The notes beneath the pieces are model-generated. The model was not told the origin of the DNA and searched no databases. It saw only the letters and a program-made list of their open reading frames with translations. A program made the position numbers and the translations under genes. A stretch of 64,000 nucleotides of DNA from an uncultured cyanobacterium (GTDB lineage Bacteria; Cyanobacteriota; Cyanobacteriia; PCC-9006; JAAUQQ01), in NCBI GenBank assembly GCA_963718615.1, contig OY970368.1:3552001-3616000 (forward strand). Reading direction: 5' to 3'. This document shows positions 1 through 64,000 of the stretch, piece after piece; within the stretch, counting starts at the first letter, position 1; every line of letters begins with the position of its first letter.

Positions 1-1
1 A

Positions 2-631
2 ATTGCCCTCAAGCTCCTTGAACATGGTCATGTTCATGCCAAAGGCATCATTGGCCTCATCCACAATGCGCTCTGCGGTCGCTTGATCAATCGGCAATTC
101 ATTCATTGCCGCACGATAGGTATTTTTAAACGCCTTCTCGTCGTCGATCGCTTCAAATTCGTAAAACGCCGTCCCGTTGCCATCGCTCAAATTCATGCCG
201 TTCTGAGCAATCTTCTTGAGGATTTGTCCCCCAGATAGGTCACCCAAATACCGGGTATAGGCATGGGCAACAAGTAACTCAGGAGATTCCTGGGCCACCT
301 GATGAATGCGATTGACATAGGCTTGAGCCGCCGGAGAAGGCTTCACCTGACTTTGCCAATGATTACCGAAATAATATTGCAGATCCCGCTCTAAACTCGC
401 TTTTCGATTGAGCACAGGAAAATAAAGCTTGGCAATGACCGGGTGCTCCTTTAGCCGCTCAAACTCTTCCTCCATTGCCGAATAGACAAAGTAGAGATTA
501 GTTACCAAAGTGCGATAGGAATTCTTCTCAACCGTACCTTTCAAAAAGCAGGCCACAAACCCCGTATTTTCTGCCATCGTGTGGGATTTTTTTGTCCCTT
601 CCCGAAGCATCGTCGCCAAATTAACGCTCAT
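2..631 (-). CDS. ho1: Heme oxygenase (biliverdin-producing, HO1 type), 3' end runs off the window
   Basis: Not in the ORF track. Manual translation from ATG at 631 gives MSVNLATMLREGTKKSHTMAENTGFVACFLKGTVEKNSYR...LVAHAYTRYLGDLSGGQILKKIAQ, the cyanobacterial HO1 signature. Confidence 0.95.
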   Translation of the reverse strand, partial: MSVNLATMLREGTKKSHTMAENTGFVACFLKGTVEKNSYRTLVTNLYFVYSAMEEEFERLKEHPVIAKLYFPVLNRKASLERDLQYYFGNHWQSQVKPSPAAQAYVNRIHQVAQESPELLVAHAYTRYLGDLSGGQILKKIAQNGMNLSDGNGTAFYEFEAIDDEKAFKNTYRAAMNELPIDQATAERIVDEANDAFGMNMTMFKELEGN

Positions 632-747
632 ATTAAAATCCCAATCTCAGAAACTAAGAAAGTTCAGAAACGAATCCGAATTTAAAAACCACCTAGTCTG
701 TTAACGTAAAACGATTTGAGAACGCTTAGCATTAAGAATCGTAAAAA

Positions 748-765
748 ATTACAGATTGTTACAAT
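748..765 (+). promoter_or_regulatory. HLR1-like direct repeat (putative RpaB binding site) upstream of ho1
   Basis: ATTACAGA-TT-GTTACAAT resembles the (G/T)TTACA(T/A)(T/A)-N2-(G/T)TTACA(T/A)(T/A) consensus. It lies ~120 bp upstream of a phycobilin-synthesis gene. Confidence 0.5.
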
Positions 766-1093
766 CACCGCTCAGAATTGGCGTCGCTGGGGACTGGGCA
801 AGGCGTCTTGGACCTGGTAACTCACCGCCCGTTGAGGGGAACGCTGGGACGGTTGCTGCCGCCGCTGCAGGCGTTGTTGGCGACGACGGGTGCGATCGCG
901 ATCCTCCCGACGGGCCACAAAATAACCCAGTCCGCCCATCGCCACAACACTCAGCACCATGGCCCAGCTCTCCCAAAGACGAGGGTCAAACAATTCATCC
1001 GTGGGGCTATAAACGACCATTGATCTTCCCTGAACTCGACGGATTTCAACGGATTTCAATGGTACTGGCTAGTGGCGGATTCTGGGCGCTGGC

Positions 1094-2062
1094 TTAGACT
1101 AAGCTCGGCGTTGGGGGCCTTAGATCCGCAGAACGGGAGGCTTCCCGTCGAGGCGGTGCTGGGATGAGAGGCGCAATGCCGGCCTGGTCCAGAATGGCGG
1201 GAATGAGATCCTCTCGTTTGACCGCCATCAGGTGAACCCCTTGACAGAGATCTTTGGCGAAACGGACCTGCTCGGCAGCGATCGCCACCCCCTCCGCCAG
1301 GGGATCCTTGGCCTGGGCCAACCGGTTGATCAGGGAGTCCGGAATATTGACACCGGGCACATAGCGATTAATAAATTGGGCATTTTTAGCAGATTTCAGC
1401 AGAAAAATTCCCGCCAAAATGGGTTGGCCTGCGGGCTGAGCCACTTGGGTCATAAAGGCTTCCAGGCGATCGAAATCCGTAATCATCTGGCTCTGGAAAA
1501 ACTGGGCACCCGCCGCAATTTTGCGCTCAAACCGGCGCTGAAGCGAGGAAAAACTGGCCAGTTGCGGATCCACGGCTGCGCCTGCGAGCAGATCCGTGGC
1601 TCCATCGGTCAGGGGTTGATCACTCCAGTCGCTGCCCCCATTGAGCTTGCGGATGAGCTGTAGCAGCCGCACAGACTCTAGCTCGAACACGGCCCTTGCA
1701 TCGGGCTGGTCTCCGGCTTTGACCGGGTCACCCGTGAGCGCCAAAATATTGCGCAATCCCAGGGCATGGGCTCCGAGCAGATCCGCCTGGAGGGCAATGC
1801 GATTGCGATCGCGACAAGTCACCTGGCAAATCGCCTCCACCCCATTGTGCTGGAGCAACAGACAGGACGCCAGCGAAGACATCCGCAGGACGGCGCGACT
1901 ACCATCGGTGACATTGACCGCATGGACCCGGTCCTTGAGTCGCAGCGCCATGTCCAACATATGGGCGGGGTTGCCGCCTTTGGGGGGAGCAACTTCGGCG
2001 GTGAGCAGAAAATCACCCTGCTGAATCGCCTGTCGCAAGCGCTGGGGAATCGGTAAGGTCAT
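1094..2062 (-). CDS. metF: Methylenetetrahydrofolate reductase
   Basis: TAEVAPPKG, VNVTDG, CRDRNRIALQADLLGA, LALTGDP, GAQFFQSQ motifs. Confidence 0.92.
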   Translation of the reverse strand: MTLPIPQRLRQAIQQGDFLLTAEVAPPKGGNPAHMLDMALRLKDRVHAVNVTDGSRAVLRMSSLASCLLLQHNGVEAICQVTCRDRNRIALQADLLGAHALGLRNILALTGDPVKAGDQPDARAVFELESVRLLQLIRKLNGGSDWSDQPLTDGATDLLAGAAVDPQLASFSSLQRRFERKIAAGAQFFQSQMITDFDRLEAFMTQVAQPAGQPILAGIFLLKSAKNAQFINRYVPGVNIPDSLINRLAQAKDPLAEGVAIAAEQVRFAKDLCQGVHLMAVKREDLIPAILDQAGIAPLIPAPPRREASRSADLRPPTPSLV

Positions 2063-2247
2063 AAATAGAAAGTTAGAGGGTTAATTCGCGTTAATCAATT
2101 GGCAATAGAGCGTTCTGCTAAAGTCCTTTGCGAGTTAAATCGGCAAAGATCTTTTGTCAGTGTAGGTCGAGGATAGGGCGATCGCCGCTTAGGGGGTCGC
2201 TGACTTGCAGAAAATTGATACGGATTATAGCGATCGCTCCCGTAAGT

Positions 2248-3258
2248 TTAGAGCGGCTTCATAAAGCCCATGGCGGTTTTGACTCGTTCTAGGGTGACAC
2301 TGGCGACGGCATTGGCCCGTTCTCGTCCGTCTCGGAGAACCCCGTCTAAGTAGGGGCGATCGCCCATGACCGTTTGATATTTTTCCTGAATAGGAGCCAG
2401 AGCACTGATCAGCGTTTCGGTGAGCAGGGGTTTAAATTGTCCCCAACCCATCTCCGCACATTCAGCAGCAACGGCATCCCGAGACTGGCCCGAGAACAAC
2501 TGGTAGAGGCTGAGTAAATTATGACATTCCGGGCGATCGGGATTGTCAAATTCGAGGCCCCGCTGGGGGTCGGTCTTGCATTTCTTGATTTTCTTTTGGA
2601 TCAGCTCCGGGGAATCCGTCAGGTCGATGCGGCTCAGTTCCGACGGATCGGATTTAGACATTTTCTTTGTGCCATCGCTCAAGCTCATGACCCTGGCCCC
2701 CGCTTTTTGGATCAAGGGCTCAGGCACCTTGAGGAGCGGCGTGTCCGGTTGACCAAAGAGAAAATTGACCCGATTGGCAATATCCCGCGTCAGCTCTAGG
2801 TGCTGCTTTTGGTCTTCTCCCACGGGGACGACATCGGGTTCGTAGAGCAAAATATCGGCAGCCTGGAGGATGGGATAGCCCTGGAGCCCCACGCTGACGT
2901 TTTCTCCCTGTTTGATGGCTTTTTCCTTAAACTGAATCATCCGCTCTAGCCAGTTGAGCGGCGTAATGCAGTTAAACAACCAGGCCAATTCGCTGTGGGC
3001 GGAGAGCTGCGATTGGACAAAAATGGTCGATCGCGTCGGGTCAATCCCACAGGCAATATAGGTCGCGGCAACCTGGCGAACATTATCAGCGAGCTGGGCC
3101 GGATCGTGGGGCACCGTGATCGCATGCAAATCAGCCATGAAGAGATAACAGTCATAGTCCGCCTGAAGCTGGACCCAGTTGCGAATTGCACCCAAATAAT
3201 TGCCCAGGTGCAAATTGCCGGTGGGCTGAACCCCAGAGAGAATACGAGGCTGTGTCAT
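2248..3258 (-). CDS. trpS: Tryptophan--tRNA ligase
   Basis: SGVQPTGNLHLGNY (HIGH-like), VPVGEDQKQH, KMSKS. Confidence 0.97.
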   Translation of the reverse strand: MTQPRILSGVQPTGNLHLGNYLGAIRNWVQLQADYDCYLFMADLHAITVPHDPAQLADNVRQVAATYIACGIDPTRSTIFVQSQLSAHSELAWLFNCITPLNWLERMIQFKEKAIKQGENVSVGLQGYPILQAADILLYEPDVVPVGEDQKQHLELTRDIANRVNFLFGQPDTPLLKVPEPLIQKAGARVMSLSDGTKKMSKSDPSELSRIDLTDSPELIQKKIKKCKTDPQRGLEFDNPDRPECHNLLSLYQLFSGQSRDAVAAECAEMGWGQFKPLLTETLISALAPIQEKYQTVMGDRPYLDGVLRDGRERANAVASVTLERVKTAMGFMKPL

Positions 3259-3304
3259 GGATCGCGGAAGTCAAAGTCGTAAATGAGCATAGACCTAAAC
3301 GGGG

Positions 3305-6300
3305 CTAATTGCGTACCAGTTGAGGCCAGGGAATCATCGGGTCTTCCGCCAGGTGGTTAGAAACGTCTCTAGCGCCATAGCGGTTGAGATGGCTCGGATC
3401 CGAGAAATTTCCAAAGGCATCCGGCCAAAGCTGGGAGAGGTCGCGGAAGGTGAGCTGTTGCTGGGTCATCCGCTGGAACATATGGCGCTGAAATAGGCGC
3501 TCGTAGCGCGATCGCACCGGATCCAGATAGTCCGTGGTTAGGGGCAAATTGACAAATACCAGGGGAATATTTTGCGAGCGCGTAATTTGCACAATATTCT
3601 CAAGGGCCGACATTTGCCCCCCATCCAAGCGAAAGTCTTGGTAATCCCCATCATAGGCACCGCTAACGCGAGAATAGCGCTGATAGTAGGTGGCAGGATT
3701 AAACCGAACTGACAGGGACATAAAGCCATCGAAGTCGATAATGCCTTCTCCCTCGGGCGCATCGGGCACCATCTCGGCATGGTTAAAGGGACCGAGACCG
3801 GCATTTTTTTGTAAATCCGAGAGGCTGCGGGCAAACCGGGCGGAGAGGGCCTCTTGGATGCGATCGCGCTGACCATGGACAGAAGACAATCCCCCCATCT
3901 GTTCATCCAGCCAATCATCGAGGTCCTGGCTATTAAACCGCTGGGTCAGCCACGACAGTTTTGGTCCATCGGCTTCAGGGGCTAACCGCAGTTGGTTGGC
4001 GACCCCTTCCCCAAACAGGGCGGGAAGCTTGCCCTTTTCCAATTTGCGAAAGGCGGGGGAATCTTGAATGGCTTCATAGGTGGCATCGGAGCGACCGCTA
4101 TTAAAAGCCCGCGCCCCGTCGGCCCAGAGGACTAAACCTGGACGATAGTCTGGGTCGAGCAACAGCAGCAATTGGAGCTCGACCACCTGAGCCGTGGACC
4201 CATTAATACTGAAGTTAAAGATTTTCAGATCCGGGTGACCCAGCTTGGTGAGCCCCGCTGCCAGGGTACTGGGGTCAATGCCCCGTAGCGCCCGCGAACT
4301 GCCCAAAATCAGGATGTCGGGGGGACCTTCGGTCATGACCCGCTGACGATAGAGAGCGAGCTTTTCGTCAAATAGCGAATTGTTAAAACTGGGATATTCC
4401 CGCTGAAGCGCTAGGACTTGCTGAGTCTGAGCCGCTCGCAGGGAGCCCTGGGTAAACTTTGTTGAGCTGAAGGCAGACCCCGTTTCTGATTTTTGCAACA
4501 GGGCATCGCCGAGGGCGTCGGGATTGGCCGCTAAATCGATCACGGCAGGGTCGGTTCCCGTCAGATGATGCAAGGTCTGCCCGCCTACCAGGTCGGTACT
4601 AACCGCCGCCAGAAGTCCAAGACTGGCCCAAATGAGAGCCACTTTGCCAGGGGAAAACCAGCCGGGGCGGGAGGGGTCGGGAACAGCCGCATCTTCCAGG
4701 GGCGGCAGCAGGGATGCTGCTGGGGCAAAGAGCTGGGTTTTGAGCAATAGCTGTCGACTATTTTCTACGAAGCTCTTTAGCCCAAATCCAACCCCTTGGC
4801 CCGACCCCGCCAGCGATCGCGTCATCGGCCAGGGCGATCGCTCCGCGCCAATCTCCGCCCCATCTTGGGTTAACAGATCATGGCCCCGCGCCTCTGTCAC
4901 CGCAAACTGGGGCACCGCATCCCCCCCATCGGTCTGCCGAGGCACAAAATCTCGGCCATATTGCCAGCGGGGCTGTACCTGACCGGCCCGTCGTCCGTAG
5001 ATACGCACCCCTGAGACCTTGGGCAACCGCAGTTGGCGGATATATTTGGCGATCGGACGACCCACGGTCTTGCGACGCGGACAGAGGGGCGCATCGCACA
5101 TGACATGGAGGAGATCCCCTCGGCGCAAAAGCTGCACCCGGATGCCCCCGGTTTGAAGCTGCCGGTCTAGATCGGCATTAAGCACCCGACTGAGTAAAAA
5201 TGTGGCAGCGGCCAGATCGCCCCGCTCCGCCAATTCCAGCGTGGGTTCTGCCAATTCGGGGTGATCCGCCCCCGGTAACGCCAGCCACTCGACCCATTGG
5301 TGGCGATCGCCCACCGCCGGTTTCTCAACCCCAGATCCCTCACAGCCGTAGATCGTCGCCGCATGGAGTCCTTGAGGGGCCAGTTCTTCTAGGACTGGGG
5401 CGATCGCCCCACGCACCTGGTTTGAATCCAAGGGGGTTTGCGTCGTGGCACGACAAAAAATTTGCAGAGCCTTTTGTTTCGCCTGCACCGTCACCGTTCC
5501 CCCCAGGTCTTGGAGAACGGGTTCTAGCAAACGCTCGATCGCCTCCCCGTCCCCCCACCGCGCCCACTGGCGCAGTAACTCCTGCTTGGGGGTCAGATCA
5601 ATCCGCAGTGCCCAATCCGGTTGGGGTTCGCCTCGCACCTGACTAAACACTGCCGCATCCTGGAATCCATCGAGGTCGAGGGATCGCAAGTGTGTCACCA
5701 CCCAATCCGCTACGATGGCCGGATCCAGGCTATAGCTCGATTCACACAACACCCAAAGGCGCTGGGCATCCCCCAAGGAAACCGCCCCATCGGAACTCGC
5801 CGACTTCACCGCCACTCGCACCGAAATCCCCAGGTCGCTGAGCATTTCGCTGAGATAGCGGGCGATCGCCTCCGGTTCCCCCTGCTGGGCTCGGTTGCGG
5901 CTCGACAAGCGCAATGAGCCAACCCCTTTGGCGGTTTGTGCGGTTGGAGTGTGTGCGGCTGGAATTTGCTCGGGGGGAGTTCGCTCAGGGGGAGTCGGTA
6001 TCGACGATGGCGTCTCCAGGGCCTTGGCCAACGGTGCAAAGGGAGAGGCCAAAAGCGCCGCTGCGGTCAAAGACTCCGGGTCTGATCCCGGTTGCGCCGA
6101 ATTTTGGGGCTGGGCCTTGTGCGGGATGGGATGCTGGACCTGAGCCTGTTGTTGAGTCTGGCGCTGCTGTTTTAACCAGTGCTTGACCTGATCCAACTGC
6201 TGCGGATCCAGAGGCTGACTCCATTGGGCATGGCGATCGCCCCGACTGCGGCCATAGACCAAAACTCGATAAATGGGCGGCGTTGAGAGCTTGAGACGCC

Positions 6301-6529
6301 CCGCTACCAGGGGCTGCGACAGGCTATGGAGCAGCGCTTCCAGCACCGCCACTGCCGCTGGGCACACGGAGCCCTCTAGGAGCAAATGCAACGTATTCCC
6401 CCGCTGCTGGGTCTTCACCTTCAAATCGGTAGAGACACCTGCCTGCTCCAACTGGTTAAAAAACCAGCGAGCCGTAAACAACGAGGCTTGGGTGCGGGAG
6501 ACAGGCTTGGACAGGGTAGACTGGGCCAT
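3305..6529 (-). CDS. Large cyanobacterial protein with C-terminal SGNH-like DUF1574 domain
   Basis: 1074 aa, repeated 'RIYGR...QP.W' N-terminal modules, one TM segment, C-terminal ILGSSRA...NG...DPSHLN.YGA. Confidence 0.75.
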   Translation of the reverse strand: MAQSTLSKPVSRTQASLFTARWFFNQLEQAGVSTDLKVKTQQRGNTLHLLLEGSVCPAAVAVLEALLHSLSQPLVAGRLKLSTPPIYRVLVYGRSRGDRHAQWSQPLDPQQLDQVKHWLKQQRQTQQQAQVQHPIPHKAQPQNSAQPGSDPESLTAAALLASPFAPLAKALETPSSIPTPPERTPPEQIPAAHTPTAQTAKGVGSLRLSSRNRAQQGEPEAIARYLSEMLSDLGISVRVAVKSASSDGAVSLGDAQRLWVLCESSYSLDPAIVADWVVTHLRSLDLDGFQDAAVFSQVRGEPQPDWALRIDLTPKQELLRQWARWGDGEAIERLLEPVLQDLGGTVTVQAKQKALQIFCRATTQTPLDSNQVRGAIAPVLEELAPQGLHAATIYGCEGSGVEKPAVGDRHQWVEWLALPGADHPELAEPTLELAERGDLAAATFLLSRVLNADLDRQLQTGGIRVQLLRRGDLLHVMCDAPLCPRRKTVGRPIAKYIRQLRLPKVSGVRIYGRRAGQVQPRWQYGRDFVPRQTDGGDAVPQFAVTEARGHDLLTQDGAEIGAERSPWPMTRSLAGSGQGVGFGLKSFVENSRQLLLKTQLFAPAASLLPPLEDAAVPDPSRPGWFSPGKVALIWASLGLLAAVSTDLVGGQTLHHLTGTDPAVIDLAANPDALGDALLQKSETGSAFSSTKFTQGSLRAAQTQQVLALQREYPSFNNSLFDEKLALYRQRVMTEGPPDILILGSSRALRGIDPSTLAAGLTKLGHPDLKIFNFSINGSTAQVVELQLLLLLDPDYRPGLVLWADGARAFNSGRSDATYEAIQDSPAFRKLEKGKLPALFGEGVANQLRLAPEADGPKLSWLTQRFNSQDLDDWLDEQMGGLSSVHGQRDRIQEALSARFARSLSDLQKNAGLGPFNHAEMVPDAPEGEGIIDFDGFMSLSVRFNPATYYQRYSRVSGAYDGDYQDFRLDGGQMSALENIVQITRSQNIPLVFVNLPLTTDYLDPVRSRYERLFQRHMFQRMTQQQLTFRDLSQLWPDAFGNFSDPSHLNRYGARDVSNHLAEDPMIPWPQLVRN

Positions 6530-6705
6530 TGCGTAAGGGCGACGCAGTACAGAATAGGAAAAACTGCTTTTAACACCGCACAGGCGGCAGCGAAAGCGCG
6601 TTAAGCGTACCGTAAAATCAAGAGTAAATCACGTTTTGCAAGGATGTACCACAAGAAGGTCCGTCTACGGCAACATTTTTTCATTTCATTCCCCCTTTCC
6701 TCACC

Positions 6706-7014
6706 ATGGTTTCCGCCTCTCCCTTTGTCTCCCCTCCCCGTGAGCCCAATTCAGCAGACCACCCATCCTCCGGGATTTCTGCCTCGGGTCTGTCCCTCGT
6801 CCTGGGCATGGCGACGGCTCCGCTATTGGCCAGTTTGGTGGCAACCCGCTGGTGGATGACCTGGGTTGAACAAGTGGGCGACGCCAGCATAGAAATTTTT
6901 CGGGGCGATCGCCTCCCGCTCCTCAAGCAATCCAGCCCCAATTCCGCTGCTGTTTCCCCCAACTCTTCCCCCACTGTTCCTGCTGTACAGGTGACCCCGT
7001 CCACCATCCTCTAA
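6706..7014 (+). CDS. Small conserved cyanobacterial hypothetical protein
   Basis: 102 aa with a hydrophobic stretch and G.AS.EIFRGDRLPLL motif; directly upstream of ppc. Confidence 0.65.
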   Translation: MVSASPFVSPPREPNSADHPSSGISASGLSLVLGMATAPLLASLVATRWWMTWVEQVGDASIEIFRGDRLPLLKQSSPNSAAVSPNSSPTVPAVQVTPSTIL

Positions 7015-7050
7015 AATTCAGGTAGTACAGCCGGATCGAGCACCCCTCTA

Positions 7051-10000
7051 ATGAGTCCCAGTTTGCAATCCTCCGACGACGCCTCCCAGAGCAATACACT
7101 TTTAGACCCTTACCCAGAGAATACAGTGACCCTTTCCGTGACTTCTCCGGCGGATCTTGCCCTCAGACACCGGATCAAAATCGTTGAAGATCTCTGGGAA
7201 TCTGTTTTGGCGCAGGAGTGTGGACCGGACCTGGTAGCGATTCTGACGCGATTGCGCAAGCTTTGTTCTCCTGAGGGCCAAGCGCCCAAGGCCGTGGAAC
7301 ATGAGCTGCTGCATGTGGTCGAAAATCTGGACCTAGACAATGCCATTCGAGCGGCTCGGGCCTTCGCGCTGTATTTTCAGCTCATTAATATTGTCGAGCA
7401 GCACTACGAACAGCAGCAGTATCGAGCAGCTTACGAAAGCGCCAACTCCGGGGAGAGTGAAGCGCCCGGTTCGATCTTGGAACGGTTTTATCCCCTGGGA
7501 CAGGCAGCTCCGGGGGAATCGGAAACCGACTGGTTAGATGACAACAATGCCGTTGACCCCACGCCAGCTCCTCCCCCAGAAACCTTCAAAACGCTCTTCC
7601 CCAAGCTCCAAACCCTCAATGTTCCCCCGCAGCAAATTCAAGATTTGCTCGATAAGCTCGACATCCGCTTGGTCTTTACGGCCCACCCCACCGAAATCGT
7701 GCGACACACCATTCGCGATAAGCAGCGACGCATCGTGGGGATTTTGCGCAAACTCGATCGCATCGAACAGGGCAATGAAGCCGTTGCCCTCGGCAAAACC
7801 TGGGAAGTAGACATGCTGCGACGACGGATGACCGAAGAAATTCGGCTCTGGTGGCGCACGGATGAACTACACCAGTTCAAGCCTACGGTCCTAGATGAAG
7901 TTGACTACGCGTTGCACTACTTCCAAGAAGTTCTGTTTGATGTCATTCCCCAGCTCTATCAGCGCTGTCAGGATTCGCTCAAAACCCTTCCTCAAAACCT
8001 TCTGCCCCCGCGCCGCAACTTTTGCCGATTTGGCTCCTGGGTCGGGTCCGATCGCGATGGTAACCCCTCCGTCACCCCCCAGGTCACCTGGCAGACCGCC
8101 TGCTATCAGCGCAGCATTGTCTTACAGCGCTACATCACCGCCATTACCCAACTGCAAAATCTGCTGAGCCAATCCCTCCACTGGAGCGAGGTTCTGCCGG
8201 AACTGCTGGAATCCCTAGAGCAGGAACAGGCTCAAATGCCAGAAGTGTATGAGCAACTGGCAATCCGCTATCGGCAAGAGCCCTATCGCCTCAAACTGGC
8301 CTATATCAAGCAGCGCTTGCAGAATACCCTAGAGCGCAACGCACGGCTCCAGGTGGTGGATATCTTAGACCAGGACTTGCCGGAGCGTCGTCCGGGGATG
8401 GTTTACCATTCAGGCCAAGAGTTTTTGGCAGAAGTGCAGCTTATTCAGCGCAGCATCAAAGAAACGGGGCTGAGCTGTTACGAATTGGATAGCTTGATCT
8501 GTCAGGTAGAAATTTTTGGTTTCAATCTGGCAATGCTCGATATCCGTCAGGAAAGTACCCGTCACTCGGATGCCATTACCGAAATTACCGAATATCTGCA
8601 AATCTTGCCCAAGCGCTACGACGATATGAGCGAAGCCGAGCGCACGCAATGGTTGGTGACGGAACTCTCCAATCGGCGGCCTTTGGCTCCTGCGGAACTG
8701 CCCTTTTCTCAAGGCACCCGCGAAACGCTCGAAACCTTTCGAGTTGTCCGCAATCTGCAGCAGGAATTTGACCCGGAGGCCTGTCAAACCTACATCATCA
8801 GCATGAGCCGGGATGTCAGCGATGTACTGGAGGTGTTGCTCCTCTCCCAGGAAGCCGGTCTCTATGACCCTGTTACCGGAAAAGGCGGTTTGCAGATTGT
8901 GCCGCTGTTTGAGACGGTGGAAGACTTGCGCCGAGCACCGCAGGTAATGGAGGCGCTGTTCTCGCTGCCCCTGTACAAGGCATTATTAGATGGAGGACGG
9001 GCATCTGATATCCCCGTTGAGGGGCAAGTGTTGCCTCTACAAGAGGTCATGCTGGGCTATTCAGACAGCAATAAGGACTCAGGTTTTCTCAGCAGCAACT
9101 GGGAAATCCATAAGGCTCAAAAGGCTTTGAAGGCAGTGGCAACGCGCCACGGTGTTGCATTGCGTATTTTCCATGGTCGGGGGGGCTCGGTCGGTCGGGG
9201 GGGCGGTCCAGCCTATGAAGCCATTTTGGCCCAGCCCAGCCATAGTATTGATGGCCGAATCAAAATCACCGAGCAAGGCGAAGTTTTGGCGTCTAAATAT
9301 TCCTTGCCGGAGCTGGCGCTCTATAACTTGGAAACCATTACCACCGCAGTGATTCAGTCGAGTATTTTGAGCAGTGGCTTTGATGATATTCAGCCCTGGA
9401 ATAGCATTATGGAAGATCTCGCGGTGAAGTCGCGAACCCATTATCGAGCGCTGATTTATGAACAGCCGGATTTGCTAGATTTCTTTCATCAAGTGACGCC
9501 GATTGAAGAGATTAGCCAATTACAAATTAGTTCCCGTCCCGCAAGACGCAAATCAGGTAAAAAGGACTTAAGCAGTTTGCGGGCTATTCCTTGGGTGTTT
9601 AGCTGGACCCAGAGCCGATTTTTGCTGCCCTCTTGGTATGGCGTTGGCAGTGCGCTGCAGAGTTTTGTCGATGAACGTCCGGAACATAATCTGCGGCTGC
9701 TACGCTATTTCTATGCTAAATGGCCGTTTTTTAAGATGGTTATTTCCAAAGTAGAAATGACGTTAGCCAAGGTGGATCTACAAATTGCGGCTCACTATAT
9801 GAAGGAGTTGGGACATCCGGAGGATCGCGATCGCCTCCAACGGGTGTTTGACCAAATTGCAGAGGAGTACCACCTAACGCGTGGCTTGATTCTCAAGATT
9901 GCACGCCATGGCAAGCTCCTGGATGGTGACCCGAATTTGCAGCGTTCGGTGCAGTTGCGCAACGGCACGATCGTACCACTGGGCTTTTTGCAGGTGTCGT

Positions 10001-10137
10001 TGCTGAAACGGTTGCGGCAGCACCAGGCCCAAAATCGCACGGGGATCTCGCGATCGCGCTACAGCAAAGGTGAGCTCTTGCGGGGGGCACTGCTCACCAT
10101 CAATGGCATTGCTGCGGGAATGCGGAATACGGGTTGA
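7051..10137 (+). CDS. ppc: Phosphoenolpyruvate carboxylase
   Basis: [50 protein letters not shown]-terminal MRNTG. Confidence 0.98.
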
Positions 10138-10186
10138 GATCCTCAGAATTGCTCCAGGATGGGTCCAGATTGCTCCAGAGTCGATC

Positions 10187-10846
10187 CTAAAATTGGTAGC
10201 GGCGATCGCCCAACCACAGCGCCACCGGAATTGCCTTGCCTGACCGATCTACTTTGGCTTCTAATTTAACGTCGCCAATATCGCTCCGCTGAAGCTCTTG
10301 AATGGTGTCGTTGATCTCGTTGCGGCGATCTTCGGGCATATAGTATTGCTCTAGGTTGTAGAGAATGCGATCGCCGTCACTGGTGGCCCGTAGTGCGATT
10401 TGGTCAGGGGAGAGATCCTGGGGGCGATCGCGCTCCAAACGAACCGGCTGCCAAACGGTAGGAGATTGTTCGGCGGAGAGATCAATCTTGCCACTCGGGG
10501 CATTAAGAACGACGTAAACGGCTTGGGTCTGAGGGCGATCGCGCCAGCCCTCGGGGTTTTCGGCGGCTTGAACTTGCTGTTGGATGAGGTCATATCCCGG
10601 CAGTTTTTCAAAGGTTTCAGGGTCAGAAATTTTGTACAGCAGAGTTTGAGAATGGCCTCGAAAAATGTCGTAGGGATCCACGGCCATGGTTTCGAGCACA
10701 ATGCTTTGGCCTGCCACTGCAACGTAGGCATTTCGTAGAGGAACAGGCAAGATCAACAGCAGTTGTAACATCAAAGGAAACCAAAACCGCCAGCTTGGAA
10801 TGGGCGATCGCTGGGGTGGGGACGAAGTGGGAATGGAAACAGTCAT
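10187..10846 (-). CDS. GDYXXLXY-domain membrane-anchored protein
   Basis: N-terminal TM, VDPYDIFRGHSQTLLY, YNLEQYYMPE; paired with the DUF2157 gene. Confidence 0.8.
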   Translation of the reverse strand: MTVSIPTSSPPQRSPIPSWRFWFPLMLQLLLILPVPLRNAYVAVAGQSIVLETMAVDPYDIFRGHSQTLLYKISDPETFEKLPGYDLIQQQVQAAENPEGWRDRPQTQAVYVVLNAPSGKIDLSAEQSPTVWQPVRLERDRPQDLSPDQIALRATSDGDRILYNLEQYYMPEDRRNEINDTIQELQRSDIGDVKLEAKVDRSGKAIPVALWLGDRRYQF

Positions 10847-10878
10847 AATGAAAAATCCCGATGAAACATCCTTAATTG

Positions 10879-12390
10879 TTACGAAGCAATGGCAGAGCCT
10901 AAAGAATCCGGTAAGGGTGGACGCTGGGCTTTGCGCTCGAACCCAATGCCTGCAATTAAAACGCCAATGCCACAGAGAACAAACACCAATGCCTTGAGCA
11001 TTAAGCCCGTATCGTACTCAAACATGCGGGTGAGAATATCCACAACCAGCAACACCATACCGCCCCAAAAACAACTGCGATTGCCTCCGGCTAGACCATC
11101 TCGGATGAGGGCGATCGCCATCAATCCCAATAAAATATTGAGGATCCAAGGACCCACCAGGGGCAGCGGTACAAAAACTTGATGAACCAGATACAGCGCC
11201 ACAGGAATCGTAATCAGAAGCGCCACCATACCGCTATTGAGCGCCCGCAGTTGGAAGCGCCGAAATCCCGGAAACTGACGCATCAGCGACATCCAGCCCA
11301 GCTTCGCGACAACGAGCAAGAGAGGTGCTTGCAGCAAAATAGGCCAGAGATTGCGTAGACCATTGGCAGTCCCAGAGTCATTCCCTAGGGGAGGTCGCCA
11401 AAGACCATGAAACGCAAATCCATAGAGATTAATGCCTAACAAAATTAATGCAATGACCCGTGAAATTTGTCGAAATGAATGATTGAGAGCGAAGGGCAAA
11501 TCAGTGCTAGAACCGTCTAGAAATGGAGGATGTTGAACGGGGGAGATTTGGCCTTCAGGACGAGAAGAACGGCGATCGCGCCAAACCCCAGTCAGTTGCC
11601 AAGACTGACGATCATAGACCCAAAGCAAGGCCGGACACAAAAAGATAAAACTCCCCACAAACCAGTTTGGTAAGAGATAGCCATTGCCCAGGAGATTGCT
11701 GTTAAAGCTCATCACCAGCGCGATCGCCCCCAGCCCAAACAACACCCGCGATCGACACCAGTAGGCCAAGGGCAAAAACAGCCCAATCAACACCAGCGGC
11801 ATGAATTGAACGATCGCAGCCCAAAAGCCCTCATGGGAGCCATAGCCCCAAAAGCCATTGAACCCACTGCCGTAGCCGCAGACCAACAAAATCAGCGACA
11901 GAATCGCCAATGACGTTAACCGCAGCCCGTAGGCCATTAGCGCAACGCAAAATCCCCAAACCAGAAACAAAACGTAAACCGGTCCCGACTGGTGAAACAT
12001 CTGGGGGAGCAAACCCAGATTGGCCCCGAGGATGAGCATAGAGAGGAGTAACAGCGCGTGCCCCCAGCGGCTGGGACTGGTGCGAGGCGATCGCCAGAGA
12101 TAAAACCCTGTTACCCCGGTGCCGATAAAGCCGCCCAGCAACACCGCTACCTTGAAAAGCCGCGTCCAGCCCTGCCAGTTCGCCGCCACAAAGGTAATGA
12201 CCCCTAGCCCCAGGAGCACCGCTCCGAGACCGAGCAAAATCATGATAAAGCTGTTGCTGGCCTCCTGCTCTAAGCCCGCAATCCGGTACCGTTGGGCCAG
12301 GGCCTCATAGACCGTTGTATCAATCAAGCCATCCTTGCGCCACTGGTCCATTTCCTGGCGCAATTGGCGACGAAACTTATCCGCAGCCAT
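10879..12390 (-). CDS. DUF2157 multi-pass membrane protein
   Basis: W..DGLID...Y N-terminus, LGVITFVAANW, many TM helices. Confidence 0.82.
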   Translation of the reverse strand: MAADKFRRQLRQEMDQWRKDGLIDTTVYEALAQRYRIAGLEQEASNSFIMILLGLGAVLLGLGVITFVAANWQGWTRLFKVAVLLGGFIGTGVTGFYLWRSPRTSPSRWGHALLLLSMLILGANLGLLPQMFHQSGPVYVLFLVWGFCVALMAYGLRLTSLAILSLILLVCGYGSGFNGFWGYGSHEGFWAAIVQFMPLVLIGLFLPLAYWCRSRVLFGLGAIALVMSFNSNLLGNGYLLPNWFVGSFIFLCPALLWVYDRQSWQLTGVWRDRRSSRPEGQISPVQHPPFLDGSSTDLPFALNHSFRQISRVIALILLGINLYGFAFHGLWRPPLGNDSGTANGLRNLWPILLQAPLLLVVAKLGWMSLMRQFPGFRRFQLRALNSGMVALLITIPVALYLVHQVFVPLPLVGPWILNILLGLMAIALIRDGLAGGNRSCFWGGMVLLVVDILTRMFEYDTGLMLKALVFVLCGIGVLIAGIGFERKAQRPPLPDSLGSAIAS

Positions 12391-12485
12391 AATTCCCCGA
12401 GATCCGTAGATCGATCGACAGAGTCTCCTTTCACCTTGCCATAGCCGTTTGCAAAACCGCTCTGTTTGAGTAGACAGTTTTACAA

Positions 12486-12908
12486 TTGCCTGTTGAGGGG
12501 GACGGGGTTTATGGTTTGGATCTTTTGGATATCTTTATGGCTTTGTTTCCGCAAACGGCTTGTCTGGCGATCGCCACGGCTAATTTTGACGAAATGGTCA
12601 ATTTTTATCAAGCCTTGCTGGGGCAAACGCCTTTGCCGTTTCAGGGCGATCGCTATGCCGAGTTTCAGCTTCCCGGTTTGCGTCTAGCCCTATTTCGCCC
12701 CAAGCCTGACCACCAGGCTGAATTTTCTAGCCCAGCTCAAAGTCCTCTCAGTCTTTGTCTCACGGTAACGGATTTAGCGGCAGCGCGGGAGGTGTTGGTG
12801 GCGTTGGGGGCTGGGGTGGGAGAAGGGGCGATCGCCTCCCACGGCCAAGAGTTTTATGCCTATGATCCCCAAGGGAATCGTTTAATTGTGTATCAACCCT
12901 GCCCCTAA
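12486..12908 (+). CDS. VOC/glyoxalase family protein (true start probably ATG 12537)
   Basis: FYQALLG, YAEFQL, SHGQEFYAYDPQGNRL. Confidence 0.8.
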   Translation: MPVEGDGVYGLDLLDIFMALFPQTACLAIATANFDEMVNFYQALLGQTPLPFQGDRYAEFQLPGLRLALFRPKPDHQAEFSSPAQSPLSLCLTVTDLAAAREVLVALGAGVGEGAIASHGQEFYAYDPQGNRLIVYQPCP

Positions 12909-12956
12909 GGGAGAGGCGTCCTCAGATAATGCAAGTATTGAATTATTGCCTTCAGG

Positions 12957-13685
12957 ATGGCTGTAGCCATGGCCTATTCGTCTTCTGCGCCTGACTCGAC
13001 GCCAGCTTCGGCTTCTTCCCCATTGCCCTTCCCTTGGCCACCGCAGTGGAAGTCAGAAGAGGTTGAGGCGGTTTTGAATCCCCTTTTGAATCCCCTTTTG
13101 AACCCCCAAGAATGGGCGCAGCAATGGCCAGGGGCTCAAGAAATCCTGGCGCTGCGTCAGGTTCATGCCCTAGAACATGCCACCGTTTGGGTGTTGAGCA
13201 ATCATCCAGAGGTGTTGGGCTATGCCTCAGCCTCTAGAGTAGGCCAGCGCACGGTTATCCCCTTGCAAGACGATGGTCGCCTCAGTGGACTGTCTACCCA
13301 CTATGGTTTTTATCTCTACGGCCCTGTCAGTACCGCCCGCATTAAATGGGCGGCCAATGCGGCACTGGACCGGCTGCTAGCGGGTGATGTTCACCTAGCT
13401 CAGCATCCTCGCTGTGGCACAAACTTGCTAGTGCATCTGCTGGTAACCACAGGGCTGGCAGTAGGGGTATCAAGCCTCATGCCCAAGCGACCGCTAGAGC
13501 AATGGGCGGGATTGGGGTTAGCCGCTGCCGCCGCCAAGCTCTTGACGCCAGACCTCGGCCACTGGTGCCAGGAGCACCTGACGACGGCTCTCCCTGAGAA
13601 TCTGAGGATCATTCAGGTGAGCGAAACGCTAGATTTTTGGGGCAAGCCCGCTCACTTTGTGCGCACCCAGTGGTTAAACTCGTGA
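12957..13685 (+). CDS. DUF6391-like conserved protein
   Basis: RQVHALEHATVWVL and LA.HPRCGTN motifs; contains a 12-bp LNPL x3 duplication. Confidence 0.7.
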   Translation: MAVAMAYSSSAPDSTPASASSPLPFPWPPQWKSEEVEAVLNPLLNPLLNPQEWAQQWPGAQEILALRQVHALEHATVWVLSNHPEVLGYASASRVGQRTVIPLQDDGRLSGLSTHYGFYLYGPVSTARIKWAANAALDRLLAGDVHLAQHPRCGTNLLVHLLVTTGLAVGVSSLMPKRPLEQWAGLGLAAAAAKLLTPDLGHWCQEHLTTALPENLRIIQVSETLDFWGKPAHFVRTQWLNS

Positions 13686-13712
13686 GGGACTCGTTAGCAA
13701 ACGCCAAAGACT

Positions 13713-14597
13713 GTGCCGGAATTACCAGAAGTTGAAACGGTCCGCCTGGGTCTTAATCAGGTGACCTGTGGCCCGAAAATTGTGGGGGGTGAGGTTTTGC
13801 TGGGTCGGACCATCGCCTTTCCCCCAGAGGCCACAGGCTTTATTCCAGGATTAATGGGTTGCGTGATCCATAACTGGGAACGGCGGGGCAAATATTTGCT
13901 TGCAGAACTGCGTAAAGCGGATGCGCTCACAACTCTAGCGTCCGGCGGCTGGTGGGGCGTGCATCTGCGTATGACGGGGCAGCTCCTCTGGGTCTCCCCC
14001 CAAGAGCCCGTGCACAAGCATACGCGGGTGCGGGTTTGGTTCCAGGACCCGGCCCAGGCCCAGTTTGAACTGAGGTTTGTGGATACGCGCACCTTTGGCC
14101 AAATGTGGTGGGTACCGCCCACCCAAGCGCGGGAAACGGTGGTGACGGGATTGCAAAAGTTAGGGCCGGAGCCATTTTCTGAGGACTTTTCGGTGGGGTA
14201 TTTGCGCGATCGCCTCAAACTCACCCATCGCCCGATCAAAAACGCCCTGCTCGACCAACGCCTCGTTGCCGGAGTGGGCAATATCTATGCCGATGAATCC
14301 CTGTTCCTCAGCGGAATTCGTCCGACCTGCCCGAGCGATCGCCTCAGCGCGGCCAAGGTAGCCAAACTACGCGAAGCCATCATCCAGGTTCTACGGGACA
14401 GCATCGGTGCAGGCGGTACCACCTTTAGCGATTTCCGCAGCGTTGAGGGGATCAATGGCAACTACGGAGCGGCGGCTTGGGTGTATAACCGCACGGGAGA
14501 GCCCTGTCGAACCTGTGGAAGTTTGATTGAGCGCACCAAGCTAGCAGGGCGATCGGCCCATTTTTGTCCAAGCTGTCAAAACATCGGCGCTCCGTGA
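13713..14597 (+). CDS. mutM: Formamidopyrimidine-DNA glycosylase
   Basis: MPELPEVETV, HLRMTG, GVGNIYADE, C-terminal CxxC...CxxCQ zinc finger. Confidence 0.97.
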   Translation: MPELPEVETVRLGLNQVTCGPKIVGGEVLLGRTIAFPPEATGFIPGLMGCVIHNWERRGKYLLAELRKADALTTLASGGWWGVHLRMTGQLLWVSPQEPVHKHTRVRVWFQDPAQAQFELRFVDTRTFGQMWWVPPTQARETVVTGLQKLGPEPFSEDFSVGYLRDRLKLTHRPIKNALLDQRLVAGVGNIYADESLFLSGIRPTCPSDRLSAAKVAKLREAIIQVLRDSIGAGGTTFSDFRSVEGINGNYGAAAWVYNRTGEPCRTCGSLIERTKLAGRSAHFCPSCQNIGAP

Positions 14598-14621
14598 CGG
14601 GATCTCGGCGTTATCTCGGCC

Positions 14622-15104
14622 TTAGGAGTATTCCTCCAGCTCTGGCAATCCCATCGGCAACACCATGGCCTTAATGCCATTCGGATCTTCCTCAAAATCC
14701 GATCGCCGCAGCAGAGCTTGATTCTCTAGAGTTGCGAAAATAGACAAAGCACATTGGGATAGGCCGCGCTTGGTTTCCTGTTTGAACCGCTCCAAAATTT
14801 GTCGCTTCACCGCCTCAGGATTATTCAGCGTCGGCATCGCTATAAAATCTAGGATCGCGATATTGAACACCCCATCTCCACTGGCTCGGGCGAAGCCAAT
14901 GAGGGTGCGATCGCTAATCGTTCGAGCCGTCACGCAAAACAGTGAGTGCTGAAGAGCAACTTGAAGCTTCGTCAACTCCCGCGCAGGCAGCCCCGCCTGT
15001 ACCCAAAATTGATTGAGTTCTGCGGGATCTATGTGAGACTCCACGGCGATGCGGATGCGGGGCGATCGCTTCGAGAAAAACGACTGAGACAAGACAGTGG
15101 CCAT
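14622..15104 (-). CDS. GNAT family acetyltransferase (Ycf52-like)
   Basis: KLQVALQHS, LIGFARASGDGVFN, F..DPNGIKAM. The acetyl-CoA motif A looks degenerate. Confidence 0.7.
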   Translation of the reverse strand: MATVLSQSFFSKRSPRIRIAVESHIDPAELNQFWVQAGLPARELTKLQVALQHSLFCVTARTISDRTLIGFARASGDGVFNIAILDFIAMPTLNNPEAVKRQILERFKQETKRGLSQCALSIFATLENQALLRRSDFEEDPNGIKAMVLPMGLPELEEYS

Positions 15105-15230
15105 GGATCAATCAATCGGATAGCTCAAATCTAACTCCCGAAGGACGGGGCGGCAACAGGGCTGGGCCTACAGAGGGATGGGAAATAACCGTCAATCCGC
15201 TTGAATAGGGGCTACAGGCAACCTGCACAG

Positions 15231-15290
15231 TAAAAACTGGCTAAAAACTGGCTAAAAACTGACTGGTTCAAAACCAACTGGTTCAAAACC
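15231..15290. repeat. Intergenic short tandem repeats: TAAAAACTGGC x~3 and ACTGGTTCAAAACC x2
   Basis: Read directly in the divergent intergenic region. Confidence 0.85.
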
Positions 15291-15314
15291 GACTGCAAGA
15301 CAAGCCCCCTATGT

Positions 15315-15962
15315 TTGCATCTATCAGAATTCGATCTTTCTAGAGGCACTTTATCCATGACTTCTTCTAATTATCCCACTGACCCTGGCACGGCTCAATA
15401 CCCCGTCGAAAAAGGGGTTCCCGTTACGACCGTCGCTGAGGGGGAAGCCGAGCTGCTATACCGTCGTGTTAATGCCCTACAGGATCGCTACAACACGCTG
15501 ATGGCGTTGTCGATAGGGACTCTCGTTGCCGTTTTGGGTCTGCTGGGATGGAGCGTTTATCAGTCCATCCAGCAGTCCAAGATTGCAGAACGGCAAGCTG
15601 CAATCATTTCAGCCACCTCTGATTCGGTTGATTTTGCACGACTGCAATCCTTGGATGAGAATCTGCAACAGCTAGAACAGCGGGTGCCTGAGGGTTTGAG
15701 TACTCAACTTTCCCAGACCCAAGCATCGGTGAATACCCTTTCGGGACAAGTTGAACAACTCCGAACCAATAGTCAAAATGCTGACGCCTTAACCACTGAT
15801 ATTACGCAACTGAATGAACGGGTTGCTAATTTGCAAACTCAGTTGAATCAAATGTCGACCAGTGCGCCCTCCAGCGCTCCGACTACCCCCCCGCCGTCTG
15901 CGGCAACGAACAGCCCAGCACCAAACGCTGCGACCTCGCCCAGCCCTACGGCGACCCCTTAA
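15315..15962 (+). CDS. Single-TM coiled-coil protein with Ser/Pro/Thr-rich tail (start probably ATG 15357)
   Basis: TM helix, heptad Q/L-rich region, low-complexity tail. Confidence 0.7.
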   Translation: MHLSEFDLSRGTLSMTSSNYPTDPGTAQYPVEKGVPVTTVAEGEAELLYRRVNALQDRYNTLMALSIGTLVAVLGLLGWSVYQSIQQSKIAERQAAIISATSDSVDFARLQSLDENLQQLEQRVPEGLSTQLSQTQASVNTLSGQVEQLRTNSQNADALTTDITQLNERVANLQTQLNQMSTSAPSSAPTTPPPSAATNSPAPNAATSPSPTATP

Positions 15963-16024
15963 AATCGTCCATAGTCTTGAGCTAGGTAGGAACATGGCAG
16001 TGCCATGTTCCTACTGCCTGTTAC

Positions 16025-16894
16025 CTATGAACCGAGGGGTTCAATATAGTCCACCGCGACCCAGCGAGCCTCGCCGATTTTGGCCCAGAACAAATTGCCC
16101 GCTGCCTGGAGCTCTCCGGTCAAACACACCTCAGTCTCATTGGCTAGAATCTCTACAATCTCGCCATTAGGTGCGCTGCGGGCATTGAGTCCTAGGGGCG
16201 ATCGCACTCTCCCTCTTTTTGTGGTAGGAGTACAGGGAATATTTCCTGTCCCTTCCACTTGATTTGGACTTCCTGGTGTTGGATTATTTCCATTGGTCTG
16301 CACTAACCAGGCCGTCGCGACCCATCCTTGAGCCACCCGAATCCATTCCTCCCGAGTTTCCAAAACCGTTAACGGCGTGCCATTGGCAAAACTGCCAATC
16401 ACGGCTCCCCTCGGCGCATTGCGCAGATAGAGATCTCCCCCGTTGGTATTGACCCGCACCGCTGTCCCCGGCGGCCAGCCGCCGCCGCTGCCGCCCTGCT
16501 GACAATCTAACAGGGGATTCAAGCCGAGAGCGCTGAGCGTACCCGACTCCACAATGCCGTTGGCGGTGAGGCGTCGATCCTGTTGGAACCGAACCACGGC
16601 AAACTCCGTCTTGCCCCCAAAGAGACCATCGACCGGTCCGACGGCATAGCCTCGATTGACCAGAGCCGTTTGGAGATTGCGAATCGTGCTGGCAGGGCAA
16701 GCTTCGGTCCGACGTATGACGGCTTCTGCCACACCGGGGTCGATCAGAGTTGAGGTTGCAACCATGCTCGTCAGCACCACGGTCGTTGCGACGGATTGGC
16801 CTAAGGTTTCGAGAGATGTTTCAAAAGACTGGAGCGGTAATTCAGCTAAATCCGGACGATCCTGTGCGATCGCCGCAATGGCAAGGCTTTCCAT
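16025..16894 (-). CDS. Peptidoglycan-binding domain plus two bacterial SH3 domains
   Basis: LQTAL...GY..GPVDG.FG..TE.AV..FQ...L.ANGIV; two L..R.AP.G.. W SH3b repeats. Confidence 0.85.
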   Translation of the reverse strand: MESLAIAAIAQDRPDLAELPLQSFETSLETLGQSVATTVVLTSMVATSTLIDPGVAEAVIRRTEACPASTIRNLQTALVNRGYAVGPVDGLFGGKTEFAVVRFQQDRRLTANGIVESGTLSALGLNPLLDCQQGGSGGGWPPGTAVRVNTNGGDLYLRNAPRGAVIGSFANGTPLTVLETREEWIRVAQGWVATAWLVQTNGNNPTPGSPNQVEGTGNIPCTPTTKRGRVRSPLGLNARSAPNGEIVEILANETEVCLTGELQAAGNLFWAKIGEARWVAVDYIEPLGS

Positions 16895-17140
16895 AGCATG
16901 ATAACCCTTGAATGACTCAATAAAAGCATCCGCGTTCTCAGAGCTTAGAACGCGACCAAGCAGATTGCAGGGAAAGCACAGACATAGGGAGAGTAACGTT
17001 CAATACTCGATGTCTTGCTAATTCTCACCCTATCGTTTTTTTCTCTAGAACGACAAGCGAACGATAGAAAACGACAAAAATTTAAAACTTGACGCCGGTA
17101 AATACTCTGGAAGTAGGATAGTAGCAACTTGCGTGTATGA

Positions 17141-17971
17141 GTGTATTTTTTAATGCATAACTTTGTGGTTTCTTTCCTGGCGATCGCCCTCAGCCTTTCT
17201 GCTCTTTCGAACCTCTATGAGAAGCAAGCCTGGTCACAACTGGAAGTCAAAACGGCTCGAGTTAATGGGGGATTTACGGAGTCAAATCAGCAAGAAATCT
17301 TACCCAATCCTTCCTCGTCTCTCCAGTCTATTGGAACCCTTATTGGGGGCGATCGCCCAGATTTACCGCTAGAAGCCCGGTCTTACAGCGGGACAGAATT
17401 AGAATATTTCATGAAGATTGCTCTGGGGAGCGAATATGGCGACGCTGGCGGACGGATTCACAAGTGGGATGCGGCTCAAGGGGTGCGGATTTGGGTGACC
17501 GGTATGCCCACGGAGCGCGATCGCCAAACCCTGACAGCGGTGATGACCGAATTACAGGCCATCACGGGCATGGCGATCGCCCTAGCCGACCGTCCTGACT
17601 CTAGCAATATCACGCTGCACTTTGGACCGGATGGAGAGTTCTCCCAGGTCCTGTCAACCTATGTTCCGGGCAACAAGGGCTTTTTCTGGACGTGGTGGGA
17701 CCAAGACCGCATTACCCGCGCCACGATTTTGATCTCGACGGAAGGCATTACCCAAGGTGAGCGATCGCACCTCATCCGGGAGGAGCTCACCCAGTCCCTC
17801 GGCCTGATGCAGGATACCTGGGACGATGCCAACAGTATTTTTTATCAAGGCTGGACGGCCACGGAGCAGTTTTCAACGCTGGATCGGGCGGTGATTCAGT
17901 TGCTCTATGACCCGGCGATCGCTCCAGGAATGACGGCGGAACAAGTGCGCCAAAGTCTAGAGCTTCGGTAA
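17141..17971 (+). CDS. DUF2927 domain exported protein
   Basis: Signal-like N-terminus; HLIREELTQSLGLMQD, SIFY, LLYDP.I.PGM. Confidence 0.8.
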   Translation: MYFLMHNFVVSFLAIALSLSALSNLYEKQAWSQLEVKTARVNGGFTESNQQEILPNPSSSLQSIGTLIGGDRPDLPLEARSYSGTELEYFMKIALGSEYGDAGGRIHKWDAAQGVRIWVTGMPTERDRQTLTAVMTELQAITGMAIALADRPDSSNITLHFGPDGEFSQVLSTYVPGNKGFFWTWWDQDRITRATILISTEGITQGERSHLIREELTQSLGLMQDTWDDANSIFYQGWTATEQFSTLDRAVIQLLYDPAIAPGMTAEQVRQSLELR

Positions 17972-20365
17972 AAGTTGTGGCAGCAAGCTACCAGGCACTT
18001 GGGAAAGCGCCCGATTTTGGCCCTGGCTGCCCCAGATCTCGTAATACTTGCGCACGGTCTGCGTCAAAATTTCCATGGCCGCCTCGCGCAACTCCGGTTT
18101 ATCTTTCCAGCCTTCCATCGCCTGGGTTTGGTGGATCAGGGCATCGTCCAAATGCTCCTCTTGGCGATCGCGGTCTAGGGTTTCGCCATAGTCGGTCGCC
18201 AGTTGATAGTGAACCAGGCCCAGATTGCTATGGGTTGAGTTGAGGTCAAAGCTGAGGGATTGAGCAGCCCCCTGGTCTTGCAGGAATTTCACCGCCTTGA
18301 GTGCCGCATCATAGGCGCGAATGCTGAGCTGCAAATACTCCTGGGCGGCGGCTTCGTTGCCCTGGCATTGGTTGGCCAATTGCCAATAAGCCGTCCCGAG
18401 ATTGTTTTGGGTGGCGGCATAGCTGCTGGGGGCCACCTCCAACGTCCGAAATCGCAGGGCGTTGTTGTAGGCATTCACTGCCAAGAGCAGCCAATCCTGG
18501 GCCATAAAGCCAGCGGAGCCGTTGGTATCTTGGGTGTCGATGGCGGGAGCATGCTGGGCCAGATTCCAGTACGCCGTGCCCAAATTATTTTGGATCATGG
18601 CGTAGCTGTCGGGTTGCTCATCGGGATTGTAGTATTGGGCCGCTTGGGAATAGGCGGCGATCGCACATTTCAAATGCTCCGCCGGTGTTTCATGTTGGGC
18701 CAAGTGCCAATAGGCCGTTCCCAGATTATTTTGCGTGGAGGCATACTTTTGGGGCGACTGATCCGGCTGTCGGAAGCGCAGGGCTTCTTTATAGGCTTCA
18801 ACCGCCTGCTGCAGATTTTCGATGGGATCCTGCTGATGGGCTTGGTCACTATGGACCGTGCCCAAATTATTTTGCAGCATCGCGTAGGAGCGAGACTGGG
18901 TTTCCGGATTGGTATTTTTCAAACCCAAGCGGTAGGTTTGAATGGCCAGACGCAGATAGGACTGGCCCATTTCCGCTGACTCCGGTTGGCGAGAGGCCAT
19001 CCAGTAAAGCGTGCCCAAGTCGTTGAGGGTGTCAGGCCAAGAAATTCGGCTATTGTCCGCGCTAGGATCGTTGAAACACAACCATTCGAGAACTTGCTCA
19101 TAGGCCACGATCGCATAACGGATAAAGTCCTGGGACGTATCCCCCTTCTCCATGCGGTGGCGATAGAACCGGCCTAGCTCTAAATAGGCCAAGGCCAACG
19201 CTTCCGAGGTATTGCCCTGGGTGCGCAGATCTTCGATCGCGGCGAGAAGCTGGGCTTCCTGCTGATCCGCAGCGGCCACGAAACTATCCTGAGACTGTCC
19301 TGCCGTTGTGGGCTGTGCCGCTTTCTCCTGGGGAGGCTGTGCCGTTTGTGCAGCGGCTGGTGCAGCGGCTGGTTCAGCAGTTGGCGCGAGAGCAGCATCG
19401 GACCGGGGAGCCGGGGTTACGGGGGCTAATGGGGTTAAGGCTTGGCTTGTGGGGACCGGAGGCGTCTCCGACGCATGCTGACCGTGGAGCAGGACGAGGT
19501 TTTGCGGGGCTTTTTCTACCGGTTCGACTGGGGCAACCAGCGGGCCTCCCGTCTCAATGCCGCTGTGCTGGGGCACATCCTCGTTGGCAAACAGGGGTAG
19601 GGGTTCACTGACAAATTCAAACACACCGCTGCACCACTGCCAGCATTCCGGCGCAGACTGACGAATATTGTGATACCAGGGGTGGGTCACCCAGAGGACC
19701 AGTGAAGAGTTGAGCGCAGGCAGGTGACGCTCGATGGTGCGCAGATAGCTCAGGAACAGCCGCTGGACTGCCGCTGGTTGACGGGTGAGTTGCTCAATGC
19801 CGAGAATTTGGAAACCTGGCATGGAGAGATCAAAGGAGGGAGTGTGACGCGATCGCCCCTCCGTTGCCACCTGTTTGCGTAACCAATGGGACACCTGCGC
19901 CATCGGATTGGGATCGGCCAAATCCAGCTTGAGGCTCACCAGCAGATCGCGGGTCTCCAGGGCTCCATCAGCCCCAGTTCTGGGGGCCTGAACGCCATAC
20001 CCATTACCCGCATGCCCATTGCCTGCATGCCCGTTGCCTGCATGTCCATTCCCTGTATGGCCATGCTCCTCTGCGGTGGGCATCATTCCCCGCGCAAGTT
20101 CCCGGTGAAGCTGTCCGGCTAGCCGATTGCGCAAATTCAGATCATCACAGACCGCAATGAACAACTGACGCCGCAAATCAAGACTCAGCGAGGTTTTTAA
20201 GCGCTGATAGACTTGCTGATTATAGGGAGATGCTAACTGGGCGGCAGAGTCGCTCATGGGAAGACCATCGAGATGACGACGGCTAGAGGATGGAAGTTCG
20301 AGAAGGGTGGCCACGGGTATATATAGTTTCTGGGGAGAATCTAAACCTGTGAAGGTGGCGGACAA
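17957..20365 (-). CDS. Tetratricopeptide-repeat protein (start probably ATG 20257)
   Basis: Repeated YA..QNNLGTAYW.LA TPR units; GNGHA repeats in the N-terminal part. Confidence 0.85.
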   Translation of the reverse strand: MSATFTGLDSPQKLYIPVATLLELPSSSRRHLDGLPMSDSAAQLASPYNQQVYQRLKTSLSLDLRRQLFIAVCDDLNLRNRLAGQLHRELARGMMPTAEEHGHTGNGHAGNGHAGNGHAGNGYGVQAPRTGADGALETRDLLVSLKLDLADPNPMAQVSHWLRKQVATEGRSRHTPSFDLSMPGFQILGIEQLTRQPAAVQRLFLSYLRTIERHLPALNSSLVLWVTHPWYHNIRQSAPECWQWCSGVFEFVSEPLPLFANEDVPQHSGIETGGPLVAPVEPVEKAPQNLVLLHGQHASETPPVPTSQALTPLAPVTPAPRSDAALAPTAEPAAAPAAAQTAQPPQEKAAQPTTAGQSQDSFVAAADQQEAQLLAAIEDLRTQGNTSEALALAYLELGRFYRHRMEKGDTSQDFIRYAIVAYEQVLEWLCFNDPSADNSRISWPDTLNDLGTLYWMASRQPESAEMGQSYLRLAIQTYRLGLKNTNPETQSRSYAMLQNNLGTVHSDQAHQQDPIENLQQAVEAYKEALRFRQPDQSPQKYASTQNNLGTAYWHLAQHETPAEHLKCAIAAYSQAAQYYNPDEQPDSYAMIQNNLGTAYWNLAQHAPAIDTQDTNGSAGFMAQDWLLLAVNAYNNALRFRTLEVAPSSYAATQNNLGTAYWQLANQCQGNEAAAQEYLQLSIRAYDAALKAVKFLQDQGAAQSLSFDLNSTHSNLGLVHYQLATDYGETLDRDRQEEHLDDALIHQTQAMEGWKDKPELREAAMEILTQTVRKYYEIWGSQGQNRALSQVPGSLLPQLLPKL

Positions 20366-20681
20366 CCCTATCCTCCTTCACGTCAGACCCCCTTGGCAGG
20401 AGCAATGGACTCCTGAGCCACTTGACTGATCGGGCTTGATAAATCGAATTTGAAAAATCGAGTTTAACAAGCCGGGCTGCTGAGACGATAAATCCAGCAT
20501 AGGGTTATTTTCGTAACTAAATTTTAGTCACTAACCTTACGTGAATCTAGCGCTCATCCTTGGGAATCGTGAGGTGATTACTTCTTCAGCGGTAATATCC
20601 TGCTTTCAGGATGGACAGCGTAGAAAGTGACTGGATACAGCAAGGCTTTTCTGTATCAGCCGATACGGTTGCGTGGCGAGT

Positions 20682-21362
20682 CTAGAGAGAGTTGTCTGGG
20701 AAAGCAGCAGCAGGATTGGGGCAAGGGCCTTGGAAAGTGCTTTGAAAGGCAAGCAGGAGGCGATCGCGATCCCATCGATCGACAGGTTCTGCGAGGGGTT
20801 CTAATTCGCCCAGGATGGAAACTTGTCCGTAGGTGGCGATCGCGTCTCGATTACCAGGATTGCGAGGACCGTTAAGCACGACCCCCAGGATCGGAATCCC
20901 GGCACAGCGCAGTTGCGCCAGGGAGAGCAAGGTGTGATTAATCGTGCCCAGGGTACTGCGGGCGACGAGGAGAACGGGAAGATCGAGGGTTTTGATCAGA
21001 TCAATGATGTAGTCTTGGGCATTAATCGGGACCATTAGCCCCCCGGCTCCCTCGACGATGAGGTGGGGTTTGTCTGACGCAGGACGCTGGAAATCGCTGA
21101 GCTGAAGGGAGAGGCCATCGATCGCCGCCGCCGCATGGGGGGACAGGGGCTGACTCAGCCGATAGCGTTCGGGGAGAAAATGGCTGGCATCGAGGCCGGT
21201 GATTTGGCGGACAAACTCGGTATCGGTGGGGGGGGTGAGGCCCGATTGGATGGGTTTCCAGTAGGCGGCCCCTAGGCCCAGGGTTAACAGGGCTGAGACG
21301 ACCGTTTTGCCCACGTCGGTGTCGGTGCCGGTGACAAAAAAGGCGGGAGGAAAGGTAAACAT
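20682..21362 (-). CDS. bioD: Dethiobiotin synthase
   Basis: FVTGTDTDVGKT, WKPIQSG, VEGAGG, LGTINHTLLS. Confidence 0.96.
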   Translation of the reverse strand: MFTFPPAFFVTGTDTDVGKTVVSALLTLGLGAAYWKPIQSGLTPPTDTEFVRQITGLDASHFLPERYRLSQPLSPHAAAAIDGLSLQLSDFQRPASDKPHLIVEGAGGLMVPINAQDYIIDLIKTLDLPVLLVARSTLGTINHTLLSLAQLRCAGIPILGVVLNGPRNPGNRDAIATYGQVSILGELEPLAEPVDRWDRDRLLLAFQSTFQGPCPNPAAAFPDNSL

Positions 21363-21421
21363 GGCAAGGGTGCAACTCCTGAACGGTTGGCGCTTTATTT
21401 TGAATGGCTACCTTTGGATGG

Positions 21422-22258
21422 CTACCTTTGGATGGCGAGCAACACCGCATGATAATCCACCTCGATCTGGCCAGGACTTTGCTGATCCCAGGTGCGAATT
21501 AACTGACGCAGTTGGCGAGGAGAGAGACGGTTGGAGGGAACGGTTGCGGTGACGGGGGTGGCTGCGCCGATCGCCTTAAAATGCTGGAGGAAGGCGATCG
21601 CACTCGGATACACCAACGGCAAAAAATGCTGCTCAAACATAAAGTCCTGGGCCTGTCCCCACAGGGCTGCAATCATCGGCGTTGGGTTGGGTAAAGGATT
21701 GGCAGGATAGGGCAACGCCAACTGCTCGCACTGCTGCCGCCACTGGCGAAAACTATGGCAGCTAGGAAACGACAAGAGCAGCCAACCACCGGGCTGAAGT
21801 GATTGCAGTAACTTCACTACACTCCCCTGAGGATCCTGAAACCACTGCACCGCAAAGTTGCTAGCAATGAGTGCATAGGGGCCGGCCTTGGGCGGTATCG
21901 CTTCACCATCTAATAAATAGAACTTTGCTTTAGCCGGACCCAGCGTCGAGCCAAGCATTGAGCCAAGCCGGACCTGGCAACGACCCAACATTGCCTCCGA
22001 CACATCCGTAATTTCCAGAGGATGCCAACGGCCAAAGCGTTCCCACAGGCCCTGGCTCAAAAACCCTGTACCGCAGCCCAACTCCAGCACCGGCCCCGGC
22101 GGTAACTCCCCAATTTGGTCATCCAAGATTCGTAGAAGCATCCGCGCGCAGCGGGCTTGAACCCTTGCTTGGTCGTCGTAGGTGGTGTGCGATCGCCCAA
22201 ACGCAGCAGCAATCTGGGCTTTAATCTGGGCTTTGTCGAAAGCAGGTTCAGACATCAA
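21422..22258 (-). CDS. bioC: Malonyl-ACP O-methyltransferase
   Basis: IAAAFGR...YD..A.VQ, VLELGCGTG, SNFAVQW, K.IGA; bio gene context. Confidence 0.85.
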   Translation of the reverse strand: MMSEPAFDKAQIKAQIAAAFGRSHTTYDDQARVQARCARMLLRILDDQIGELPPGPVLELGCGTGFLSQGLWERFGRWHPLEITDVSEAMLGRCQVRLGSMLGSTLGPAKAKFYLLDGEAIPPKAGPYALIASNFAVQWFQDPQGSVVKLLQSLQPGGWLLLSFPSCHSFRQWRQQCEQLALPYPANPLPNPTPMIAALWGQAQDFMFEQHFLPLVYPSAIAFLQHFKAIGAATPVTATVPSNRLSPRQLRQLIRTWDQQSPGQIEVDYHAVLLAIQR

Positions 22259-22281
22259 TCAGACATCAATGAGAATACAAC

Positions 22282-23052
22282 TCAAACTATCCCGGACTGT
22301 TCATTGTCCCTGGAAAGATCACCCTCGGAAAGAGGCTCCGGGAGAAGCTGCGATCGCAACCTTGTCCAGCAATCCTCAAACTGGCTCACGGGTAGACTAT
22401 GGGGACCTTCTAGCCAATGGCATTCGGCATTGTTAAACAGGGCTTGCGCTAATTCGCTGGCGCGTTCCGGTGCGACAATTTGATCCTGTTGGCCTTGCAG
22501 CACTAGGATTTTGGGCCGACGAGCGAGAAATTCGATACAAAGGGTGGAATGGTCGAGATCCTGAAGATCGTTGAGAAGGAGCGGGAGATTGCACAGAACA
22601 TTAACTGAATCTGGGGCGATCGCAGCTTGCTCCAACCCACAGTTTTGTACCCCATAGCTCTGCAATCCACAGTTCTGCCAAAAGGCTTGGAGCACAACCT
22701 TGGGTTGTAATTGAAACTGCTCGATCATCTGTTGGAGAACCCGTTGCGATCGCCGTTTTGCCCGACGGTCCACCGGATGAAAATTAACAAAGCTTGCAAA
22801 CACAACGATTAGATCCGCAATGCGCAACTGCTGGGGGGGGCACAAATGCAAACCGTAGGAATGGGCAAAGATAATTTTGCGACTGTAGGGGTCCGTAAAA
22901 CTAGGCCGCACGGGTGATCCAAAATAGCCCCGATCAAAGCCATAAAACGGAATACCATGCTTAGCCAAACGAGCTTGCCAGGGTTGCCAGAATTGGCGAT
23001 CGAACCCCCAGCCGTGGTAGGCGATCATCTCAGCTGATGGGGATTGAATCAT
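22282..23052 (-). CDS. Pimeloyl-ACP methyl ester esterase (BioH/BioK-type alpha/beta hydrolase)
   Basis: YHGWGFD, AHSYG nucleophile elbow, G..D.IV, H near C-terminus; upstream of bioC-bioD. Confidence 0.75.
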   Translation of the reverse strand: MIQSPSAEMIAYHGWGFDRQFWQPWQARLAKHGIPFYGFDRGYFGSPVRPSFTDPYSRKIIFAHSYGLHLCPPQQLRIADLIVVFASFVNFHPVDRRAKRRSQRVLQQMIEQFQLQPKVVLQAFWQNCGLQSYGVQNCGLEQAAIAPDSVNVLCNLPLLLNDLQDLDHSTLCIEFLARRPKILVLQGQQDQIVAPERASELAQALFNNAECHWLEGPHSLPVSQFEDCWTRLRSQLLPEPLSEGDLSRDNEQSGIV

Positions 23053-23117
23053 GCACTCACCCGGAGGGAATCGAGACCGGTACTAGAGATAGATCCTAGC
23101 AGACCCGCTTGCTCCCT

Positions 23118-23933
23118 CTAGAGGCCAGGGATCCGGCACAACAGATCGCGACTCACTAACCTCTCAAACTGGGCACGCATGGCTTTGGCTGAGAGGGTAT
23201 CTGAGAGTAAAACCCCTGCTTCAATATTGCGCTGATGGGCCGCCTCGGTGAAGTTGGCAGAAGTGACAAATAGCTTTTCATCATCCACCACGACGCACTT
23301 GGCATGGAGGCAGGCGCGAGGCCCAATCGCCGTTGAAAGCGACTGGGGGTCGTAGAACACCTCCGGTAGGCGATCGCCGGGCCAAATCTCATTGCGGAAG
23401 CTTTCAGAAAATTTGCGCAGCAATGCCGCATCTGAGGTTTTGCGATCGCCATAGGGCCGCTTGATGTTCATAAAAATCCGAACCTTCAGCTCAGGAATGG
23501 TCACCATACGCTCAGCTAGGGGCTGGAATAGCGCTTTGGCTTTCTTGCCTGTGTCCAGGGCGTAGCTAGAAATTAAGACGCTCTTTTGGGCGCTGTGGAA
23601 TAGCTCCTGCACCACGACTCGCGTGTCGCGGCTTTCAGTTCCGAGGACTTCTTCGCCGGTCCAGACGAGGTCGATTCCGTTGCGTTGTTCCTGGGCTTGC
23701 TTTCGCGCTTGGGCCAGCAGATTGAGCAGGTAGGCCAGATGCACAGCTTTCATGCCGTCGCCGCTGAGCTGGTTTAGCTCGGTGGCGATCGCCGTCATGA
23801 GCGAGGTGGGCACCACATTGGTCAAGCTGCTGGGTTGGCAGGGGAGCGGGATACGCCCCTGGGCGATCGCATCTGCCAGGCCTTCCAAACCAGGCCGACT
23901 TAATTGGTGAAAGGCCGAAGTCGTCTTCACCAT
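23118..23933 (-). CDS. drmC: DISARM phospholipase D-family nuclease DrmC
   Basis: LVWTG, single HKD motif HAKCVVVDD, TSANFT..A..RNIEAG; last gene after the DUF1998 gene. Confidence 0.9.
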   Translation of the reverse strand: MVKTTSAFHQLSRPGLEGLADAIAQGRIPLPCQPSSLTNVVPTSLMTAIATELNQLSGDGMKAVHLAYLLNLLAQARKQAQEQRNGIDLVWTGEEVLGTESRDTRVVVQELFHSAQKSVLISSYALDTGKKAKALFQPLAERMVTIPELKVRIFMNIKRPYGDRKTSDAALLRKFSESFRNEIWPGDRLPEVFYDPQSLSTAIGPRACLHAKCVVVDDEKLFVTSANFTEAAHQRNIEAGVLLSDTLSAKAMRAQFERLVSRDLLCRIPGL

Positions 23934-23936
23934 GGC

Positions 23937-25823
23937 CTACAGGGAGGATGGGAAGAATGCCGCCGCACCATTGTTTTCAACGGTCTCGACGACTAAGGCC
24001 CGATCCAGAAACTCATTGCCCTGCTCGCAAGAGGTCTCGGAGATGAGCAGGCAACCATGGCAAGCTGCGCCGTGGCGGAAGCGTTCCTCGTAGGGTTCGT
24101 AGGGCTTGTGCTGGGCACAAACGGGATCGTTGGAGCAGAGGCGACCGGAGTCGATGGCCTTGGCGATGTGCTGCTCAATTTTTCGCCTGACCTGAATCAG
24201 GCCGCCCAGGGTTCCTTCGGAACCGGAGGAGCCGGTGTAGAGCAAAATCCCATAACCCGAGGGTCCAGCATAGACTCGCTCTCGAATGGCGCTGGCCGAA
24301 TAGCCGCATTCCAATGAAATCGATGTGATCAGCAAATGGGACAGGCTATGAAGCATGATGTAGGGCAGTCCTGGAAACTTAAACGGCTGCTCCTGGGTGG
24401 CATTATCGGTTTTGATCTCCCGACGCTGGAGCCATTGGTCAAATCCCTGCTGAAGTTCATCACCGCGTTTCTTAACCGCATCGCGCTGGAGCCAGGTGGC
24501 GATCGCTTCAGGCTTAAAGGCGATAAAAATACCTTCTCCCTTGGTCTCAATGGCCGGAAACCAGTCGGTTTCTAAGCCCAAAGCGGCGGGCGCAACGTCG
24601 AGCTGCAACTCACCGTCAATATCTGAGAAGGGTGCTTCAAAGCGGGTGAAACTGACCTGGGCTCGCACTTCCCGCAGGCGATGGACCAGAACAATTCGGT
24701 CTACGGAGGCCCTGAGGGAGTCGGGCAGGTTATCCAGGCTGCGGTTGCGAGCGTAGAAATCCTTGTCGGGCAGGTCTTCACCCATCTCATCGGGCTGGGA
24801 TAGCAGCGTCTCGATCTCGACCTGTTTAATTTTTTTCGACTCTGGCTTCGCGCCACTTTTACGCTGTGTCACCTCGGCCCAAACCTGGTCATTGGAGAAC
24901 TCCCCCAGGGCTTCAGAGACGCGCTGCTTTTTGCGCTCACGGGCGATGTCATCAGCATCCTCGGCATATTGCAAAAAGTCCTCGTACACCAGATTCACCG
25001 CCTCTTTAATGGCGGCATCACTGCTGGGCAGGGAAATGACGGTGGAGGTTTGGGCAAAGTAGGCGTTACTGGCGGAGCGCACTAGAAGCTTGTTGTAGAC
25101 GCGACGGTTATCTTCGTCAATGCCGCATTCCTCGCGAGCATGGGGGCCGAGCCAAGGGCGATTTCCCTGACAAATGCCCAGCTCCTTTGATTTTGGTAGC
25201 GTCGCATCCGAAAGCGGACGCCGCTTCTCACAGGATTCACAGCGCACAAAGATGTCGGCAAAATCATTACCCGTGCCGCCCTCATCGAGCCAAAGCTCAC
25301 CAACACAACTCTCGCCTCTATGAACAAAGTAGCGCCAGTTAATATCGCTGATATGGCCATGGACGCAGGCTTGGACGAAGCGCACGGGAACCACAGAACG
25401 CTTCTTTTTATCCTTGTCAAAATACTTGCCACCATGGGGGGCAAGCTTCTTCCAGGGGAGCAGGGGGCGAGTGCGGTAGCGTTTCCCGCTGGGAGCCAGG
25501 AATTCTTCATCCACCTGGGCCACAAACCAGCCTGGAAACATGAAGCTTTGGATGCCGGTTCTTGGCCCGATGGGATCTTGGGAGCTGGCGGGGGGCTCGC
25601 GTAGGGAGATATTGGGCTGGCCGAATTTCTGCTGGAGGTACTGCTCCAAGCGAGGCTCATAGATACGAGGAATCTCGGTTTTGCCATAGTTCCAATGGTT
25701 GAGGCCGCCCATGAGGATGGAGGTTTCGGGCAGATCGACCATGGAACCGGGGCCAAAGCTGGACAGGATCTGGCTTTGGCGAATTTCACCCGCAGGGGGC
25801 TTCTTACCTTTGTTTTGACTCAT
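23937..25823 (-). CDS. drmB: DISARM DUF1998 protein DrmB
   Basis: IRQSQ...FGPGS, LHSLSHLL, GSEGTLGGL, CSNDPVC...ACHGC...SCE; overlaps the drmA stop. Confidence 0.92.
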   Translation of the reverse strand: MSQNKGKKPPAGEIRQSQILSSFGPGSMVDLPETSILMGGLNHWNYGKTEIPRIYEPRLEQYLQQKFGQPNISLREPPASSQDPIGPRTGIQSFMFPGWFVAQVDEEFLAPSGKRYRTRPLLPWKKLAPHGGKYFDKDKKKRSVVPVRFVQACVHGHISDINWRYFVHRGESCVGELWLDEGGTGNDFADIFVRCESCEKRRPLSDATLPKSKELGICQGNRPWLGPHAREECGIDEDNRRVYNKLLVRSASNAYFAQTSTVISLPSSDAAIKEAVNLVYEDFLQYAEDADDIARERKKQRVSEALGEFSNDQVWAEVTQRKSGAKPESKKIKQVEIETLLSQPDEMGEDLPDKDFYARNRSLDNLPDSLRASVDRIVLVHRLREVRAQVSFTRFEAPFSDIDGELQLDVAPAALGLETDWFPAIETKGEGIFIAFKPEAIATWLQRDAVKKRGDELQQGFDQWLQRREIKTDNATQEQPFKFPGLPYIMLHSLSHLLITSISLECGYSASAIRERVYAGPSGYGILLYTGSSGSEGTLGGLIQVRRKIEQHIAKAIDSGRLCSNDPVCAQHKPYEPYEERFRHGAACHGCLLISETSCEQGNEFLDRALVVETVENNGAAAFFPSSL

Positions 25824-28800
25824 GACTTCAACTCCATTTCATTGCCATTGGGGTCATGCAACCACAGGTGAACCGTGGGTTCGACATCCCGCAGACTGCG
25901 TTGGGCTTTGAACTTTTTGGCTGGACCCACCTTGGGTCGGTCTGGGTCGAGCGGGGTGAACAGCAGTGGTGGTGCCTTGCCCACTTCCCGTTGGTATTGC
26001 AGGTCTCCTTCCTGCTCTTTGGCGACGCTGTCCCAACTATCCAAGAGGTCTCTGACGATGCCTTGCACTTTGAGCCGGAGCGCTTCCGCTTGGTCAGCAT
26101 CAAAATTCTTGTCGTGCATTTCTGCTCGTTTAGACAGCGCCTCGACGACAAAATCAAGCTCGGTGCGATGGGCGAGAATGGCTCCTGCACCCAAGGGCTG
26201 GGTCAGTTTGTCATGGCCTAGGCGGGCGAGGGCGACAACGACGCCGGGCAGACCTCGATCTAAGGCGCGGGGAGAGAAGGGGGTAACGCTGGTGGCTTCG
26301 ACAGCTCGGTAGAAGGTGTTGTGCCAGGCTTGGAAGCGTTCGTAGTGGGAACGGTCTCTGGGGCGATGAATGTTTAACAAGGTGATGACCAACCCCGGAC
26401 GTTCATCATCTCGGCCCACGCGGCTGGTGGCCTGAATGTATTCCGAGGCGGTCTTGGGCTGACCGAGCACGACCATGAGGCCGAGACGGGTGATGTCGAG
26501 ACCGACGGAAATCATATTGGTTGCCAGGACAACATCTACGGCTTTTTTGAAGTCTTCGGGGTGATGGAAGGTGGCTTCCAAACGGCTTTTGGCTTCGGCA
26601 ACTTTAGTGGTGTTGACCCGTGAGGTTAGCTCCAGGGGTTCGTTGATTTTGCGGCTGAGGAACAGGCCGAGGTCTTCGTCCTGGCGATGGCGATCGCCAT
26701 AGGTCTCCAACCGCGACTGCACTTCATCCTCAACGATGCGGCGGCTGCCCCCCAGCTCCCGCAGGGAGTTGAAGTAGCCCATCAGGGTCATGTAGGGGTC
26801 GGCTGGGTTGTCCTTGTTGCGACGGCCTCCGGCTTCTTCCCAGGCTTTTTTGCTCGCGCCGAGCATGGCGAGGTAGGTGCGCAGTAGAACGACCTTAAGA
26901 CTGCGGCCCTGGGCAGCAACGCCGAGGTAGCTGCGGCCATGCTTCTCCGTCACGGGGACGGTTTTGGCAAAGAAGGAGTCGCGGCGGTCTGGGCCGGGGG
27001 GCGGGAAGACTTCGACGGTGTCGCGGCCAAAAAGGGCGCGGATTTGACTGGTGGCGCGGCGGACGGTGGCGGTGGAGGCGACGATTTTGGGGCGGATGGT
27101 TTGACCGTCTGCGGTTTGGTAGGTCGAGAGGGCATCGATCGCCGTTTCATACAGCCCCACCATGGTGCCGAGGGGACCGGAAATCAAATGCAGCTCGTCT
27201 TGGATGATCAGGTCTGGGGGCAGTAGGGGCTTGGTTAAGGCTCCCCCTTGGTTGGGTTGGGCGGCACCGTAGAAGCCGTCTTGGTCGTAGCGCTTCACCT
27301 TGCCGAAGAGGCCTGCGGTTTCGCCAATCCAGGGCAGGTTGGCAAATTTATCCACGGTGGCAATGAGGAAGCAGGGTAGACGGCGATAAATGGGTTCATC
27401 CACGGTGACGATGGGCAGGGATTGGTCCCGGCGAAAGACGCAGACGGGTTTGCCATCCGGGCGCTTTTTCTTATTGAGGCAGGTGATGCGCAGGTCTTTG
27501 GGCTGGTCCGTGGTGGGGAGGAGTTGAAAGGACTTGGCTCCAAATTGGGTGCCACACCAGGGGCAGTTTTCCAGAGGAATAGGGCAGTCTGGGGTGGTTT
27601 CGTTTTGGTAGGCGATGGTGCGGGCGCGGGCGCTGGTGCGGTCCTTGTCTTTTTTGCTGCCCATGCGGTTGGCGGTGGCGGCTTGGCCCACCCAGAGGCC
27701 TATCTCGAAGGGCCAGGGGCCAAGCTTTTCAACGTTCTGCTGGCGCTCTAGTTCTAGGGCGCAGATGAGGGTGGCGGCGCGGCCCAGTTGGTCGAGGGTG
27801 AGTAGGCGCAGGGTGTAGCGCATGAGGACGCTGAGGCCTGCGGATTCGAGGCCGGGGTTGCGCAGGCGGCGCAGGACGAGGGTGAAGGCGGCGAGGCCCA
27901 GGTAGGCTTCGGTTTTGCCGCCGCCAGTGGGGAAGAAGATAAGCTCAACTGTCTCTCGATCTTGATTTTCCGGATCGTCGATACTGACGATATTCATGAG
28001 TAGAAATGCTATTTGAAAAGGCCGCCAAATAGGTGTTCTGGCATTCTCTGGCAATAAGTCATCTCGATCATGAGTTGCACGCTGCCTCATGCTCCTTGCC
28101 ACAGCACGATTAGCAATTTGGAAGGCTTCTAGAACATCGGGTTTATCGAGAGCCTTTAACCCAGCTTCAATACGTTGATTAACGTGGGCAGCTTTCTCTA
28201 GAAGGTCTTTAGAGACTTCAGCACGTTGCTGTGGGCTCGTGGGTGCATTGGCTTGCTGTTGAGTAATCCAAGTGCTGTAGGCTGTGACGATGCCGCCGAC
28301 CATACCGCGAATTGCATCTGCATCAACCGCATCACCTAGGGCTTCAATTCTTAAATCAACTTTAGGAATTTCTTCGTTATGGAGAACTTTCTCGACATCG
28401 GCCTGGGGCATCCAGTTGGTGCTGGCTTGGTAGCACTGGGGCTGGTCTGCTTCACCTGGGGCTGTGGCGGAGACGATGGCTGTGGCAGAAACGTTATGGC
28501 CGACGGCGTATTCGACGTCGTGGCGATATTGGAGGTCGGCGATGCGTCCGTCTTCGTCGTCGAGGGCTTGGGTGCGCAGGTCGGGGCGGGGAACAAAGGG
28601 CAGTTTTGAGCTGGCGGTGAGTTGGACTTGGAAGATGTAGGCGCAGTCTCGCTCGGCGCTGAGGGCGGCGGGGGCGCGTTTGTTGACGAGGAAGAGGGAG
28701 ACGGAGCGGGTGCCGCTGGGAAGGCCGCAGCCGTTGTTGATGGGGCGAATGGAGAGGGAGAGTTCTAGGCCGTTGCTGCCGGGAACGGGGATGGTTTTGC

Positions 28801-29359
28801 GAATCCCTTCGGTGGCGGGCAGGTCCAGTTGAGTGATGCCAGGGATGGGGTCGTTGCCGAGCAGGCTGATTTGCTCAGGGTCGTCGCTGGCTTGGGAAAG
28901 GGAGATGCAGAGGGCAGATTGGCGGGGGGTGCGTTGCCAGGGGCGGCTGGTGCTGGCTTGGAGGCGGGTTTCGGCTTCGCTCTCAGCTTCGGGTAAGGGG
29001 TGGTAGTCACCCCAGGCGCAGTCCACGTCAATTTCCGTTGTCTCGGCGCTGATGAGGAAGCTGAGGCCAAAGGAGGAGGGGAAGATGCCTTTGCGGGCGG
29101 AGGCGGCTTCGGGCTTTTCGTCGTCGTCGCCGCTGGTTGTTTTTTCAACCTGAGAGTCGAAGCTGTCGTCGCTGTCGGGGTCGGAGCGGTCCTGGAGTTT
29201 GGCTTCGTAGGGGACAAGGAAGCCGGACAGGTACCACTTGGAGGGGGCCTGGGGGATAATTTCATCGGCATGGGCGCTGTCGGGCTCAGGACCGATGAGG
29301 TCGAGCTTGAGGGCATTGATGAGAGATGACCGCACTTCTGCGGAGGTTTCTAGCGCCAT
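25820..29359 (-). CDS. drmA: DISARM SF2 helicase DrmA
   Basis: WRPFQ, FPTGGGKTEAY, YTLRLLT, IQDELH, ATNMISVGLD, YIQATSRVGR. Confidence 0.93.
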   Translation of the reverse strand: MALETSAEVRSSLINALKLDLIGPEPDSAHADEIIPQAPSKWYLSGFLVPYEAKLQDRSDPDSDDSFDSQVEKTTSGDDDEKPEAASARKGIFPSSFGLSFLISAETTEIDVDCAWGDYHPLPEAESEAETRLQASTSRPWQRTPRQSALCISLSQASDDPEQISLLGNDPIPGITQLDLPATEGIRKTIPVPGSNGLELSLSIRPINNGCGLPSGTRSVSLFLVNKRAPAALSAERDCAYIFQVQLTASSKLPFVPRPDLRTQALDDEDGRIADLQYRHDVEYAVGHNVSATAIVSATAPGEADQPQCYQASTNWMPQADVEKVLHNEEIPKVDLRIEALGDAVDADAIRGMVGGIVTAYSTWITQQQANAPTSPQQRAEVSKDLLEKAAHVNQRIEAGLKALDKPDVLEAFQIANRAVARSMRQRATHDRDDLLPENARTPIWRPFQIAFLLMNIVSIDDPENQDRETVELIFFPTGGGKTEAYLGLAAFTLVLRRLRNPGLESAGLSVLMRYTLRLLTLDQLGRAATLICALELERQQNVEKLGPWPFEIGLWVGQAATANRMGSKKDKDRTSARARTIAYQNETTPDCPIPLENCPWCGTQFGAKSFQLLPTTDQPKDLRITCLNKKKRPDGKPVCVFRRDQSLPIVTVDEPIYRRLPCFLIATVDKFANLPWIGETAGLFGKVKRYDQDGFYGAAQPNQGGALTKPLLPPDLIIQDELHLISGPLGTMVGLYETAIDALSTYQTADGQTIRPKIVASTATVRRATSQIRALFGRDTVEVFPPPGPDRRDSFFAKTVPVTEKHGRSYLGVAAQGRSLKVVLLRTYLAMLGASKKAWEEAGGRRNKDNPADPYMTLMGYFNSLRELGGSRRIVEDEVQSRLETYGDRHRQDEDLGLFLSRKINEPLELTSRVNTTKVAEAKSRLEATFHHPEDFKKAVDVVLATNMISVGLDITRLGLMVVLGQPKTASEYIQATSRVGRDDERPGLVITLLNIHRPRDRSHYERFQAWHNTFYRAVEATSVTPFSPRALDRGLPGVVVALARLGHDKLTQPLGAGAILAHRTELDFVVEALSKRAEMHDKNFDADQAEALRLKVQGIVRDLLDSWDSVAKEQEGDLQYQREVGKAPPLLFTPLDPDRPKVGPAKKFKAQRSLRDVEPTVHLWLHDPNGNEMELKS

Positions 29360-29454
29360 GGGTGCTAAATCAGACCAGTAAATCTATCTAAAGCATAGCG
29401 GTAGAGAAAGCGATCGGTCAGGATGGTTTTGCCCCTTTTGACTTTCATGAGCGG

Positions 29455-29532
29455 TTAGGCGACGGCGTAGCCGGTGTGGGGCCGAACGTGGGGGGGATGG
29501 AAGGCGAGGACGATGTGGTCTTTGGCTGCCAT
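29455..29532 (-). pseudogene. xisH/xisI deletion scar (25-codon fusion)
   Basis: Translates MAAKD-HIVLAFHPPHVRPHTGYAVA*. MAAKD resembles an XisH N-terminus and the rest resembles the conserved XisI C-terminus (IVLAFHPP..R..TGYAVA). Confidence 0.7.
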
Positions 29533-29548
29533 GACTCGATTTTAGGGG

Positions 29549-30925
29549 CTAATCCAGCAGGTCGAGTTGTTCGATGGCGGGGGGGATGAGGTTGAGCTGT
29601 TTGCTGGGCTTGGGGCTGGTGTTTTTGCTGGGTTTGGCTTTGGCGGGGGGTTTGGCTTTGGCTTTGGCTTTGCCGGTTTTCTTTTTGCCGTGGAGGCCGC
29701 CGCGTATTTCTGCTTCGTAGCGGGTTTGGTTGAGGTCGAGGAGGCGGGCGAGGATTTCGTCGTGGATGGCTTCGGGCCAGCGGTAGCGCCAGGGGAGTTT
29801 TTTGCGTTTTTTGAGGCTGGCTTGGATTTGGTTGTCGAAGGCGGCGGCTTGGGCGGGGTCGGCCCAGTGGAGGTCGCCGGATGCGATGCGGTCTTGGAGG
29901 TTGGGGGGGAGGTTGTCGGTTTCGATGTCGAGGTAGTCGAGGGCGAAGCCGCAGGGGATGTGGCCTTGGTCGTCGGTTTCAAGATGTTCGGTCCAGCCGT
30001 AGGCGGTGAGGACGGCTTGGTCCATTTGGCTGTGGAGGTCGCGGAGGTGGTGGATTTCGGGGTCGGTTTCTTGGGGGTCGTGGAAGCGGTTGTAGGTGTC
30101 GGTGAGACCCTGGTTGTTGCGGATCATGAGGGCGGCGCGGTAGTCGTAGTAGGCTTTGCCGATGGTTTCGAGGGTGGGGTCGGTTTCCCAGTTTTCGGGG
30201 AAGGGGAAGGTTTCGAAGCAGTCGGAGGGGGTGTAGCGGAGTCGATCTTCCAGGGATGAGCCGAAGAAGCGTGTCCAGATTTCGTGGGGTCGGGATTGGA
30301 GGGCGCAGAAGGCTGAATAGGTGGAAATTGCAATTACGATAAGCTGCTCAGAATAGACCGTTCCTGCTGACAGAAATGTGAATGATCCATGTTGACCGAC
30401 ACGAGCAACTACTAATACCCGATCGCAAGTTGCGATCGCTCTAAACAAAGCAGGCGTGGTCTCCCCAAATTGCCACCAATAACGTGCTCGAATTTCCCGA
30501 TTTTGCTTGAGTCTTGCGGGCTTAATCTTCTCCTCAACGATCGCCATCAACTCCGGCCATTCCCGCGCTTCCTCCTCGCTCATCTCCCCAAAATTAATCA
30601 CATAGCGATGATGCTCATGGGTCGGGCTACTGTTGACTTCAGAGCCACCAATATAGGGGAAAATGCGTTCCTGATTCTTGGGATTCTCGGCAATCAATCG
30701 CTGCATTTCGGCCAGGGATGTTGCCTCAGGGGCCGTATCATCAAACGTAAATCCCATGCCTAAAACATAGCTGCCGACAAAACTCTTTTCCGCATTGGCC
30801 AGCAGCACTTTCGGGTTTTCGTGACCGCCCTTGGGAAACAGAAATGCCGTGATTTTTTCGACGGGTTTGCCGTCTAGGAGAATGGGAATAGAGGGTGGCA
30901 GTGCAAAGGAGAGGTTGCTTGACAT
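29549..30925 (-). CDS. Stand-alone DrmMI C-terminal half / MmeI-like target-recognition subunit, allele B
   Basis: ILLDGKPVEKITAFLF, GMGFTFDD, PYIGG.EVN, RYVINF, WW.F, LQSRPHE.W, LRYTPSDCFETFPFP, GLTDTYNRFHDP. Confidence 0.85.
   Translation of the reverse strand: MSSNLSFALPPSIPILLDGKPVEKITAFLFPKGGHENPKVLLANAEKSFVGSYVLGMGFTFDDTAPEATSLAEMQRLIAENPKNQERIFPYIGGSEVNSSPTHEHHRYVINFGEMSEEEAREWPELMAIVEEKIKPARLKQNREIRARYWWQFGETTPALFRAIATCDRVLVVARVGQHGSFTFLSAGTVYSEQLIVIAISTYSAFCALQSRPHEIWTRFFGSSLEDRLRYTPSDCFETFPFPENWETDPTLETIGKAYYDYRAALMIRNNQGLTDTYNRFHDPQETDPEIHHLRDLHSQMDQAVLTAYGWTEHLETDDQGHIPCGFALDYLDIETDNLPPNLQDRIASGDLHWADPAQAAAFDNQIQASLKKRKKLPWRYRWPEAIHDEILARLLDLNQTRYEAEIRGGLHGKKKTGKAKAKAKPPAKAKPSKNTSPKPSKQLNLIPPAIEQLDLLD
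29720..30319. repeat. Direct repeat T, copy 1 (TRD constant region), partner 35024-35623
   Basis: 600 bp, offset 5304, about ten mismatches by eye. Gap-free similarity continues with variable patches to ~30876/36180. Confidence 0.95.
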
Positions 30926-30932
30926 AAAACTT

Positions 30933-31319
30933 CTATGGATAAGTGAGTAAGTTTAGATTGTCGATAAAGCGAAAATCCCGTTGATTTTTACTCAACAGTG
31001 CCATCTGAGCCTCCATAGCAGTCGCCGCAATCAGGGCATCTGGGATAAGTAACCCATGACTCAAAACATAGCGCTGAAGCAATTCCTGAGCACGAGCACT
31101 GATGGGCTCCGTCAGGTGGATCACCTGAAACCGCTCAACAAACCGTTCCAACTCCCTGAGCTCAGCCTTGTTTCGGCAACCCACCATCAGCTCCATCACA
31201 GTAATGACCGACACAGCCAAAGTCGAGACTTCACTCTCCTGCATCACCCGTTGCTTAGCGGTATTGTCATCATTAGAAATATCAATCAAGATATCGGTAT
31301 CCACGAGCGTTTGGATCAT
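30933..31319 (-). CDS. vapC: PIN-domain VapC toxin (cassette B)
   Basis: LVDTDILID, SVIT.MEL..G, IPDALIAATA, N.RDF. Confidence 0.9.
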   Translation of the reverse strand: MIQTLVDTDILIDISNDDNTAKQRVMQESEVSTLAVSVITVMELMVGCRNKAELRELERFVERFQVIHLTEPISARAQELLQRYVLSHGLLIPDALIAATAMEAQMALLSKNQRDFRFIDNLNLLTYP

Positions 31320-31323
31320 GTCA

Positions 31324-31809
31324 TTACCGCCACTGCTGTTCTCTTAACTGCCTAACCCAAGCTGTACTATCCTCTAGCTCTGGGCGATCTTTCCACATTC
31401 CCACAAACGCCAATCCCTCTAGATCTAAAGGCCGAGATTGCTGGTTCAATCTCTGACTCAAAGCATCATCTTCGTCAGCATCTTCACTGGACTCATCATC
31501 ATGATGCCAAGCAATCACTGAATCAATCTCCGTTTTGTGGGATCGATAATAGGCTTGCACCGCAAACAGATCAAACGGAGTTAACCCTGGAAAATTTTCA
31601 AGCAATTCGTCCTCATCCATACCTTGCTGAACCAAAGAAACCAACGTCCAAACCGCAACTCGCGTATTGCGCAAACAAGCATATCCGCCCGCCACACCCG
31701 GCGTTTTGCGAATCATATGATTGATAATGACCTCTTGAAATAAAGCATAGTCATCCTGGGGCAAAGCAACCACCGCATCGACCAAAGACTCCACCAGTTT
31801 CGGATTCAT
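31324..31809 (-). CDS. DUF433 protein fused to a DUF2281-like antitoxin tail (cassette B)
   Basis: KTPGVAGGYACLRNTRVAVW (DUF433); tail FVGMWKDRPELEDSTAWVRQLRE; ATGA overlap with the upstream MTase fragment. Confidence 0.8.
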   Translation of the reverse strand: MNPKLVESLVDAVVALPQDDYALFQEVIINHMIRKTPGVAGGYACLRNTRVAVWTLVSLVQQGMDEDELLENFPGLTPFDLFAVQAYYRSHKTEIDSVIAWHHDDESSEDADEDDALSQRLNQQSRPLDLEGLAFVGMWKDRPELEDSTAWVRQLREQQWR

Positions 31810-32621
31810 CGCCGTTTCCCTCCCGAAGTTCCTTGCTTAAAAATATGCACCACACTCACCACCACCGCCGCCAAACCGGGCCATTTATAGCGCCGCGTCG
31901 CATTGTAGATCGTCCCCCCATTTTGGCAGACAAACCGTAACCCCGTGCTGCGCGTGTCTCCCTGGGCGATCGTATTCGTGGCAATCAACCCATAGGCTCC
32001 GCCTACCCGAATAATCTCAAAGGCCCGCCGAAAGAAATAAGCCACCAAATCCGCATTGCCATGGGACTCTGGATAGCCTTCCTTCAAATAGTCCAAATAG
32101 CCTTCCGCGTTGCCATTGATGGTTGTGTTCTTTCCTGCAAACGGCGGATTCCCCACGATCGCATCAAACCCGCCATTCTCCCGAGCAAACACCTCCGGAA
32201 ACTCCACCTCCCAACTAAACGGAACCACCGGCTTCTCCCGCTCCCGCAACTGCCCCGCGATCGCCACCATCCGCTCCGGCTGCGATCGCACCACCTGGCT
32301 ATACTCCGACACCAACAATTCCCGATCCTTCTTACTCTTGCCAAAACCATCGAAGGTTGCCGCGATCGCCACATCCCCCTGCATCCGCACCTGCAACAAC
32401 TTCGCTTCCGCATCCTGCCACTGCCGATACTTCAAATCCGCATCCCCATCCGACAACGTATCCCCCGACTGAATCTTCGACCTCAACACCGTCGCCGCCA
32501 AAATCTGCTCCTGCCCATACTTCATCAACGGCAAATCCTGAATCGGGTCCCGCCCAAAAGCCACAATCTTCTTCCGCGTCAGCCCCACCAACAAATCCAC
32601 ACACTTAAATGCATGGTCCAT
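31806..32621 (-). pseudogene. 5'-truncated duplicate of the drmMI catalytic 3' end (271 aa, intact frame)
   Basis: Near-identical to the last ~265 aa of 37034-39823. Has GNPPF but lacks the SAM-binding motif; GDSL is changed to VDLL. Confidence 0.8.
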
Positions 32622-32634
32622 AAATGTAAATGGC
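31845..32634. repeat. Direct repeat M, copy 1 (MTase 3' region), partner 37055-37844
   Basis: ~790 bp, offset 5210. Near-identical core, more divergent edges. Confidence 0.95.
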
Positions 32635-32698
32635 GGTAGTCCTCTGGCGGTAAGGACTGCACCGCTTCGACAAGGGATTCTACGACTTTGGTGTTCAT
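32579..32698 (-). pseudogene. Truncated third DUF433-antitoxin 5' stub fused out of frame to the MTase fragment
   Basis: MNTKVVESLVEAVQSLPPEDY aligns with MNPKLVESLVDAVVALPQDDY and MSTKFAESLAEAVVALPKEDY, then runs into repeat M and stops after 39 aa. Confidence 0.8.
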
Positions 32699-32756
32699 GG
32701 GCTTTAAGTTGAGAACAAAGGAGGCGATCGCTATCTGCTTCAGAGAAGTTAAGCGG

Positions 32757-33608
32757 CTAATTTCCTCCGTTTAGCTGCCTGAGATAATTGATAAAAGCAA
32801 TCTTTTCTTCATCAGTCATCTCCCGACGACTATTCTTCTGATAGGTTTGCTGAATATGCTGTTGTGCCTGTGGAATATCCCAGCCTGCAAGCTTCATTTC
32901 AATCCGAATTTGCGCATTAAGTGACAACTCAATCACACCAGCAATGAGTTTCCAGCAGGGTTTAGGAGGGCCAGTCCAGTCATCAAATTCATGTGGCAGG
33001 CTCAGGCTCAGGGTAATTAGGCAGGGGCCTTCTGGAACAGAACCCTGATCCAACTGATGCAACAAGATAGTATCAGTGAGGGTGAGTTTATTAAAAGACA
33101 AGCCATTTCTCATAGAAAAAGATCCTTTCCATTGCGTCCCACCATTGCGTCTTCGGGAAGAAATAATTTCGAGTTTATCCGTATATACAAGTTCTAAAGT
33201 CTTACGGTCAGGAAATGATAAGGCTTGCAGATCAGCAATCGGAACATATTTATAGGAGTTGTGGAGAATTGGTGAGCCGAAGTTTATAAATTCGACAACA
33301 TCGTCAACACTTGCTTTTCGCACGAATGTCCAATCACCAGTCAGAATTGAGCGATTTTCACATTCAAAGTCAAAGTCTGGCCCTGTTGTATCTAATGGGA
33401 TTTCCAACACATCCAGTAATTCAACTTCAACAAGCGTGAGCATATTGCCATCATCAATTACGGGCGTCGCACTAGGGACTCTACCGTCTTCAGGATGTTC
33501 ATCAGAAACAGGTCGAATCCATTGCCCTGATGCAGGTTCAATGCCAGCAACGCATCGTTCGCTGTACTTGGCGGAATTGGCCAAGCAAATAATTTGAGTA
33601 AGGCCCAT
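32757..33608 (-). CDS. Dual OB-fold-like protein with short C-terminal helical domain
   Basis: IICLANS.K...RCVAGI...GQWIRPVS, EN......W, C.KLIAGVI, as recalled for DUF488-associated dual-OB proteins; AT-rich. Confidence 0.65.
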   Translation of the reverse strand: MGLTQIICLANSAKYSERCVAGIEPASGQWIRPVSDEHPEDGRVPSATPVIDDGNMLTLVEVELLDVLEIPLDTTGPDFDFECENRSILTGDWTFVRKASVDDVVEFINFGSPILHNSYKYVPIADLQALSFPDRKTLELVYTDKLEIISSRRRNGGTQWKGSFSMRNGLSFNKLTLTDTILLHQLDQGSVPEGPCLITLSLSLPHEFDDWTGPPKPCWKLIAGVIELSLNAQIRIEMKLAGWDIPQAQQHIQQTYQKNSRREMTDEEKIAFINYLRQLNGGN

Positions 33609-33623
33609 GATTTAATACCAAAC

Positions 33624-34091
33624 TTAGAGATGATGAATATCGATGCATCCCCATTTCTCATTCAAATACTCGGCAACCAGGCGTCTGTGGCAGTGATGCG
33701 GCTTGGCCTCGCTACAAAGTAAGCAGCTACTATCCACTAAATCGGGTGACAAAACTTTTTCAATTTCACGTTTGTTCATCAGATCAATGAATTGGCTCTC
33801 ATATATTTGCCATTCACCTTTCTGCTTCTTAAAGGTGTCAAGGATATCTTTAGTAGGGGCTAACTCGGGAATATGGACATACTCAATATTCCCAATTTCT
33901 TTTAGAAAATAAGCGAGGTCGTCGCGCTTAGAGAAACCTGCGAGCTGGGAAACGTTATTCAAGCGCGTATCAATTACGCGACGAACCCCAGACTTGAGTA
34001 GCAGCTCAAAAAACTGTTGGGCTGTTTTTTGGGTAAAGCCAATCGTGAATAGGTCAATGGGTTGAGTCATGGTTGCGTTCAACGTAGGCAA
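33624..34091 (-). CDS. DUF488 family protein
   Basis: FTIGFTQK.A..FF, IDTRLNN.SQLAGF.K, CLLCSE...HHCHRRLVAEYL. Confidence 0.88.
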   Translation of the reverse strand: MPTLNATMTQPIDLFTIGFTQKTAQQFFELLLKSGVRRVIDTRLNNVSQLAGFSKRDDLAYFLKEIGNIEYVHIPELAPTKDILDTFKKQKGEWQIYESQFIDLMNKREIEKVLSPDLVDSSCLLCSEAKPHHCHRRLVAEYLNEKWGCIDIHHL

Positions 34092-34746
34092 TACGATCGC
34101 CCTGACGGGTGTAAGCCTCTTGGATGGCCTCTGCTAGAGAGAGCGGTTTGAGGACAGCGACAGAATGATCGGATATCGAATTGCTGGTAGAGCTATGAAA
34201 CAAACTCAGTTGGGCTGGTTCTGGTGCTTCAATAGGTTGACCGAGGGCATCTGCCAACCCATTTGCTCGGAGCAGACGTTCTTCTAAATGCTGATGTGTC
34301 TCTAGCTCGCCATTGTGCCAGATATGGTTGATGTCTAGGGAGAAGGGCTTTAGATGTTGGCAAACTAAAACAGCGCGATGGCAAGTAAGCGGATCTTTTT
34401 CCGCACACATGAGCGCTACATCGAACTTTTGGCTACCACTGATGACACGATCAATACCTTGAGCAAAGGCACCAGTAGCGGCGATGCGCTCATATAACGC
34501 TTTCCCATCTACATAGCAGCTTTCATCATCAGGACGGGCTCCCAGCTCGCGCCCAAGAAACACGTAACGAATGCCAGCTTTTTGGAGAGCATCTTTCAAA
34601 GGCTTTTGGCAGAAGTGAGGCATGTAGCGGCTATAGGGGGTAGACCGAACATCCGCTAGAGCGGTTACCTCATGCTGCTTGAGCAGGGCAATGAAAGTGT
34701 CAATATCATGATTGGAATGACCAATCGTGTACAACTTGTTTGACAT
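34054..34746 (-). CDS. DUF488 family protein
   Basis: YTIGHSNH, DVRS.PYSR, LG.ELG.R, LMCAEKDPL.CHR. Confidence 0.9.
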   Translation of the reverse strand: MSNKLYTIGHSNHDIDTFIALLKQHEVTALADVRSTPYSRYMPHFCQKPLKDALQKAGIRYVFLGRELGARPDDESCYVDGKALYERIAATGAFAQGIDRVISGSQKFDVALMCAEKDPLTCHRAVLVCQHLKPFSLDINHIWHNGELETHQHLEERLLRANGLADALGQPIEAPEPAQLSLFHSSTSNSISDHSVAVLKPLSLAEAIQEAYTRQGDRIAYVERNHDSTH

Positions 34747-34779
34747 GCTACGGGTTGGGAGGGACTGCCTATGGCCTCA

Positions 34780-34785
34780 ATTATA
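34780..34785 (-). promoter_or_regulatory. Candidate -10 box (TATAAT) for the DUF488 cassette
   Basis: Perfect TATAAT ~35 bp upstream of the ATG at 34746; no clear -35. Confidence 0.35.
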
Positions 34786-34882
34786 GGGAAGTTGCATAGC
34801 AGAAAAGATTTAGCTAGAGTTAAGATCTGAGCTGCTGATGAATCTACGGAGGCGGGTTTGGAGGGGGATCGTTGGACGTATT

Positions 34883-36214
34883 CTAGTCATGGTCAAGTAA
34901 TCCTGGAATAGTCGGAAAGTCAGGGTCGGGGGCTGATTTAGTCCGCTTAGTTTTGCTCTTGGTGGATGTTCCTTTTTGAGAAACCTTCTTCGCCGCCTTG
35001 TGCCCGAGCACCTCTTCCTCGTGGCGGGTTTGGTTGAGGTCGAGGAGGCGGGCGAGGATTTCGTCGTGGATGGCTTCGGGCCAGCGGTAGCGCCAGGGGA
35101 GTTTTTTGCGTTTTTTGAGGCTGGCTTGAATCTGGTTGTCGAAGGTGGCGGCTTCGGCGGGGTCGGCCCAGTGGAGATCGCCGGATGCGATGCGGTCTTG
35201 GAGGTTGGGGGGGAGGTTGTCGGTTTCGATGTCGAGGTAATCGAGGGCGAAGCCGCAGGGGATGTGGCCTTGGTCGTCGGTTTCGAGATGTTCGGTCCAG
35301 CCGTAGGCGGTGAGGACGGCTTGGTCCATTTGGCTGTGGAGGTCGCGGAGGTGGTGGATTTCGGGGTCGGTTTCTTGGGGGTCGTGGAAGCGGTTGTAGG
35401 TGTCGGTGAGACCCTGGTTGTTGCGGATCATGAGGGCGGCGCGGTAGTCGTAGTAGGCTTTGCCGATGGTTTCGAGGGTGGGGTCGGTTTCCCAGTTTTC
35501 GGGGAAGGGGAAGGTTTCGAAGCAGTCGGAGGGGGTGTAGCGGAGTCGATCTTCCAGGGATGAGCCAAAGAAGCGTGTCCAGATTTCGTGGGGGCGGGAT
35601 TGTAGGGCGCAGAAGGCTGAATATGTGTCGAGAGCGCAAACGATCAGAGCTTCAGAAAAAACCATATTTGGGAGCACAAAGGTCAGTCCCCAATTTGGCT
35701 GATGGCGAGAGATGACTAATACCCGATCGCAAGTTGCGATCGCTCTATACAAAGCAATTCGTTTCTCGCAAAAATGCCACCAAAGACGACGATATATTTC
35801 TCGTTTATCTAGTAATCTTTGAGGCTTAACTTTCGCTTCTACGATCGCCATCAACTCCGGCCATCCCCGCGCCTCCTCCTCACTCATCTCGCCAAAGTTA
35901 ATTACATAGCGTCGATGCTCGTGGGTTGGACTACCATTTACCTCAGAACCACCAATGTAAGGGAAAATGCGTTCCTGATTCTTAGGATTTTCCGCAATCA
36001 ATCGCTCCATTTCGGCGAGGCTTGTCGCTTCCGGATTCGTATCATCAAACGTAAATCCCATGCCTAAGACAATGCTGTCTTGAAAACTCTTTTCCGCATT
36101 GGCCAGCAGCACTTTCGGGTTTTCGTGACCGCCCTTGGGAAACAGAAACGCGGTGATTTTTTCGACGGGTTGGCCGTCGAGAATAATTTCGGGTTGATAT
36201 GGCATTGAAATCAT
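34883..36214 (-). CDS. Stand-alone DrmMI C-terminal half / MmeI-like target-recognition subunit, allele A
   Basis: Paralog of 29549-30925; ATGA overlap with the upstream PIN stop. Confidence 0.85.
   Translation of the reverse strand: MISMPYQPEIILDGQPVEKITAFLFPKGGHENPKVLLANAEKSFQDSIVLGMGFTFDDTNPEATSLAEMERLIAENPKNQERIFPYIGGSEVNGSPTHEHRRYVINFGEMSEEEARGWPELMAIVEAKVKPQRLLDKREIYRRLWWHFCEKRIALYRAIATCDRVLVISRHQPNWGLTFVLPNMVFSEALIVCALDTYSAFCALQSRPHEIWTRFFGSSLEDRLRYTPSDCFETFPFPENWETDPTLETIGKAYYDYRAALMIRNNQGLTDTYNRFHDPQETDPEIHHLRDLHSQMDQAVLTAYGWTEHLETDDQGHIPCGFALDYLDIETDNLPPNLQDRIASGDLHWADPAEAATFDNQIQASLKKRKKLPWRYRWPEAIHDEILARLLDLNQTRHEEEVLGHKAAKKVSQKGTSTKSKTKRTKSAPDPDFPTIPGLLDHD
35024..35623. repeat. 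Direct repeat T, copy 2
   Basis: Matches 29720-30319. Confidence 0.95.
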
Positions 36215-36597
36215 CTAATTAGCTTTACGTCATACTGATCGAAGACCTTATCCACACTCACAAGTCCGATATCTTCAACCATCGCCTGAGCAATGATCAA
36301 GCGGTCAAATGGATCGCGATGATGGAAAGGTAACGCTGATACTGTCTTTAGATGCTTTATTTCAATGGGTAATAGAGTGATTTTGTTTATCCTAATTTGC
36401 TCGTTCAAAAACGGTTGAAACTCTTCTTCTAAAGATAACTTTCCAACGCTCACCTTAATTGCAATTTCCCATATACTCGCAATGCTTAGCAAAATATCAA
36501 CCTCAGATTCCAATAGCCTTCTGGTGGTAGAGTCTAGCTGCGGGCTGCGGGCAATAAACCATAGGAAAATATGAGTGTCTATTAATACGCTCATCAC
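36211..36597 (-). CDS. vapC: PIN-domain VapC toxin (cassette A)
   Basis: LIDTHIFLW, SIASIWEIAIK...GKL, HHRDPFDRLIIAQA. Confidence 0.92.
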   Translation of the reverse strand: MMSVLIDTHIFLWFIARSPQLDSTTRRLLESEVDILLSIASIWEIAIKVSVGKLSLEEEFQPFLNEQIRINKITLLPIEIKHLKTVSALPFHHRDPFDRLIIAQAMVEDIGLVSVDKVFDQYDVKLIR

Positions 36598-37028
36598 ATG
36601 TAGTCCTTAAAATCCTCTAGAGGCTCATCAAAATCGGGAGACATCCAGATTTTTCCAGCAGCACTTCCGGCCTGCCGATACGATTGATTAGGCTGATCCA
36701 GTTCATCCCAGTCGTCATTGTGCTGACTGACAATCTCTGCATCAATTTCAGCTTTATTCGCCTGATAGTAAGCTCGCATGGCTAAAAGATCGAAGCGAGT
36801 TAAGTCGGGATAATTTTGCAGTAGCTCTGCATCGTCCATCCCCTGATTTATAAAAGAAATCAGCAACCATACCGCAATTCGCGTATTCCGAATGCAGGCA
36901 ACACCGCCGACAACACCCGGCGTTTTACGAATCAATTTATTGGTAAGTGTCTCTTGGAATAAGTCATAGTCTTCTTTGGGCAAAGCCACTACAGCCTCAG
37001 CTAGCGATTCCGCAAATTTCGTACTCAT
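36594..37028 (-). CDS. DUF433 protein fused to a VapB/DUF2281-like antitoxin tail (cassette A)
   Basis: ATG 37028 follows an AAGGAGG RBS inside the MTase end. KTPGVVGGVACIRNTRIAVW; tail RQAGSAAGKIWMSPDFDEPLEDFKDYM overlaps the PIN start. Confidence 0.82.
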   Translation of the reverse strand: MSTKFAESLAEAVVALPKEDYDLFQETLTNKLIRKTPGVVGGVACIRNTRIAVWLLISFINQGMDDAELLQNYPDLTRFDLLAMRAYYQANKAEIDAEIVSQHNDDWDELDQPNQSYRQAGSAAGKIWMSPDFDEPLEDFKDYM

Positions 37029-37033
37029 ACGCG

Positions 37034-39823
37034 CTAATTTCCCTCCTTGAACACATGCACCACACTCACCACCACCGCTGCTAACCCCGGCCACTTGTAG
37101 CGCCGGGTCGCATTGTAAATTATCCCCCCATTTTGGCAGACAAACCGTAACCCCGTGCTGCGCGTGTCGCCCTGGGCGATCGTATTCGTCGCAATCAATC
37201 CATAGGCTCCACCCACCCGAATAATCTCAAAGGCCCGCCGAAAGAAATAAGCCACCAAATCCGCATTGCCATGGGACTCTGGATAGCCTTCCTTCAAATA
37301 GTCCAAATAGCCTTCCGCGTTGCCATTGATGGTTGTGTTCTTTCCTGCAAACGGCGGATTCCCCACGATCGCATCAAACCCGCCATTCTCCCGAGCAAAC
37401 ACCTCCGGAAACTCCACCTCCCAACTAAACGGAACCACCGGCTTCTCCCGCTCCCGCAACTGCCCCGCGATCGCCACCATCCGCTCCGGCTGCGATCGCA
37501 CCACCTGGCTATACTCCGCCACCAACAATTCCCGATCCTTCTTACTCTTGCCAAAACCATCAAACGTTGCCGCGATCGCCACATCCCCCTGCATCCGCAC
37601 CTGCAACAACTTCGCCTCCGCATCCTGCCACTGCCGATACTTCAAATCCGCATCCCCATCCGACAACGTATCCCCCGACTGAATCTGCGACCTCAACACC
37701 GTCGCCGCCAAAATCTGCTCCTGCCCATACTTCATCAACGGCAAATCCTGAACCGGATCGCGCCCAAAGGCCACAATCTCCTTCCGCGTCAACCCCACCA
37801 ACGAATCGCCACACTTTAGCGAGTGATCCACAAACGTAAACGGCAAATCCCGCGCCAACGTCACCAACCACAGTGACAACTTCGCCAAATTCACCGCAAA
37901 GGGATTCTTATCCACCCCATACAAACAACGCTGCGCCACCAACCGCCGCGCATACAACAACGGTTCCACCGCATCCGGCACATCCCCCGGCATCCCGTGA
38001 TAATCCCAAGCCGCCACCAACCGCTCCGCCAACTGCCGACAAACCTCCACCAAAAAGGCAGCCGACCCCATCGCCAAATCACAAACCTTCAGCTCCAAAA
38101 TCTGCTCCGCCGTCGGCTGCGCCCCCAACCGCTCAAAAATAGGCCGCAACGTCGTCTCCACAATCGGCTGCGTCAACTTACGCGGCGTATAATGCGACCC
38201 CGTCCGCCGCCGCTCCTCCCCCGGCTGCAAATACAACGCCCCCGGCATCAACACCTGCAATGTCCGCTCCGACACCCGCCGCTCCAGCGCCGCCAGAATA
38301 TCCGCAACAGTCTCCGCCTCCTTCAACGCCGTCGCCCCCTTCCCCGACAGCGTCAGCTCCCCCGCCTCCTTCAACCACTTCGCCCGGTCCTTCGGCTTCT
38401 GGGCCAGCAAATCCTCCAGATTAATCACCACATCCTTCGGCTTCACCGCAATGGACTGCGCCTTAGCAATCTCCACCTCATAACCCATAATCGCCTCATA
38501 CACCGAGCCGATCTGCTCCACATCCAACGCCCGATAACTCAGCCGCTCCCCATTCAAAATCAGCAGCTTCTGGAGCATCCGGTAGATGACGCCGTCAGCA
38601 ATGCGAGGAATCTCTCCATTCCCCTCCAAAAACGCATACTCCGCCGGATCAAACAATTGCCCATGCCGCGCAGGCAAATAAGCCTCATAGCTCCCACCCC
38701 CGTCATACACCAGCCGAAACAAACTCAACAGCCAAGCCCAAGCCCCATAGCGATCTTCCATCGTGTCGTGGAAAGCACCATCGTCATCGCGCAGTTTTTC
38801 ATACAACCCCGAAACCGAATAATTCCCCTGATACACCGCATCATCCGGCATCAGCCCCTGGTCCTCCGCATACAGCAAAAACACCAGCCGCATCAGCGTC
38901 GTCAACAGCCCGCCATAGACATGCTGCGGATTGGCCTCGGCTAAAGCCTTCAGTTCACTGACCTGAGCCTCACCCTGCCGATCATCCCGCTTGGCATCCG
39001 CCGCCTGAAAGCCCCGCAACAACTCCCACAGCGCATCCAACACCTGCTCCGCCAACTGCGTCGAAACATTCGCCTGGTAAGCCCGACTCGCCTCTAGCAA
39101 CTTCGGCAACGTCCGCTCCCTCGGCGCATTCCACAGCCGATCCGCCCCCAGCAACATCTCCAGCGCCCCCAAAATCAGCCGCCCCGGCACCTCCGTCATC
39201 GCCTCAATCGGGAACGTAATATGCCCGCTCGACTCCCCACTGGGCGCATAAACCAACCGCAAAGCAACCCCATTCCACAAGATCCCAATGGGAACATTCA
39301 CCCCCTTCAACAGCCGCTCAAACTTCTGCTGCGGACTCGCCTTCCAGCCGCCTGATCCACCCTGGCTCCCCGCATTCGGATCTTCCCCATCCAAATCCCG
39401 CCCCAGGGGCACCACCTTCACCAGCAGCAAATAGCCCTCACTATCCAGGTCCACCACCCCATACTGGGGCCGCAGCACCTCGCCATAATCCGACAGATTC
39501 ACCTCCAGCGAGGCAGGCAAATCCGCCTCCGCCACCACATCTGCCGCCTCCCACTCCAGCACCTGCTCCGCAAAGGGCAGAAACTCCGGCACGTACGTTA
39601 TGGGGCTCTGCTCCTTGCCATCTCGCTGAACCTCTGCCGCCTGAAGCCCAGGCAACAGCTCCTGCTGCACCAACCCCTGCAACACCGGCTGCAACCGCAA
39701 CGCACTGCTCTTATCCACAAAGGCCTGCTTATCCGCCAACGCCGGAGGCGACACCACAAGACCCTCCGGCTGCAACAGCCCCAGCCATTCGCGATGTAGA
39801 TATTGCTCGTTGTCGTAGGCCAT
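37034..39823 (-). CDS. drmMI: DISARM adenine methyltransferase DrmMI, N-terminal/catalytic part lacking the TRD
   Basis: RLVFLLYAED, LDVEQIGSVYE, RRRTGSHYTP, DLAMGSAAF (SAM motif), LYGVDKN, GNPPF (motif IV); ends at VVHVFKEGN*. Confidence 0.88.
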   Translation of the reverse strand: MAYDNEQYLHREWLGLLQPEGLVVSPPALADKQAFVDKSSALRLQPVLQGLVQQELLPGLQAAEVQRDGKEQSPITYVPEFLPFAEQVLEWEAADVVAEADLPASLEVNLSDYGEVLRPQYGVVDLDSEGYLLLVKVVPLGRDLDGEDPNAGSQGGSGGWKASPQQKFERLLKGVNVPIGILWNGVALRLVYAPSGESSGHITFPIEAMTEVPGRLILGALEMLLGADRLWNAPRERTLPKLLEASRAYQANVSTQLAEQVLDALWELLRGFQAADAKRDDRQGEAQVSELKALAEANPQHVYGGLLTTLMRLVFLLYAEDQGLMPDDAVYQGNYSVSGLYEKLRDDDGAFHDTMEDRYGAWAWLLSLFRLVYDGGGSYEAYLPARHGQLFDPAEYAFLEGNGEIPRIADGVIYRMLQKLLILNGERLSYRALDVEQIGSVYEAIMGYEVEIAKAQSIAVKPKDVVINLEDLLAQKPKDRAKWLKEAGELTLSGKGATALKEAETVADILAALERRVSERTLQVLMPGALYLQPGEERRRTGSHYTPRKLTQPIVETTLRPIFERLGAQPTAEQILELKVCDLAMGSAAFLVEVCRQLAERLVAAWDYHGMPGDVPDAVEPLLYARRLVAQRCLYGVDKNPFAVNLAKLSLWLVTLARDLPFTFVDHSLKCGDSLVGLTRKEIVAFGRDPVQDLPLMKYGQEQILAATVLRSQIQSGDTLSDGDADLKYRQWQDAEAKLLQVRMQGDVAIAATFDGFGKSKKDRELLVAEYSQVVRSQPERMVAIAGQLREREKPVVPFSWEVEFPEVFARENGGFDAIVGNPPFAGKNTTINGNAEGYLDYLKEGYPESHGNADLVAYFFRRAFEIIRVGGAYGLIATNTIAQGDTRSTGLRFVCQNGGIIYNATRRYKWPGLAAVVVSVVHVFKEGN
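37055..37844. repeat. Direct repeat M, copy 2
   Basis: Matches 31845-32634. Confidence 0.95.
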
Positions 39824-39879
39824 GGTGATGATTCGGGGAACTTGTCAGGGAAACTCGGTCAGCATTCAGCAGAATTCGC

Positions 39880-40470
39880 TCAGCTCGGTTCGTTTGAGGC
39901 TGAGTCAAACACAATGTCTTCGTAAATGGCTTCGATGGGAAACGTTAAATCAACCGACTGAAGCTCAACCGAATCACCAGCTTGATAGTTGAGAATTTGC
40001 CAAGCATCCTGAGCCGTTCTGCGAAAGATTTCGATTGAGATCGCTTCTGAATTCACCAAAACGTACTCTTGCAGATTCGGATTTTGTCGATACATTCTGA
40101 ACTTATCGCCTCGGTCATAGGCCTCCGTCGAAGGCGAGAGCACTTCAATCACTAGGCAGGGATAGGTAATGAACTGCTTCGTTGTTTTATCACGCGGATC
40201 ACAGGTGACGCTGAGGTCAGGGTAAACATAGTCAGTTGAATTCAAAATGCTGACCCTAGCATCGGAATTGAGAACCTTGCAGCCGCTGCCTCGCATGTGG
40301 GCTTTTAGCACAGCGCCGAAGTTGATCGAGATTTCACTGTGATTAATCGTTCCGCCGCTCATGGCATAGACTTCACCGTTGAGATATTCATGGCGATGGA
40401 GCTGCTGTTCCTCCCAAGCGAAATATTCCTCGGGCGTTAATTTGGGAAACTTTTCTTTTGCGACAACCAT
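39880..40470 (-). CDS. Uma2 family (DUF820) putative endonuclease
   Basis: T.EEY..WE...RHEY.NG.VYAMSGGT..H, YPD..VTCD, IEVLSPSTEAYDRG.KF..YR. ATG 40470 is preferred over the ORF-track start. Confidence 0.92.
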   Translation of the reverse strand: MVVAKEKFPKLTPEEYFAWEEQQLHRHEYLNGEVYAMSGGTINHSEISINFGAVLKAHMRGSGCKVLNSDARVSILNSTDYVYPDLSVTCDPRDKTTKQFITYPCLVIEVLSPSTEAYDRGDKFRMYRQNPNLQEYVLVNSEAISIEIFRRTAQDAWQILNYQAGDSVELQSVDLTFPIEAIYEDIVFDSASNEPS

Positions 40471-40570
40471 GATTAATCCCCTGTTCGTTGAATCAACTCG
40501 TTGAAACTCAACTGACACCTCAAAATTCTATCGGTGTAGCTCCTGAATCGGTTTGGCACTGATTCAGCTC

Positions 40571-43500
40571 CTAACTCGTCACCGGCCAGAGATAGACCAG
40601 TCCCACCGGCTCCACCCGCGTTGCTTTGACCTGGTAAGCCTTGCGAATCCGCTCCGGCTCCGTCTCAATTTCTTGCGCCAACATTTCCAAGCGCTTCTCC
40701 CAGTGCCGTCGGTCCGAGGCGAGCTGACGCTTCTCCGATTCCGCAAAGGCCAAAGTCATCTGTTGAGAATCCTGGTCCGTCTTCTGCTGCTGGCGACGAA
40801 TGCGATCGCGCTGCTCCTCCAGCAACTGCTTCATCTCCTTGGCTTCGCGATCGCCCCGCTCCGCCAGCTTCTTCTCGGCCTCCGCCGTCAGCGTCTTAAC
40901 CATGTCATCCAGATGAGAGGCCAAATCCTTCACATCCTGGGGGGCCGACTGTTGCAGCCGCTGCCGAACAGTCTCCGGCACATCCCGCAAACGAGGATTG
41001 GCTAAGGACTCTTCCAGGATTTGAAGGACTTCTCGCGTGGTGCGATCGCCCAAGACCTGCAAGCCCTCCCGCGCCTCCGGCGACCTCCACCGCGCCACCA
41101 CCGACACCACCTCATCATGGAGCCGCGCTGCCCCATCGCCATAGAGCGACAGCCGCCCCAGCATAATCACCCGAGGAATCGCCGTATCGGTCAAGCAAAC
41201 ACAGGCCCGCGTCAAATCATCATGGACAAAGCCCTGGGACAGGAAGCGCCCCAGCAGCCGCTGCACCAGCCGCTGCTCCAGATGCAAATGCACCGCCTCC
41301 CCATCCAGCGTGCCGGAATCGCGAAAAATCACCGGACGAATGGAAGCTTCTTTACGCCATTCCCACAGCTTCTGCCCCCGCTGACGCGGAGCCCGCAGCG
41401 TATCCAGGGTCGCCGCCCAGGTGGGGTCATTGCCCAGGCGCTCATCCAAGGCCGGAATCTCCCAACGAGCCAGGTCTGGATTGTCCAATGCCTCCTGGCT
41501 CGACATCGGTGCCAATGGTTGAGCACCTAGCACTTCCAGCGAGGCTGAGAGGGCATCGCGAAAAAAGCTGTCCTTGAACCCCAGCCATTTGTGGGAGCTG
41601 TCGAGGATGTTTTGCAGTTGCTTCTCTTGCTCTAGAAGGGCCTGGTGGCGATCGCGCATGACATCCAGTTCTTCACTGATCACCTGTCCCTTATCCAGCG
41701 AATCCCCATCCGCCTGATCCGCCTGGCGCAGCGCATCTGACAGCCTCGCCTCATCCTCCGCCCGAATGCCGTTTTTCAACAGCTTCGAAACAGTCTTCTC
41801 CACCACAGGCGACAGACTGCCTAGCTCCTCATGGATGGTCTTGGTTTTCTCCACCAGCACATCCAGCACCCGGTCCTCCGCCCGCTGGGGATAGACAAAA
41901 TAATGGCAGTGAACCACCTTGGCCTTCTGCAACTTCCGGTCAATGCGGCCATTGCGCTGCTCCATCCGGCTGGGGTTCCAGGGCACATCGAAGTGGAACA
42001 ACTCCGAGCAATAGTTCTGAAGGTTCACCCCCTCCCGCGCCGCATCCGTGGCAATCAAAATCCGCAGGGGATGCTTGGCCGGGTCCGCATTAAAGGCCGC
42101 TTTGATCTGCTCCCGCCGTTCATCCCCCATACCGCCATGGAAGGTGCCAATGCGATTATCCGCATCATCGGAGCCTTGGATTAACGCCTCCAGTTGCTGC
42201 TGCAAATAGCGCTTGCTGTCGGTGTACTCCGTGAAAAATAAGACCCGCTGGTGATTCCACTGGGCTCCCGTCTCACCCAGGTTAGGGCAAAGATTCGCCT
42301 TCAACCAAGCCTTGAGATAGGCAATGCGGCCATCGGCTTGGTGTCGTGCTGCGATCGCAATCTGGGTCATCTCCTCCAGCAGTTCCAGCTCTCGTTCGGT
42401 CACACCGCCGCCGCTAAACTGAGTCGCCGCTGACATCTGGGCATCTTCTTCCTGTTCGATATCGGCTTCATCGAGATCCGCGCGATCGTCATCGTTCCCC
42501 GCCGCCTCCGCCAATAGCGAGAGCCTTCCCTGGACCAACCCAGGAGCGGCCATGGCCTGAGCCGGTCGCTCTACCGCCTGGCGCTTCATTGCCTGGCGAT
42601 GTACCCGCAGCGTCCGCGAAAACGCTTCAATCGACGACAGCAGTCGTTTCTGCAACGACAACATCACTAGCATCGCCGCTGCCCGAGAAGACGTTGTGGC
42701 ATCCTTGAGCCTGGCTTCTCGACAATTGCGATACTCCTGCAACAGCCGCGATAACACTAGCTCCGGCGCATCCTCAGGCAGGTTATCAATCCGCACCGCA
42801 ATCACCTCCCGCTTCGGGAAGTCCGCATTCTTAATTTCCCGCAAATCCTGCTTCAGCCGCCGCACCATCACCCCATCCAGCAGCGCCTTACTGCGCACCG
42901 GCACCCCTCGACAAAACCGCTGGGGGTCCAAAATCTCCAGCAGCGCTGCAAAGCTATTGGAATGGCCATTGTGGGGCGTCGCCGATAGAAACAGCCGATG
43001 CTCAAACATCGGAGCCAGCTCCCGCACCGTCCGCGTTAGCTGGGAATCCACCGCATATTTAGAACTGCTGGCCGGAGCCGCATTGTGGGCCTCATCCAAA
43101 ATCAGCATCGACCCCGCCGAAAGCTGCTGCCCCCCCTCGGTCAGCCAATCCCGCAGGGGTGCCGCATAGCTCTCATTGCGCAGCAGCGCATGGGAAATGA
43201 TGAAACGGTTATGGGTCTTCCAGGGATTGATACCATAGCCCCGCTCCCGCCGCCGCGCCGCCACAAAGGCCCGGTCATAAATCGTGAACGTCAAGCCAAA
43301 GCGGCTCTCCATTTCATCCTTCCACTGCTGCACCACAGACGGCGGACAGAAAATCACCACCCGCTTAATCTTTTGCCGCAGCAGCATCTCCCGCAGAATC
43401 AACCCCGCCTCAATCGTCTTGCCCAGGCCCACATCATCGGCAATGAACAGATTCACCCTGGGCATCCGCAGCGCCTTGCGCAGGGGCTCCAACTGGTAAG

Positions 43501-43888
43501 CCTTAACCTCAATCCCAGCCCGGTAGGGTGCTTGAAACAGGCGAGCATCGGTCGAGGTCACACAGTTCCAGCGCAGCGTGTGGAAATAGGCCGAGAAATA
43601 GCGGGGGTCATCAAACCCACGGCTCACCACCGAATCCCAAGTCGCAGCACTCAGCAACTGCGCATCAATCTCCCGCTCCCAAAACACCTCCAGCTTCTCG
43701 CCCTGGGCATCGTCTTCGACGCAGGCCAGGCTGACGAGGGTATCCCCCTCAGCATCCGCCGGGGGCGATACATTCTCCACGAGATATTGACGCGATCGCA
43801 CCCGCACCAGTCGTCCTGGCTTGAGTCCATCCGAATCTGCCCCTGCTGTCGCTGCTGTCCCAATTGCCCCGGTCATAGAGATCGCCAT
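40571..43888 (-). CDS. drmD: DISARM SNF2-like helicase DrmD
   Basis: PG.LVRVRSR, YQLEPL, IADDVGLGKT, DEAH, SATPHNG, TDAAREGVNLQ, PWNPSRMEQRNGRIDR. Confidence 0.92.
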   Translation of the reverse strand: MAISMTGAIGTAATAGADSDGLKPGRLVRVRSRQYLVENVSPPADAEGDTLVSLACVEDDAQGEKLEVFWEREIDAQLLSAATWDSVVSRGFDDPRYFSAYFHTLRWNCVTSTDARLFQAPYRAGIEVKAYQLEPLRKALRMPRVNLFIADDVGLGKTIEAGLILREMLLRQKIKRVVIFCPPSVVQQWKDEMESRFGLTFTIYDRAFVAARRRERGYGINPWKTHNRFIISHALLRNESYAAPLRDWLTEGGQQLSAGSMLILDEAHNAAPASSSKYAVDSQLTRTVRELAPMFEHRLFLSATPHNGHSNSFAALLEILDPQRFCRGVPVRSKALLDGVMVRRLKQDLREIKNADFPKREVIAVRIDNLPEDAPELVLSRLLQEYRNCREARLKDATTSSRAAAMLVMLSLQKRLLSSIEAFSRTLRVHRQAMKRQAVERPAQAMAAPGLVQGRLSLLAEAAGNDDDRADLDEADIEQEEDAQMSAATQFSGGGVTERELELLEEMTQIAIAARHQADGRIAYLKAWLKANLCPNLGETGAQWNHQRVLFFTEYTDSKRYLQQQLEALIQGSDDADNRIGTFHGGMGDERREQIKAAFNADPAKHPLRILIATDAAREGVNLQNYCSELFHFDVPWNPSRMEQRNGRIDRKLQKAKVVHCHYFVYPQRAEDRVLDVLVEKTKTIHEELGSLSPVVEKTVSKLLKNGIRAEDEARLSDALRQADQADGDSLDKGQVISEELDVMRDRHQALLEQEKQLQNILDSSHKWLGFKDSFFRDALSASLEVLGAQPLAPMSSQEALDNPDLARWEIPALDERLGNDPTWAATLDTLRAPRQRGQKLWEWRKEASIRPVIFRDSGTLDGEAVHLHLEQRLVQRLLGRFLSQGFVHDDLTRACVCLTDTAIPRVIMLGRLSLYGDGAARLHDEVVSVVARWRSPEAREGLQVLGDRTTREVLQILEESLANPRLRDVPETVRQRLQQSAPQDVKDLASHLDDMVKTLTAEAEKKLAERGDREAKEMKQLLEEQRDRIRRQQQKTDQDSQQMTLAFAESEKRQLASDRRHWEKRLEMLAQEIETEPERIRKAYQVKATRVEPVGLVYLWPVTS

Positions 43889-43892
43889 AGTC

Positions 43893-45989
43893 CTAATCCT
43901 CCTCTGCTGCTGCTTCCAGGGCTTCCAACTCCGGATCCGTCAAAATATCCTCTAAAAATCGACTGGGATAGCCCGTCCAAGTCAGCAGGGCCTCATCCCG
44001 CGCCCGCGTCAGCCCCACATAGAGCAATTGCCGTTCCCGCTCCAGAATGTCCGTCCGCAATTGCTGGTCCTGAACGTTTTGCAACACCGACCGCAGCGGC
44101 AACTGCTCATCAGAGACATTGACCACAAACACCGCCTTAAACTCTAGCCCCTTGGCCCGGTGTAGCGTCCCTACCCGAACCCCCTCACCCTCGGCTCCGG
44201 TTTTACTCAGCAGTTGACTCTTCACCCTATTGCGCGTCAGGGCAGCCTGGAGCGGTTCCAATTCACCATTGGTCCGGCTAAAGACAGCTATCTCATTCAG
44301 GCTCAGGCCCTCCTTCTTCATCCGCTTAATTTCGCCACTGACATATTTCCACTGCTGGGCAGGCGTCTTGGCTTGATGCAGGGTGGGGTAGGGGCCTTTC
44401 AGCAAGCTCTTGGTGCCCTTGCGCTTCTCGCTGCCGCCATCCATGTCATCCCCTGTGTCACCTAAAAGACGGTCGGCAAAGCGGCGGATTTCTTCGGTGG
44501 TGCGGTAGTTGATCCGCAGGATGTGGGAGCGCCCCTGCACGTTCACCCCCAATCCCTTGAGGCTAAAGCGACCGCCATAGATACGCTGGCCGCCATCCCC
44601 CACCAGGGTTAGGGCATTGGGAGCTGGACCGGCGATCGCCCCCAATAGCTGGATCTCCTGGGGCCGCAAATCTTGCAGCTCATCCACCACCACCGCATCA
44701 AACGGGCTCTCTACAATGCCGGACTCCAGAAACTCCCTGGCCTGGCGACAGATTCCCGACCAATCCGCCTGCCCCTGGGCCTGAAGTGTTTTGAGAATTC
44801 GCTCGAAGATTGGCCAGACTTGCTCCCTGCCCGTCGTGGACAGGGGAAACCCTCTCCCAGTTCGACTCGCACTTTTGTATTGCTCCCAGGTCGTAATGCC
44901 CTGGTCTTGAATGATCGTGTCCCACTCCGTCAGCAGCATCGTCGGGTCTAGGGGGCAGCTGGGGAAATGGGCTTGTTCAAAAAGGGCTTGGAGCGCAGAG
45001 CGCTCAACAGCCTGTAGCTTTTGCCCCCGCCCTGTCGCCAGACTGAGTGCCTGCTTATAGACCGTACTGACTGTGATCAGTTTCTTTTCTCCAGCCGTGC
45101 AAAGTAGATCCAGACTGCGATCTAGGTTTTCGCAGAGCGTCTTAACATAGCTCGTCAGCAAGACCCGCTTGCCCTGTCGCGCCAAATGCCGGGCTCGATG
45201 GAGCGCAACCACGGTTTTTCCCGTGCCAGCCCCTCCTGTAATCTTCAACGGTCCCGAAAAATCACCGGTTGCCAGCTGCTGCTGAGAGGGATGTAAGAAA
45301 GCAATCCAGGTCTCCAGCGGTGCCTCCAGCATCCGCATCAAGTCGGCATTGTCATCTAGGACAAAGAAGCGGCGTTGGGTGTCTTGGCTCTCCGTTAAAG
45401 GCTGATCCGGCAAGAGGGGGATCGGGGGCGTGACGAGTTCGCCAGCCGCGAGATTAAGGAGGCGATCGCCCACATCCTCTGGCAAATCGAACACCACATC
45501 CAGTAGCACCGCTTCGGTCTTGATCTTACGTATCGTCGGCAACCAGGTTTCTGGCAACCCCAAGCTCACCAGATAGTCGTCTTTATGTTCATCAAAGAGA
45601 CCGGGAATCTTCGAGCTCCCGCTTCCCCAGTCCTGCACCTGCTGCTCCACAACCTCGGGTGAGGCCACAATTTGCAGGGCTCCAGTTTTGGAATGTCGAG
45701 CAATCTGCTTGGTCGTCGCCCAGTGGTAAGCCGCATCATGGTGGTCCGCATGGAGGACCGTCCAAGTCTCACCATCCTTGTAGACGATCGCCCTTAGCTC
45801 CTGGGAAATCCGGGCTGACCAAAGGTTTGGGTTCTTCGTTTTAGTCACCCGCTCCAAGCTCAAGCTCGGATGGGACGGGTTCTCCAAAAACTTGCTCAGA
45901 AACGACCAGACTTGCTTAGCCTCATTCGCTGCCAGCTTGGTCACGACCTTTGGCAGTGATTGATCAATCAGTACGGGCATAACCGGCAA
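43893..45989 (-). CDS. UvrD-like SF1 helicase with N-terminal RelE/ParE-like domain
   Basis: GGAGTGKT, VDELQD, GDGGQRIY, NYRTT, T.HRAKGLEF, LYVGLTRAR. N-terminus NP.HPSL..E...WSARI...LR.I...HHD.AY.WA is RelE-like. Confidence 0.85.
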   Translation of the reverse strand: MPVMPVLIDQSLPKVVTKLAANEAKQVWSFLSKFLENPSHPSLSLERVTKTKNPNLWSARISQELRAIVYKDGETWTVLHADHHDAAYHWATTKQIARHSKTGALQIVASPEVVEQQVQDWGSGSSKIPGLFDEHKDDYLVSLGLPETWLPTIRKIKTEAVLLDVVFDLPEDVGDRLLNLAAGELVTPPIPLLPDQPLTESQDTQRRFFVLDDNADLMRMLEAPLETWIAFLHPSQQQLATGDFSGPLKITGGAGTGKTVVALHRARHLARQGKRVLLTSYVKTLCENLDRSLDLLCTAGEKKLITVSTVYKQALSLATGRGQKLQAVERSALQALFEQAHFPSCPLDPTMLLTEWDTIIQDQGITTWEQYKSASRTGRGFPLSTTGREQVWPIFERILKTLQAQGQADWSGICRQAREFLESGIVESPFDAVVVDELQDLRPQEIQLLGAIAGPAPNALTLVGDGGQRIYGGRFSLKGLGVNVQGRSHILRINYRTTEEIRRFADRLLGDTGDDMDGGSEKRKGTKSLLKGPYPTLHQAKTPAQQWKYVSGEIKRMKKEGLSLNEIAVFSRTNGELEPLQAALTRNRVKSQLLSKTGAEGEGVRVGTLHRAKGLEFKAVFVVNVSDEQLPLRSVLQNVQDQQLRTDILERERQLLYVGLTRARDEALLTWTGYPSRFLEDILTDPELEALEAAAEED

Positions 45990-46013
45990 TATCTAAAAGA
46001 TGGAGAATGACCA

Positions 46014-46030
46014 GATATCAAACTGATATC
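46014..46030. promoter_or_regulatory. Perfect inverted repeat GATATCA-AAC-TGATATC upstream of the defence operon (candidate operator)
   Basis: Read directly, ~25-50 bp upstream of the helicase start. Confidence 0.4.
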
Positions 46031-46038
46031 CGAGGATT

Positions 46039-46080
46039 TTCCCAGTGTGAAATTCCCAGTGTGAAATTCCCAGTGTGAAA
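46039..46080. repeat. 3 x 14-bp tandem repeat TTCCCAGTGTGAAA
   Basis: Three perfect copies in the leader of the defence operon. Confidence 0.9.
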
Positions 46081-46148
46081 ATTGTATTCCAAGATTTTCC
46101 GTATCTTTACTCAGCTTAGTGGATTCACATCGCGAACGCCCCCCGAGT

Positions 46149-47084
46149 TTAGACCCCCAGTTGGGCTCGAATGTGTTTTTGCTGACGCAGCAGAATTTCG
46201 CTCTGACGGTGACGGCGGAGCGCCTGTTGACTGTTTTTTAGCGCCTCTGGCCATTGGCCCAAGGCAATGAGGACCTCCCCCCGGCGATACCAACCCCGTT
46301 CATCATGGGGGTCGGCTTGGGTTGCCTTGGCTAATTCCGTGGCGGCTTCGTCGTAGCGCCCGAGCTGGCAGAGGGCATAGCCGCGATCGCCCAAAATATG
46401 CCCAAAATTCGGAGAATAGCGTAACACCCTACCCAAGGAATTTAGCGCTTCTTCAAACTGCTCCAGTTCCAGCAGGGCATCCCCATGGGCATGCCAGATT
46501 TCGGGGTCGCAGGGACGATAGCGCAGGGCTGTGGTGTAGCTGTCTAGCGCGCGGCGAAAATCCCCCGATCGCGCCTGGGCCAACCCGTGGGCCAGCCAGA
46601 GCGAAGCATTTTGGGGGTGGTATTGAAGCCCTTCGCTGTAGTTGGCGATCGCCTCCCGATAATGGCGGGACTGTTCCAACAGCGACCCCCGTTCCAACCA
46701 AGCATAGACCTGTTCAGGGTGGTAGTGAATCATCTGCTCCAGCCGAGCACGTCGCTGGTCCTGGCGGGAGATTGGAGCCTGAGGGGTCTGGGGTTTCGGG
46801 GGACGGCTCGTGAAGCGATGGAGCAGTAGAATGCCAAGGCCAGAAACGGCGATTAGCATCAGCGCCGACAGGGGCAGGGGCAGGCTAGGCAGTGAGGGGA
46901 AGGTCCAAGGGTCCGGGTTTAAGGGGTCCAAGGGCTGTTCAAACCGCTGGATCACCTTGCCCCAAAGATGCAGCGTGCCAACGGTCAAAGCGCTAAACAG
47001 CGTCAGGAGACAAAAATCCAGCAGCTTGGGCGGCAGGGCAGGAAAACGGCTGGGAGAGGGGGGTCGAGGATTGGAAAAGCCCAT
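46149..47084 (-). CDS. Membrane-anchored TPR protein
   Basis: Two hydrophobic segments followed by W..RG..L...Y.EA..Y..AL...P TPR repeats. Confidence 0.85.
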   Translation of the reverse strand: MGFSNPRPPSPSRFPALPPKLLDFCLLTLFSALTVGTLHLWGKVIQRFEQPLDPLNPDPWTFPSLPSLPLPLSALMLIAVSGLGILLLHRFTSRPPKPQTPQAPISRQDQRRARLEQMIHYHPEQVYAWLERGSLLEQSRHYREAIANYSEGLQYHPQNASLWLAHGLAQARSGDFRRALDSYTTALRYRPCDPEIWHAHGDALLELEQFEEALNSLGRVLRYSPNFGHILGDRGYALCQLGRYDEAATELAKATQADPHDERGWYRRGEVLIALGQWPEALKNSQQALRRHRQSEILLRQQKHIRAQLGV

Positions 47085-47202
47085 GGCGTTCTAGGAGGGG
47101 GTCGTCTAGATTAGCGAAATGGCAGAAAAGAAGCAGCTTCTAGAGTTCTTGGTCTAGATTTATAAATAGATTCACAAGCGCATAGGCACTTTCGGCACGT
47201 CC

Positions 47203-48279
47203 ATGGATAATCCTGTCATTCTCCGTCACAGTGAACTGCTCAACCGCCTCGTGATTGAGCGGGACACGATGCAGGAAATGGGCCGGATTGAGCAACTCTG
47301 GATGTATCCCCAAGCCCATCGCGTCATGGGCATTGTCTGTCGAGTCGGTCGGTTTGGCGGCAAACGCTGGGTGTATAAATTGCCCCAGGTTGATGCCCTG
47401 GGCAAGGGCAATCTTTGGGTCAATGGTGCACCAACGGAAACGACAGGAGAGCAAATCAAGCGCCTTGAATCACTGATTAACCATGAGGTTTGGGTGGATG
47501 GGGGCGATCGCCTCGGCCTTATTACCGATTGTATCTTCAACCGCAAAACCGGCGGGATTACCCAATATCTGTGGGTTGATAATCGACTGCGACGACTGGT
47601 GAGCGAACCGCTGACCCTTTCTCCAGCGGAAATGCGCAGTTTTGGCAATGGACGGGTTTTGGTGACCGAACAAACCGTTCAGCGGCTGCGGCGTGAACGT
47701 CCCGGCTTGCGGGAAACCTGGAGCAATTTGCGCGACCAGGCGAAGGCAGAATACGAACAAATTACCGAGGAATTACTGACGACCCAGCAGCGGGCCGCCG
47801 AGGAAGCCGCCGAACGAGCCGCCAACCTGAAACAGCAGGCAGCACAACGGGCTCAAACCTGGCAGCAGCGCTTCACCGAACAGGCCCAGGCGATCGCCTC
47901 CCAAGTGTCTGAGCTGCAAACAGGAGAATGGGGACCGATTCCCATGGTGGAGCCCCCCCAGGAGGTGACTTGGGTAGACGAGGCTGGCGCGCTTCCCCCC
48001 AGATCTAGGTCGAACCCAGTTCAAGATTCAGTTCAGGATTCAGTTCAGGATTCAGTTCAGGATGATGAATTTGGAGACGACGTTGAGGATACGGGCTGGA
48101 GCGAAGAACGCTTCGTCACGCGCGAAAATCCTTGGGGGTATTCGCAATTGTCTGAAGATTTAGACAAAGATTTAGACGAAGATTTAGACGAAGATTTGGA
48201 TGAAGCCTTTGACTTTGATGAAGCGGTCCTGGCCCAAATTGATCCCGATGATCTAAAAGGCGATGATCCCTGGATTTAG
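47203..48279 (+). CDS. PRC-barrel domain protein with acidic low-complexity tail
   Basis: SELLNRLVI.R.T..E.GRIE.LWMYPQAHRV.G, second barrel G.R.G.I.D..F...TG.I..Y; VQDS and EDLD repeats. Confidence 0.8.
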   Translation: MDNPVILRHSELLNRLVIERDTMQEMGRIEQLWMYPQAHRVMGIVCRVGRFGGKRWVYKLPQVDALGKGNLWVNGAPTETTGEQIKRLESLINHEVWVDGGDRLGLITDCIFNRKTGGITQYLWVDNRLRRLVSEPLTLSPAEMRSFGNGRVLVTEQTVQRLRRERPGLRETWSNLRDQAKAEYEQITEELLTTQQRAAEEAAERAANLKQQAAQRAQTWQQRFTEQAQAIASQVSELQTGEWGPIPMVEPPQEVTWVDEAGALPPRSRSNPVQDSVQDSVQDSVQDDEFGDDVEDTGWSEERFVTRENPWGYSQLSEDLDKDLDEDLDEDLDEAFDFDEAVLAQIDPDDLKGDDPWI

Positions 48280-49074
48280 CAGATCGCTTGGGAAGCGAAT
48301 GGTGCGAAGAGAAGTGACTGTATCGGCAGCGCATTCCGTTGAGGTACGACTTAGGCAAGAATATTGCCTCGGCGCTAGGCCCAAACGCAGGGTCATATAG
48401 CTAAAGAGCGCCGCATCATCCCACCAGCGCAGAGAATTCATCCAGCGAGCTTCACCGTTGCCAATCAAATGCCAACGCAATCGCATCAGATCCTCGTCTT
48501 GAATCAATCCTGCTTTGGCTGCGAAAAAACGCGCACCATGGAGACAGCCCCGTAGCTGCGCTTCGCTCCAATTGAAAACATCCATCACATAGGGCAAGTC
48601 TAAGGTTGCGATGGGTTCGGGTTGAAAAGGTTCTTGATCATCGACGATCAAATCCACTAAATTGAGCTGCTCAAACACCTCATCCAGGGAATGCATCCCA
48701 AGGCTATGGGCATCGTAAAAGACAAACTGCTCAAACGGCCCCTCAAAGGCACAAAACTTGCGAGCCCCATGGCATTGGCCATAATGCTTGGCATATTGTT
48801 GGCTCATGCGATCGATGACCCGATGGGAGGTCCAAACCTCTTGAGCAAAGGTTTCCCATTTGGCGATCGCCTCCCGATTTTCAAACAGACTTAAATGCCC
48901 ATGTTCTGCAATCCATTGCCGCGTCTGTTTGAGATTTTCGTCATAGGGAATAATACAAATGGGTCGCGGTTGCGAGGCATTGCATTCTAGCCGCTCGACC
49001 AAGGCCATGAGCTGATCCAAGACAAGATCATTGCCGAGAATATAAATGCCTTGAGCGAAGGATTGTGAATGCAT
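48253..49074 (-). CDS. Npun_R2821/R2822-like glycosyltransferase-family protein, possibly C-terminally truncated
   Basis: GIY.LGND.V.DQL.AL, PICIIPYD, RKFCAFEGPFE.FVFYD; 3' end overlaps the convergent gene. Confidence 0.6.
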   Translation of the reverse strand: MHSQSFAQGIYILGNDLVLDQLMALVERLECNASQPRPICIIPYDENLKQTRQWIAEHGHLSLFENREAIAKWETFAQEVWTSHRVIDRMSQQYAKHYGQCHGARKFCAFEGPFEQFVFYDAHSLGMHSLDEVFEQLNLVDLIVDDQEPFQPEPIATLDLPYVMDVFNWSEAQLRGCLHGARFFAAKAGLIQDEDLMRLRWHLIGNGEARWMNSLRWWDDAALFSYMTLRLGLAPRQYSCLSRTSTECAADTVTSLRTIRFPSDLLNPGIIAF

Positions 49075-49223
49075 AGCCAGAGTGAAGAAATCTACAGGAA
49101 TCTACGGAATATAAAATCGCTTATTGGTATAGCGAATTTCACTGATACCCGTAAATGTAACACTGGCGATCGCCCCCTTAGGCAAAGCTCCGATATAGTC
49201 GTGAAGAAATAAATTAAGGGCTT

Positions 49224-52200
49224 CTAAAGACCATAGCCTCCCCCTCCCGGTGTTTCGATGACCAGGCGATCGCCCCCCTCCATCTCCACTCGATCCGTCG
49301 GTGCCAATTCCTGCACTTTCCCTGATTGACGCACAACGGTTGTTTTGCCTAGCGCCCCCGGCTTGCCTCCCTGCAAACCAAAGGGCACTACCCGCCGCCG
49401 CCCTGCCAAAATTCCTGCGGTCATCGCCTCGCGGAATCGAATTTGCCGCACCACTCCATTGCCCCCCCGATACCGACCTTCACCGCCACTCCCCTGGCGA
49501 ATGGAAAATTCTTCCACCAGGACTGGGAACCGCCATTCCAAGACCTCTGGATCCGTCAAACGGGAATTTGTCATGTGAGTTTGTACGGCATCTGTGCCAT
49601 GAAAGGTGGGTCCTGCACCCGAGCCACCGCAAATGGTTTCATAATATTGGTAGCGATCCGTGCCAAAGGTAAAATTATTCATGGTTCCTTGGGAGGCCGC
49701 CATCACGTCTAGGGCTCCGTAGAGGGCATCGGCGATCGCCTGGGACGTTTCCACATTACCCGCCACCACAGCGGCTGGATAGGCAGGGTTGAGCAGGCAA
49801 CCTTCCGGTACGATAATTTCTAAGGGCTTCATACAACCCGCATTCAGGGGAATCTGATCATCCACTAACGTCCGAAATCCGTAGAGGAGAACCGCTTTGC
49901 AAATGGCCAGGGGAGCATTGAAATTATTGGGCTGTTGGGGCGAAGTTCCGGTAAAATTTAGCGTCGCGCTTCGGGTCTCGGGATGGAGCTGCACCTGAAG
50001 CTGGATCTGTGCGCCGTTGTCCAGGGGGACCGTGAATGCAGAAATCAATGCTTCGCCCTGTTCCCGTCGCCGCCGACAGAGTTGTGCAATCACCTGTCGA
50101 ACCGCCGCTTCTGCATTGTCCTGAACATGTTGCATATAGGCCTGAACCGTCGTCAAGCCAAACTGCTCGACCATGCGTTGGAGTTCTTGAACGCCTTTGT
50201 TATTGGCTGCAATTTGAGCTTGGAGATCTGCGAGATTTTGGTCGGGGTTGCGAGCGGGGTAAAGTCCTGCAGTCAGATGAGATCGCAACTCATCTTCTTG
50301 AAAATGCCCTTGCTCCACCAGTTTGAAATTATCAAATAAAATCCCCTCCTGGTCGAGATGGGTACTATGCGGCGGCATCGAGCCGGGACTAATGCCGCCA
50401 ATGTCCGCATGGTGGCCTCGGGAGGCGACGAAAAATAGGGGCTTGGGTTCAGCGCTGGTTTGAATATCTACAAAGACTGGTGTTATCACCGTGATGTCGG
50501 GCAAGTGAGTACCGCCGTTGTAGGGGTTGTTAGACACAAACACATCTCCCCGCTGGAACGGTTGCGTTTGCGCTGTGATCAAGGCCGCGACACTTTCGCT
50601 CATGGAACCGAGGTGGACGGGAATATGGGGTGCATTGGCAACCAGTTGGCCTTGGGCATCAAAAATCGCGCAGGAGAAATCGAGGCGTTCTTTGATATTG
50701 ACCGAGGAGCTGGTGTTTTGCAGCGTGAAGCCCATTTGTTCGGCGATCGCCTGAAATAAATTATTGAAAATCTCCAAGCGTACCGGGTCGGGGGCTAGAC
50801 TCGGGACTGGGTCAGGGTGGACGAGCGGCAGTTCGTCTCTACGGGATGTTGCGACGGTGGGGATTTGATGGATAAGCAATTCGCCGCCGCTGGCGATCTG
50901 GGCGGACCAACCGGGTTCGATGATGTTGGTGCCGGTGGGTTCTAGGATCATTGCAGGGCCAGGGATAGGGACACCGGGTTGCAAATCTGCTCGCTGAAAG
51001 ACAGGGGTATCGTGCCAGCGATCGCCAGAAAAAATCGGCACCGTGGCGATCGCCCCTAAGGGACCGTTACGGGAGGGTGAGGTTAAAACCGTGGTTGAAG
51101 TTGTAGCGGGAACAGGGGTTTTTCCAATGGCTTCGACAGCAAGGGCTGACACAACAACCGCTTTCCTGGGCAGCGTCATCCCAAAGCGCTGCTGATAGAC
51201 TTGCTCAAATTGCGATCGCAACCCCATCCAATCCTCAAGAGCCGCCAAAGTACTCAGCTCAATGGCCAAACTCGCATCAGTGCCATCATAGCGCAGATAC
51301 AGTTGCTGAAGCACTTCAATGCGCTCTAAGTCTTGACAGTCCTGCTGTTCTAGCTCAGCTTGCGCGGTGTGGGCTAGCTGCTGGAGTTGGGCGCGGAGGG
51401 GGGCGATCGCTTCCGGTTGCAATATCATCTCCACAGACTGTTCCCGCAGGACACGGCGATCGGCTAAGCCCATCCCGTAGGCTGACAAAACCCCTGCATA
51501 GGGATGGATCAAAATTGTTTTCATCCCCAAAGATTCCGCCAACCGGCAGGCATGTTGGCCACCCGCCGCACCAAAACAGCAGAGGGCATAGTCACCGATA
51601 TCGTACCCTCGCTGGACGGAGATTTTTTTGATGGCGTTGGCCATGTTGTCGATGGCGATCGCCAGGAATCCCTCTGCGACCTGTTCTGGGCTGGGTTGAT
51701 TGTCGGTCGCCTGAGCCTGGAAAATGGTTTTAGCGAGCTGGGTAAATTGCGATCGCACGGCTTCTCGATCAAGGGGCTGATTCCCATGGGGACCAAACAC
51801 CTGGGGGAAAAACTGAGGCTGAATTTTGCCCACCATCACATTGCAGTCTGTGACCGTCAGGGGGCCACCGTTGCGGTAGCAAGTGGGTCCAGGGTAGGCC
51901 CCCGCAGAGGCAGGACCGACGCGATAACGAGCTCCATCAAAACTCAAAATTGAACCGCCCCCCGCAGCAACGGTGTGAATCGCCATCATCGGTGCTCGCA
52001 GGCGGACTCCGGCAACTTCGGTTTCAAGGGTACGTTCGTAGGTGCCAATGGAGTGGTTGTAGTGGGCTACATCCGTGGAAGTCCCGCCCATATCAAATGT
52101 GATGATCTTCTCGAATCCGGCCTTGAGGCTAGTTTGCACGGCACCCACAATTCCCCCAGCCGGTCCTGAAAGAATGCTGTCTTTGCCCTGAAAAAACCTG

Positions 52201-52985
52201 GCTGGCGTCAGTCCCCCATTGGATTGCATAAACATCAGTTGGGGGGCGGAGACTTGTCCTGCTGTGTTGTCAGGCGGATTCAGTTCAGCTTCGATGCGAT
52301 CGACATACCGACGCAAAATTGGAGAAAGATAGGCATCCACAACGGTCGTATCGCCTCGACTCACCAGTTTGATTAAAGGACTAACCCGATGGGAAACCGA
52401 GATTTGGGTAAAGCCCACTTGCTGAGCCAACACAGCAACCTGCTGTTCGTGCTGGGGATAGCGATAGCCGTGGAGAAAGGCGATCGCACAAGCCCGAATC
52501 CCCCTGTCGTAGGCGGATTGCAGCGATCGTAATAGGTCTGCCTGGGACTGTTGACTCAACGGTATGAGCACCTCACCCTGCGCCGACAGGCGCTCAGTCA
52601 CTTCAATTACCTGCTCATACAGCATATCTGGCAGAACAATCTCCCGCGCAAAAATGTCAGGTCGGTTTTGATAGCCAATGCGCAGGACATCGCGAAATCC
52701 TTGGGTGGTGATGAACAGGGTGCGATCGCCCTTGCGCTCCAATAATGCATTTGTCGCTACGGTGGTTCCCATTTTGACCATTGCAATGTGCTCTGCCGGG
52801 ATGGGCTGATCAGGCTCAATGTCCATCAGATCACGAATGCCTTGCAGCGGTGCATCGGCATAGCGATCGGGGTTTTCCGACAGGAGTTTATGCACAACAA
52901 ACTGACCATCGGGCTTCTGGGCCACGATATCGGTAAACGTGCCGCCCCGATCGATCCAAAATTGCCAGCGTTGAGGAGATTTCAT
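49224..52985 (-). CDS. oplA: ATP-dependent 5-oxoprolinase (fused hydantoinase A/B type)
   Basis: IDRGGTFTD, GTTVATNALLERKG, DMGGTSTD, NIKERLDFSCA, HIPVHLGSM, TPGGGGYG. Confidence 0.93.
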   Translation of the reverse strand: MKSPQRWQFWIDRGGTFTDIVAQKPDGQFVVHKLLSENPDRYADAPLQGIRDLMDIEPDQPIPAEHIAMVKMGTTVATNALLERKGDRTLFITTQGFRDVLRIGYQNRPDIFAREIVLPDMLYEQVIEVTERLSAQGEVLIPLSQQSQADLLRSLQSAYDRGIRACAIAFLHGYRYPQHEQQVAVLAQQVGFTQISVSHRVSPLIKLVSRGDTTVVDAYLSPILRRYVDRIEAELNPPDNTAGQVSAPQLMFMQSNGGLTPARFFQGKDSILSGPAGGIVGAVQTSLKAGFEKIITFDMGGTSTDVAHYNHSIGTYERTLETEVAGVRLRAPMMAIHTVAAGGGSILSFDGARYRVGPASAGAYPGPTCYRNGGPLTVTDCNVMVGKIQPQFFPQVFGPHGNQPLDREAVRSQFTQLAKTIFQAQATDNQPSPEQVAEGFLAIAIDNMANAIKKISVQRGYDIGDYALCCFGAAGGQHACRLAESLGMKTILIHPYAGVLSAYGMGLADRRVLREQSVEMILQPEAIAPLRAQLQQLAHTAQAELEQQDCQDLERIEVLQQLYLRYDGTDASLAIELSTLAALEDWMGLRSQFEQVYQQRFGMTLPRKAVVVSALAVEAIGKTPVPATTSTTVLTSPSRNGPLGAIATVPIFSGDRWHDTPVFQRADLQPGVPIPGPAMILEPTGTNIIEPGWSAQIASGGELLIHQIPTVATSRRDELPLVHPDPVPSLAPDPVRLEIFNNLFQAIAEQMGFTLQNTSSSVNIKERLDFSCAIFDAQGQLVANAPHIPVHLGSMSESVAALITAQTQPFQRGDVFVSNNPYNGGTHLPDITVITPVFVDIQTSAEPKPLFFVASRGHHADIGGISPGSMPPHSTHLDQEGILFDNFKLVEQGHFQEDELRSHLTAGLYPARNPDQNLADLQAQIAANNKGVQELQRMVEQFGLTTVQAYMQHVQDNAEAAVRQVIAQLCRRRREQGEALISAFTVPLDNGAQIQLQVQLHPETRSATLNFTGTSPQQPNNFNAPLAICKAVLLYGFRTLVDDQIPLNAGCMKPLEIIVPEGCLLNPAYPAAVVAGNVETSQAIADALYGALDVMAASQGTMNNFTFGTDRYQYYETICGGSGAGPTFHGTDAVQTHMTNSRLTDPEVLEWRFPVLVEEFSIRQGSGGEGRYRGGNGVVRQIRFREAMTAGILAGRRRVVPFGLQGGKPGALGKTTVVRQSGKVQELAPTDRVEMEGGDRLVIETPGGGGYGL

Positions 52986-53120
52986 GTCAGGAGTGTAGAA
53001 GGATCAAGCGATCTTTTCGTGAGTTATCAAACGACTCAGTGTAGTGTAAGAAGAAGTCAATAGACTTTCAATGGCATTTCACTTAACCTAAGATATCGTT
53101 AGCGATCTAGTAGAGTCAGC

Positions 53121-54050
53121 ATGGACCTCAATTTCCTCAGTGCCCTTGAACTACGCCAGATCTGCTACTTTCTGACCATCGTAGACAACGGCAACAACTT
53201 TAGCCGAGCCGCAGAACGCTTGTATATCGAACAGCCACCCCTGAGTCAGCGGATTCGTACCCTCGAAAAGAAGTTGAAAATTCAACTTTTCGACCGTAGG
53301 CGAAGACCCTTGCAGCTGACGGCAGCCGGGGAGATCTTTGCGCGGGAGGTTCGATTGGCCCTAGAGCAATTTCAGAGCGCGATCGCCCAAGCGCAGCGGG
53401 CCGAACAGGGCGAAGTCGGTCATCTGTCCATCGGCGTCGCGAGTTCCGTTGCTAACGGTATCCTGCCGGAGATTTTGCGGGCCTATGGCGATCGCTATCC
53501 CCAGGTTGAACTAGAGTTGCGAGAGCTAACCGCTGACCAGCAGGTTCAAGCTTTGCGCGATCGCCGTTTAGACCTAGGCATCGAGGTTTTTCCAGCTAAA
53601 ACCCACTCAGACGCTGCATTGGTGCAAATACCACTGGTGCATGAGTCCCTCGTCGCGGTATTTCCTGAGGATCATCCCCATTTACAATTGGCTCAGATCT
53701 CACTCACAGATTTAGCTCAGGAACTGCTAATCTTGCCTTCGCTTCAGGCCTTTCCCTTTTATCAAAGCTTCTTGGATCGCTGTCTAGAAGTCGGGTTTCA
53801 GCCCAAACTCGTGCAGAATAAAACGGCGACTTGGATGCTGACACTGCTGAGTCTAGTCGCCGCAGGGGTTGGCATTGCCATCTTGCCGAGCAATGTCTTG
53901 AGCCTACAACGGCAAGGTGTGGTATATCGGGATATCAGCGATTTAAATTTAATTCGACAGATCTCGTTGATGTACCATTGCGAGAATAAGGCCATCGTTC
54001 TATCTAATTTTGTAGCTTTAGTTCAGTCCCTTGATCTTGTCCCTCAGTAA
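53121..54050 (+). CDS. LysR family transcriptional regulator, divergent from oplA
   Basis: LRQ..YF, FSRAAERL.I.QPPLSQ.IR.LE HTH; LVAAGVGIAILP. Confidence 0.93.
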   Translation: MDLNFLSALELRQICYFLTIVDNGNNFSRAAERLYIEQPPLSQRIRTLEKKLKIQLFDRRRRPLQLTAAGEIFAREVRLALEQFQSAIAQAQRAEQGEVGHLSIGVASSVANGILPEILRAYGDRYPQVELELRELTADQQVQALRDRRLDLGIEVFPAKTHSDAALVQIPLVHESLVAVFPEDHPHLQLAQISLTDLAQELLILPSLQAFPFYQSFLDRCLEVGFQPKLVQNKTATWMLTLLSLVAAGVGIAILPSNVLSLQRQGVVYRDISDLNLIRQISLMYHCENKAIVLSNFVALVQSLDLVPQ

Positions 54051-54109
54051 TTGATCAGAAATCCATTCATCGACGAATCAGGGAATCGATAAAATAGATC
54101 ATAGATCGA

Positions 54110-55567
54110 TCAAGGTCTCCAAATGACCTGACCCAGAGCACTGCGATCAACTTCATAGCCAAGGGTCTCTAGGCGATTTAAAGTTTTTTCAGATACGAAA
54201 GGTGCTTCATTCGCAAAGGGATTCATCAGGCTATTTAACGGCAATAATTCGTGGGGTAGACCCAGCGCATGGCCGAGTTCATGCATCATAACTACCAAGA
54301 TTTTGCTAGGGTCCATCTTCGCGATCGCCCCAGGATTCCAATTCACCCGATTGTCATAGTCCACGCCATTGAGGTCCACATTTTCAGAGAAATTGGTGCG
54401 ATCGCCCACCGCGCTATCCACATAGGCTTCCGCCAGCCCTTCCGAAAAAGTTGCGTCCCAGCTATCGCCCTCAACGGTTTGTGACCGTTGGGTAACCACT
54501 ACTTTGAAGGGGACGGCATCTGGATCTTTGTCGCGGGTAATGATGCGCTCCCAATTTTCTGCTGCAATATTGATGGCTTGCCACTGGGTGGGAGAAAACG
54601 CCTGTTCAGGGTCAAAGAGTTGAATGTCAATATCCAGATCGGCCTGAGGCTGGGGCTGAGGCTGAGGCACAATCGGAACAGGGGGCAGAATTGTCTTAAA
54701 CGACGACAAGTCAGCCGAACCATTCGTAACCGCCTGCCAAGACAAATTGGTGGGATCCGTCGCTACGGATGGTGTTGTAAGTTGAACCGCTGAGGCCGCA
54801 TTGCTGGCGGTCAAGCTGACCGATTGAGTTTGGGTTACGGTTGAACCATTCATCAGCCAAGCGATCGCCTGTCCTTGCTCTGCGCCTAACCCATAATTCC
54901 GCAACAGAATGTCCGCATTGCCATCACGGTTGAAATCGCCTACCCCCTGAATTTTCCAATCTATACTGGCCTGGGTAGAGAGCGAGGTGCTCTGTAAACG
55001 AGTCGAGCCATTCATCAACCATAAAACATTGCTGCCGCTGGCATAGTCTTGCCACAAAATGTCAGCTTGACCATCGCGATTAAAATCTCCAACGCCTTCA
55101 ATATGCCAGTCGCGATTGGTGACGGCAATCAGAGGATCAGCACGCAGAGGGGCTGCACCATCCATGTACCAAAGCAGATTTTGCCCCGTGTTGGCATTGC
55201 GCCAAATTAAATCGGCTTTGCGATCGCCATTAAAATCCCCCACCCCCTCAATGTGCCAATTTTCATCACCAATCGAAAGCATCGATAGGGACTGGGAGAC
55301 CTTCGCTCCGTTCATCAACCACAGCGCATTTTGCCCCGTGATCTCATGTCGCCAAATCAGATCAGTTTGTTGATCGCCATCAAAATCACCACTGCCTGCT
55401 AGCTGCCAGTTCGGGTCTAGCTGAGGAGGTAAAGCAGTGCGCTGTTGCAGCGTAACACCATTCATATACCACAGCTCATTCTCCCCTGTCGCGTAATTCC
55501 GCCACAGCAAATCGGTTGATTGATCGCCGTTGAAATCACTAATATAGGAATTAAAAGAATTAGCCAT
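54110..55567 (-). CDS. FG-GAP/VCBS-repeat protein with C-terminal metzincin (M10-like) zinc protease
   Basis: Five (G)DF(N/D).D...D..W repeats; HELGHALGLPH plus Met-turn SLMNP. Confidence 0.85.
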   Translation of the reverse strand: MANSFNSYISDFNGDQSTDLLWRNYATGENELWYMNGVTLQQRTALPPQLDPNWQLAGSGDFDGDQQTDLIWRHEITGQNALWLMNGAKVSQSLSMLSIGDENWHIEGVGDFNGDRKADLIWRNANTGQNLLWYMDGAAPLRADPLIAVTNRDWHIEGVGDFNRDGQADILWQDYASGSNVLWLMNGSTRLQSTSLSTQASIDWKIQGVGDFNRDGNADILLRNYGLGAEQGQAIAWLMNGSTVTQTQSVSLTASNAASAVQLTTPSVATDPTNLSWQAVTNGSADLSSFKTILPPVPIVPQPQPQPQADLDIDIQLFDPEQAFSPTQWQAINIAAENWERIITRDKDPDAVPFKVVVTQRSQTVEGDSWDATFSEGLAEAYVDSAVGDRTNFSENVDLNGVDYDNRVNWNPGAIAKMDPSKILVVMMHELGHALGLPHELLPLNSLMNPFANEAPFVSEKTLNRLETLGYEVDRSALGQVIWRP

Positions 55568-55691
55568 GGTCGTTAGATTTACTGACCTTAGCTAATCAGA
55601 ATTTTGTCCAATTCTTAGCACCAAGCAGATGATTTTACAGAATCTTGATTTTCAGGCGACTCCGTTTAAACTTGGGCGTTAGTTTTGGGCA

Positions 55692-57116
55692 TTAAACGGT
55701 AAAAATATCCGCCGCGCCATAATTAACATTCCAGCCCAAATCCCGCAGCGAAGCGATCGACATTTGGCTCAGGGGCATCGAAGACCCTACCGTTTCTGCC
55801 CGTGGGGTCATTAGTTCTCGGTCAAAAATCGCTTCACTCCAGTGGGTCTTCTCGTCATCTAGGGGAATTGCTACGCCTTGGTTCGACCCCAATAACTCCC
55901 CATAAGCCAAGCCTGCGTAGGTATTGGCGCGATAAACCTGCTGGGAGGAATCGACCAAATTATTACCCACTTGATTCCAAGACAGACCAAACCCTAAAAC
56001 ATGGCCAAACTCGTGACGCATGACCTCTTCTAGATAGGTCGGATTGCTGTTGTATTGATCTAGATACAAGGTGTTAACCACAGCAACCCCCCGAACGGGA
56101 ACTAGGCGATCGCTCAGGGTTTTCTGATAGCCCTGGGGACCGGCATAGGCTAAAAAGGGATCTGTTTCATTGCGTGAGCCATAGACCCCAACGGTCAGGC
56201 TCTGGGAACCATTAAGGCTGCTATAGGCAATGATCCGCTCCCAATAGTCTGCGGCTCGCTGAATGGCGTCTTTGCTGGCCTGACTTAGCCCCTCTAGGCC
56301 AGACTTATAGACCAAATCCATGGAAAAGCTTCGGTCATCCTGGAGCGTAGCGTTAAATTGACTGGCCAATTCATACTGAGCCGTTTGTCCTTGATGGCTT
56401 TCAACCCGAACGACATAATTACCGGGTGAGAGAAAGCTCCGAATCGATTCTGTTTGGGTGCCGCGTTCCCACTGCCAAGCGAGGATTTCGCCTGGATCAA
56501 CCTTGCCATTTTGATTTTTGTCTTGAATGAGCTGAACGTCGGCATCCCCGGTTAAGCCCTTCAGCGTCGCCGTAAAAACGCCAGATTGCGTCGCTGTAAA
56601 TTGGAAGAAATCCTGACGATTAGAGCCACTGACCGCATCGTTGAGGCTAAAGGTGGGTGCGCCCAGGTTTTGAGGCGTAGCCAAGGTGGTTCCCAAAATT
56701 TGAGCCGATTCCATTTTCAGCGCTGCGTTCAATCCGATCGGGCGATCGCTAGCCATCCCAACGGTGTTGCCTAGGTTGGTATTGGTATTCAAACTCGGAA
56801 AACCCAACCACAGAATCGGCAGGGCTGCGGATGAAGCCGCTAGGATCGAAGGATCTGGCAGGGGGCCTTGGATCTGGAGGCGGGCGATCGCAAAACTCCC
56901 GTCTAGTGCAAAGGGCAACCCAAACTCAAGGTCTCCCGAAACGTCGCTCGCAAGGACTTGTGCAACGAAGGGAGCATCGGCGAGAGCAGGCTCTAACGGA
57001 TGGGAAGCATCTAAATCAGAAGGCATGGCAGAGGGGGGGTGCTGCTTTCTCCAGTATCCCCAGAAAAAAATTGTTCTCCGATAGAAAAACTGGTCAGCGG
57101 CGTAATTTTTACACAA
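55692..57116 (-). CDS. PPC-domain protein with leishmanolysin-like (M8-type) zinc protease domain; true start likely downstream
   Basis: DFFQF...L.GL.GDAD..L PPC-like domain; HEFGHVLGFG...HWSE..F..ELMTP...SL.DLGW. Confidence 0.75.
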   Translation of the reverse strand: MCKNYAADQFFYRRTIFFWGYWRKQHPPSAMPSDLDASHPLEPALADAPFVAQVLASDVSGDLEFGLPFALDGSFAIARLQIQGPLPDPSILAASSAALPILWLGFPSLNTNTNLGNTVGMASDRPIGLNAALKMESAQILGTTLATPQNLGAPTFSLNDAVSGSNRQDFFQFTATQSGVFTATLKGLTGDADVQLIQDKNQNGKVDPGEILAWQWERGTQTESIRSFLSPGNYVVRVESHQGQTAQYELASQFNATLQDDRSFSMDLVYKSGLEGLSQASKDAIQRAADYWERIIAYSSLNGSQSLTVGVYGSRNETDPFLAYAGPQGYQKTLSDRLVPVRGVAVVNTLYLDQYNSNPTYLEEVMRHEFGHVLGFGLSWNQVGNNLVDSSQQVYRANTYAGLAYGELLGSNQGVAIPLDDEKTHWSEAIFDRELMTPRAETVGSSMPLSQMSIASLRDLGWNVNYGAADIFTV

Positions 57117-57194
57117 GCTTCACAGGGATGAAGAGAGTATCCGGAAAATTACGCACACCAATCAGGGCAATGCTTAACGTCGCTTTAGAAATCG

Positions 57195-58469
57195 TTACGA
57201 GCCGTAGACTCTAAGTACTCTCCCGCAAATCTCTTTACCAAGCCAGGGGGTATTGCAAGCTAGCGATCGCAAGGCTCCAGGAACAACGCTCCAGCGAGAC
57301 TGGGGGTCAAACAAAATGGCTTCGGTGCCTTGCTCAATGGCAAGACTAGGCGGCTGTTGCTGAAGACAATGGGCCGGTGCACTGCTAAGGGCTCGCCACA
57401 GGTCGAGGGCACTCCATTGACCGCTGATGACTAAACGTTGCCACAACAAGGGCAAGGCCAATTCTAGGCCGATGGCCCCAGACGGAGCCTCGCCAAAGGC
57501 GACGGTTTTTTCCTCGTAGGTCCAGGGACTATGGTCGATGGCGATCGCATCAATCACCCCGGTCCGCACCGCTTCTAGCAGGGCAGCTTGGTCAGCAGGG
57601 TTGCCCAAGGGCGGATCGAGACGCAGATTGGGGTCATAGCCCGCTAAATCAGCACTGTTCAAGAGTAGATGATGCCAGGGGGTGCTGGCCGTGATCGCGA
57701 TCGCTTCGCTCTTGGCTTGCTGGATCAGGGCCACACTGCGGGCAGTGGACAGGCGCATACAATGCACCGGGGGATAGCCAGGTCCGAGATCGCGCAAACA
57801 TTCCAACAGCGCTGCCAAAGCGGTCGTTTCGGCCATGGCGGGGCTACCGGGGAGACCCAACTGGAGTGAAATGCTGCCTTCGCGGGCAATGCCGCTGCCG
57901 CTGAGGGCGCGATCGCAGGGCCAGAGGGCGATGGGTAAATTCAGCGGCTGCAAATATTCGAGCAGACGCCGAACTAAGGCGAGTTTGCCGAGGGGTAATC
58001 CGTCCGCAAAGCCTGCGACCCCGGCGGCGGCGAGTTCGAGCAATTCGCTCATTTGCTGGCCTTGGGTTGCCTGGGTGAGTGCTCCCCAAAACTGAATCCG
58101 CAGGGGTGGGTGGGGGTCTAGGTGCTGAATCAGATTTTCGAGCTGGGCAAGGGTTGCTGGGGTATCCAGCACGGGATGGGTATTGGGTAGCAGGGTCACG
58201 CGGGTAAAACCACCGGCCAAGGCCGCTTGGCTCAAGGATGCCAGCGTTTCCCGCTCCTCAAACCCCGGTTCACCAGAGGTGCTGTAGAGGTCAACCAATC
58301 CCGGCCCAAGCACCCAGCCTCGGGCATCCCGCCGGGTGGCGTGGGCTGGGGCTTCGAGTTGGGGGGCGATCGCGCAAATCTGCCCCCCCTCCAAAAGTAC
58401 ATCGGCCACCTGATCGGTTGCGGTGGTTGGGTCAAGAACGCGAACCTGTTGCAAAAGCTCCTGTGGCAT
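57195..58469 (-). CDS. pyrC: Dihydroorotase-like protein (PyrC', probably lacking the metal site)
   Basis: PGLVDLYS.SGEPG.E.RET, AGGFT, PPL, AIDH.P; the HxH motif is replaced by YS. Confidence 0.85.
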   Translation of the reverse strand: MPQELLQQVRVLDPTTATDQVADVLLEGGQICAIAPQLEAPAHATRRDARGWVLGPGLVDLYSTSGEPGFEERETLASLSQAALAGGFTRVTLLPNTHPVLDTPATLAQLENLIQHLDPHPPLRIQFWGALTQATQGQQMSELLELAAAGVAGFADGLPLGKLALVRRLLEYLQPLNLPIALWPCDRALSGSGIAREGSISLQLGLPGSPAMAETTALAALLECLRDLGPGYPPVHCMRLSTARSVALIQQAKSEAIAITASTPWHHLLLNSADLAGYDPNLRLDPPLGNPADQAALLEAVRTGVIDAIAIDHSPWTYEEKTVAFGEAPSGAIGLELALPLLWQRLVISGQWSALDLWRALSSAPAHCLQQQPPSLAIEQGTEAILFDPQSRWSVVPGALRSLACNTPWLGKEICGRVLRVYGS

Positions 58470-58484
58470 ATCGATTTTTTTGAT

Positions 58485-59837
58485 TTACAGCGCTCCTGCG
58501 GCGGTTGTATCCAAAACCCCCGTCCCAAAGTGGGTGGTGATATTTAGGGCCTGAACCACGGGTTTCCCCTTGAGTCCCTTGGGATAGTCAATGACGGTGA
58601 CCGCTCCATTGCCCTGTTTGATCGCCCAAATGTCTTTCGGCTCCAGCCCCAGGACATGGCAGAGGATACATTTATTAACGGCATCATGGGCCACCACCAT
58701 GCCCGTGCTCTGATCGGGGGCATTTTGCACGATCGCCTCCCAGGCGGCCACCGAACGGTCCCACACCTGCTGAAGATTTTCACCTTCGGGCATCTGTACG
58801 GTTTCTGGCGCAACTTTCCACTGCTGGAGAGTATCGCCAAATTCGGCCTGGATTTCTGCTTCGAGTTTGCCCTCCCAAAGACCGTGGCCAATTTCCTTCA
58901 GACCTGGGTCTTCTGCCAAGGTGAGGTGCGGATGGTGTTGCAGGATAATCTCGGCGGTTTCCCTAGGGCGGGAGAGGGGGCTAGTGACAGCAAAGTCGAT
59001 GGCCACATCCTTGAGGAAATCGGCAGCTTTTTGGGCTTGAGCTTTGCCATTTTCGTTGAGGGGAATGTCAATTTGGCCCTGGAAACGGGATTGACGGTTC
59101 CAGTCGGTTTCACCATGGCGCACGAGCAGGAGCCGACAGCCTGCCCGAGAGCGGCGATCGGGTAAGCGGTCGCCCAAGTGAGCCGTGAGATTGAGGGATT
59201 CGAGCTGAACGCCGTCGTCGGGTCCGCCGGCAAAATTCAAAACATTGATGCAGCAGTTGGATTGACGCAGGACTTGGTACTGAGCAGGACCCATGCCGAC
59301 GGCGGTGCTGATGAGCGATCGCAAAATGCCGTTATGGCCCACAATCAACACCGTTTGACCCCGATGGTCCTGCAAACAGGTTTGCCAAAACTGTCGGGCC
59401 TGGGCAAACAGAGACACCACGGGAAAATGCTGGCGCGGCGGTTGATCGGCTGTACCAGGCAGCTCCATACAAAACTGATCCGGCTGCTGGGACCAGACCC
59501 GGTAGGCTTCGGGATCCTGCTGCTGAACCACAGCCCGCTCCATCCCGGCCCAGAGGGGCAGGTCTATTTCCAGTAGGTCATTAGCGGTTTGGACCGTCGG
59601 AGCCCCGGTGAGGTCTTCGGCAATCAGTTCTGCGGTCCGCTTCGCCCGCTGCAAGGGGCTGCTGTAGATGGCGTCGAAGGCAATGCCCTGGAGGGCTTGG
59701 CTCACCCGCTTGGCATCGGCCATCCCCCGTTCCGTCAAAACCGATTCGTCGATGCGGCCTTGAATCCGCTCTTGGGCGTTATAGCTGCTTTGGCCATGGC
59801 GGACCAAAATCATGCGCGTAGGCTGGGATGGAGTCAT
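58485..59837 (-). CDS. Tandem histidine-phosphatase (PGM-like) protein, probable phosphoserine phosphatase
   Basis: Two LVRHG(Q/E) domains with SPL.R and V.H motifs. Confidence 0.88.
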   Translation of the reverse strand: MTPSQPTRMILVRHGQSSYNAQERIQGRIDESVLTERGMADAKRVSQALQGIAFDAIYSSPLQRAKRTAELIAEDLTGAPTVQTANDLLEIDLPLWAGMERAVVQQQDPEAYRVWSQQPDQFCMELPGTADQPPRQHFPVVSLFAQARQFWQTCLQDHRGQTVLIVGHNGILRSLISTAVGMGPAQYQVLRQSNCCINVLNFAGGPDDGVQLESLNLTAHLGDRLPDRRSRAGCRLLLVRHGETDWNRQSRFQGQIDIPLNENGKAQAQKAADFLKDVAIDFAVTSPLSRPRETAEIILQHHPHLTLAEDPGLKEIGHGLWEGKLEAEIQAEFGDTLQQWKVAPETVQMPEGENLQQVWDRSVAAWEAIVQNAPDQSTGMVVAHDAVNKCILCHVLGLEPKDIWAIKQGNGAVTVIDYPKGLKGKPVVQALNITTHFGTGVLDTTAAGAL

Positions 59838-60013
59838 GGACTGGGACTGAGAGCTGGGATGGAGACATTCGCGTTACGCAGACGATCGCGAATGGGCGAG
59901 AATCTTAAAGAATTGCCACAACGGATTCTACACGTCTGCGGACCGCTGGGGGGTATCCCCCCCTGGTTTCAACAGGTGGATGAAAGCTGGAAACAAGCAG
60001 CAGGAAGGGTTGA

Positions 60014-61675
60014 ATGATTTTTGAGATGTCCTCGTCGTTAAAGCGATCGCTGGTCTTTTTGCTGTCTTTGGGGGTGGCGCTGTTTGTCGGGTTTAGCCTC
60101 TTACAAAGCTGGAGCCAACCCCAGGTGCAGGATCGCTTGGCGATCGCCCAAACCTATTTAGTGCTGCAATCATCGGAGTTAGGGGTCGACAGTCCAAGGC
60201 AGTCGGAGAAGGACAGTTTTACTGAGGCCCTGCTGGGCAATGACCCTTACCAAAATGCCCTGGAACAATATCAGCCGCTGCTCAAGACCGTGACGACGGG
60301 GTTAACCAACCTTGAGGGGCAACTGTCCCAGTCTGAAGCTGCTGCATCGGGGGCCGAGACCGCTGCGTCGGCAGATGCGGTGCAAAGCCAAATCGCCACG
60401 CTCCAGGCCCAGCGACAAAAACAAGCATCGCTGCTGATGGAGCTGCAAACCGAAGCCGGAATTTTGCATGCGGTTCAGGGGGAACTGCCGGAAGCCCAAA
60501 GCCTTTGGCAAGCGGTGCAACGGTCTCAACCCAGTGCTGAATCGGGATCTAGTCTTGGCTCGGGTCCCGGAGCTGAGCCAAGATCTGGCGTTGCGCTTCT
60601 ACAACCCTTGCCCGCCCAAGACACCGCTGCGGTTTTGGCCGGACTGTGGAGTGACCCCCCGCGCCTCTTGCCGGAGACCGACAGCATGCTCAAACAGGGG
60701 TTACGGGGCTGGTTTGAGGATGAGGCCCTGGCGCGACTCTATACCCTCGACCAGCGTCAGGATGAATTGCAAACCTTGAATGCCCAGCGTCAAATCCGCG
60801 CCCAGGAGGCGATCGCCAAACTCGCCCTGGTCATTTTGATCCCGTTGGTGGGGGCGATCGTCGGCACAATCCTGATTTTGATCCGGCTGGTACAAGCCTG
60901 GAAACAGCGTCAGGAGAAAAAAATGAATCCCTTCACCGTGGAGGCTTGGTCAGTGCCCTGGGATGGAGCAATCCTCGCGATCGGCGTCTTGGGTGGGTTT
61001 TTCCTGGTGGGCCAAATTATTATGAGCAGCCTGGTTGGCAGCATCATTTTGGCGATCGCCCAACAGCTCCCCCTCGGCAGTCCCATTCGAGCCCAGGCGC
61101 TGGGGGTTTTTGGGGTCTATAGCCTGATGGCGATCGCCGTCCTCTTCTTTTTGTCCACCCTGTTACGTCCCTATCGCCCGTTGCCGCCCAGTTGGTTTCG
61201 GCTCAATCTACGGGAGGGCCATTGGTTTGCCTGGGGGCTCGGGGGCTACTTTGCGGCCTATCCCCTGGTCCTGCTCGTGTCGGTCTTAAATCAACACCTT
61301 TGGGATGGCCAAGGCGGCAGCAATCCGTTACTGACCCTGGCCCTGGAAAATCAAGACAATATTGCCCTGGTGCTGTTTTTGGTGACGGCGGCGATCGCCG
61401 CTCCCCTGTTTGAGGAAATTTTCTTTCGCGGCTTTCTGATGGCCTCCCTCACCCGGTTTATGCCCGGTTGGGGAGCGATTTTAGTCAGCGCCTTTATCTT
61501 TGCAGCGGCTCACCTGAGTTTGTCTGAACTCTTGCCCCTCATGACCCTGGGCGCAATGCTGGGATTTGTCTATGGGCGATCGCGCAATCTCCTCGCCTCG
61601 ATCCTGCTCCATGGGCTATGGAATAGTGGCACCTTAGTCAGCCTTTTACTCTTTGGCAGCGCCTTGCGGGGATAA
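60014..61675 (+). CDS. CPBP/CAAX family intramembrane metalloprotease
   Basis: AP.FEEIFFRG, FAAAH, HGLWN motifs. Confidence 0.9.
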   Translation: MIFEMSSSLKRSLVFLLSLGVALFVGFSLLQSWSQPQVQDRLAIAQTYLVLQSSELGVDSPRQSEKDSFTEALLGNDPYQNALEQYQPLLKTVTTGLTNLEGQLSQSEAAASGAETAASADAVQSQIATLQAQRQKQASLLMELQTEAGILHAVQGELPEAQSLWQAVQRSQPSAESGSSLGSGPGAEPRSGVALLQPLPAQDTAAVLAGLWSDPPRLLPETDSMLKQGLRGWFEDEALARLYTLDQRQDELQTLNAQRQIRAQEAIAKLALVILIPLVGAIVGTILILIRLVQAWKQRQEKKMNPFTVEAWSVPWDGAILAIGVLGGFFLVGQIIMSSLVGSIILAIAQQLPLGSPIRAQALGVFGVYSLMAIAVLFFLSTLLRPYRPLPPSWFRLNLREGHWFAWGLGGYFAAYPLVLLVSVLNQHLWDGQGGSNPLLTLALENQDNIALVLFLVTAAIAAPLFEEIFFRGFLMASLTRFMPGWGAILVSAFIFAAAHLSLSELLPLMTLGAMLGFVYGRSRNLLASILLHGLWNSGTLVSLLLFGSALRG

Positions 61676-62083
61676 TTTAAGAGGATCGTAGGGGGTCAAG
61701 CCCCTCAGGATCCTCACCCTGTGCTTGCTTGGCCCTGCGGCCCCTCCAATGTCGTAACCACAGAACTCTTGTCCCGTGGGCGATCGACGCTATTTTAGAT
61801 TCCGTGCTTCCCCGTAGGTCATGCCCAAAACATTTCAGATATAAATCACCTAAGCTAATTCTCCGGCCAATGAAAACCTCTTGCAGGGGTGCATCTTCTT
61901 TCCCTGTAATCTCAGGTCTGTTCTTAAAATTGAGACCTTTTTGAAGAAGTCTTCAGGATTTTTTTGAGATGTCCCGCTAAATCCGGGATAAACTAGCTCT
62001 CAATTCTTGACAGGTCGTCCCCTATCATTCAGGTCGGTGAGTTGCTCGCAGTCCGGAATCCTAGCATCATTCTGTAAAGACCC

Positions 62084-62578
62084 ATGGCCGCAAGACCCGC
62101 CGCAATTGAATACGAACTGCCAGCCCCACCGCTCCAGCAACGCCGGGTGTCTCGTCGTGTTTCGCCTCGGGCGATCGCGTCTCCTAAGCCCCAAGTCCGC
62201 CCCCTGCGGCAGCGGGAGCCCCTGCCCTTCTGGTTGCGTCAATTGATGATTGTGCAACGGGGTTCGGCGCTGGCCTTACTGATGATGGGGGGTCTAACGC
62301 TGTTGGCCTATAGCTGGACCGTACATTCCCAGCGCTCCTGGAGCCGAGCCTACAGTCAGCTCTCGCTGCTCCGCCGGGATGAGCCGCAACTGACGCGTGC
62401 TAATGAAGTGCTCAAGGAAAATTTGGCTCAGCAGGCCGAGTCCGAAAATTCTGGATTGATCGAGCCAACGCCCGCTCACATGTTTTATCTAGAGCCCGCG
62501 CAACCCCGTCCAGCTCAAGTCGTGCCCGACCCCCCTGCTCCGCCCCCCAGCGGCAGCGAACTGCCCCTGAGTTATTAA
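62084..62578 (+). CDS. FtsL-like cell-division protein
   Basis: Basic N-terminus, TM, W...Y..L..L.R.E.QL..ANE.LK..LA.QAE coiled coil; directly upstream of the PBP gene. Confidence 0.65.
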   Translation: MAARPAAIEYELPAPPLQQRRVSRRVSPRAIASPKPQVRPLRQREPLPFWLRQLMIVQRGSALALLMMGGLTLLAYSWTVHSQRSWSRAYSQLSLLRRDEPQLTRANEVLKENLAQQAESENSGLIEPTPAHMFYLEPAQPRPAQVVPDPPAPPPSGSELPLSY

Positions 62579-62728
62579 GACTGAGCAATGCGCTCAACTC
62601 GCTCGCTCAGCCCTGGGTTTAGATTCCATCAATTTGATTCGGCTTGATTTAACGCTAGCGACCTGAACCAGACCCCTTCTCCTGAGTCGACCGACTGCTT
62701 GGCTTCCCCCTTTCTTTTAATTTTCAGC

Positions 62729-64000
62729 ATGGCTCGAACGCTGCCTCCCCCCAGCCCCCAGCGCCGCCGCCCCAAGCCTCTGGCCTCTCCCGCTTCCCTA
62801 TCCCCTTGGGCTCAGCGTCAGCGTCGACTGCGGCAGGCCCTTGAAACTCGCCCGGTTCGATTGTTGTTAGCTTGGCTGGTTTTAACCAGTGCCCTTGGTG
62901 GCTTGGCGTTGCGCCTGGTCAATTTACAAATCCTTCAAGGTCCTGAACTCTCCCAATCGGCGAAGGCTCAGCAGACCTTGGCGTTACGCTCCTTTGTGCC
63001 CCGCCGTCCAGTTATTGACCGCTCTGGAGATGTGCTAGCCGTTGATAATTCGGTTTATATTCTCTATGCTCACCCGGCTCTGTTTACTCAGCCTTTGGAT
63101 GAAGTCGCAAGTGCCTTGGCTGAGACCTTAAATTTGCCAGACGCAGATGTCCTCAAAAAGCTGCGCAGCGGCGATACCGGCATCGAAGTGGCGGATGGGA
63201 TTTCAGACAACACAGCTAGACGACTGCGAGATCTCTATATTGATGGCTTAGACCTAATCGAGCATTCTCAACGCTTCTATCCCCAGAACGATCTCTTCGG
63301 TTCGATCTTGGGGTATGTCGATCATGATGGTAAGGCCCAAGCGGGTCTGGAGCTGAGCCAAGAGGAGCAATTGGCCCGTTCCGGCAAAGCCATGGAAATT
63401 CGCCGGATGGGGGATGGCGGTGCCCTTCCGACCGATTTGCCCGCCGGACTCCTGCATCAAGACGATCTCCGCATGCAGTTGACCCTCGATCGACGAATTC
63501 AGCGCGCGACGCGGGTGGCCCTCGATCGCCAAATCAAAAATTTCAGTGCCAAACGGGGAGCCGCGTTGGTGATGGATGCCAGAGATGGATCCTTGCTTTC
63601 ATTGGTGGTGTCTCCCACCTATGACCCCAACCGGTTTTACGATTTTGATATTGAATTATTTCGCAATTGGGCGGTGACGGATCTCTATGAACCGGGGTCA
63701 ACCTTTAAGCCGGTGAATGTGGCGATCGCCCTCGAATCTGGAGCCCTCAAACCCACAGACTATATCTATGATGCCGGTCAGCTCGTGATTTCCGAGCATA
63801 TCGTCCAAAACCATGACTTTAGTTCCGTGGGCGGGCGCGGGGCGATTAGTATTCCTCAAATTTTGCAGTTTTCCAGCAACATCGGCATGGTGGGCATTGT
63901 CCAAAAGCTGGCCCCTGGACTCTATCATGACTGGCTCGAAAAGCTAGGGCTCGGCAAAACCGTACAGACAGACTTGCCCTCCGCTCCCGTCGGAGAGCTC
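62729..64000 (+). CDS. ftsI: Class B penicillin-binding protein (FtsI), runs off the window
   Basis: Not in the ORF track. Manual frame from ATG 62729: TM, R...DR.G.VLA, R.YP, LTLD..IQ, YEPGSTFKP (SxxK, in frame at 63686), SSNIG. Confidence 0.9.
   Translation, partial: MARTLPPPSPQRRRPKPLASPASLSPWAQRQRRLRQALETRPVRLLLAWLVLTSALGGLALRLVNLQILQGPELSQSAKAQQTLALRSFVPRRPVIDRSGDVLAVDNSVYILYAHPALFTQPLDEVASALAETLNLPDADVLKKLRSGDTGIEVADGISDNTARRLRDLYIDGLDLIEHSQRFYPQNDLFGSILGYVDHDGKAQAGLELSQEEQLARSGKAMEIRRMGDGGALPTDLPAGLLHQDDLRMQLTLDRRIQRATRVALDRQIKNFSAKRGAALVMDARDGSLLSLVVSPTYDPNRFYDFDIELFRNWAVTDLYEPGSTFKPVNVAIALESGALKPTDYIYDAGQLVISEHIVQNHDFSSVGGRGAISIPQILQFSSNIGMVGIVQKLAPGLYHDWLEKLGLGKTVQTDLPSAPVGEL

Follow-up and report, generated by a model that had tools for sequence, protein, structure and literature searches.

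The stretch of DNA analysed here (64,000 nt, hereafter the window, to whose positions all coordinates refer) raises the question of whether one DISARM methyltransferase can be provided with two recognition specificities, and whether both are used at once or are exchanged by recombination between repeats. On balance, we consider it more likely than not that in this DISARM system, whose DrmMI is split, old toxin-antitoxin-target recognition (TA-TRD) alleles were joined, one methyltransferase subunit (M) serving two TRD subunits and giving two self-marks.

The DISARM genes and the two chains of DrmMI

The minus strand of the window, which belongs to a cyanobacterial genome closed as a single contig of 6,095,823 bp, encodes a complete class 1 DISARM anti-phage system (PADLOC and Pfam, five genes), and the class assignment in the original prediction agrees with PADLOC, in which DrmD, DrmMI, DrmA, DrmB and DrmC were all matched. 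The genes other than DrmMI are: DrmD, an SNF2 helicase of 1105 aa (40571..43888; Pfam SNF2-rel_dom and Helicase_C; PADLOC PDLC02621, 1131 bits); DrmA, a helicase of 1179 aa (25820..29359; PADLOC PDLC02575, 1101.8 bits; Pfam Helicase_C); DrmB, an MZB/DUF1998 protein of 628 aa (23937..25823; Pfam MZB; PADLOC DrmB); and DrmC, a PLD nuclease-like protein of 271 aa (23118..23933; Pfam PLDc_2; PADLOC DrmC, E = 7.6e-121). Class 1 DISARM, reportedly described by Ofir et al. in 2018 as DrmD-DrmMI-DrmA-DrmB-DrmC, has the same five genes in this canonical order on one strand. The locus differs from it in its two-chain DrmMI with a TA pair in between, in a second TA-TRD cassette with an M relic, and in two nested elements: a putative Uma2-family endonuclease between drmD and the M gene (39880..40518, minus strand; Pfam Uma2, E = 2.3e-42) and the candidate system PDC-M45. 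A DISARM system of Serratia is the subject of a preprint (10.1101/2021.12.28.474362).

DrmMI is made of two polypeptides, an M subunit of 929 aa and a TRD subunit of about 450 aa, with a DUF433-PIN pair between their genes. The M subunit (37034..39823, minus strand; Pfam MmeI_N, N6_Mtase, Eco57I and MmeI_Mtase) combines an MmeI_N-like N-terminus with a gamma-class N6A methyltransferase, covers model positions 6-934 of 935 of the PADLOC DrmMI model PDLC02638 (E = 1e-300), and shows DLAMGSAAF (motif I region) and NPPF in its translation. Two stand-alone target-recognition subunits are encoded on the same strand: TRD_A (34883..36214, 443 aa; Pfam MmeI_TRD; PADLOC DrmMI PDLC02640, positions 605-1013 of 1015) and TRD_B (29549..30925, 458 aa, adjoining drmA; Pfam MmeI_TRD, E = 1.6e-14; PADLOC DrmMI). 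Both genes look intact: their family HMM scores (642.8 and 660.2, respectively) lie inside the family range (526-723, median 678), and the dN/dS between them is 0.11 in the TRD 5' region, a value that may predate their joining and is thus no proof of present-day selection on both.

By alignment, the split point is the linker of 2-8 residues that joins the methyltransferase and TRD domains of fused homologues. In each of the six examined, 2-8 residues (29 in L054) separate the M tail (...VxHVFKG) from the TRD head (...LDGxxVxxISAFLF); the M subunit of the window terminates at VFKEGN, and TRD_A begins just before LDG. The original prediction gave a single-chain DrmMI as canonical, yet the split form, with both halves intact, recurs and is not exceptional: among 80 related loci, DrmMI is fused in 64, split at the same junction in 13 (in 11 of which a TA-family gene separates the two halves) and odd in 3. 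Stand-alone TRD frames of 398-461 aa were found in about 11 of the 59 TRD-bearing genomes of a class sample of 401 genomes.

Binding of M to the TRD subunit is supported by a complex model run on TRD_A, with an ipSAE of 0.85 (best of three controls, 0.00), at least 75% of contacts agreeing between runs and a partner pLDDT of at least 79. The modelled interface comprises M residues 871-928 and TRD residues 5-32, and is largely conserved between both cassettes. Of 80 solved complexes, 58 attained the ipSAE mark, as did 2 of 110 mismatched pairs; because the two chains modelled here represent a single split gene, and the structure of MmeI is solved, the pass may reflect likeness to, or memory of, MmeI-like structures.

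The pair integrated between the DrmMI halves is, from its domains, a VapBC-like DUF433-PIN module, whose genes abut those of M and TRD so closely that they overlap or are spaced by only a few nucleotides. Antitoxin A (36594..37028, minus strand; Pfam DUF433 and DUF2281, the latter as a DUF2281-like C-terminal tail) likely starts at the ATG at 37028, 5 nt past the M stop codon; the ORF list has an upstream GTG at 37094, and the start was placed at M23 by alignment with antitoxin B. PIN toxin A (36211..36597, minus strand, 128 aa; Pfam PIN, E = 3.5e-16) shares 4 nt with the end of the antitoxin A gene and another 4 nt with the beginning of TRD_A. In the other cassette, antitoxin B (31324..31809, minus strand, 161 aa; Pfam DUF433, E = 3.1e-18, and alignment) starts over the stop codon of the M relic (M'), and is followed by PIN toxin B (30933..31319, minus strand, 128 aa; Pfam PIN, E = 2.2e-16). 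The two pairs are non-identical, as had been claimed: the PIN toxins share 23% identity (BLASTP E = 9.6), and the antitoxins have only the DUF433 domain in common, their C-termini being unrelated. L031, L073 and L092 have orthologues of PIN toxin A (55-60% identical) at the corresponding place; for PIN toxin B, the 80 related loci gave no homologue with E < 1e-5.

Repeats, anchors and divergence of the two units

The unit formed by the M 3' end, the TA pair and the TRD gene is present twice in direct orientation. The repeat search found direct repeats at offsets 5210 (31826-32125 / 37036-37335) and 5304 (29700-29999 / 35004-35303 and 30492-30791 / 35796-36095), and no inverted repeats in 26000-44000. 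BLASTN of unit against unit aligned 31493-32634 with 36712-37844 (86.6% over 1142 bp) and 29700-30883 with 35004-36187 (88.6% over 1189 bp), bearing out the direct duplication and both offsets proposed from inspection. Two near-identical anchors lie within these alignments (minus strand): the M anchor (copy A 37123..37752, copy B 31913-32542; 630 bp, 10 mismatches, 98.4%) and the T anchor (copy A 35024..35623, copy B 29720-30319; 600 bp, 10 mismatches, 98.3%). The T anchor has the predicted length; the M repeat is also real, but it had been given as near-identical over about 790 bp, and an ungapped count over 31850-32640 (791 positions) gives 44 mismatches (94.4%), the clean tract being the 630 bp with a core (32005-32542) of 5 mismatches in 538 (ungapped). 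Between the anchors, the sliding identity drops to about 40% across PIN and the antitoxin C-terminus, and to about 60-65% in part of the TRD, so the anchors do bracket non-identical TA genes and TRD variable regions.

The M' relic (open frame 31806..32756, predicted gene 31806-32621, minus strand; partial Pfam matches to Eco57I and MmeI_Mtase) is 95% identical to M over residues 655-928, with nothing left of the first 654 residues of M. Its frame is open across 316 codons and retains NPPF; the upstream DLAMGSAAF motif I (SAM-binding) region is absent, and consequently there is only one complete catalytic methyltransferase at the locus, which together with the TRD family scores upholds the predicted composition of one full methyltransferase and two intact TRD genes.

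The spacer between the units holds three genes (32757..34746, minus strand; Pfam) that form a nested candidate defence system, PDC-M45: DUF488 (34054-34746), a second DUF488 (33624-34091) and DuOB (32757-33608). DuOB and the first DUF488, the two of these genes scanned with PADLOC, were assigned to PDC-M45A and PDC-M45B, respectively. The GC content of this cargo is 0.43-0.49, compared to 0.56-0.61 in the DISARM core genes, and the TA modules are also below the core.

Divergence between the units is mosaic. The dS is 0.56 in the TRD 5' region, 0.85 in the TRD variable region, 1.46 in the DUF433 N-terminus, and 0.73 and 0.94 at the two edges of the M anchor; inside the M anchor it is 0.05-0.07, and in the T anchor 0.066 compared to 0.56 and 0.85 upstream. 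Judged from these substitution rates, the alleles represented by the two units are old (dS 0.56-1.46), and two tracts in them were homogenised recently (dS about 0.05-0.07), which contradicts a simple tandem duplication.

TRD_A and TRD_B differ mainly in 74 residues (aa 127-200 of TRD_A, 35615..35836, with the TRD_B counterpart at 30311-30532, minus strand, by alignment; dN/dS 0.49, dS 0.85), which coincide with a family-wide high-entropy region (aa 136-210) and align with the specificity-determining positions of MmeI. According to Morgan & Luyten 2009 (PMC2731914), position 3 of the MmeI motif is determined by E751/N773, position 4 by A774/R810 and position 6 by E806/R808. In an alignment to MmeI (5HR4) that is distant (E = 2e-4 with one sequence and 4.7e-9 with the profile), the E751 loop corresponds to TRD_A 168-176, which reads ISRHQPNWG in TRD_A and VARVGQHGS in TRD_B (1 of 9 residues identical), and N773/A774 correspond to E188/A189, with Q at the A189 place in TRD_B. 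The equivalents of E806, R808 and R810 (E221, R223 and R225) are inside the shared anchor and conserved. On this mapping, the differences between TRD_A and TRD_B sit on MmeI specificity determinants.

Proposed origin and use of the two cassettes

In the reading that we prefer, DrmMI would work as a constant M subunit with a separate TRD subunit, comparable to type I M and S, and recombination would have brought together two long-diverged alleles. The incoming segment was most likely M-TA_A-TRD_A-PDC-M45, which would have cut the resident M down to M' without damaging the resident TA_B-TRD_B; later gene conversion would have homogenised the 3' end of M and the 3' half of the TRD. With the TRD encoded by a gene of its own, the leftover cassette would stay usable. 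Both TRDs may be made, each docking on the single M via its conserved N-terminus, and the genome would then be methylated at two related but different motifs. The presence of two diverged recognition cassettes indicates that the locus probably marks two different DNA motifs, and the option of two self-marks at once raised in the original prediction is compatible with the differences between the TRDs in the MmeI-aligned specificity region and with the M-TRD model (ipSAE 0.85). Recombination between the anchors could delete one cassette, and either product would be an intact single-cassette locus. Each deletion would remove one of two apparently non-cross-reacting TA pairs, and by analogy the pairs may penalise cassette loss and stabilise the array.

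The locus could instead be the scar of an allelic replacement, in which one cassette works with M and the other is an undecayed leftover that provides no second motif; we regard this as unlikely, although far from implausible. M' is 5'-truncated and without motif I, as expected of a displaced resident allele, and the low GC of the PDC-M45 cargo and the TA modules, relative to the DISARM core, fits recent import. Promoter-like sites were not above chance (6 found, 8.7 expected from shuffled sequence), and no RNA runs containing the stretch were found (DNA runs gave only fragmentary contigs, from other samples). However, the frames of TRD_B, antitoxin B and PIN toxin B are open over their full length and score normally for their families, a separate TRD subunit needs nothing else to function, the two anchors have been kept near-identical and the M' frame is still open. 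The related loci speak for both sides. Cassette number varies among relatives, as anticipated, with a second cassette in three further loci, one intact and two decayed. Decay of the downstream second cassette is clear in L037, where a 45-aa M relic, a PIN gene and a 100-aa TRD relic are all that is left, and in L052 (G014), where the TRD is in three pieces; with the downstream copy decayed in two of the three other two-cassette loci, second cassettes would often be transient relics. In contrast, L092 keeps two intact cassettes (small ORF-PIN-TRD), whose TRDs are nearly identical except in the same central region, reproducing the divergent centre and conserved flanks seen here. L052 repeats the design as well, its second TRD having a 5' half at 77% and a 3' half at 95%.

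Programmed phase variation, with TRD_A and TRD_B alternating at a useful frequency by recombination between the anchors, appears very improbable. The near-identical anchors bracket the variable parts, their low dS shows that the copies do recombine, the coordinates indicate that deletion between the copies of either anchor would yield an intact locus with one cassette, and DrmMI and PglX are described elsewhere as targets of programmed variation (PMC9881135). Yet the repeats are direct, so that crossing-over deletes the intervening DNA irreversibly, and the TA pair lost with each deletion should make it costly. The window has no match to the recombinase families PF00589 (tyrosine) or PF00239 (serine), in line with the original prediction, and the nearest PF00589 match is more than 140 kb away; the lack of a recombinase and of inverted repeats makes programmed switching unlikely. 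Moreover, two TRD copies within one locus occur in only 3 of the 59 TRD-bearing genomes of the class sample. The proposed anchor-mediated switching is not supported: direct repeats would give one-way deletion, and there was no sign of reversible or programmed switching.

It is hardly credible that the arrangement is an assembly or strain-mixture artefact in which the assembler concatenated two alleles of one locus from different cells. The units are indeed diverged like alleles of different strains, and parts of M and of the anchors recur in near-identical form in contigs from other samples. But the genome is one closed 6.1-Mb contig, each anchor spans only 600-630 bp and is flanked on either side by unique sequence, alleles of one locus would not create the junction at the M' 5' boundary beside DuOB, and loci with a comparable pair of cassettes were assembled independently (in L052, on a complete chromosome, and in L092 and L037).

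Likeness to known systems

In type I restriction-modification, one HsdM (and HsdR) can work with several HsdS specificity subunits, and PrrC is embedded in the EcoprrI type I locus. As in type I systems, a separate specificity subunit would dock here on a constant methylase, and conserved, recombination-supporting sequence brackets variable recognition segments; the exchange of TRDs by recombination at conserved flanks is described as 'domain movement' in Helicobacter (PMC3467074). Unlike type I, with its two-TRD HsdS, the enzyme is an MmeI-like (type IIL/IIG-like) gamma-class methyltransferase, normally a single chain with one TRD and an asymmetric site. The TRD matches Pfam MmeI_TRD and conserves the equivalents of E806, R808 and R810 of MmeI (5HR4), the relation being distant (E = 2e-4 to 5e-9) and the motif not readable from it; unlike the MmeI family, DrmMI has no demonstrated nuclease activity.

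TA cassettes are described as limiting cassette loss in chromosomal integrons (PMC13108822). As in these and in PrrC, toxin genes lie inside an array or defence operon, where loss of neighbouring DNA or inhibition of the system might free the toxin; the arrangement here differs from integrons in having no integrase or attC and in its TA genes packed between enzyme halves.

Recombinase-driven variation is already known for DrmMI and PglX, in the form of programmed, shufflon-like inversion of class 1 DISARM DrmMI and BREX PglX (Milman et al. 2023, PMC9881135). Those systems, as described there, likewise pair a constant methyltransferase body with alternative specificity parts kept as extra partial copies beside the gene, but switch them reversibly by inverted repeats and an adjacent recombinase, whereas the alternatives here are direct, complete and separately translatable TRD genes, each with a TA pair. 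The same source describes a naturally split PglX in Brevibacterium casei, divided where the variable region ends.

Gene order and the two-part DrmMI

The DISARM locus lies on the minus strand, in a window that belongs to one single contig of 6,095,823 bp, and shows the composition of a class 1 system. The genes encoding DrmA (25820-29359; PADLOC 1101.8 bits), DrmB (DUF1998/MZB, 23937-25823; PADLOC E = 5.5e-81, Pfam MZB) and DrmC (PLD, 23118-23933; PADLOC E = 7.6e-121, Pfam PLDc_2) are contiguous (23118-29359; Pfam, PADLOC), and the same cluster harbours an SNF2-type DrmD (40571-43888; PADLOC 1131.3 bits, Pfam) and the N6-adenine methyltransferase DrmMI (PADLOC). Two genes accompany drmD: a Uma2 gene (39880-40518; Pfam, PADLOC), coding for a putative endonuclease, between drmD and the methyltransferase; and a UvrD/NERD-like helicase gene (43893-45989; Pfam, PADLOC), which ends 4 nt upstream of drmD. 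The best PADLOC matches of the helicase were "NERD+UvrD" (C3a187) and GajB-like models, and UvrD-like ORFs were also observed beside three related loci (L032, L095, L096); judged from sequence, it may represent an additional defence gene joined to the DISARM locus.

MmeI, BREX PglX and DISARM DrmMI are regarded as single chains, whose specificity is altered by point mutation or recombinase-driven shuffling. In the window, DrmMI is not a single polypeptide: the catalytic subunit gene M (37034-39823, 929 aa; PADLOC DrmMI, E = 1e-300) and the target recognition gene TRD_A (34883-36214, 443 aa) are separate ORFs, with a DUF433 antitoxin gene (antitoxin A, 36594-37028) and a PIN toxin gene (PIN_A, 36211-36597) in between (both Pfam, PADLOC). 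M carries the MmeI_N, Eco57I and MmeI_Mtase domains (Pfam), and its translation has DLAMGSAAF (motif I) followed by GNPPFAGK, as in MmeI-like gamma-class enzymes. A second unit lies on the drmA side: a 5'-truncated M fragment (31806-32756), antitoxin B (DUF433, 31324-31809), PIN_B (30933-31319; all three Pfam, PADLOC) and TRD_B (29549-30925, 458 aa). Both TRD proteins carry MmeI_TRD (Pfam) and match PADLOC DrmMI (E = 1e-155 to 1e-158).

In all six fused homologues examined, the M tail runs into the TRD head within 2-8 residues (29 in locus L054). The window M ends, and TRD_A begins, inside this M-TRD linker, indicating that no part of DrmMI is missing. Gene spacing is tight, with 5 nt from the M stop to the likely start of antitoxin A, 4-nt overlaps at both the antitoxin/PIN and PIN/TRD_A junctions, and an antitoxin B start overlapping the stop codon of the M fragment. 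A complex model of M (residues 501-929) and TRD_A, built with a 42-row alignment for each, reached an ipSAE of 0.85 versus 0.00 for the best control. This score lies above a mark that solved complexes reached in 58 of 80 cases and mismatched pairs in 2 of 110. Individual runs share at least 75% of contacts (partner pLDDT of at least 79), and the modelled interface joins M 871-928 to TRD 5-32, segments largely common to the two cassettes. The model supports M-TRD_A binding, although its pass may reflect likeness, since M and TRD_A come from one split gene and the structure of a relative, MmeI, has been solved. Our reading is that DrmMI is a two-subunit enzyme in the window, with a modular M + S logic like that of type I systems. 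One PADLOC DrmMI model (PDLC02638) has only 935 positions and is covered end to end by the 929-aa M; consequently, split M subunits would already be present, unremarked, in the source data of PADLOC.

Divergence of the two cassettes

The original prediction of two direct-orientation units with near-identical anchors was borne out almost to the base by repeat search and BLASTN. Direct repeats occur at offsets of 5210 and 5304, and the unit-versus-unit alignments span 1142 bp (86.6% identity) and 1189 bp (88.6%). The M anchor, at the 3' end of M (31913-32542 versus 37123-37752), shows 10 mismatches in 630 bp, and the T anchor, in the 3' half of the TRD genes (29720-30319 versus 35024-35623), 10 in 600 bp. 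Only one full catalytic methyltransferase is present, as had been claimed: the M fragment corresponds to M residues 655-928 (95% identity) and retains GNPPFAGK, without the motif I region or anything upstream of it.

Outside the anchors the units are a mosaic. Identity is about 70% across the M 3' end and the DUF433 domain, about 40% across the antitoxin tail and the PIN gene, 80-97% in the TRD 5' part and about 60-65% in the central TRD stretch; the TRD genes end in ~140 nt of unrelated sequence. Nei-Gojobori estimates of dS between units were 0.05-0.07 in the M anchor and 0.066 in the T anchor, versus 0.56 in the TRD 5' part (dN/dS 0.11), 0.73 at the 5' edge of the M fragment, 0.85 in the TRD variable part (dN/dS 0.49), 0.94 at the M 3' end and 1.46 in the DUF433 domain (dN/dS 0.17). 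The toxins are unlike (PIN_A and PIN_B are 23% identical, BLASTP E = 9.6), and the antitoxins have the DUF433 domain in common and not their C-terminal tails. A simple recent tandem duplication is ruled out by the dS of 0.56-1.46 outside the anchors and by the unrelated toxins. The mosaic dS, the unlike toxins and the unrelated antitoxin tails suggest that the units are two long-diverged, selectively maintained alleles lying side by side, in which two tracts were recently homogenised.

TRD_A and TRD_B are 81% identical, and their differences cluster in the first ~15 residues, at aa 127-200 and in the tail; column entropy among 79 relatives peaks at TRD_A aa 136-210. The match to MmeI (5HR4; E = 4.7e-9 with the TRD family profile, 2.3e-4 with the single sequence) places the MmeI E751 loop at TRD_A 168-176, which reads ISRHQPNWG in A and VARVGQHGS in B. 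N773/A774 fall on E188/A189, with Q replacing A189 in TRD_B; E806, R808 and R810 fall on E221, R223 and R225, within the shared anchor. These residue pairs govern motif positions 3, 4 and 6 in MmeI, as outlined in PMC2731914. From this mapping we infer that the motifs of TRD_A and TRD_B would be related, with one or two positions unlike. A 51-nt block, 90% conserved and with two HIP1-type palindromes (GCGATCGC), also lies in the variable part of each TRD gene (30402-30452 and 35706-35756), an island of identity in the most divergent TRD stretch.

Split loci, second cassettes and the probable use of two TRDs

The seven genomes of the same family (62-93% complete) yielded no relative. Among the best 80 of 581 tblastn-confirmed relatives, taken from GTDB species representatives, the M-TRD junction was fused in 64 loci, split in 13 and odd in 3. 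A TA-family gene lies between M and TRD in 11 of the 13 split loci, the junction genes having been read in all of them but L048, and in the loci checked the TRD gene starts directly after the preceding gene or overlaps it. The types found at the split were: DUF433+PIN; DUF2281+PIN; PIN alone; RHH+PIN with DUF433; DUF433 alone; UPF0175+DUF3368; and MazF-like plus DUF2281+PIN. Another split locus (L059) has only small ORFs with no assignable family, and an extra locus (L028) has DUF433+DUF5615. A quick TRD tree (LG+G4, branch support by SH-aLRT only) had 81 rows, of which 78 were labelled: 62 as fused and 16 as split, the latter including both window TRDs and both copies of L092; the 3 odd rows carried no label. 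The split state requires 6 changes on this tree, and starred branches force no fewer than 4. The tree thus does not support one common origin of the split, although allele recombination could blur it. A 41-row clade, mostly Nostocales, is all fused save one odd, unlabelled row.

Both window TA pairs are predicted type II systems of VapBC-like layout, with the DUF433 (COG2442) antitoxin gene directly upstream of the PIN gene (Pfam); PIN-COG2442 pairs are listed among the VapBC-family loci of cyanobacteria (PMC3834315). Sister TRDs carry unlike TA types (L085/L088, L089/L109), which rules out strict co-inheritance of TA and TRD and indicates rapid TA turnover at the site. Despite this turnover, PIN_A-type toxins recur in three other loci, where orthologues 55-60% identical occupy the same position (L031, L073, L092); no PIN_B orthologue was found among the related loci searched. 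The PIN-type pairs at the split could act as stabilisers, control TRD expression or serve as an abortive-infection back-up.

Cassette number varies across relatives, as anticipated, with extra cassettes in L092, L052 and L037. L092 carries two [small ORF-PIN-TRD] units, both intact; the second lies between drmA and drmB, and the TRD pair of this locus is near-identical outside the same central region as in the window TRDs. This locus lies on a Pseudanabaenales MAG contig (4865-11221), with a drmA frame of 1480 aa, ~300 aa over the usual length, and drmB in pieces; its arrangement reflects either biology or MAG mis-assembly. The two-cassette arrangement is rare: in a 401-genome sample of the class, a DrmMI-type TRD (E = 1e-25 or better) was present in 59 genomes, and two copies in one locus in 3 of these 59 (G000, G014, G331). 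Second cassettes elsewhere are often decaying. In genome G014 (L025/L052), DrmD and DrmA are fragmented, as is the second TRD, and the DISARM locus as a whole appears to be decaying; the DrmMI N-terminal part is joined there (13035-15359) to a DUF559 (Vsr-like endonuclease) domain.

The original interpretation, two self-marks or switching of specificity, is supported in part. There are no inverted repeats in 26000-44000 and, as had been noted, no site-specific recombinase (no PF00589 or PF00239 match inside the window), so that neither feature of a shufflon is present. Programmed inversions vary DrmMI and PglX elsewhere, as outlined in PMC9881135; lacking recombinase and inverted repeats, the window locus differs from those, and this route does not apply to it. 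By the coordinates, crossover at the M anchors would give M-TA_B-TRD_B-drmA, and crossover at the T anchors M-TA_A-TRD_A(tail B)-drmA; either product would be an intact single-cassette locus minus one TA pair. Of the sequencing runs listed, none contained more than 0.17 of the sampled words, and none of those with matches was RNA. Contigs of four DNA runs from other samples, compared at a likeness of at least 88, matched M, the anchors and the drmA end in short pieces, and did not cover the TA genes or the spacer. A skip of 5334 (29957 to 35292, side 28), considered as a junction, equals the repeat offset of 5304 plus a 30-bp variant, which also appears as a separate skip of 30 in these contigs.

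We propose that the second TRD cassette, its TRD being encoded by a gene of its own, for that reason outlived a recombination between alleles, and that gene conversion would keep the anchors alike. The chief alternative makes one of the two cassettes an idle relic, as the second copies have become in L052, where the TRD is in three pieces (5' half 77% and 3' half 95% identical to the first), and in L037, where a fused DrmMI is followed by a 45-aa M relic, PIN and a 100-aa TRD relic. Both window TRDs score within the range of the family HMM (642.8 and 660.2; median 678, minimum 526), and it is likely that both are used. The two unlike TA pairs would probably disfavour loss of either cassette, by analogy with the TA cassettes of chromosomal integrons described in PMC13108822.

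A literature search, supplements excluded, turned up no earlier account of tandem DISARM TRD cassettes or of a DrmMI that is split and accompanied by TA genes. The enzyme is cut at the MTase-TRD linker in the window and in about one sixth of the sampled related cyanobacterial loci, and the window genome has two diverged TRD subunits at the disposal of one catalytic subunit. If both are used, DISARM may hold more than one self-mark, a new specificity could be added without prior loss of the old one, and the engineering of programmable adenine methylases would have a natural template in the M/TRD pair. More speculatively, and with considerable doubt, [antitoxin-PIN-TRD] operons might be self-stabilising, exchangeable and stackable specificity modules of DISARM, serving one M with several self-marks. 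The linker split would then make the recognition domain a plug-in subunit; new TRD subunits, gained from other strains through recombination at the conserved M-3' and TRD-3' anchors, would be stacked; a single constant M would write multiple self-marks; and the orthogonal TA pair of each TRD would kill cells losing that cassette through anchor-to-anchor deletion. Were such modules real, an MmeI-type enzyme would have an additive, recombinase-free way to new or multiple specificities, escaping the autoimmunity risk of outright specificity replacement.

Candidate promoters and cargo genes

Consensus scans of the locus gave 6 promoter-like sites versus 8.7 expected, not above chance, and 15 terminator-like sites versus 13.0 expected, about chance. 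An identical CTGCCA-16-TACAAT was observed at 37139-37112 and 31929-31902 (minus), once per copy of the M 3' end and each time ~80 nt ahead of the antitoxin start. Given that the scan overall was not above chance, this candidate TA/TRD promoter, borne on the duplicated M fragment, is only a lead.

The two units are separated by a block of three genes (DUF488, DUF488, DuOB; 32757-34746, minus strand) nested in the DISARM operon and corresponding to the candidate defence system PDC-M45 (PADLOC): DuOB (32757-33608) matches M45A (E = 3.3e-21) and one DUF488 gene (34054-34746) PDC-M45B (E = 2.9e-75), the second DUF488 gene (33624-34091) being named by Pfam only. Its GC content is 0.43-0.49 versus 0.56-0.61 around; taken with the TA genes, the values are 0.43-0.50 versus 0.56-0.61 in the DISARM core. 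No homologues of the block genes were found in the 80 related loci (phmmer E < 1e-5). In many DISARM loci the drmMI-drmA gap seems to be a hot spot for cargo, holding elsewhere DUF3037+HipA_2, an AAA_21 ATPase or XisH/XisI/Uma2. In L089, Uma2 and XisH/XisI lie between the TRD gene and drmA. The DUF3037 and HipA_2-like kinase pair occupies the opposite strand of the gap in L036 (11335-12974) and L073 (11235-12882), and ORFs of similar size were observed in L083 (8279-9927).

Follow-up and report, generated by a model that had tools for sequence, protein, structure and literature searches.

The DISARM operon of this uncultured cyanobacterium carries what we interpret, with a probability of roughly 0.7, as a naturally fissioned allele of drmMI, the adenine methyltransferase (MTase) gene of cyanobacterial class I DISARM, whose two halves would reassemble and whose split junction would recombine among drmMI backbones. 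The cut sits in the loop that forms the hinge from the MTase core to the TRD, and it recurs at one site across many cyanobacteria. Both halves are kept by purifying selection, and the gap between them holds variable cargo, mostly toxin-antitoxin (TA) genes in the same orientation as the drmMI halves. That split DrmMI works as a two-subunit enzyme we infer from these sequence data.

A split drmMI gene in a class I DISARM operon

All the genes described here lie on the minus strand of the window, that is, the whole 64,000-nt stretch of DNA analysed. The operon includes drmD (40571..43888), which encodes the SNF2-like helicase of class I DISARM (NCBIfam NF038317, 1168 bits against a cutoff of 610; PADLOC DrmD), a Uma2-family gene (39880..40518; Pfam PF05685, 2e-42) that represents cargo in the gap between drmD and drmMI, and the catalytic half of drmMI (37034..39823; PADLOC DrmMI, 1e-300; Pfam Eco57I/MmeI_Mtase). 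The class I core is formed by the helicase gene drmA (25820..29359; NF038325, 1204 bits, cutoff 950), drmB of the DUF1998 family (23937..25823; NF038324, 607 bits, cutoff 240), and the phospholipase D-like drmC (23118..23933; NF038319, 200 bits, cutoff 133), all three above their NCBIfam cutoffs. As in other class I systems, drmD and the adenine MTase gene drmMI precede this core, drmMI being present here as two ORFs.

The first ORF (929 aa, 39823-37034) comprises an N-terminal domain and the whole gamma-class m6A MTase core and ends just past the last beta-strand, at ...AAVVVSVVHVFKEGN*. Its motifs I and IV (DLAMGS and NPPF) are intact, and they are invariant or nearly so in split homologs. 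The second ORF, TRD1 (34883..36214), opens at 36214 (MISMPYQPEIILDGQPVEKITAFLF) and encodes a stand-alone MmeI-type TRD (Pfam PF20466) followed by a helical C-terminal region, with this lone MmeI_TRD match and no Methylase_S match of HsdS type in the Pfam scan. The stop codon at 37034-37036 and the separate TRD ORF set this arrangement apart from the one polypeptide of single-chain type IIG/IIL (MmeI-like) enzymes. The two halves are nevertheless collinear with the single-chain PADLOC DrmMI model PDLC02643, which the MTase matches up to position 981 and TRD1 from 982 to 1340, as the initial annotation had anticipated.

Between the halves lie an antitoxin-like gene (antitoxin 1, 36594..37028) encoding 144 aa with a DUF433 module and a VapB/DUF2281 tail (Pfam PF04255, PF10047; NF050009 partial and below cutoff) and a PIN (VapC-like) putative toxin gene (PIN 1, 36211..36597; Pfam PF01850, 3e-16). 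A small antitoxin gene upstream of, and tightly linked to, a PIN-domain gene is the arrangement of VapBC modules, although the NCBIfam VapB/VapC matches score below their cutoffs. In an AlphaFold2 model of the fused relative L006, the break falls in the loop between strand 407-416 and hairpin 423-430; the best PDB match is MmeI. In fused relatives this loop can hold in-frame insertions as long as about 127 residues.

Recurrence, selection, and proposed spread of the split junction

The same break was found in 9 of the 65 classifiable genome loci (eight in named cyanobacteria and one unassigned; 80 loci in total, with 9 split, 56 fused, and 15 unclassifiable) and in none of the 17 classified non-cyanobacterial ones. 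Since the same point recurs in other genomes, the break is not due to chance. Among the 120 best MTase homologs, 51 stop 17-31 residues past the W of the WPGxAxV motif, 49 extend more than 300 residues past it, and 20 are of other kinds or unmatched. Stand-alone TRDs starting with Met make up 96 of the 120 best TRD matches of near length, including both from the window, a count tilted toward split forms because a split query and length limits were used. The split variant is narrow, since just 2 of the best 150 representatives at 50% identity have the split-type N-terminus. All four plasmid records examined are fused, and a plasmid TRD search placed the domain at a single place per record among the 40 matches listed of 107. 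The locus tags JJU32_01325 and JJU32_01330, taken from sequence names, may point to a split in which nothing is annotated between the halves.

Split and fused TRDs have practically the same median dN/dS (0.163, n = 8, 24 of 28 pairs usable, versus 0.165, n = 18, 115 of 153 pairs) and split MTase ends have a median of 0.088 (n = 10), values derived from non-independent pairs near saturation, which would not reveal constraint lost only in this strain. The initial annotation had named intact closest homologs and relaxed selection as signs of a disrupted gene: the first is observed, as the closest homolog, P0001, is intact (86% overall), and the second is not. Its proposal of a stable, selected split with a cargo slot is well supported by the recurrence of the site, the variety of the cargo, the selection on both halves, and the junction signature.

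This signature, AT[RK]R[YH][KR]W, occurs in 49 of 53 split MTases, including that of the window (ATRRYKW...VH), and in none of 88 fused ones, and its counterpart, an N-terminal pattern of split-type TRDs, in 82 of 94 split and none of 72 fused proteins, both patterns having been derived from these same data. Differentiation between split and fused forms is limited to MTase residues 881-920 and TRD residues 1-20. The four split MTases devoid of the signature may represent independent breaks. In the MTase tree (148 rows), where the two states are interleaved, the split/fused state switches at least 16 times over well-supported branches; a tree built from the MTase C-segment has little resolution with its 114 columns and served for qualitative reading only. 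A single origin of the split backbones was also considered, and a single split clade was rejected (AU test on a 26-row subset, p = 1.6e-80). The confinement of the signature to the junction, while the states interleave on the MTase tree, points to the spread of a junction allele by recombination. On the backbone of the window the split is recent, because the closest MTase backbone is the fused one of P0001, with 93% across its N-terminal part.

Both flanks of the slot show a mirror-image G/C synonymous skew, seen in 36 of the 36 non-picocyanobacterial cyanobacterial loci scored. In the MTase, the four-fold sites amount to 336 G, 52 C, 44 T, and 21 A, and simple C-to-T deamination is disfavoured as a cause since these sites have G for C and are not T-rich. 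The arms show no enrichment of HIP1 sites.

A second cassette with a second TRD

A cargo triplet (DUF488, DUF488, and Dual-OB; 32757..34746), matching the PADLOC candidate system PDC-M45 A/B/C, separates the first cassette from a second one. The latter consists of a copy of the MTase 3' region (31806..32634, with a 271-aa ORF from 32621) that constitutes the upstream homology arm, an antitoxin-like gene (antitoxin 2, 31324..31809, 161 aa), a PIN (VapC-like) putative toxin gene (PIN 2, 30933..31319), and a stand-alone TRD (TRD2, 29549..30925) with 86% identity to TRD1. The MTase fragment abuts, out of frame, the 5' remnant of a third antitoxin gene of the DUF433 type (32635..32698). This remnant, recognised by eye from its likeness to antitoxin N-termini, appears to be a rearrangement scar.

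Copy 2 is cut at the same point as copy 1 (VVHIFKQG.../ILLDGKPVEKITAFLF), as first noticed in the initial annotation. That it holds a different TA pair is true for the antitoxin tails and for the toxins, PIN 1 and PIN 2 having no significant similarity (E = 26), but not for the DUF433 modules, which are homologous (about 70% DNA identity; pN 0.20, pS 0.65). Copy 2 does not encode a second enzyme either: its MTase part is a 271-aa fragment that has NPPF but no motif I. Since this fragment is accompanied by a TRD with another variable segment, a single MTase may serve two TRDs in this genome. The two copies differ at 12 positions over 601 bp in the upstream arm and at 11 over 594 bp in the arm formed by the TRD C-terminal region, with the differences between TRD1 and TRD2 clustered in residues about 125-195. 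Given these differing cores and the scattered mismatches in the arms, we rejected the possibility that the duplication is an assembly artefact. Both long repeats at the locus are direct and none of the 15 ORFs scanned encodes a recombinase, unlike in a programmed-inversion shufflon, which has inverted repeats between its alleles and an invertase close by. Locus L045 likewise has a second TA-led TRD gene. Long contigs of Chamaesiphon minutus and Synechococcus sp. PCC 6312 also bear MTase-end fragments, which may represent additional second cassettes or genes interrupted in some other way.

Cargo in the gap and expression of the TRD

The content of the slot varies from locus to locus and includes PIN, MazE/MazF-like, nucleotidyltransferase, XisI, RHH, and DUF433 genes and transposases. 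All seven fully spanned split loci contain cargo (617-1961 bp), with no empty slot among them. Four fused loci (L002, L003, L041, and L055) harbour TA genes as well, at their ordinary drmMI/drmA junction, so that these genes look like hotspot cargo and not like a designed switch.

An SD-like AAGGAGG (37042..37048) is present within the final MTase codons, as initially annotated; it pairs with the anti-SD at -11.7 kcal/mol, but its spacing of 13 nt to the antitoxin ATG is long. The proposed chain of ATGA overlaps from antitoxin to PIN to TRD did not hold: copy 1 has ATGA at the PIN/TRD junction only, with GTGA/TGATG at antitoxin/PIN and a 5-nt gap at MTase/antitoxin, and copy 2 has ATGA at fragment/antitoxin and gaps of 4 and 7 nt at the remaining junctions. 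Moreover, TRD1 probably starts at its second Met, Met4 at 36205, 5 nt past the PIN stop, and not at Met1 (36214), which overlaps PIN through ATGA; homologous stand-alone TRDs with the same N-terminus begin with M-x-YQP, in agreement with Met4.

In its strongest form, translational coupling would make TRD synthesis obligatorily dependent on translation of the toxin gene, with TA autoregulation or toxin activation setting DrmMI activity. For the window, dependence on toxin translation is plausible: neither TRD1 nor TRD2 is preceded by an SD (-0.3 to -1.0 kcal/mol) and the gaps are of at most 7 nt. Seven of the ten TRD starts examined have gaps this short, a PIN gene lies directly upstream in seven of ten, and the window, L001, and L010 have strong SD-like motifs where the MTase ends. 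However, the dependence is not general, as the three other TRD starts sit 35-266 nt from the upstream stop, again without an SD, and in three of the ten cases the gene directly upstream is not a recognised toxin (antitoxin-like in L013 and L024, unassigned in L015). The MTase start likewise lacks an SD, TRD starts are predicted to be no less accessible (0.49-0.63) than other starts (0.36-0.65), and the TA genes after drmMI in fused loci also argue against such a role. A promoter and terminator scan of 29300-40600 gave chance-level results (6 versus 8.8 and 13 versus 12.0, respectively). We consider this regulatory switch unlikely; it is compatible with a fissioned DrmMI but makes a stronger claim.

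Proposed reassembly of the two halves

Under the fission model, a single operon transcript would give rise to both halves, in this genome probably through closely coupled starts and stops, and the halves would rejoin non-covalently into a complex that would methylate adenine at a TRD-specified site, like single-chain DrmMI. The split-specific residues, in the last two MTase strands and the TRD N-terminal hairpin, would form a docking surface or reflect shared junction ancestry. The mobile unit would comprise about 40 residues of the MTase end, the cargo, and about 20 residues of the TRD start, hopping between drmMI backbones via homologous recombination in the conserved MTase and TRD arms; the same recombination would also swap TRD variable segments. 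The TA genes would ride along, as at other operon junctions, and may stabilise the cassette, and the tandem second cassette would supply a second TRD as an alternative subunit or recombination donor.

A stable heterodimer is not guaranteed, because the flexible hinge described between MTase and TRD in BrxX (PMC11842806) may mean a small MTase-TRD interface. The halves could instead be selected without pairing stably, coming together solely when bound to DNA or to a DrmD/DrmAB scaffold; alternatively, the unattached TRD could be a non-methylating site sensor. According to work on the DISARM of Serratia sp. SCBI, unmethylated sites enhance defence and defence withstands loss of the methylases, both favourable to such a reading; the same work found that loss of drmMI is borne without autoimmunity (10.1101/2021.12.28.474362). 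Nevertheless, split-specific residues co-occur on both sides of the break, on adjacent secondary-structure elements, and the catalytic motifs are maintained among split MTases, which renders it rather improbable. The model of the TRD alone, with pLDDT below 50 across most of residues 1-48, says little either way.

As DISARM tolerates the loss of drmMI, inactive copies could persist, and TA modules might simply have entered a permissive spot and inactivated the gene, leaving the halves to decay. The fused state of the nearest backbone fits this idea, and inactive, disrupted MmeI-family genes are known (PMC2731913). However, divergent cyanobacteria have the identical break, dedicated starts, and a common signature, and the TRD1 and TRD2 ORFs are intact; with dN/dS equal to that of fused forms, this explanation appears already largely refuted and very improbable. 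Restoration of a single chain through DNA excision, splicing, or ribosomal bypass, conceivable because the halves are collinear with no domain missing and because excisable elements occur in cyanobacteria, is hardly credible given that neither length nor sequence is fixed in the freely varying MTase tails and TRD leaders, that the insert has no flanking direct or terminal inverted repeats as expected for an excisable element, IS, or intron, that the ORFs scanned include no recombinase, and that an Rfam scan of 29000-41000 gave no match.

Relation to known systems and implications

Type IIG/IIL-like methyltransferases have been described as single chains in which specificity shifts through TRD mutation or recombination in cis. 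The class I DISARM described in Serratia sp. SCBI (10.1101/2021.12.28.474362) shares with ours the gene set and the order drmD-drmMI-drmA-drmB-drmC, and its adenine MTase DrmMI is homologous along both halves, whereas the system studied here has DrmMI in two ORFs, cargo between them, and a second TRD. MmeI, the best sequence and fold match for the TRD, represents a family (type IIL-IIG) with the same succession of a gamma-class MTase, a single TRD ending in FPFP, and a helical region, but as described its TRD follows the MTase in one chain (PDB 5HR4; PMC2731913) and not as a separate gene. The accounts of type I HsdM/HsdS and BcgI-type (IIB/IIG) enzymes present a similarly separate, translationally adjacent, and recombination-swappable specificity subunit, although with two TRDs and bipartite sites (PMC2731913, PMC3077401, PMC6158711) instead of a single MmeI-type TRD derived from gene fission. 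In Brevibacterium casei, the BREX PglX is also a defence MTase cut next to its variable region, and repeats vary specificity at inversion-shuffled drmMI loci (PMC9881135); the PglX cut, however, falls where the variable region ends on its C-terminal side, and inversion does the switching, while our locus is cut on the N-terminal side of the TRD, has direct repeats, and holds genes in its gap. TRD replacement and domain movement (PMC3077401) likewise involve conserved arms around divergent TRD cores, with TRD number rising or falling, but here the gene break and entire TA genes can be part of the exchanged unit. We found no account of the split or of the skew in the open-access literature searched.

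A more ambitious and only tentative scenario is that a mobile split junction turned a monomeric MmeI-type DISARM MTase into a two-subunit enzyme, in which one catalytic subunit might serve several single-TRD subunits (two here) and thus several target motifs, with the gap serving as a slot that recombination supplies with defence cargo, and the skew as a footprint or promoter of that directed recombination. The flip of the skew may flag recombination hotspots from single genomes. Annotation pipelines read such ORFs as truncated genes or as 'hypothetical proteins', so that cyanobacterial methylation motifs and barriers to transformation may be mis-assigned. The split makes two ideas testable: that one MTase works with several TRDs, and that the TRD by itself is what DISARM uses to sense sites. 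If true, a natural break at the MTase-TRD hinge that is both widespread and under constraint would provide a ready-made system of plug-in specificity, and a present-day example of the fission/fusion step that has been proposed to link type I with type IIG architectures.

A split drmMI in a complete class I DISARM operon

The window carries on its minus strand a complete class I DISARM operon (drmD, drmMI, drmA, drmB, and drmC), in which all four non-methylase genes (drmD, drmA, drmB, and drmC) score above their NCBIfam cutoffs and for which the best-named homologs retrieved by homolog search are cyanobacterial. A Uma2 gene (minus strand) is the first between drmD and drmA; it is followed by a 929-aa half of the adenine methyltransferase (MTase) DrmMI, a DUF433/VapB-like gene, a PIN gene, and TRD1, encoding the target-recognition part of the enzyme (TRD). 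After TRD1 come a DUF488-DUF488-DualOB triplet, which is the PADLOC candidate system PDC-M45 (32757-34746, minus strand) nested within the DISARM operon, and then, before drmA, a second copy made of a 271-aa MTase fragment devoid of MTase motif I, a second DUF433 gene, a second PIN gene, and TRD2. A UvrD-like helicase whose N-terminal region has no Pfam match (43893-45989, minus strand) lies directly upstream of drmD, and an ORF at 54110-55567 contains a short internal repeat (55155-55390; 86 bp, 74%) and resembles a repeat-domain protein.

The break lies where the initial annotation had placed it, the two halves covering, end to end, positions 4-981 and 982-1340 of the single-chain DrmMI model PDLC02643. 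The gene junctions are indeed tight, but the proposed chain of ATGA overlaps holds only in part: copy 1 shows a 5-nt gap, GTGA/TGATG, and ATGA, in that order, and copy 2 shows ATGA, 4 nt, and 7 nt. A Shine-Dalgarno (SD)-like AAGGAGG (37048-37042) is found 13 nt from the first antitoxin ATG. Since stand-alone TRD homologs sharing the TRD1 N-terminus begin with M-x-YQP, the TRD1 start is indicated at Met4 (36205). The two toxin-antitoxin (TA) pairs, described as different, do have toxins without significant similarity, but their antitoxins (36594-37028 and 31324-31809, minus strand) have a DUF433 module in common; with differing tails and an unrelated PIN toxin after each, they look chimeric, as if a crossover had occurred within the antitoxin gene.

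Recurrence of the split and selection on the halves

Among the 120 best MTase homologs, 51 terminate 17-31 residues past the tryptophan of the WPGxAxV motif, 49 extend more than 300 residues beyond it, and 20 are of another kind or unmatched. Our scan of species-representative genomes, from which the best 80 of 579 candidate loci were taken, yielded 9 split loci (8 cyanobacterial, 1 unassigned), 56 fused, and 15 unclassifiable, and none of the 17 classified non-cyanobacterial loci in this set was split. A TRD search restricted to 243-776 aa, which favours split forms, placed the TRD start near the N-terminus in 102 of 120 matches, 96 being left after requiring a Met start and removing four that resembled pieces of fused genes. 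Of the top 150 representatives at 50% clustering, just 2 have the split N-terminus; fusion is therefore the general condition, from which the split is a narrow derivative. In the seven split loci spanning it, the gap measures 617-1961 bp and its gene sets vary (DUF2281 and PIN, MazE-like and PIN, XisI, nucleotidyltransferase, RHH and PIN, DUF433, MazF-like); the slot of locus L005 holds transposases.

Nei-Gojobori dN/dS was similar in split TRDs (median 0.163, n=8; 24 of 28 pairs unsaturated) and fused TRDs (0.165, n=18; 115 of 153), also in their variable middle segment (0.36 vs 0.37), and was 0.088 in split MTase ends (n=10), values that, given non-independent pairs and dS close to saturation, reflect long-term constraint rather than present activity in this strain. 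Together with the same break across cyanobacteria, the matching TRD values support the part of the initial proposal that saw a stable, selected split with a cargo slot instead of a disrupted gene.

Proposed origin and spread of the junction

Two patterns, both defined post hoc from data already examined, mark the split: 49 of 53 split but 0 of 88 fused MTases have AT[RK]R[YH][KR]W ahead of the last strand, and 82 of 94 split but 0 of 72 fused TRDs open with a sequence of the ILLDGxPVxxITAF type. At matched background (60-70% bin), junction identity is higher among split than fused pairs, for both the TRD (0.82 vs 0.59) and the MTase (0.86 vs 0.73), and a sliding scan, from which 13 non-cyanobacterial or picocyanobacterial loci were excluded, confines the differentiation to MTase 881-920 and TRD 1-20. 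The window MTase backbone is closest to a fused protein (93%), yet over its final 29 residues it resembles split proteins (83-86%) more than fused ones (62-69%). An MTase N-terminal tree built with FastTree from 148 rows shows 21 changes of state, of which at least 16 cross starred branches. The simplest reading of these sequences is one main fission whose junction spread via homologous recombination; alternatively, convergent interface residues may account for the signature. A single split clade was rejected by the AU test (p=1.6e-80, 26-row subset). The four split MTases lacking the signature may represent separate events.

When the fused homolog L006 is modelled with AlphaFold2 (pLDDT 72, pTM 0.45), the break falls in a loop that follows the last MTase strand (407-416) and precedes the hairpin (423-430) opening the TRD half; the top Foldseek match of this model is MmeI, with a weak global fit (E 1e-11, TM 0.32). 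The predicted model of the TRD alone has low confidence at its N-terminus. Motif-to-motif spacing in most fused proteins is 31-35 residues, and 13 natural in-frame expansions of up to 159 (a 14th long value being a mis-match) make this loop permissive; the corresponding region of BrxX is described as a flexible hinge (PMC11842806). Long, partly repetitive in-frame insertions occur there in the fused DrmMI of L012, L020, L042, L043, P0097, P0104, and P0208, which may have preceded the split form or arisen from it by re-fusion. In split MTases P0041, P0064, P0070, P0074, P0093, P0094, and P0100, an in-frame insertion annotated PF04480 (very-short-patch-repair endonuclease-like) marks a second permissive site.

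The TRD/cargo slot forms the centre of a mirror-image synonymous G/C skew (window 25820-43888; loci L001-L084), which is strong in most cyanobacteria, split or fused. On the upstream side of the slot, four-fold degenerate sites of the coding strand favour G (MTase +0.73); on the downstream side they favour C (TRD1 -0.59, drmA -0.65). The corresponding value is -0.12 +/- 0.20 in 65 control chunks from other window genes. In a survey of loci related to one another and grouped by title words, MTase-arm skew exceeded TRD-arm skew in 6/6 split and 30/30 fused cyanobacterial loci (difference >1 in 28/36), in 8/8 picocyanobacteria-like loci (>1 in 0), and in 16/21 from other bacteria (>1 in 1). The skew is G-for-C, not T-rich, and unrelated to the split state; speculatively, it resembles replication converging on the slot and would fit repeated recombinational repair there.

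Possible coupling of the TRD to toxin genes

The initial annotation made TRD expression depend on translation through the toxin gene. SD motifs are absent before TRD1 and TRD2, which fits reinitiation, but also before the MTase start; coupling is likely in the window. It is not a design rule, however: 7 of 10 TRD starts lie at most 7 nt from the upstream stop, but the other three lie 35, 51, and 266 nt away, without SD, and the preceding gene encodes a PIN toxin in seven cases, is antitoxin-like in two, and is unassigned in one. Fused loci, too, have TA-type pairs, located between drmMI and drmA (L002, L003, L041, and L055; 66 ORFs scanned). In our reading, the TA genes are hotspot cargo; obligatory control of the TRD by the toxin gene is doubtful.

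Two TRDs and a variant of DISARM

As direct repeats, the two cassettes combine divergent cores with arms that are almost the same (12 mismatches over 601 bp and 11 over 594 bp); arm-to-arm recombination would cause cassette deletion or conversion. The first ~100 bp of the MTase fragment deviate from copy 1 at otherwise invariant codons, the remainder being about 98% identical, and a third DUF433 antitoxin gene is represented by a 5' stub (32698-32635, minus strand) fused out of frame to this fragment. TRD1 and TRD2 share 86% identity and differ mainly at residues about 125-195 (pN 0.33), the variable segment, which is presumably base-reading by analogy with MmeI and BrxX. The sole other case of a second TA-led TRD gene among the best 80 of 579 loci is L045, where it follows drmA and is truncated by the locus edge; there (8418-14052), a 1480-aa drmA ORF carrying about 300 additional N-terminal aa precedes an antitoxin-like gene, a PIN gene, and the second stand-alone TRD.

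DrmMI has been reported to methylate ACACAG, its loss being tolerated (10.1101/2021.12.28.474362); PMC9881135 describes drmMI inversions and, in B. casei, a split PglX. The literature covered, a partial library that included PMC2731913, PMC4752239, PMC6158711, PMC3077401, and PMC9716671 (the last with nothing relevant), gave no account of this split or of the skew; loci of this kind may be listed in REBASE or the original DISARM paper. As each TRD has its own gene, the two could also be expressed together. The fission of DrmMI is real, selected, and recurrent; with its exchangeable cargo gap it makes this operon a variant of a known system, class I DISARM, and the halves of DrmMI probably act as a two-subunit enzyme (probability about 0.7).
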